From: Anaerolineae bacterium
Lineage (GTDB): Bacteria > Chloroflexota > Anaerolineae > S140-20
Reading direction: 5' to 3'
DNA: 21,327 bases
Assembly (NCBI GenBank): GCA_027021705.1
Contig: JALUTT010000179.1
Span: forward strand, 1 to 21,327
Positions 1 through 21,327 of this stretch are shown here, piece by piece (within the stretch, counting starts at the first letter, position 1; every line of letters begins with the position of its first letter). The translations under genes were made by a program, and so were the position numbers. The notes beneath the pieces were generated by a model that worked only from the letters and a program-made list of their open reading frames with translations, made no database searches and was not told the DNA's origin.

Positions 1-119
1 AGTGCCCGCTGGAGTTGGCCGGCTACGACATCAGCCAGGTGCCGATGGCTTCCCTTTGCGCCGGCCTGAGCGTTGTCTGGCCTTTGGAGGCAACTCAGAA
101 TGATGTCCCAAACTCGTGA
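1..119 (+). CDS. 3' end of an upstream gene (partial, product unknown)
   Basis: The frame starting at nt 3 is open to TGA at 117-119 (CPLELAGYDISQVPMASLCAGLSVVWPLEATQNDVPNS*). The first codons end almost entirely in G/C, like the real genes in this window. Too short to assign a family. Confidence 0.45.
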   Translation, partial: CPLELAGYDISQVPMASLCAGLSVVWPLEATQNDVPNS

Positions 120-156
120 CGGTCGCTGCGATCTTTATTTTCCCCTCCCTGAACCG

Positions 157-165
157 TGGTATAAT
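157..165 (+). promoter_or_regulatory. Extended -10 sigma70-type promoter (TGnTATAAT)
   Basis: TGGTATAAT at 157-165, a consensus extended -10 in an AT-rich patch within GC-rich DNA, upstream of the plus-strand signalling cluster. Confidence 0.6.
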
Positions 166-212
166 TATTGGGCAGCCCAAAAGGCAAGGGTACGTTAACT
201 TTCTCTCGACGA

Positions 213-253
213 CTCCCAAAGCCGCTCCGGGCTTTGGGAGCGCTTTCGTTGTT
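213..253 (+). terminator. Terminator/attenuator-like hairpin
   Basis: Perfect 11-bp stem CTCCCAAAGCC (213-223) / GGCTTTGGGAG (230-240) with a 6-nt loop, followed by an imperfect T-rich tail CGCTTTCGTTGTT. Confidence 0.45.
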
Positions 254-648
254 GGAAGCAGCAGCGGTCCCCCTCAACGGTGCTGCTTGGACGGTGTGAC
301 ACACCTTTGGCCCACGAGCGAGCGCACTGCTCCAGAGGCCATCCCGCTGGCCAAGAGTCCGGTCTCCAAGGCGCGTCGCACCCCTCTGGTCACCGGCACC
401 TTTAGGGGAGACTACCTGAACGGCAGTCGGAGGGAACCTATCTATGCCTCATCTGTCTCCCTGCTAACCTCCCAACGAGTTTTCCAGCACAACTTTGCCT
501 TCATCTCAGCAACCTGGGTCGTGAACTCCCACAATGGCTCTAGGCCATGGATTCCCCCGACCTGGGGTCGGGACAGGTCGGGGTAGGTGTTTTTCCAAGC
601 GCCAGGAGTCCACGACATCTTGAGGCGCGTAGAGAGGAGAGACGGATT

Positions 649-1473
649 ATGAGAATTCTGATCCTAGAAGCGGAACAGTGGATCCAAGAGCTCACCCAAC
701 AGCAGTTTGCTCGCTTCCTGCACCACCATCAGATCTACCGAGCGAGCACCGAGCGTGAGGGCTTGATCCTTCTCCAGGCGGTCAAACCCCAGTTGGTCAT
801 CGTGGAGGACCACCCCCCCCTGATCAGCGGCTTGCGCTTTATCGAGCGGGTACGGGGCCGGGAATCCCAGATCCCCATCCTGTTGATCGCCGACGAGAAG
901 AATTACCTCCTGCTATCGCAGCGCGTTCGTGAGCTGAAGGTCCACTCCCTCATCGCACCCACGGATATGGAGCACTTCTCTCGGGCTCTCTCCCGGCTCC
1001 TTCCGCCTCCCGATCCCTTTCCGCAGGATCAGGATCCCATCGAAACGGCTCAGGAGATTCTGAACCGTCTCCGCACCGAGATTGACGCCGACCTGGTGCT
1101 CTTGATGAACAACACCGGTGAGATCTTGGCCGAGAGCGCGGTGGAATGGTGGCCCCAGAGCCGGGAGCTGGCCGTCCTGCTCTCGGCCGGCCACGCCTCG
1201 GCCACGGAGACGGCGAAGATGCTGGGCATGGCGACCCCCTTTCAGACCATCCTCTACCGTGGTGAGGGGGGCGGGATGGTCTACACAGCCCGCATCAACG
1301 ATTCCTTCCTCCTGGGCATTATCTTCGGAGAACGCACGCGGACGGGCATCGTCACCTACTTCACCAGCCGAGCCATCCCCCACCTGGCTCGCCTCCTGGA
1401 GGGGTATCAGCCCCCGCTGCCGGAGGTGGACATCACCAATGAGGCGATGAGCCTGCTCGACGACCTTTTGTGA
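649..1473 (+). CDS. Pseudo-receiver domain + Roadblock/LC7 (MglB-like) domain protein, 274 aa
   Basis: ATG at 649 follows the SD-like AGAGGAGA (633-640). The N-terminus has the receiver pattern (MRILILE...PQLVIVEDHPPLISGLRFIERVR...IPILLI) with degenerate catalytic residues. The C-terminus (ADLVLLMNNTGEILAE...LAVLLSAGHASATETAKMLG...) parallels the MglB gene at 2635. Confidence 0.8.
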   Translation: MRILILEAEQWIQELTQQQFARFLHHHQIYRASTEREGLILLQAVKPQLVIVEDHPPLISGLRFIERVRGRESQIPILLIADEKNYLLLSQRVRELKVHSLIAPTDMEHFSRALSRLLPPPDPFPQDQDPIETAQEILNRLRTEIDADLVLLMNNTGEILAESAVEWWPQSRELAVLLSAGHASATETAKMLGMATPFQTILYRGEGGGMVYTARINDSFLLGIIFGERTRTGIVTYFTSRAIPHLARLLEGYQPPLPEVDITNEAMSLLDDLL

Positions 1474-1585
1474 TGCCGCCCCCTCGCCCGTGGGACGGGA
1501 GTACGCCATCCAGGAGGCGTCCTGTCCAGAGGTATCTACGCGGCTACAGAACTGCTACCCAAGTGTTACAGCCTTACGCCGGTTT

Positions 1586-1596
1586 TGTGATAGGAT
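1586..1596 (+). promoter_or_regulatory. Possible internal extended -10 promoter
   Basis: TG at 1588-1589 followed one base later by TAGGAT (1591-1596), in the 158-nt gap and 35 nt before the next start codon. Confidence 0.35.
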
Positions 1597-1631
1597 GGGA
1601 CCGCCCTGGAAGCGAGGGGGGAGTGCATAGT

Positions 1632-2588
1632 ATGAGCGACCGAAAGCGCATTCTTATCGTGGATGATGAAGGAAGGGTTGCCTACTTCCTTCGCAAGACG
1701 CTGGAGCGGATGGACCGGCGGTTTCAGGTCGAGACGGTCCCCTCCGGCGAGGAGGCCCTGCTCCTCTTTCAAGAGGGGGCTGTGGACCTGCTGATCACCG
1801 ACCTGCGGATGCCCGGCATCAACGGGCTGGAGCTGATCGAGCGGGTCCGTCAGATCAGTCCCACGACGCCGGTGATCCTGATCACCGCCTACGGCTCCGA
1901 TGAGATCGAGGCCCGAGCGCGGCGGCTCCAGATCTACCGCTACTTGACCAAGCCCTTTGACATCAACGAGTTCACCGACGCCGTCATCCAGGCCCTCAGC
2001 GACCGGCCCATCCGGGAGCCGGGCATCCTGGTCCTGCCCGACCGCCATTTCCGGCGATTGGTGGCTGCGTTGGAGGACCTGTCGCGGCGGACCGAGGCCT
2101 TCTTCGCCCTCCTGATCAACGCGGCGGGCCAGCGCATCGCAGCCGTTGGAGATTCGTCGGGGATAGACACGGAGACGCTCAGTTCCCTGCTGGGGGGAAG
2201 CTTCGCCAGCTTCTTGACCCTGGGGGGGCTTTTCGACGACAGCGCCGGCCTCAACTTCCTGTACCGGGAGGGGCAGCAGGTGAACCTCTACGCGGTCAAC
2301 GTGGCAGAGGAGATGGTGCTGGCCCTGCTCCTGGATCGGCGCGTGAGCCGGGTCCCGGTCGGCGTCGTCTGGCTGGAGATGAAGCGTGCCGTCGAGCACC
2401 TGTTGGAAATCGTCCCCAACGGGGGGTGGGGCGAGCCGGCGGCGGCCCTGGACGAAGCCTTCTCCTCGGCCGTGAGCGAGCATCTGGACCAGGTGCTCGC
2501 GGAGCGTTCCGCTCCTCCATCCACCACCCCTCCGCTCGGCCCGGAGGTCCAAGAAGACGGAGAGACCAATCTGGTGGGGCTGAACTGA
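1632..2588 (+). CDS. Response regulator receiver + Roadblock/LC7 domain protein, 318 aa
   Basis: ATG at 1632 after GAGGGGGGAG. Canonical receiver motifs: ILIVDD, DLLITDLRMPGINGLEL (phospho-Asp), ILITAYG, YLTKPF. The C-terminal half is Roadblock-like (ALLINAAGQRIAAVGD...DTETLSSLLGGSFAS...LYAVNVAEEMVLALL). Confidence 0.9.
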   Translation: MSDRKRILIVDDEGRVAYFLRKTLERMDRRFQVETVPSGEEALLLFQEGAVDLLITDLRMPGINGLELIERVRQISPTTPVILITAYGSDEIEARARRLQIYRYLTKPFDINEFTDAVIQALSDRPIREPGILVLPDRHFRRLVAALEDLSRRTEAFFALLINAAGQRIAAVGDSSGIDTETLSSLLGGSFASFLTLGGLFDDSAGLNFLYREGQQVNLYAVNVAEEMVLALLLDRRVSRVPVGVVWLEMKRAVEHLLEIVPNGGWGEPAAALDEAFSSAVSEHLDQVLAERSAPPSTTPPLGPEVQEDGETNLVGLN

Positions 2589-2634
2589 GCCGATGTCCCC
2601 ACCGAAACCCCAACACCTCACCAGGAGACAGAAA

Positions 2635-3147
2635 ATGACAGCGACCGAGAACAAACTGTCAGGTCCACCCATAGGCTTGCTCTTCTCGCCTCAGCAGCTT
2701 CAACAGATGCAGGGATACCTGCGCGAAGTCTACTACGAAGCCGAGGCCCGATGCGTCGTCCTGGCCGACATCACCGGCCAGTTGATCGCCCAGGAGGGCA
2801 ATCCCAAGGAAGTGGACACCACCGTCCTCTCAGCCCTGGCGGCCGGCAATTTGGCCGCGACCCGAGAGATGGCTCGGCTGGTAGGGGAGCCGGCCCGCTT
2901 CAAACTGCTCCTGCACGAGGGCGATCTCCGTACCGTCTACCTCTCTGACGTGGATGACGAGCTGATCCTGGTGATCGTTTGTCCCAGCGCGACGCCCCTT
3001 GGGTTGGTCCGCCTGGTCATCCGGGAGGCCATCGCCAAGATCCAACCCATCGTTCAGGAGGCTCGCCATCGTCCTACCGCCTCCGCCCCCGGTATGGACG
3101 ACGAATTCACCGCCTTGCTCGATAGCGAACTGGAAGCATTGATCTGA
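2635..3147 (+). CDS. mglB: MglB-family Roadblock/LC7 protein (putative GAP for MglA), 170 aa
   Basis: ATG at 2635 after AGGAG (2623-2627). Motifs ARCVVLADITGQLIAQEG, DTTVLSALAAGNLAATREMARLVGE, F..LLHEG and LGLVRL match MglB. The gene lies directly upstream of mglA. Confidence 0.88.
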   Translation: MTATENKLSGPPIGLLFSPQQLQQMQGYLREVYYEAEARCVVLADITGQLIAQEGNPKEVDTTVLSALAAGNLAATREMARLVGEPARFKLLLHEGDLRTVYLSDVDDELILVIVCPSATPLGLVRLVIREAIAKIQPIVQEARHRPTASAPGMDDEFTALLDSELEALI

Positions 3148-3308
3148 ACCTCCCGATGCGACGGGCCTTTCCCCTGCCTGCGCCCCCTCATCCCGAGCCG
3201 GGCAGGCAGAACCCCGGGGAACCATCGCAGCATACGGAACGACCCAGAACACCTATGACACCTATCCGAATGCACCGGCCAGAGAGGGAGGAGTTCTAGG
3301 GGGCAACC

Positions 3309-3917
3309 ATGTTCTTCAACGCACATTTACGCGAAATCAACCTAAAGATCGTCTACTACGGACCCGCCCTAAGCGGCAAAACGACCAATCTGGAACAGCT
3401 CTACCGTCGCATTCCGGTGCGAGCCCGCAGCGAGATGGTTTCGGTCAAGACGCGAGAGGACCGGACGATCTTCTTCGACTTTATGGAGCTCTCTCTGGGA
3501 AAGATCAAGGGGCTGACGCCCCGCTTCAAGCTCTACACCGTACCCGGTCAGGTCTACTACGCCGCCACCCGCAAGCTGGTCCTGCGAGGCGTGGACGGGA
3601 TCGTCTTCGTCGCCGATTCCCAGGCCGGCCGATTGGAGGACAACGTCGCCTCGATGCAGGACCTCTGGGAGAACCTCCAGGAGATGGGGTACGATCCTTA
3701 TGGGGTTCCCCTCGTCCTCCAGTTCAACAAGCGGGACCTGCCCGACGCCCTGCCGGTCTCCCAGTTGGAGAAAGCCCTGAATCACCGGGCTTGCCCCACC
3801 TTTGAAGCCATCGCCATCCAAGGCGTTGGGGTCTCCGAAACCCTGAAGGGGATCATCAGTGCTGTGATGCAGTCAGTGTACGAACGCCTGAGGGTGGTGC
3901 CCACGCCGACCAGGTAA
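3309..3917 (+). CDS. mglA: MglA-family small Ras-like GTPase, 202 aa
   Basis: REINLKIVYYGPALSGKTTNL (G1/P-loop), DRTIFFDF (switch I with the intrinsic Arg), LYTVPGQVYY (G3 with the catalytic Gln), GVDGIVFVADSQ, NKRDL (G4), EAIA (G5). Confidence 0.96.
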   Translation: MFFNAHLREINLKIVYYGPALSGKTTNLEQLYRRIPVRARSEMVSVKTREDRTIFFDFMELSLGKIKGLTPRFKLYTVPGQVYYAATRKLVLRGVDGIVFVADSQAGRLEDNVASMQDLWENLQEMGYDPYGVPLVLQFNKRDLPDALPVSQLEKALNHRACPTFEAIAIQGVGVSETLKGIISAVMQSVYERLRVVPTPTR

Positions 3918-3923
3918 GGACCG

Positions 3924-4331
3924 ATGAACGTGCCACCGAAGCTCCAGGTCGAGATCACCGCGTTGCTGCAGGAGGTCCAACAGCAGGGCCAATTCCACCA
4001 CCTGATCCTGACCGACGACAGCGGCATGCTTGTTGCCGCCGCAGGACAGGCCGACTGGGAGGCCGAGACGCTGGCCGCGATGGTGGGTACCGTGTGGCGG
4101 TGGGTGGACCGCATCCACCAGCGGCTGGGGCTGGCCGCGTCAGACGAGGTGGCGCTGCGCGACACCCAAGGCCGGCGGGTCGTTGGGCGGACCTTCTGGG
4201 TAGGCGAGCAGCGCCTGACACTGATCCTGGTCGCGACTGTGCGCCAGCCCTACCGCCGGATCACGACCCAGGCCATCCACCGGATCCGGGACTACCTGGA
4301 ACAACGTCGGCGCCGGAGGGGGGGAGAGTAG
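3924..4331 (+). CDS. Stand-alone Roadblock/LC7 domain protein, 135 aa
   Basis: LILTDDSGMLVAAAG...AETLAAM Roadblock pattern. Starts 6 nt after the mglA stop, with AAGGA overlapping that stop codon. Basic C-terminal tail RRRRRGGE. Confidence 0.8.
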   Translation: MNVPPKLQVEITALLQEVQQQGQFHHLILTDDSGMLVAAAGQADWEAETLAAMVGTVWRWVDRIHQRLGLAASDEVALRDTQGRRVVGRTFWVGEQRLTLILVATVRQPYRRITTQAIHRIRDYLEQRRRRRGGE

Positions 4332-4362
4332 GCGCTGTGATCACACGAAGGGGGGCGAGACC

Positions 4363-5157
4363 GTGGCCGTAACAGGGAGCCTGCAGGAAATGAGTCTGCC
4401 GACGCTCATCCAAGTCCTCTGCGAGGAGCAGGGAGACGCCCAATTGACGATACGGGATCGGGAGGAGGGCGAGGAAGGCTCCCTTTTCTTCTCGCAGGGA
4501 CAGGTCGTCCACGCTCAGACGGGCACCCTGGTGGGGGAGGAGGCTGTGTACGAGCTCCTGAGTTGGGAGGAAGGCACCTTCGTCTTGGAACGCAGCATCC
4601 CCCCGCCGGAGCAGACGATCCACACGGAATGGTCGGCCCTGCTCCTGGAGGGCTTGCGTCGTCTGGACGAGCAACGGGAAAGTGCCCGCCTTGCTCCCCC
4701 CCATCCCGGGGAAGCCGTGGCGGACATTCAATGGCCGGAAGGACTTGACGAGAACCGAGACGCGAGAAAGGAGGGATCAACGATGGCGAAACGAAGTGAG
4801 CTTTTGATGCAAACCCTGGATGAGCTGCTGACCAGCTCTGCAGACATCGAAGGGGGCGCGATCGTCAGCACCGACGGCCTGATCTTGGCCGCCAACGTTC
4901 CCACGGGAGGATTGGACGAGGCCCACGTTGGTGCTGTGGCCGCCGCGATCCTGGGGCTGAGCAAGCGCAGTGTCCACCAGCTCAAGCGCGGTGACTTCAC
5001 CCAGACCCTGGTTCAGGGTAATCAGGGCAACATCATCGTGACTACCATCAACGATCGAACCCTCTTCGTGGGCATCACCTCTCAAGATGCCAACCTGGGG
5101 ATGGCCTTCCTGGAAGCCCGGGAGACTGCGCAGAAGGTAGCAGACATCCTGGGGTAG
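4363..5157 (+). CDS. DUF4388 (PATAN-like) + Roadblock/LC7 domain protein, 264 aa
   Basis: GTG start. The N-terminal pattern GSLQEMSLPTLIQ...GSLFFSQGQVVHA..G.LVGEEAVYELLSWEEGTF...LLLEGLRRLDE is typical of DUF4388. The C-terminal IEGGAIVSTDGLILAAN...VGAVAAAILGLSKR...NLGM is a classic Roadblock. Confidence 0.9.
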   Translation: MAVTGSLQEMSLPTLIQVLCEEQGDAQLTIRDREEGEEGSLFFSQGQVVHAQTGTLVGEEAVYELLSWEEGTFVLERSIPPPEQTIHTEWSALLLEGLRRLDEQRESARLAPPHPGEAVADIQWPEGLDENRDARKEGSTMAKRSELLMQTLDELLTSSADIEGGAIVSTDGLILAANVPTGGLDEAHVGAVAAAILGLSKRSVHQLKRGDFTQTLVQGNQGNIIVTTINDRTLFVGITSQDANLGMAFLEARETAQKVADILG

Positions 5158-5226
5158 CAGCACGAGCAGCGTCGAGCGCGGTTACGGTCTGACCACAGCA
5201 TCCATCTTTCCTACAGGAGGAGTGTC

Positions 5227-5703
5227 ATGGCTACTGAGGAAGAAAAGAAGCGAAATCTGGCCCGGATCAACGCAATGATCATCTATGGTTTAGAAAAAGG
5301 GTTGTGGGACCTCTTCGGTGAGTCCGCCTTGGCCGTGACGACCACGGTAGGCGAAGGCATGCTGGAGATCATGGAGAAGAATATGGGACTGGAGATCGCC
5401 GATGAGGAGCCCGAAGACGTGTTGACGGAGATCGGGCGCATCTTTATTGACGAGATCGGCATCGCCCGGGAGTTCGAGATTGTGAAGGAAGGCGACACGG
5501 TCAGCTTCCACGTGGACGGGTGTGTCTTGATGCACACAGAGAAGAGCCTGATCGCCGATGGCATCAAGCCCTTCGTCTGCCCCTACCTGAACATCGCAGC
5601 GGCGGCCATGCGGCGCCGGCTGGGTGTCAAAACCTCGGTGCAACAGTTCGACGTGGACCCAGAAACCCACCACTGCCATCTGCGGTTCGCGATGTTCAAG
5701 TGA
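5227..5703 (+). CDS. Hypothetical protein, probable V4R/H-NOX-like fold with three Cys, 158 aa
   Basis: Strong SD AGGAGG before the ATG. Helical N-terminal half, then strands with C99 (FHVDGC), C118 (VCPY, before a helix) and C150 (HCHLRF, final strand), the spacing seen in V4R-related domains. The ORF is clear; the fold call is an inference. Confidence 0.6.
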   Translation: MATEEEKKRNLARINAMIIYGLEKGLWDLFGESALAVTTTVGEGMLEIMEKNMGLEIADEEPEDVLTEIGRIFIDEIGIAREFEIVKEGDTVSFHVDGCVLMHTEKSLIADGIKPFVCPYLNIAAAAMRRRLGVKTSVQQFDVDPETHHCHLRFAMFK

Positions 5704-5885
5704 TCGGGGAGACAGGGGGAAGATAAGCGTGGGAGGGAGGAGGCTCCTGCAGGATCCTCTTCCCTCTCCCATCCCCATCCCTTCCGGGGGTTGAACGCGG
5801 TCAATCCACCGCCACGCCCTGAAGGGTCGCGCCCCCGTCCCCGGCCGTGTCCCAATGGTCCTAGACCAGCACCGGTGATCATCTG

Positions 5886-7178
5886 ATGCGAGAACCTATC
5901 TTCTTTCGGCGGGACGATACCCTCACCCTGGAGCAAGCCCGGTATTGGAAGAATTTGCTTTATCGGGTGGTGAAGATCGGCACCGAGCTGGAGGTCGCCC
6001 CACCCAAGGGGGTCAAGCGTCCCATCTTTGAGGAGGCCGTGCGGGAAGCGATGGCCCCGTCCGGCAGCCTGGAAAGTCTGGGCCGATATGGCGTGCTCAA
6101 CGTCCAGACGGAGCACTGCGGCATCGAAGTTCAGATCATCGGACGGCATCCCTACTTCTGGGCTCTGCGGGAGCAATACACCTACATCTTGGCGACGCTG
6201 GACCGGCTGGGAGGGCGGGTTCGTCCGACCTGCGGCCTTCACTTCCACATCCTGACCCCTTCCCTCAACGAACCGGTGCCGGAGATCGTCCTGGCCAACC
6301 TCTGGAACCTGACCCGCCGTTACGCACCGGAGCTGAAGTTTCTAACCAGCGGCGGGGAGAAGCGGGAAGCCCTCTGCCGTCGGCGCAACCACAACAGCCA
6401 CCTGGAGATGGTCAAGCTGACGCCGGGCACCCTCAGTATGGCCGCCATCCAGCAGCACCTGAGGGAGAGCCGGATCGTGCCTGAGCACCAGAACTTCCTG
6501 AACTTGGAACATCTGGGCTTTCCCGAGGAAGGGGGCGTTCTCCCCTTCCACCTGGAGTTCCGCTTCCCGGATATGGACCTCTCCCCCACCTCGGTCACGG
6601 CCAAGACCTTCCTGTTCCTGGCGATGGTGCTTAAGGCCGTGGACCTGAGCCGGTACGGGATCATCCACGTGGGGACGATGACCACGTGGGAGCGGAAGAA
6701 GGAAATCCTGAACCGGCTAAGCAACAACGACGGCAATCTGGCTACCAGCGATACCAGCCAGGTGACCGATGAGATGATCGAGGAGCTGCGGGTCGGCTGC
6801 CGGGAGCTCCTAGACCTGTTGGCACCCGCCTTCGACCGCTTTGAGGACAATCCGGCGCTGGAGGTCCTGCACGTGCTCGCCGAGACCCCCATCTCCCTGC
6901 TGCGGGTTAGCGGGCGCGACTGGGAGGAGATCGAACGACTGCTGGCCGCCCGCGCCGACCAGGGCACCGACCCGCTCGACGAGATTGACCACCGCTTGAT
7001 GCGCTGCATCGAGTTGCTGGAGTGGGATGGGTTCCCCGACGCCAAGGCGTGGGGATGGCGAGCCGCCTGGGAGTTTCAGTTGACGCCTCAGGAGCTCCAA
7101 CGCCGGTTGGACAAGCTGGACCGGCTGAGGGGCCTCCGATGGGACCCGCGTCTGGGAACCTATCAGTTCACTTCTTGA
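5886..7178 (+). CDS. Putative amidoligase (glutamine synthetase-like COOH-NH2 ligase fold), 430 aa
   Basis: Ordered motifs KIGTELEV (GxExE), a second acidic strand EHCGIEV, TCGLHFH (CGxHxH) and HLEFRFPD (EFR), characteristic of the Amidoligase_2/GCS2-type superfamily. The adjacent class II amidotransferase is a known partner. Confidence 0.78.
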   Translation: MREPIFFRRDDTLTLEQARYWKNLLYRVVKIGTELEVAPPKGVKRPIFEEAVREAMAPSGSLESLGRYGVLNVQTEHCGIEVQIIGRHPYFWALREQYTYILATLDRLGGRVRPTCGLHFHILTPSLNEPVPEIVLANLWNLTRRYAPELKFLTSGGEKREALCRRRNHNSHLEMVKLTPGTLSMAAIQQHLRESRIVPEHQNFLNLEHLGFPEEGGVLPFHLEFRFPDMDLSPTSVTAKTFLFLAMVLKAVDLSRYGIIHVGTMTTWERKKEILNRLSNNDGNLATSDTSQVTDEMIEELRVGCRELLDLLAPAFDRFEDNPALEVLHVLAETPISLLRVSGRDWEEIERLLAARADQGTDPLDEIDHRLMRCIELLEWDGFPDAKAWGWRAAWEFQLTPQELQRRLDKLDRLRGLRWDPRLGTYQFTS

Positions 7179-7218
7179 GGGGACCGACGCACGGGCAAGG
7201 CAGACGACAAAGCAGACG

Positions 7219-8043
7219 ATGTGCGGATTGGCTGGAGTTCTTTTAGAACCGAAGGAGCGCTCGGCAGAGACATGGGAGGCGATCCGCCGTGCCTTCGTTC
7301 AGAACCTGCTGGCCAACCAAGAGCGGGGGAAGGAGGCCTCGGGGGTCGCTCGTATCCAGCGAGACGGCTCCTGTCACCTCTACAAGTCGCCTCTGCCGGC
7401 CGAGCAGTTGGTGGCCCAACGAGCCTTCCAGAACCTGCTGGCGGGGCTCGACGCCAACACCACGGCGCTCCTGGGCCACACCCGAGCGCCGACCAAGGGG
7501 ACGCCGGCTCACAACGGGAACAACCACCCGCTCTGGGTGGGTCACGTCGTTGGCATCCACAACGGTCACGTCGAGAACGACGATGACCTCTTCGAGCGAC
7601 TGCGCTTTCAACGACGCTGGGACGTGGACAGCGAGATCATCTTCCAGATCCTGAACCACCTCCACCCCGACCTGCTGGGCGACCTCTACCCCTACGCCAT
7701 CGGGCATAGCCTACGCCTGCTGGAGGGCAAGTTCACCCTGATGGCCGTGGACCTCCGCCAGCCCTACCGCCTGATCGTTGTGCGACAGGCGAACCCTCTC
7801 AGCTTCCACTACCACGCCGCTTGGGGAGCCATCTTCTTCTCCTCCCGCTATCTCTTCCTCCGCCGGGTGTTTGGGCGTGACGTCCGCACCGAGATCCTGC
7901 GGGACGGCACGATCTACCTCTTCGACAGCCACGCCCTGAGCGTCGGACCGGTCCAACGGATCCGTATAGGGTTCGAGCGTCCTCACCTCCATCGGCCGGC
8001 CGCCTTCGTCCTCCCCAACACCCCGCCTCCCATCCCTCGGTGA
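7219..8043 (+). CDS. Class II (Ntn) glutamine amidotransferase, stand-alone, 274 aa
   Basis: N-terminal MCG (Cys nucleophile), RGKEASG, LGHTRAPT, NNHP, HNGHV, DVDSE. There is no fused sugar isomerase, PRTase or Asn-synthetase domain. Confidence 0.9.
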   Translation: MCGLAGVLLEPKERSAETWEAIRRAFVQNLLANQERGKEASGVARIQRDGSCHLYKSPLPAEQLVAQRAFQNLLAGLDANTTALLGHTRAPTKGTPAHNGNNHPLWVGHVVGIHNGHVENDDDLFERLRFQRRWDVDSEIIFQILNHLHPDLLGDLYPYAIGHSLRLLEGKFTLMAVDLRQPYRLIVVRQANPLSFHYHAAWGAIFFSSRYLFLRRVFGRDVRTEILRDGTIYLFDSHALSVGPVQRIRIGFERPHLHRPAAFVLPNTPPPIPR

Positions 8044-8067
8044 CTACCCATACCTTGGGAGCAGGGA

Positions 8068-8115
8068 GATAGCCGTCCACGAATGAGGAGGCGAGAAGTT
8101 CGTGGACGGCCTATC
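8068..8115. repeat. Inverted repeat after the amidotransferase gene
   Basis: GCCGTCCACGAA (8072-8083) / TTCGTGGACGGC (8099-8110), a perfect 12-bp stem extendable by 4 bp past one bulge, with a 15-nt loop and no U-tract. Possible 3'-end or stability hairpin of the operon. Confidence 0.6.
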
Positions 8116-8183
8116 GCAGCCCATTCCCTCGCTCACCTGGGGATAATCACCGGCCATTTCCCATAGCTGAAAACCCCAAATGC

Positions 8184-8196
8184 GGGTATAATACCC
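8184..8196 (+). promoter_or_regulatory. -10 element of the antiporter operon embedded in a palindrome
   Basis: TATAAT at 8187-8192 inside GGGTAT-A-ATACCC, 54 nt upstream of the ATG. SD AGGAGG at 8230-8235. Confidence 0.55.
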
Positions 8197-8246
8197 TTCG
8201 TGCCCTCGTCCACCTGGTGACTGCTCTCTAGGAGGTCCTTTTTTCT

Positions 8247-10148
8247 ATGGAACAACCTAATTCCTTCCTGCCCCTGCTCATCGTCGTCTCCCTCGCTTTC
8301 ATCGTGCCCTTCGTCCTCTCCCGCTTCAAACGGCTGCGTCCGCCCATCGTCGTCGGAGAGATCATCGCCGGCATCTTGGTCGGTCGTAGCGGGCTGGGCT
8401 GGGTGGCCCGCCACGATCCGGTGCTCGACCTGCTGGCGGAGTTCGGCTTCGTCTTCCTGATGTTCCTGTCCGGTATGGAGATAGACTTCTCCAACCTGGG
8501 CGCTCTGAGCAATTCCAGAAGCTCTGGTCGCTCCGATTGGGGAGATCGGCTGCGGGGACCGGTCCCCCTGGCCGGTCTGAGCTTTGGGATCACCCTCGCC
8601 TTCTCCCTGGTCGCGGGCCTCGGCCTGACCCGCCTGGGGCTGGCCCAGGACCCCTGGATGATGGCCCTCATCCTCTCCACCACCTCCCTGGGGGTCGTCG
8701 TGCCCGTCCTCAAAGAACAGGGACTGAGCAGCGGACGTTTCGGCCAGACGTTGCTGGTTGCCGCTCTGATTGCCGATTTCGTCACGATGTTCCTCATCAC
8801 CGTGGTCGTCGCCGCCCTCTCCCACGGGCTGACCTTGGACATCCTCCTGATCAGTCTGCTCTTCGTCGCCTTCCTGCTGATGTACCGCTTCGGGATGTTC
8901 TTCTTCAACCAGCTCACCGTGGTGCGGCGGGTGATGGAGGAACTGAGCCACACACCTGCCCAGATCAAGGTCCGGGCCGCCTTCACGATGATGCTGCTCT
9001 TCGTCGGGCTGGCGGAGGTCCTGGGCACGGAGATCATCCTGGGGGCCTTCCTGGCCGGCGCCATCGTCTCGCTGCTGAGCACACCGGATGACACCGATCT
9101 GATCCACCAACTGGAGGCCGTGGGGTTCGGCTTCTTCATCCCCATCTTCTTCATTATGGTGGGGGTGGACTTCAACCTGCCGGCCCTGCTCGCTTCCTCC
9201 CAGGCGCTGCTGTTGCTCCCCCTGCTGCTCCTGGCAGCCATCGCGGTGAAGCTGATCCCCGCCCTGCTGCTGCGGGTGAACTTCACTTGGCGCGAGGCTT
9301 TGGCCGGCGGCGTCTTGCTCTCGGCCCGCCTCTCCCTCATCATCGCGGCCTCGGCCATCGGCATGCGCGTCGGGGTGATCAGCGAATCGGTCAACACGGC
9401 GATCATCCTGGTCGCCATCGTCACCGTGATCGCCGCCCCTCTGCTCTTCAACCAGTTGATGCCCCGCCGTCGTCGTCAGGAGAAACGGCCCATCCTCGTG
9501 GCCGGGGCCACCTCCCTGGGCTTGCAGGTGGCCGATCAGCTGCAGGCCCACAATGAAGTGGTCGTGGTGATGGATTCGGACGAAGATCGGCTGGCTCGGG
9601 CGCGCCGGCGTGGGCTCAGGACGGTACTGACCCACCCCGATCGTGACGACCCACGCGCTGTCCCCCACTACGAGGCTGCCCGGGTGCTGGTCTGCACCTA
9701 CGCAGACACCCGGTTGAACTACCGCATCTGCCGGCTGGCCCGCACTACCTACGGACTGAACCACGTAGTCGCCTACGTCACCGACCCCAACGCCATCCCC
9801 CGCTTCGAGCAGTTGGGCGTCACCCCGATGAACGAGGCCGTAGACCGGGCTGCTTTGCTGGTCCTGCTGGCCCGTAACCCCGACGTCTACACGTTGTTGA
9901 CCCGAACCGACGACGACAAGGAGGTCAGCGAGGTGGTGGTGCGCAACCGGCAGTGCGCCGGCAAGCTCCTGAGCGAGATCGAGTTGCCGGGCGACCTGTT
10001 GGTGGTTGCGCTACGCCGCAACGGGGAACTGGTGATCCCCCACGGGGATACCCGACTGGAGTACGGCGATCGCCTGACCCTGGTGGGCTCCATTGAGTGC
10101 ATCGAGGGAGCCCGGCGTTTCCTGGCCGGTATGGAAGATAGGGCGTGA
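8247..10148 (+). CDS. cpaA: Monovalent cation:proton antiporter (CPA2) with RCK_N and RCK_C domains, CpaA/YjbQ-like, 633 aa
   Basis: About 400 aa of multi-TM region with PIVVGEIIAGILVG, FLMFLSGME, LSTTSLGVV, ILGAFLAG and FFIPIFF. Then an RCK_N domain (ILVAGATSLG...VVVMDSD) and an RCK_C domain (VVALRRNGELVIPHGDTRLEYGDRL). The symbol reflects resemblance in architecture, not proven orthology. Confidence 0.88.
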   Translation: MEQPNSFLPLLIVVSLAFIVPFVLSRFKRLRPPIVVGEIIAGILVGRSGLGWVARHDPVLDLLAEFGFVFLMFLSGMEIDFSNLGALSNSRSSGRSDWGDRLRGPVPLAGLSFGITLAFSLVAGLGLTRLGLAQDPWMMALILSTTSLGVVVPVLKEQGLSSGRFGQTLLVAALIADFVTMFLITVVVAALSHGLTLDILLISLLFVAFLLMYRFGMFFFNQLTVVRRVMEELSHTPAQIKVRAAFTMMLLFVGLAEVLGTEIILGAFLAGAIVSLLSTPDDTDLIHQLEAVGFGFFIPIFFIMVGVDFNLPALLASSQALLLLPLLLLAAIAVKLIPALLLRVNFTWREALAGGVLLSARLSLIIAASAIGMRVGVISESVNTAIILVAIVTVIAAPLLFNQLMPRRRRQEKRPILVAGATSLGLQVADQLQAHNEVVVVMDSDEDRLARARRRGLRTVLTHPDRDDPRAVPHYEAARVLVCTYADTRLNYRICRLARTTYGLNHVVAYVTDPNAIPRFEQLGVTPMNEAVDRAALLVLLARNPDVYTLLTRTDDDKEVSEVVVRNRQCAGKLLSEIELPGDLLVVALRRNGELVIPHGDTRLEYGDRLTLVGSIECIEGARRFLAGMEDRA

Positions 10149-11413
10149 TGCTGGAGGGTCTGGGCCTCTCCCTGGAGTTGAACACCCTTACCCTCATCGG
10201 GCTGATCATCACCCTCGCCTTCCTGGGGAGCAAGCTCTTCCAACGGATGGGCATCCCCCAAGTGGTGGGCTTCATTGTTATGGGCGTCGCCATCGGCCAC
10301 TCGGGCCTCAACATCGTCTCGCTGGAACGGACGGAGGAACTGCTCTTCATCAGCCAGTTGGCCCTGGGGCTGATCGGCTTCGACATGGGCGGGCACCTGC
10401 ACGTCCAGGAACTGCGCCGGTTGGGGAAGAGCATCCTCTTCATCCTGATCTTCGAGGCCATGGGCGCCTTCGTCGTTGTCGCCATCGGCACCTACCTCCT
10501 CTGCCATTCCCTTTACACCGCCTTGCTCTTCGGTGCCATCTCCTCGGCCACAGCACCGGCAGCCACCGTAGACGTGCTGGCGGAGTACGATGCCGCCGGC
10601 CCTCTCACCACCACCCTCATCGCCGTCGTCGGCCTGGACGACGCCCTATCCCTGCTGCTGTACAGCATCACCGCCGCCTTCGCCGAGTCCACGCTGGCCC
10701 ATACCGGCCCTCCCCCTCTCCTCTCCCTCTTGGAACTGCCCCTGCTGGAGATCGGGGGCTCCCTGCTGTTAGGAGCAGGGCTAGGTCTGGTTCTGGGCTT
10801 CATTATGAGTCATCTTCGGAACCGTCACGACGTGATGGCCGTTGCCATCGGGACGGTCATCCTGGGCGTGGGGCTCTCGGTTACCTTGGGCTTTTCCCTG
10901 ATCCTGACCACGATGGTGCTGGGCAGCGTGGTGGTCAACCGGGATGCGCGGAACGGCCACTGCATTCGCTACGTCGTCGAGCAGGCCGGCCCCGTGATCT
11001 ACGTCCTCTTCTTCGCCCTGGTCGGAGCCCGCTTCCGGGTGGATATGCTGCCGAGGATGGGGGTCCTGGGGATCGCCTACGTGCTCCTGCGCAGCGGGGG
11101 CAAGTTCGCCGGGGCCTGGCTGGGAGGGCGTCTGGGAGGCGCAGTGGCAGCGGTGCGCAACAACCTGGGGCTGGGGCTTCTCTCTCAGGCCGGTGTAGCC
11201 ATCGGCCTGGCCCTGGACGCAGCCGCCCGCTTCGGCCGGCACAGCCCCCAAGGGAACCAACTGGGCAACCTGATCATCAACGTGATCACCGCCACCACCT
11301 TCATCGTCCAGATCATCGGCCCCATCGCGGTCAAGCAGGCCATCACCCGCGCCGGCGAGGTGGGTGGGGCGATCGCCACGGAGGACGAGTGGATCTCGGA
11401 GGGGATCACCTAG
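10148..11413 (+). CDS. Cation:proton antiporter (Na+/H+ exchanger family), membrane domain only
   Basis: TGATG overlap with the previous stop codon. Motifs IPQVVGFIVMGVAIG, SATAPAATVDV, VVGLDDA, FFALVGA and LGLLSQAGVAIGL. Confidence 0.9.
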   Translation: MLEGLGLSLELNTLTLIGLIITLAFLGSKLFQRMGIPQVVGFIVMGVAIGHSGLNIVSLERTEELLFISQLALGLIGFDMGGHLHVQELRRLGKSILFILIFEAMGAFVVVAIGTYLLCHSLYTALLFGAISSATAPAATVDVLAEYDAAGPLTTTLIAVVGLDDALSLLLYSITAAFAESTLAHTGPPPLLSLLELPLLEIGGSLLLGAGLGLVLGFIMSHLRNRHDVMAVAIGTVILGVGLSVTLGFSLILTTMVLGSVVVNRDARNGHCIRYVVEQAGPVIYVLFFALVGARFRVDMLPRMGVLGIAYVLLRSGGKFAGAWLGGRLGGAVAAVRNNLGLGLLSQAGVAIGLALDAAARFGRHSPQGNQLGNLIINVITATTFIVQIIGPIAVKQAITRAGEVGGAIATEDEWISEGIT

Positions 11414-11428
11414 CAGGGGGAGGAAGCC

Positions 11429-11881
11429 GTGGACTGGATCACAGAGCAAGTGGCCGTCGCCGGCGGGACCATCACGCCGGAGATCTGGCCGGAACTCCGG
11501 CGGACGATGGGCATCACAGCGGTGGTCAACATGCGGGCCGAGCAGCAGGACCTCTTCGGCTACCCGCCGCCGGCCGCCTACCTCTGGTTGCCCGTCGTGG
11601 ACCACACCGACCCCGACCTGGAGCAGTTGGCCTTGGGCGCCCACTTCGTAGACACCCTGGTGCGGGCCGGGCACCGGGTGCTCATCCACTGCGGGATGGG
11701 GATCGGGCGCTCGCGGACGATGGCGGCGGCCTACCTGATCTGGACCGGCCTCTCCGTGGACGAGGCGCTGCGCCAGGTCGAGGGCACCACCCGGCCCATC
11801 TACCGCCCGGAGCGCCGGCAGGTTCTGGAAGCCTTCGCCTCGGCGCTCCCTCCCCATCGGACGGAGACCTCCGAGGGCTGA
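11429..11881 (+). CDS. Dual-specificity/tyrosine protein phosphatase family protein, 150 aa
   Basis: GTG after GGAGG. GITAVVNM, LWLPVVD (general-acid loop), VLIHCGMGIGRS (CX5R) and AAYLI. Confidence 0.92.
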   Translation: MDWITEQVAVAGGTITPEIWPELRRTMGITAVVNMRAEQQDLFGYPPPAAYLWLPVVDHTDPDLEQLALGAHFVDTLVRAGHRVLIHCGMGIGRSRTMAAAYLIWTGLSVDEALRQVEGTTRPIYRPERRQVLEAFASALPPHRTETSEG

Positions 11882-11920
11882 CCGCCCTCGGAGCGCTTTC
11901 GTGAGCTACGGCCCCAAGGG

Positions 11921-11956
11921 AAGCGCGGCGCACCATCCCGGTGCGCCGCGCTTTTT
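11921..11956 (+). terminator. Rho-independent terminator between convergent genes
   Basis: 14-bp perfect stem AAGCGCGGCGCACC (11921-11934) / GGTGCGCCGCGCTT (11940-11953) with a 5-nt loop, and TTTTT at 11952-11956. Confidence 0.85.
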
Positions 11957-11993
11957 GGGGAACCGGCAGGGATAACCCGGGCGGGGCCAGTGC

Positions 11994-14900
11994 CTATCGG
12001 TTCTTCAGCACCACCGGCAGGTAGACCTTCACCCCTCCGGTGACCACCACCTTGCCCGTGTGGCCGGCGGCGTCGGTGTAGGTGTACTCCCCCGGCGTGG
12101 TGAACCGCCGCCGGTAGCCCGTCCCCGGCTCCAGATACCCGGCATCGAAGCCCCGGGTGTCCTGGAGCGGGTCCAGCGTGCTCAGCACCCGCAGGATGGG
12201 GTTGTCCGTCCAGCGCACCACGTCGGTGATGGTGTCCGTATCCCGCACCAGGGAGACCCACTGGACGGCACTGCCCACCGAGACGGTGACGACCGCCGGG
12301 TCGGGGCCGTCGGGCGTGAGCGTCACCGTCACCGCTGCCGCGTCGGGCCAGGGGGTGTAGGGGACGTTGACGTGGACGATCTGGGTGATCACCTGGATGA
12401 CGGGGCTGCGCCAGCGCTGGTAGCCGGGGATGCCCTCCACCTCCAGGTAGTAGTAGCCCGGCGGCGTGAAGAAGGCGAAGTAGCCGGTGGTGGTGATGCC
12501 GTCGGAGTAGGTGGCGTTGGTGTTCTGGGGGTTCACCTGGCCGTAGAGGTGGGCGGGCCAGGGCACCCAGCCGCCCCACTCGGGTACCGAGACGTAGGCG
12601 GTGACCGTCACGCCGGAGATCGCTTCCACCGGTGAGAACATTCCGGTGTTGGGATCGTAGCCCCCGCCCTTGTCCACGTTGAAGACGAAGCCGTCGGGGT
12701 CAATGAGGACCTGGCCCCCGTTGATCTGCTCGCTCATCACCTGACCCGTCTGTTCGTCCACGCAGCGGCTCTTGATCTTCACGTCGTGGGCGCTGCCGGT
12801 GACGTCAACCCTGAACTGCTTCAACGACTCGATGTACTGTCCCTTGTACTCCACCCCGTCGGCTTCGATCACGATTTCCTGCCGCTGGCCTGCGGGACAG
12901 CCACAAGGGGTGATGTACACCATCGTGTCCCAGAAGCCGTAGACGCCGGGCATCTGCCAATCCTTCGTGGAGTATTCCCCGTTCTTGTCCCTGAACTTGA
13001 AGCGTCGGAATTGCCCTTTGAGTGCCCCATCCTTCACCGTGCCGACCCACTCCGAGGTCTGAGGGTTCCACTGCACGTTCCGGGAATCCAGTTTGATAAG
13101 GTCGGAACTCTTGACCTCGCTGCGGTCGGGGGGATACACCATAGCGTAGATGAACGTCACCTTATCTTGAGGCATCTGGATGGTGGCCTCGAACAGGCCG
13201 TTCTGATCCGTCTTGCCCTGGGCCAGCAATCCCAGCGATCCGCTCTTCACCTCGACGGTGAGCCCCGGCTGGGCCTGCACCTTGACCGGCACGGGGCCCG
13301 GGCAGACCTGACCCCGCTCCGGCTGAATAAACCTGGGCGCCAGCAGCGGCACCTTTACCGTGCTCGTGACCGGCCCCTCGGAGATCACGCCCAGGACCTC
13401 GTTGCCTGACTTGATCGTGCCCGTGACTTTCGCCACGTTGGCAACCTCCTGGAGCTGGAGGCTGTAGGCCGGCGCATCGCCGTTGAGCCGCCCGTAGACC
13501 TGGCTCCCCTCCACGATGGCGTAGGAGTTCTCCCAGGCATAGGTGGTAGTTATACTGGAAGCACGAAGGCTCTGCGGACTCATTGGAACAAGGAAGTAGC
13601 CCCGCCACCCCCAGTTCCACTCGGCCCGCCGCAAGGTGAAGGTGATCGGCCAGTCGTCCCGCACCCGCATCTTGTCCATCGGCGGCTTATCCGGGTGGGC
13701 GTTATCGTAGCGGCCGTAGATAATCCACTCCACCCCCAGCGTGGGGCCGTCCTTGCCGTTGGGGTTGTACCAGATGCGCCCCTTCTTGTCCAGGGTCACC
13801 CGCGCCGGGTAGGTGGTGCCGACCGCGCTGTTGTCGTTCTGCTTGCTCTGGCACTCGTACCACTCCGGCGCGGTGTCAATGCCGATGGAGATGGGATAGC
13901 CGTTGTTGTCCCACTTGGTGGCCCGCACCAGGATGCGGAGTTGGTTGCCGGAGAGCGGGTCCAAGTCCCCGACGTCCCAGTGCCACTGGCGATCGTTGGG
14001 CTTCTGTGAGGGCAAGGGGTTGGCGGAGACGAACTTGCTGTTGGCGTTCTGGAGGTTGGCGACGATCCGCGTGCCGGGGGCCTTGAAGTCACCCCGGTTG
14101 TCGTAGCTCACCACCACCTCGTACTCGTGGTAGCCCACCGGCCTGAAGATCACGTTCTTCGGGATCTGGGCCTCGATGCGCAGGTCGGGGCACTTGACGA
14201 TGGTCTCCGCCTGGGCCGTCCACTGATACGAGACCCCCTGCACCACCGCCGTGGCGGTGTTGCGGATGCGCCCGCACTCCACGCCCTCGCAGGAGACGAC
14301 CAGGACGCGGAACTCGATCATCGCCGACTGCCCGATGGGCACCACCCCCTCCCAGATCACCTTGCCGGAGGAGTCGTACCGCACGGTGCCCCCGCCCTGG
14401 AGCACCTTGGCCGAGTTGGCCACGTACTGAGTTCCCTGCGGGATGGGGTCCTCCATCGTGACGTTGGCGTCCACCTGGCCGGTGTTGGCCACGGTCACCG
14501 TGTAGACGATCTCGTTGGGCAGGCTCTGACCCGAATATGGCGTAGCCTGCGGCGTGGCCTGCTTGTTCAGGACGATGTTGACGCCGCCCAGTTGGTAGAT
14601 GGTGGTGGTCACCACATCGGTGTTGTTCACCGCCGAGTCACCGTCCGTGGAGGTGGCGATGCCCGCCGTGTTGGTGATGACGGTGCCGTCTTGCAGGCCG
14701 GAGTTGGTGGTGACAGTAATCACGTAGGTGCCGCTCGCCCCCGCACTCACCGTGCCCAGCGTCCAGGTCAGATGCCGCCCGTTGCGGGTCGGGTTGCCGT
14801 CGGCCGCCCCGAAGGTCACCTCGGCGGGCAGCACGTCGGTGAGCACCACGTTCTCGGCGTCAGCACTGCCCTGGTTGCCCCACCGCACGCTGTAGGTGAT

Positions 14901-17405
14901 GACCTGGTTGGGCTTGGCGAACTTCGGAGCCGACTTGCTCACCCACACGTCGGGCCTGGGCGGCGTGTAAGTGACCGTCGTGGTCACCGGCCCGGCCACG
15001 TTGTCGGTGATGACCGGATCGTAGGCGTCCAGGACCTCCAGTGAGGCGGTGTCGGTGATCACCCAGGAGACCGTCTGGGTGAGCGGCGATTGCAGCGTCA
15101 GCGTCAGCCCCCACCCGTTCAGCGTGCCGGTGTCCGCCGAAGCACCGTCGCAGACCCGCAGCGTCCAGTTGCCGTTGGGGTCCTTGCCGTCGAAGGCGCT
15201 GAGGGAACCCTCCGGCTTGTAGCGCCCGGTGAAGGGGGCAGACCCGGCGGTGATGGCGGTCGAGGCCTCGTCGTCGAAGACGGTGTTGACGTAGTTAGCG
15301 CCGCTGCCGCCGTTGCCGGTGGAGAGGTCCACTTGCGTGCCGTCCGGCCCCTTCACGTAGATGTTCAGGTCACTGTCGTAAGTGTGGGTGATGCTCTTGA
15401 CGAAGACATCCACGTCCGCGATGGTGCCGGACCCGTTCACGGCGATGGTGTGCTCGGCGTAGCTGTTGCTGCCACACCCGTTGTCGGGGATGGCGATGTT
15501 CAGGTTGTCGGCGGAGGCGAAGCCCTGGGTGCTCTGCTGGGTGGGGATGGCCGGCGTGACCACCACGGTGGCGACGTAGGCGGTATCGGTGGGCACGTTC
15601 TGGTAAGTGCAGGTGACCACGCTGCTCCCCGCCTGGCAGGAGACGTTGGCGTTGCCGCCGATGCCCTGCACCCCTGCCAGCGGGTAGGGCGAAGTGATGA
15701 CGTCCACCACCCGCACGTCGGGCCGCCAGACGGACGTGGTGGCGTTGGAGACGGTGAGCACGTAGGAGATGGGCTGCCCGGCCTGGGCGGTGCCGCTCCC
15801 CTGGCGGGCCTTGGTCAGGGAGACGGTGGCGGTGTAGGGCCACTCGTCGGCGCCGATGTCGGTGGCCGGTCCCATCAGGCGGGGCTGATCGTCCACGTCG
15901 GCGTAGTCGAAGCCGCTCCCGGTGCCGGCGTCCCTGGCCGGGGAGTTGGCGGCGATGTGGTAGCCGTCGGCCAGGAAGAGGGGCTCGGAGTAGTACATCC
16001 CCGCCCCCAGCGTCACGTTGCCCGAAACGTTGGTGGTGTTGCTCAGGATGGTGTGGTACACGTAAGCCGCGCTGTTGGAGGTGGCCTCCACCCCCAGGGC
16101 GTGGCTGTAGACGATGGTGTTGGTGATGTAGGCGGTGGCGGGACAGTTGGTGTTGGACGGGGCCGGAACGTTCACGGCGGTCACGTTCCCGTTGCGGGCC
16201 ACCGTGTTGTGGACGAAGCGGTAGGTGCGGGCATCATTGGTGCCGCAGTTGGCGTTGGTGTCCGGATTCAGCCGCACGGCGTCGTAGCCGGCGCCGGGCT
16301 GGTTGTCGGCGATGAGGTTGTTCTCGAAGACGACGTTGCCCCCGGCGTAGACGGCGTAAGCGCCGGTGTTGCCGGTGATGACGTTGCCCCGCACGGTGAG
16401 GGAGCCCCTCGCCACCAGGCCGCCGGCGGCAAAGGAACAGGAGCCACAGGTATGGGAGTTGCCGGTGATGACGTTGCCGCTCACCAGGCCGCTGCCGGAA
16501 GTGCGGATCTCGACGTACAGCCCGCCGGCGGTCTCATACGGCCCGGAACTGTTCCCCCACACCTGGTTGTCGTTGACGGTGGGGGAGTTACAACTCACGT
16601 AGAGGCCGCCGGTACCGGAGTTCTGGGCCACGACGTTGCCGGTCACCGTGCAGGAAGAAAGGCTTACCAGCTGTACTCCGCCACCGTAGGCCTGACCGCC
16701 GCCGCTGGCGGTGTTGCCGGTGATGACGTTGTTAATGAGGATAGCGTTGGGATCGTTGTAGGCGAAGACGCCGCCACCGCCATACGTCCCGCTGGCGGTA
16801 TTGTTGACGATGCGGCAATTCTCGATGCGGATGGTGTAGCCGCTGTTGAGTTTGGCGTAGATGCCGCCGCCCTCGTTGGGGGCGTTGTTGTCGTGGATGT
16901 AGCAGTTGCGGATGGTGGCGTTGATGTCGCAAGCCTGGTCGAATTGGCCACAGATCTGGATGCCGCCCTGCCCGTTGGTGATCTCCAGGTTCTCGATGGT
17001 GAGGTCAATGCCCGAGGTGGTGGCGGCAATTACCCGCCCCGCCCCGCCGCCGTTGAGGACGGTGGGGTAGGAAATGGGGTTGGAGACGGTCCAGTCGGTG
17101 GTGGTGTAGCCGCCCCGCAGGGTGAGGGTCTTGCTGATGATCACGTTCTCGTTGTAGGTGCCGGTGGCGATGCGGATCTCGTCGCCGCCGTTGGCGGCGT
17201 CCACCGCCGCCTGCACGCTGCTGTAACAGGGCGTCGCCGAGCCGCAGGCCCCGCCGGGGGCCACGTAGCGGACGGTGCCGCCGCCCTGAGCCTGGGCGAT
17301 GGGCACCTCTAGGCTCCAACCGGCCAGAAGCCCCATCAGCCCGATCAGGGCCACCAGGGCCAAGAGCAAAGCCAGAGAGATTCTGAACAGCCTGTGAGCA
17401 CTCAT
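11994..17405 (-). CDS. Large secreted/surface protein, 1803 aa: signal peptide, right-handed beta-helix, DUF11/Ig-like repeats, proprotein convertase P-domain, cupredoxin-like tail, C-terminal YLP motif
   Basis: SD TAAGGAGGA. Signal peptide ending in AQA. Beta-helix repeats (GGGIY, NVITGN) ending in YHIAANSPARDAG...DIGADE. DUF11-type repeats (VSKS...ITYSVRWGNQG...VVLTDVLP...ITNTA). P-domain (ITHTYDSDL...GNWTLRVCD...GTLNGWGL). Ends in VYLPVVLKNR. Confidence 0.92.
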   Translation of the reverse strand: MSAHRLFRISLALLLALVALIGLMGLLAGWSLEVPIAQAQGGGTVRYVAPGGACGSATPCYSSVQAAVDAANGGDEIRIATGTYNENVIISKTLTLRGGYTTTDWTVSNPISYPTVLNGGGAGRVIAATTSGIDLTIENLEITNGQGGIQICGQFDQACDINATIRNCYIHDNNAPNEGGGIYAKLNSGYTIRIENCRIVNNTASGTYGGGGVFAYNDPNAILINNVITGNTASGGGQAYGGGVQLVSLSSCTVTGNVVAQNSGTGGLYVSCNSPTVNDNQVWGNSSGPYETAGGLYVEIRTSGSGLVSGNVITGNSHTCGSCSFAAGGLVARGSLTVRGNVITGNTGAYAVYAGGNVVFENNLIADNQPGAGYDAVRLNPDTNANCGTNDARTYRFVHNTVARNGNVTAVNVPAPSNTNCPATAYITNTIVYSHALGVEATSNSAAYVYHTILSNTTNVSGNVTLGAGMYYSEPLFLADGYHIAANSPARDAGTGSGFDYADVDDQPRLMGPATDIGADEWPYTATVSLTKARQGSGTAQAGQPISYVLTVSNATTSVWRPDVRVVDVITSPYPLAGVQGIGGNANVSCQAGSSVVTCTYQNVPTDTAYVATVVVTPAIPTQQSTQGFASADNLNIAIPDNGCGSNSYAEHTIAVNGSGTIADVDVFVKSITHTYDSDLNIYVKGPDGTQVDLSTGNGGSGANYVNTVFDDEASTAITAGSAPFTGRYKPEGSLSAFDGKDPNGNWTLRVCDGASADTGTLNGWGLTLTLQSPLTQTVSWVITDTASLEVLDAYDPVITDNVAGPVTTTVTYTPPRPDVWVSKSAPKFAKPNQVITYSVRWGNQGSADAENVVLTDVLPAEVTFGAADGNPTRNGRHLTWTLGTVSAGASGTYVITVTTNSGLQDGTVITNTAGIATSTDGDSAVNNTDVVTTTIYQLGGVNIVLNKQATPQATPYSGQSLPNEIVYTVTVANTGQVDANVTMEDPIPQGTQYVANSAKVLQGGGTVRYDSSGKVIWEGVVPIGQSAMIEFRVLVVSCEGVECGRIRNTATAVVQGVSYQWTAQAETIVKCPDLRIEAQIPKNVIFRPVGYHEYEVVVSYDNRGDFKAPGTRIVANLQNANSKFVSANPLPSQKPNDRQWHWDVGDLDPLSGNQLRILVRATKWDNNGYPISIGIDTAPEWYECQSKQNDNSAVGTTYPARVTLDKKGRIWYNPNGKDGPTLGVEWIIYGRYDNAHPDKPPMDKMRVRDDWPITFTLRRAEWNWGWRGYFLVPMSPQSLRASSITTTYAWENSYAIVEGSQVYGRLNGDAPAYSLQLQEVANVAKVTGTIKSGNEVLGVISEGPVTSTVKVPLLAPRFIQPERGQVCPGPVPVKVQAQPGLTVEVKSGSLGLLAQGKTDQNGLFEATIQMPQDKVTFIYAMVYPPDRSEVKSSDLIKLDSRNVQWNPQTSEWVGTVKDGALKGQFRRFKFRDKNGEYSTKDWQMPGVYGFWDTMVYITPCGCPAGQRQEIVIEADGVEYKGQYIESLKQFRVDVTGSAHDVKIKSRCVDEQTGQVMSEQINGGQVLIDPDGFVFNVDKGGGYDPNTGMFSPVEAISGVTVTAYVSVPEWGGWVPWPAHLYGQVNPQNTNATYSDGITTTGYFAFFTPPGYYYLEVEGIPGYQRWRSPVIQVITQIVHVNVPYTPWPDAAAVTVTLTPDGPDPAVVTVSVGSAVQWVSLVRDTDTITDVVRWTDNPILRVLSTLDPLQDTRGFDAGYLEPGTGYRRRFTTPGEYTYTDAAGHTGKVVVTGGVKVYLPVVLKNR

Positions 17406-17512
17406 ACTCTGTCCTCCTTATTCATCTTCTCCAGAAGCCGTTACAGGTTCGGTTTCAGGGATGCCGACGAAGGCTCAACGAACAAACCCGGCACACAACG
17501 CCACGGCCGTCA

Positions 17513-17743
17513 CTACGCCCTCTCGGAGCCCGTGGGGAGATCGGGCGCGTTGACCGGTCCGGAGATCTGCTCCTGCAGAAAGGCGACCATCTCTTCCAAA
17601 GTGGCAAATCCCCGGCGCTCTTGGGTGTGGAGGTCCTCCAGGCTGAAGCGCCATACTCCACCGTCACCGGTGTGCTGACTCCGCTCCTCCCAGAAACGCA
17701 GCAGATAAGCCCGATAGCGGGGTGGATGCTCGAAGACGGACAT
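17513..17743 (-). CDS. Small hypothetical protein, 76 aa
   Basis: ATG at 17743 after AAGAGGGCGAGG. The sequence YRAYLLRFWEE...WRFSLEDLHTQERRGFATLEEMVAFL looks like a compact folded domain and resembles small proteins I recall next to BTAD regulators in Chloroflexota (from memory, not searched). Co-oriented upstream of the large gene. Confidence 0.75.
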   Translation of the reverse strand: MSVFEHPPRYRAYLLRFWEERSQHTGDGGVWRFSLEDLHTQERRGFATLEEMVAFLQEQISGPVNAPDLPTGSERA

Positions 17744-17883
17744 GCCTCGCCCTCTTGGCCCTTTGCCCCCCCACGCTGGTTGTCCGGTATGCCCCACGGG
17801 TAGCGCGGGTTCCCATACCCGCTACGGCTCCTGGCGGCTGAGGAAAGCCGCCTTACCATCCTTGGTCCCTTGCCCCCCACCGG

Positions 17884-17915
17884 TTGTGATCGGACCAGAC
17901 TGTGCTATAATTGTA
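17884..17915. promoter_or_regulatory. Overlapping divergent promoters
   Basis: Plus strand: TTGTGA (17884-17889), 16 nt, then TATAAT (17906-17911) with an extended TG at 17903-17904. Minus strand: TACAAT (17915-17910) with no recognisable -35. Confidence 0.65.
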
Positions 17916-17924
17916 ACGGGGGGG

Positions 17925-17944
17925 CGTGAATCGTCCGTGAATCG
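17925..17944. promoter_or_regulatory. Perfect 9-bp direct repeat with 11-bp period, candidate SARP box
   Basis: CGTGAATCG (17925-17933), TC, CGTGAATCG (17936-17944). It lies 9 nt upstream of the minus-strand TACAAT. Confidence 0.65.
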
Positions 17945-17956
17945 GGGGGATAGAGG

Positions 17957-20900
17957 ATGACTACCGAGCTCCGCCTGGCATTGTTGGGAGGACTGCAGAT
18001 CTTCCAGGGGGATGCCCCCGTTGAGGACCCCCCACCCGCCAAAGCCCAAGCCCTGCTCTGCTATCTGGCGATCACCGGACGCCCCCATTTCCGCCCGGCG
18101 CTGGCCGGGCTGCTCTGGGGCGAGAAGCCCGAAGCCAACGCCCTGATGAGCCTCCGCCAAGCCCTGGCTGCTTTGCGGCGCCGCTTCGCTCCCCACCTGA
18201 TCATCACCCGCCAGACCGTCGCCTTCAACCGTGAGGCCCCCTACTGGCTGGACGTAGAGGAGTTCGAGCGGCTGATAGACCCCAGGGGCACGAGAAGGCC
18301 AGACTGGAGGGCGATCCAATGGGGATGGGATCCGCAGGATGAAGGCCCCCAACTCCCCCCTGCCCGGCTCTCAGCCCTGCGCCAGGCGGTCGAGCTGTAT
18401 CGGGGCGACTTCCTGGAAGGCTTCCACGTGCGGGAGGCGCCGGCCTTCGAGGAGTGGCTGGTGATCGAACGGGAACGCCTACAGAGCTACGCTCGGTTGG
18501 CCTTGCACGCCCTCGCCGCCCACCACACCTCTCAGGGGGAGTACGCCGCTGCCCTCCACTACACCACCCGCCTGCTGGCCCTGGACCCCTGGCGGGAGGA
18601 AGTGCACCGCCAGAGGATGTGGCTCCTGGCCCATACCGGTCAGCTCAGTGCCGCCCTGGCCCAGTACGAAACCTGCCGCCGCATCCTGGCCAAAGACCTG
18701 GGCGTGGAGCCCTCGGCCGAGACCGTGGCCCTGTACGAACGCATTCGGACGGCCCGCTCGGTCCGGTTTGACAACCTGCCCCCTCAGCCCACCCCCTTCG
18801 TGGGCCGCCAGCGAGAGATGGCGGAGCTCCAGCGGCTCCTGGCCGATCCGGCCTGTCGTCTGCTGACTTTGGTCGGCCCCGGCGGGATCGGCAAAACCCG
18901 CTTGGCCCTCCAGATCGCGGCCCGGAATCGCCGGCGTTTCCTCCACGGCATCTGCTTCGTGCCGCTGGCCTCCGTCCCCTCGGATACCTTTCTGGTCTCC
19001 GCCATCGCCGAGGCCCTGGGCTTCTCCTTCCGCGGCCCGGAATCCCCTAAAGCCCAGCTTCTGAACCACCTGCGGGAGAAGGAGGTGCTGCTGGTGCTGG
19101 ACGGCTTCGAGCACCTGCTGGACGGCGCCCCTCTCCTGGCCGAGATCCTCCAGGCGGCGCCGGCGGTGAAGCTCCTGGTCACCTCCCAGGCCCACCTGCG
19201 CTTGCGTTGGGAGTGCCTCTTTGAAGTAGAGGGGATGCAGGTCCCGGAGCGCGTTGAAGACCCCGACCTGGAGAGCTATGACGCCATCCGGCTTTTCCTA
19301 CAGATCGCCCGACGTCTCCACCCTAACTTTTCCCTGGAAGGCGAGCGGGAGGCCGTGGTCACCATCTGCCGTCTGGTCCAAGGAATGCCCCTGGGGATCG
19401 AGATGGCCGCCGCGTGGGTGCGGGAGCTCTCCTGTGCCGCCATCGCCCGCGAGATCGAGCACAACCTAGGGGCCCTGTCTACCGCCTTGCAGGACGTGCC
19501 CCCTCGGCACCGCAGCCTGCGGGCGACCTTCGACCACGCCTGGACGCTCCTCTCCGACGAAGAGCGGCGGGCCTTCCGGCGGCTCTCCGTCTTTCGCGGG
19601 GGGTTCCGGCGGGAAGCCGCCGAGCGCGTCACCGGGGTCCCTGCCCGCCTGCTCACCGCCTTGGAGCGCCGATCGCTCCTGCGGCGGAGTGTTTCGGGAC
19701 GCTATGAGATGCATGCATTGCTGCGGCAGTTCGCCGAAGAGAAGCTCCAGGAGGCTCCCGACGAACGAGACCGGCTCCGGGACCGCCACTGCACTTACTA
19801 CGCCGACCTGCTCTACCGCGCCGAGGCCCGGGCGAGGATGGGAAGGCCCGAAGAAACGCTGGCCCAGGTCCGAGGGGAGATCGAGAACGTGCGGGCGAGC
19901 TGGGCCTGGGCCGTAGAACAGGGGCGGGTTGACGCCATCGGCAAGGCACTGAGCGCCCTCTGCCGCCTCTACGAGGTGCGGGGTCTCTTCCGGGAAGGTG
20001 AGGCGATGTTCAGGGAAGCTCGGAAGCGGTTGCAGGCCATCGGCGGCCCGGAAGCCGAGGGCGTGGTCGGTCGTCTCCTGGTGCGGGAGGGCTTCTTCGC
20101 CCGCTTCTTGGGCGACCAAGAGAGGGCATGGGCGCTCACGATGGCGGGGCTGGAGATCGTCCGCCGGAGAAGTGATCGGATGGAGATCGCTCTGGCGATG
20201 AACAACTTGGGCATCCTGGCCGGGCTACGGGGTGACTACGAAGAGGCAAGACGGTTCTTCTCGGAGAGCTTGGCCCATTACAGAGCAGCGGGGGCTCGCA
20301 GTCAGGAGGCTGTCGTCCTCAACAACCTGAGCATCACGGAGAGGCAGGTGGGGGCCTACGAGGCCGCGAGGCGGTTCGGCCAGGAGAGCTTGGAGATCAG
20401 CCGGGCCATCGGGGCGCGGCGGGCGGAGGCCCGGGCCTTACAGAACCTGGGGCTGATCGCCTACTGCCGAAAGGACTACAACGAGGCGAAACGGCTCCAT
20501 CGGGAGAGCCTGACCATCCTCCGCGAGGAAGGGGACCGGTGGGGGGAGGCCCTCGCCTTGGGCAACCTTGGGGAGGCGGCCCGTCACCTGGGAGAGCATG
20601 CCGAGGCGAAGCGTTGCCACGAGGAGAGCCTGGCCCTGCGCCGGGAGATCGGAGACCGCGGGGGGATCGCCATCGCCCTCAGCAGCTTGGGAAGCGTTGC
20701 CCTCGCTCTGGACCGGCCCAGAGAGGCGAAGCAGTACTTCAGACAGGCTCTACAGATCGCACTGGAGCTCTCGTCGCTTCCCCTCGCCCTGGACATCCTG
20801 GTCGAGTTCTCAGAAGTCCTGGCGAGGGAAGGGGAGATCGAAAAGGCCCTGGAGCTCCTGGCCCTCCCCCTGGCTCATCCGGCAACGGAGGCGTGGGTGC

Positions 20901-21031
20901 GGGAGAGAGCTGATGCCCTCTTCCGCGAGCTTTCCTCGCAACTGCCGCCGGCCACGGTCGCTGCGTTGAAGGAACGTGGGAGGGCGAGGTCCCTTGAGGA
21001 GGTCGTCCGAGACCTAGGAGGAAGCGGGTGA
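17957..21031 (+). CDS. AfsR/SARP-family transcriptional regulator: wHTH + BTAD + STAND (NB-ARC-like) ATPase + TPR repeats, 1024 aa
   Basis: LRLALLGGL...KAQALLCYLA...LAGLLW (wHTH). AVELYRGDFLEGF...FEEWL..ERERL and LDPWREEVHRQRM (BTAD). NLPPQPTPFVGR, Walker A GPGGIGKT, Walker B LLVLDG, GMPLGIE, MHALL. Several TPRs (MNNLG, LNNLS, LQNLG, LGNLG, LSSLG). Confidence 0.95.
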   Translation: MTTELRLALLGGLQIFQGDAPVEDPPPAKAQALLCYLAITGRPHFRPALAGLLWGEKPEANALMSLRQALAALRRRFAPHLIITRQTVAFNREAPYWLDVEEFERLIDPRGTRRPDWRAIQWGWDPQDEGPQLPPARLSALRQAVELYRGDFLEGFHVREAPAFEEWLVIERERLQSYARLALHALAAHHTSQGEYAAALHYTTRLLALDPWREEVHRQRMWLLAHTGQLSAALAQYETCRRILAKDLGVEPSAETVALYERIRTARSVRFDNLPPQPTPFVGRQREMAELQRLLADPACRLLTLVGPGGIGKTRLALQIAARNRRRFLHGICFVPLASVPSDTFLVSAIAEALGFSFRGPESPKAQLLNHLREKEVLLVLDGFEHLLDGAPLLAEILQAAPAVKLLVTSQAHLRLRWECLFEVEGMQVPERVEDPDLESYDAIRLFLQIARRLHPNFSLEGEREAVVTICRLVQGMPLGIEMAAAWVRELSCAAIAREIEHNLGALSTALQDVPPRHRSLRATFDHAWTLLSDEERRAFRRLSVFRGGFRREAAERVTGVPARLLTALERRSLLRRSVSGRYEMHALLRQFAEEKLQEAPDERDRLRDRHCTYYADLLYRAEARARMGRPEETLAQVRGEIENVRASWAWAVEQGRVDAIGKALSALCRLYEVRGLFREGEAMFREARKRLQAIGGPEAEGVVGRLLVREGFFARFLGDQERAWALTMAGLEIVRRRSDRMEIALAMNNLGILAGLRGDYEEARRFFSESLAHYRAAGARSQEAVVLNNLSITERQVGAYEAARRFGQESLEISRAIGARRAEARALQNLGLIAYCRKDYNEAKRLHRESLTILREEGDRWGEALALGNLGEAARHLGEHAEAKRCHEESLALRREIGDRGGIAIALSSLGSVALALDRPREAKQYFRQALQIALELSSLPLALDILVEFSEVLAREGEIEKALELLALPLAHPATEAWVRERADALFRELSSQLPPATVAALKERGRARSLEEVVRDLGGSG

Positions 21032-21054
21032 GAAAGCCGGAAAGGATACGGAAG

Positions 21055-21165
21055 AAGGCCACGGATGTCCACGGATGCAACGGATCAACACCGCTTTCAT
21101 CTGCGTTCTGTTGCAAGGCCACGGATGCCCACAGATACGACGGATAAACACCGTGCTCATCCGCG
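21055..21165. repeat. Two imperfect tandem units (60-bp period), each with three ACGGAT-like subunits
   Basis: AAGGCCACGGATGTCCACGGATGCAACGGATCAACACCG at 21055 and AAGGCCACGGATGCCCACAGATACGACGGATAAACACCG at 21115. Confidence 0.85.
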
Positions 21166-21327
21166 CGCATCCGTCCCACCCGTGTTCATCCGCATCCCAT
21201 CCCTTCCTCACCCCCATCCGCGCCCATCCGTCCCATCCGCGTTCATCCGCGTCCCACCCCTCCTTCCCCCCATCCGTGCCCATCCGTCCCATCCGCGTTC
21301 ATCCGCGTCCCATCCCTTCCTCACCCC
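21158..21327. repeat. Three imperfect tandem units (56-57 bp) built from CATCCG subunits; runs to the window edge
   Basis: Units start at 21158, 21215 and 21271. Consensus CATCCGCGCCCATCCGTCCCATCCGCGTTCATCCGCGTCCCATCCCTTCCTCACCCC. Confidence 0.9.

Follow-up and report, generated by a model that had tools for sequence, protein, structure and literature searches.

Gene content of the cluster

The window analysed here, a 21,327-nt stretch of DNA, carries between positions 649 and 8043 nine genes which, by ORF and domain annotation, all lie on the + strand with short gaps between them. They are listed below together with a hairpin in the spacer between the seventh and eighth genes.

649..1473, + strand: g1, degenerate REC and Roadblock/MglB-like domains (ORF open from 547; likely start ATG 649)
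1470..2588, + strand: g2, canonical REC and Roadblock domains (Pfam Response_reg E 4e-27; Robl_LC7 E 2.3e-6)
2593..3147, + strand: g3, MglB-like Roadblock protein, adjoining mglA on its upstream side (Pfam Robl_LC7 E 1.3e-10)
3309..3917, + strand: g4, MglA, a Ras-like small GTPase (phmmer against the PDB)
3924..4331, + strand: g5, short Roadblock-domain protein (Pfam Robl_LC7 E 0.041 from the single sequence)
4363..5157, + strand: g6, PATAN (DUF4388) and Roadblock domains (Pfam DUF4388 E 5.4e-25; Robl_LC7 E 5.8e-15)
5227..5703, + strand: g7, 158-aa protein of predicted Bet3/V4R/H-NOX fold (AF2 model)
5729..5771, + strand: GC-rich hairpin in the 182-nt g7-ligase spacer (fold -35.2 kcal/mol)
5886..7178, + strand: g8, predicted 430-aa ATP-dependent carboxylate-amine ligase of the glutamine-synthetase (GS) fold (AF2 model)
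7219..8043, + strand: g9, stand-alone class II (Ntn) glutamine amidotransferase (GATase)-type glutaminase domain (Pfam GATase_6)

The start of g1 at 649 is the ATG directly before its REC domain. This domain is weak, its Response_reg match (E 1.1e-4, 22.7 bits) falling below the cut-off of 30.2, while the Roadblock part was matched by Robl_LC7 at E 1.1e-4 and by the NCBIfam MglB model at E 1.7e-12 over residues 164-308. A REC-Roadblock gene was also found at the position equivalent to g2 in related loci. The Thermus-type MglB model of NCBIfam matched g3 at E 1.9e-18 with 67 bits, under its curated cut-off of 200. The best solved matches of g4, covering residues 2-188 in phmmer searches of the PDB, were MglA of Myxococcus (6hjh, E 1.5e-66) and Thermus (3t12, E 7.5e-62), and its sequence contains GPALSGKT, TVPGQ and NKRD. 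For g5, a profile of 25 orthologues matched solved Roadblock/LC7 proteins (9jue, E 1.6e-4; 7f8f, E 2.5e-4). The Pfam, NCBIfam and PDB matches and the strands bore out the initial annotation, which had described nine co-oriented genes including MglA and DUF4388. Its count of five Roadblock and two receiver-type domains was also correct, with the g1 receiver and the g5 Roadblock domain being marginal on single-sequence scores.

The sequence of g7 gave zero matches in Pfam, NCBIfam and the PDB. Its AF2 model (pLDDT 91.5) agreed with the V4R-like call made earlier for this three-Cys protein, and g7 is predicted to have the Bet3/V4R ligand-binding fold. The cysteines are C99, C118 and C150, the first two being near-invariant, and an acidic GLE...E loop is invariant, as is the N-terminus. 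The start M-A-T/S-(D/E/M)-x-x-K was kept in 78 of 78 g7 orthologues while its codons varied synonymously, which indicates that the constraint acts on the protein N-terminus. The alignment of weaker g7 paralogues without a ligase begins only at residue 15-18, and the C-termini of g7 are not conserved.

Sequence searches with g8 gave zero matches in Pfam, NCBIfam and the PDB or to any characterised enzyme, and PF12224, PF14395 and PF04107 all failed to match it; Pfam has no model for its family. The AF2 model (pLDDT 85.9) nevertheless has the GS fold, so that the earlier call stood: g8 is, on this predicted structure, a GS-fold carboxylate-amine ligase in which the acidic, His and Arg motifs of the family are intact. 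The class II GATase call for g9 was likewise right. The protein begins with Met-Cys-Gly, matched GATase_6 at E 4.3e-14 (53.1 bits, cut-off 27), and aligned with the GlmS glutaminase domain 1xff (E 2.9e-11) through the motifs HTR..T.G, HNG and D.SE. Residues M1, C2, G3, R36, R89, N115, G116 and D137 were at least 95% conserved among the window protein and 64 orthologues. Judged by these residues, g9 is predicted to be a class II glutaminase whose Cys nucleophile and glutamine-binding residues are intact.

Conservation of the neighbourhood

The gene neighbourhood was compared in the best 80 of 117 confirmed ligase relatives, and ratios were counted on the loci with enough flank. Among these 80, the gene immediately 5' of the ligase was the Bet3/V4R-like g7 in 68 of 70 loci, and the gene immediately 3' of it was the GATase in 58 of 69, the other 11 lacking one. 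A g6-like gene was found by tblastn 5' of the ligase in 49 of the 57 loci whose upstream flank reaches 3.5 kb or more. MglA occurred within the flanks of 32 of the 44 loci with wide flanks; going by taxon labels, which come from metagenome binning and may contain errors, these were 31 of 34 Chloroflexota loci and 1 of the 10 outside that phylum. The non-Chloroflexota loci retain REC/PATAN/Roadblock genes in place of MglA. One minimal locus (L087) consists of a REC-PATAN-Roadblock gene, g7, ligase and GATase, with unrelated divergent or convergent genes on its borders, and another (L088) of REC-PATAN, Roadblock, g7, ligase and GATase. The fuller Chloroflexota clusters contain in addition a HisKA protein, an OmpR-type regulator, a REC protein and a large PAS/GAF hybrid kinase.

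In nine loci (L033, L043, L047, L048, L053, L059, L061, L065 and L084) MglA is located 3' of the ligase, so that the ligase/GATase pair has the PATAN/V4R-like genes on one side and MglB-MglA on the other. The ligase, MglA (E <= 1e-20) and strong g7 matches were present in an identical set of 5 out of the 41 class genomes. Among class relatives, 4 of 40 carried the ligase. Of the 150 other genomes in the phylum sample, 0 have the ligase and 34 have MglA. Most Chloroflexota MglA genes are thus without such a ligase. Its distribution is patchy, with 46-70% identity across phyla. A search for fused forms, which would demonstrate physical coupling, found none; this is weak evidence.

These results indicated that the trio of g7, ligase and glutaminase co-travels with PATAN/Roadblock genes, often with REC, across at least six phylum labels. 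The constant core is the sensor-like protein, the ligase and the glutaminase together with PATAN/Roadblock, and MglA/MglB are a Chloroflexota elaboration. The initial annotation had tied the enzyme pair to the genes of the GTPase switch. A functional link to signalling genes was supported by the adjacency across phyla, the nine embedded loci and the shared genome set. Its further suggestion that the pair is an arm of the MglA switch fared less well: the V4R-like and PATAN/Roadblock neighbours were the constant ones, while MglA was kept within Chloroflexota but rarely elsewhere. Because of this rarity and of the ligase-free MglA genomes, the pair fits better as a component of a V4R-like/PATAN/Roadblock module, with MglA/MglB as an addition.

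The initial annotation had also noted a hairpin at 5706-5787, between g7 and the ligase, as a point at which transcription might stop. The hairpin exists, with its stem at about 5729-5771, but it has no U tract, the terminator scan made no call, and Rfam assigned no family to it. It only modestly beats shuffled sequences (z -1.93), 9 of 200 of which fold equally well. The g7-ligase spacer ranges from -14 to 1662 nt across 68 loci and is at most 60 nt in 18 of them. Since the spacer length is so variable, the hairpin is a local feature that is not conserved elsewhere.

Proposed mechanism and alternative readings

We rate it an even chance that the nine genes form one system, in which a phosphorelay-fed small-GTPase switch is joined to an enzymatic module. 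In this system the ligase would use ATP to turn a carboxylate into an acyl-phosphate, as GS-fold enzymes generally do, and g9 would free ammonia from glutamine to convert the activated carboxylate into an amide. The carboxylate might belong to a small molecule bound by g7 or to one of g7's own acidic residues. The Roadblock/PATAN proteins would then read the liganded or modified g7 and determine which nucleotide MglA carries or where it is located, while histidine-kinase input would enter through the REC domains. If this is true, the output may be a decision on polarity or surface motility, which MglA and PATAN proteins govern elsewhere. As MglA is absent from nine of the ten non-Chloroflexota loci, control of MglA cannot be the universal output of the module. 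The initial annotation had named three possible chemistries: amidation of the signalling proteins, synthesis of a ligand for the V4R-like protein, and amidation of envelope polymers. The last of these is without support because the cluster neighbours include no conserved envelope gene; conserved metabolic pathway genes were not found among them either.

Some stand-alone proteins that resemble class II GATases, such as EgtC, act as gamma-glutamyl amidohydrolases rather than as ammonia donors, and the conserved residues of g9 do not discriminate between the two. An ammonia-donor role would fit g9 because the GlmS and PurF glutaminase domains of NCBIfam were closer to it (E 5.5e-16 and 2.5e-8) than EgtC (E 2.8e-4), and because the ligase also occurs without g9. 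Ammonia-dependent forms of amidotransferases exist and work without a glutaminase. In all three of the searched genomes with a GATase-less ligase locus, no g9 orthologue was found elsewhere in the genome. The EgtC match, although weak, leads to an alternative that we regard as unlikely but worth weighing, namely that the ligase couples an amino acid such as glutamate, or some other small carboxylate, to an amino group on a signalling protein and that g9 removes this mark. Such pairs are known: PafA and Dop write and remove Pup, and EgtA and EgtC make and cleave a gamma-glutamyl amide. The best candidate sites would be the invariant Ala2 or Lys7 of g7, and the strictly kept g7 start, which lies outside the aligned part of the ligase-less paralogues, favours this reading. 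The loci without g9 fit it as well, the loss of an eraser being plausible. However, g9 is much closer to true amidotransferase glutaminase domains than to EgtC, the cluster has no conserved Pup-like small disordered protein, and the g7 C-termini vary. Furthermore, phage relatives pair the ligase with a GATase fused to further domains, an arrangement typical of amidotransferases.

Some loci carry an additional gene between g7 and the ligase. A carbonic anhydrase occupies this slot in 8 of 68 loci under at least four phylum labels, and it belongs to two unrelated classes. Five loci (L045, L048, L054, L067 and L068) have a Cam-type gamma enzyme, which in L054 matched solved Cam at E 1e-84. Matches to NCBIfam carb_anhyd had E 2.8e-92 to 2.1e-100 and ran from model position 39-43 onward, indicating that the signal peptide is absent. 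The other three (L069, L072 and L074) have a beta-class enzyme (Pfam Pro_CA E 9e-37 to 1.8e-41). A protoglobin-like gene was found at a comparable place in four loci and a hemerythrin in one; the window locus itself has no carbonic anhydrase there. That two unrelated enzymes with one activity share one slot indicates that it is the activity which is required at this position, and the carbonic anhydrase and protoglobin inserts point to chemistry or an input outside the best explanation. One such possibility, to which we assign a low probability, is that the ligase activates bicarbonate or carbamate and receives ammonia via g9, so that the module would sense or fix CO2. Carbamoyl-phosphate synthetase and PurK act on a bicarbonate-type carboxylate, and dedicated carbonic anhydrases adjoin bicarbonate-consuming enzymes, as cynT does cynS. 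But the folds of those two enzymes differ from GS, and we know of no bicarbonate-using enzyme with the GS fold. The inserts are also limited to a minority of loci. The carbonic anhydrase may serve sensing or pH control instead of substrate supply, and the protoglobin-like and hemerythrin genes fit an interchangeable sensory input equally well.

The patchy distribution combined with high conservation across phyla, including the scarcity of the ligase among class relatives and its absence from the wider phylum sample, would also suit a role in defence against phages or in some other conflict, with a GTPase/Roadblock sensor in control of an enzymatic effector. The nearest ligase relatives outside the family are phage proteins, and passages of a 2026 bioRxiv preprint (10.64898/2026.10.19.760177) predict V4R-linked and MglA/MglB-linked systems to be immune. 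We nevertheless consider this reading very improbable. PADLOC models matched none of the nine proteins, save for a weak REC hit, and effectors of the nuclease, TIR, protease or pore-forming type are absent from the cluster. Kinases and regulators of two-component systems make up the conserved neighbours, and the flanks of the examined loci hold housekeeping genes with no defence islands. That the pair belongs to ordinary metabolism and neighbours the MglA cluster by chance is the least credible reading, for the 182-nt spacer with its hairpin and one isolate genome (L024), whose ligase has neither g7 nor GATase nor signalling genes beside it, are opposed by the adjacency of g7 and GATase across phyla, the nine embedded loci, the identical genome set of ligase and MglA and the absence of conserved pathway genes nearby.

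Comparison with known systems

In the papers covered, literature searches found no published description of the trio, nor of an MglAB system with such an enzymatic arm, in agreement with the initial annotation. The closest system is the MglA/MglB switch of Myxococcus xanthus and Thermus thermophilus, with which the cluster shares the MglA-type GTPase, an MglB-like Roadblock gene directly upstream, receiver domains near MglA comparable to RomR, and a PATAN protein found in some known MglA neighbourhoods. The cluster differs in having five Roadblock domains, a Bet3/V4R-fold protein and an ATP-dependent ligase with a glutaminase. In passages of the survey by Wuichet and Sogaard-Andersen (PMC4316618), PATAN is the only occasional neighbour named for Group 1 and 5 MglA, and the word "amidotransferase" occurs 0 times in the main text.

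The enzyme pair resembles the COOH-NH2 ligase/Amidoligase_2 and class II GATase gene pairs of phages and bacteria that Iyer, Abhiman, Burroughs and Aravind reportedly described in 2009 in Mol Biosyst, in that a GS-fold ligase stands beside a stand-alone class II GATase. Distant relatives of the window ligase are long Cys-rich phage proteins, and one or two GATase_6 genes lie within about 3 kb downstream in nine of nine phage loci, which indicates that the ligase was paired with a GATase before it became linked to signalling. In three annotated phage loci the GATase_6 genes adjoin PF14395 COOH-NH2_lig genes. The Cys-rich insert of the phage proteins is missing from the window ligase, which is tied to signalling proteins that tblastn did not find in the nine phage loci. 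The pupylation enzymes PafA and Dop differ in other ways: the partner here is an Ntn glutaminase rather than a ligase paralogue, and the window has neither a gene for a Pup-like tag nor proteasome genes.

Eukaryotic TRAPP and the Asgard TRAPPC3/V4R, Roadblock and small-GTPase proteins likewise unite a Bet3 fold, Roadblock/longin-type proteins and a Ras-superfamily GTPase, and the work of Podar et al. from 2008 is said to bear on this comparison. No sequence similarity between the cluster and TRAPP/TRAPPC3 was detectable, and TRAPP has no enzymatic ligase arm. According to passages in Tran et al. (2024, PMC10933270), the small-GTPase genes of Asgard strain MK-D1 generally lie outside operons with Roadblock, longin or TRAPPC3, whereas the three protein types share one bacterial operon in the cluster. 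The V4R-asparaginase systems, for which passages of the 2026 preprint propose that the enzyme product binds the V4R domain, also couple a V4R-fold ligand-binding domain to an enzyme of amide metabolism. As presented in those passages, their enzyme is a hydrolase of the asparaginase family that is either fused to immune effectors or linked with them, whereas the cluster has an ATP-dependent ligase and a glutaminase linked to PATAN, Roadblock and MglA.

Gene content of the MglA cluster

The cluster joins an MglA/Roadblock/PATAN switch to an amidoligase-GATase pair, and two of its protein families have no models. Its nine open reading frames lie on the forward strand at 547/649-8043; neighboring frames overlap by as much as 4 nt or are separated by up to 182 nt.

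Genes of the cluster in the window
649-1473 (+): g1, weak receiver (REC) and Roadblock domains
1470-2588 (+): g2, REC and Roadblock domains
2593-3147 (+): g3, MglB-like protein
3309-3917 (+): g4, MglA
3924-4331 (+): g5, short Roadblock protein
4363-5157 (+): g6, PATAN (DUF4388) and Roadblock domains
5227-5703 (+): g7, Bet3/V4R-fold protein
5886-7178 (+): g8, the ligase
7219-8043 (+): g9, the GATase (glutaminase)

This inventory had been drawn up in the initial annotation, and the Pfam, NCBIfam, PDB, profile and fold comparisons bore it out, with the caveat that one receiver and one Roadblock domain are marginal from a single sequence. Six of the genes (g1, g2, g3, g4, g6, and g9) were identified by Pfam, NCBIfam, and PDB sequence searches. 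Over residues 2-188 of 202, g4 was aligned with the solved proteins 6hjh from Myxococcus (E 1.5e-66) and 3t12 from Thermus (E 7.5e-62). Its translation contains GPALSGKT, TVPGQ, and NKRD, corresponding to the P-loop, the TxxGQ that replaces DxxGQ, and the NKxD of the MglA motif set. The gene directly upstream, g3, matched Robl_LC7 (E 1.3e-10) and an MglB model (E 1.9e-18, under the curated cut-off). By sequence, g4 is assigned to the MglA family of Ras-like GTPases, with a cognate MglB-type Roadblock gene adjoining.

The Roadblock domains of g2, g3, and g6 exceeded the Pfam Robl_LC7 cut-off, and that of g1 fell just below it (22.3 bits; cut-off 23) and matched the MglB model at E 1.7e-12. From its single sequence g5 reached E 0.041, and it qualified as a Roadblock protein only through a profile of 25 orthologues, which matched the solved Roadblock protein 9jue at E 1.6e-4. 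The PATAN domain of g6 (PF14332) scored 88.2 bits against a cut-off of 25.

No Rfam family was found across the whole window. Upstream of g1, a terminator-like hairpin with a T-rich tail (213-240, +) could end a gene truncated by the contig start; a 156-aa open reading frame that spans it (116-586) was without a family match. The cluster is followed by two Na+/H+-exchanger (Kef-type) genes (8247-10148 and 10145-11413, +), the first with TrkA-N/TrkA-C domains, which were not kept beside the ligase in other loci. Further downstream are an 1803-aa protein (11994-17405, -) with beta-helix/NosD, proprotein-convertase P domain, DUF11, and DUF7927 repeats, which is probably a large surface protein, and a 1024-aa BTAD-AAA/NB-ARC-TPR regulator (17957-21031, +) of a kind common in Actinomycetota and Chloroflexota.

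The 158-aa protein g7 had no Pfam match at E <= 10 and none in NCBIfam, and its family profile found nothing in the PDB at E <= 1. The "V4R-like" label of the initial annotation was upheld at the level of fold, since the confident model (pLDDT 91.5) matched the V4R/Bet3 (TRAPPC3)/H-NOX superfold over its whole length (Foldseek E 1.2e-4), and not at the level of sequence, since Pfam V4R (PF02830) was matched by 0 of 35 family members even at E <= 1. The ESM Atlas gave the RdxA_C, MJ0207, and ATC_hydrolase clusters as leads, with weak Pfam matches where models existed. No g7-related protein longer than 280 aa was found among possible fused forms, a blank that is weak evidence.

The N-terminus of g7 reads M-A-T/S-(D/E/M)-x-x-K in all 78 orthologues although its codons vary freely, and K7, E56, E60, E68, R71, D75, and E76 show no variation among 35 sequences. 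The N-terminus and an acidic loop are thus under strong constraint at the protein level. Of the three cysteines, C99 and C118 are near-invariant, and the third of the window protein is substituted in many orthologues. g7 is the sole small conserved non-Roadblock protein of the cluster. The idea of a Pup-like tag was rejected, as the C-termini of g7 vary widely over the 78 orthologues; no small tag gene with a conserved C-terminal Gln/Glu was present among the nine genes.

The ligase and its glutaminase partner

The 430-aa g8 gave nothing meaningful in Pfam (E <= 10), NCBIfam, PDB phmmer searches, or the PDB searched with its family profile; at E <= 10 it matched none of Amidoligase_2 (PF12224), GCS2 (PF04107), and COOH-NH2_lig (PF14395). 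In PHROGs there was no match for the ligase, g7, or four relatives. An AlphaFold2 model built from 25 homologues reached a pLDDT of 85.9, and its top Foldseek matches were YbdK (E 2.4e-6) and then glutamine synthetases. The ESM Atlas led independently to Amidoligase_2 and GCS2 clusters at a TM of about 0.5. E34, E36, H119, H121, E224, and R226 are invariant across the 25 ligase sequences, and the phage relatives keep equivalent E.E, H.H, and H.E.R motifs without exception. These residues are putative counterparts of the Glu, His, and Arg motifs that bind metal and phosphate in glutamine-synthetase-fold ligases. On the grounds of the model's fold matches, the invariant residues, and the ESM Atlas lead, g8 is predicted to be a carboxylate-amine ligase of the glutamine-synthetase fold that falls outside every Pfam family. 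Its family is small, as a search of 1.84 billion proteins yielded 218 representative clusters at E <= 1e-3. An Amidoligase_2 match was obtained for one of 32 distant relatives (E 4.5e-4, under the cut-off). No ligase-related protein exceeded 753 aa in the search for fused forms, which is again weak evidence. The "amidoligase" of Klebsiella fimbrial modification was set aside as irrelevant, the enzyme there being an ATP-grasp protein.

g9 starts with MCGLAG, placing the Cys nucleophile directly after the initiator Met, and M1, C2, and G3 are kept in at least 95% of 65 sequences (64 orthologues plus that of the window). It scored 53.1 bits for GATase_6 (cut-off 27) and was aligned with the GlmS glutaminase domain 1xff (E 2.9e-11), including the HTR..T.G, HNG, and D.SE motifs, whose positions are at least 95% conserved in the same set. 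NCBIfam favored GlmS/PurF-type models (E 5.5e-16 and 2.5e-8) over EgtC (2.8e-4). From these matches g9 can be assigned as a class II (Ntn) glutamine amidotransferase domain.

The pairing of the two enzymes extends to viruses. The distant, longer ligase relatives are phage proteins with a Cys-rich insert, and all nine viral loci have one or two GATase_6 genes downstream of them; in three annotated loci the GATase_6 genes adjoin PF14395 COOH-NH2 ligases and a helicase. By tblastn, none of g7, Roadblock, and MglA was found in the nine viral loci. On this evidence, the pairing of ligase and GATase is ancestral and the link to signaling is peculiar to the bacterial subfamily. Amidoligase/GAT-II pairs were reportedly described in phages and bacteria by Iyer et al. 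in 2009. The ResIII/DEAD helicase of two phage loci (L099:1303-3804, L102:1396-3834) carries an intein with a LAGLIDADG domain.

Conservation of the neighborhood

A scan of one genome per species gave 117 confirmed ligase relatives, the best 80 loci of which were kept; all locus counts in this section refer to these best 80 of 117. The nine window proteins were mapped onto the loci by tblastn and phmmer, and counts were restricted to loci with enough flank, accepting a same-strand g7 up to 2 kb upstream, a GATase up to 2 kb downstream, and a g6-like gene up to 4 kb upstream. The initial annotation had raised the question whether mglA, Roadblock, and V4R genes stay adjacent to the ligase. g7 did so in 68/70 loci, a g6-like PATAN/Roadblock gene in 49/57, and MglA in 31/34 of those labeled Chloroflexota, but MglA in only 1/10 of the others, the labels coming from metagenome bins (32/44 overall, anywhere in the flanks). 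The GATase lies downstream in 58/69 loci. Some loci missing the g6-like gene have Roadblock or REC-PATAN genes by Pfam, and in nine loci MglB-MglA lies downstream of the ligase/GATase, which places the enzyme genes amid those for signaling. These results confirmed that the linkage of the ligase to signaling genes is real and conserved.

The two loci without g7 are L024 and L062. In L062 the loss is due to a perfect head-to-head inverted duplication of ligase and GATase in a palindromic assembly (7909-12102), most likely an assembly artefact. The GATase is absent from 11/69 loci, and in 3/3 GATase-less genomes searched for an orthologue elsewhere only weak GlmS-sized matches (618-662 aa) were obtained; the ligase therefore probably can work without it.

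Outside Chloroflexota the operon may be as small as four genes, namely REC-PATAN-Roadblock, g7, ligase, and GATase. It is bounded by unrelated opposite-strand genes in L087, and variants occur in L088, L075, and L079. The Chloroflexota clusters are larger, adding a HisKA protein, an OmpR-type regulator, a further REC protein, and a large PAS/GAF hybrid kinase. In one Anaerolineae locus (L047), two MglB-MglA sets (7501-8593 and 12192-13844) flank the g6-g7-ligase-GATase block, one on each side. In L022, from a cyanobacterium-labeled bin, an operon (5719-9033, -) divergent from the g7-ligase-GATase trio encodes a protoglobin (8485-9033, -), a Roadblock protein, a non-MglA small GTPase (ATP_bind_1/Roc-type), PATAN-wHTH, and AIM24; since this GTPase is not of the MglA type, a different GTPase may replace MglA there. 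In the Acidobacteriota-labeled L069, a locus without MglA, a ParA/MinD-type ATPase gene (12166-12972) directly follows the GATase. Passages of a 2026 preprint state that ParA can displace MglA in MglB-centred systems (10.64898/2026.10.19.760177).

A GC-rich hairpin that lacks a U tract lies at about 5729-5771 in the 182-nt spacer between g7 and the ligase (-35.2 kcal/mol, z -1.93); it was not called by the terminator scan. Spacer length in 68 loci ranged from -14 to 1662 nt (median 96.5), so the hairpin is not a conserved element. Lacking a U tract, a scan call, and a conserved position or length, it was rejected as an intrinsic terminator; it may be a non-canonical one.

In some lineages this slot is occupied by accessory genes, none of which is present in the window.

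Accessory genes between g7 and the ligase in related loci (L numbers denote loci from other genomes found via the ligase)
Gamma (Cam-type) carbonic anhydrase: L045:9229-9852, L048:1817-2494, L054:5115-5741, L067:1743-2363, L068:1810-2427
Beta-class carbonic anhydrase: L069:about 9400-9952, L072:5372-5998, L074:6764-7390
Protoglobin-like gene: L016:9528-10004, L025:9549-10004, L050:5472-5900, L073:7097-7690 (all four loci with duplicated g7)

Carbonic anhydrases of two unrelated classes thus occupy the slot in 8/68 loci under several phylum labels. The five Cam-type gamma enzymes are without a signal peptide, judged by the model positions matched, and that of L054 matched solved Cam at E 1e-84; the carbonic anhydrases of the slot are cytoplasmic. 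The occurrence of two unrelated classes in one slot speaks for a role of CO2/bicarbonate in the module, as substrate or as signal. Single receiver domains fill the slot in two loci, and in L083 the place of the GATase behind the ligase is taken by a hemerythrin gene (4498-5028). The protoglobin and hemerythrin genes hint at a gas or redox input. The clustered carbonic anhydrase and protoglobin genes offer concrete and cheap hypotheses (CO2/bicarbonate, O2) for the stimulus of the system.

The ligase was present in 5/41 genomes of the window's class, and MglA (E <= 1e-20) and strong g7 matches were present in the same five; three further weak g7 paralogue matches lacked the N-terminal 15-18 residues. 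In an even phylum sample of 151 genomes, the ligase was confined to the window's genome and MglA occurred in 35. On these counts, and with 31/34 Chloroflexota loci showing co-occurrence, most MglA systems are without the arm, and in Chloroflexota the arm is nearly always accompanied by MglA. As both the ligase and g7 families are without Pfam models and very narrow and patchy in distribution, they form a well-defined target for function assignment. When 45 MglA proteins linked to the ligase and 20 unlinked ones were placed in a quick tree, 2 label changes were required against a shuffle mean of 17.3 (0/500 shuffles as low), a clustering that relatedness inflates. Seventeen of the 20 unlinked proteins fell in one well-supported clade, and the window's own MglA was placed with weak support; a separation of linked from unlinked proteins is suggested as a soft conclusion.

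Proposed mechanism and comparison with known systems

From the observed folds, intact catalytic motifs, and conserved gene linkage we infer a mechanism to which we give about an even chance. g8 and g9 would act jointly as a glutamine-dependent amidoligase, and g7 would handle its substrate or product; the PATAN/Roadblock proteins would read the state of g7 and, in Chloroflexota, would in turn act on MglA. Prediction of a ligase-g7 complex scored 0.06 against a mark of 0.32, which counts neither way. The main rival, which we consider rather unlikely, is that g8 and g9 are a writer/eraser pair working on an amine of g7. Bicarbonate or carbamate chemistry of the ligase, a reading prompted by the carbonic anhydrases of the g7-ligase slot, seems improbable.

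It is equally doubtful, as a more specific proposal, that the ligase and glutaminase mark g7 covalently, on the invariant N-terminal Ala-Thr-Glu-x-x-Lys or the invariant acidic loop, and that marked g7 forms with the Roadblock/PATAN proteins a bacterial TRAPP-like platform that would set the nucleotide state of MglA; if so, a small GTPase would be governed by a switch that is written by enzymes and depends on ATP and glutamine. In those lineages that have a carbonic anhydrase in the cluster, the mark could be a carbamate derived from CO2 on a g7 amine, which the ligase would fix into a stable carbamoyl group, making the system a covalent sensor of CO2. An anti-phage conflict system is highly improbable, as the PADLOC 2.0 defence models were unmatched by eight of the nine proteins (g2 gave a weak receiver-type match, E 5.7e-5) and the neighbor genes lend no support. 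Chance adjacency of the enzyme pair to the MglA cluster is scarcely credible given the linkage counts for g7 (68/70), GATase (58/69), and MglA (31/34 in Chloroflexota). CO2/bicarbonate and O2 are leads that can now be put to the test.

Bacterial small-GTPase switches are known to operate through GAPs, exchange factors, and phosphorelays. If such a cluster has an ATP-dependent amide ligase and its own glutaminase among its fixed members, MglA systems would gain a chemical input or output of an undescribed kind. A full-text literature search agreed with the initial annotation that no MglAB system with such an enzymatic arm has been described: it found no paper on a PATAN/Roadblock/V4R-fold system with an amidoligase/GATase, and MglA with amidotransferase gave unrelated papers only. 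In the main text of a survey of prokaryotic small GTPases, only PATAN is named as an occasional neighbor of Group 1 and 5 MglA, and the word "amidotransferase" is absent (PMC4316618).

Unlike pupylation (PafA/Dop/Pup), the window cluster is without a Pup-like tag gene. In passages of a 2026 preprint, V4R domains are proposed to sense the product of an asparaginase-family enzyme (10.64898/2026.10.19.760177); the logic of those systems is similar to that of the window cluster, but the parts are different. Passages of two papers describe the kinship of the Bet3/V4R fold with TRAPP and its occurrence in Asgard archaea alongside GTPases and Roadblock proteins (PMC10933270; PMC3791482), and the former places the Bet3/V4R, Roadblock, and GTPase genes of Asgard strain MK-D1 generally outside operons. 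With its Bet3-fold, Roadblock, and Ras-like GTPase proteins, the putative operon of the window matches, in compact bacterial form, the parts list of the eukaryotic TRAPP exchange factor, and such an operon would be far easier to test biochemically than the archaeal or eukaryotic versions.
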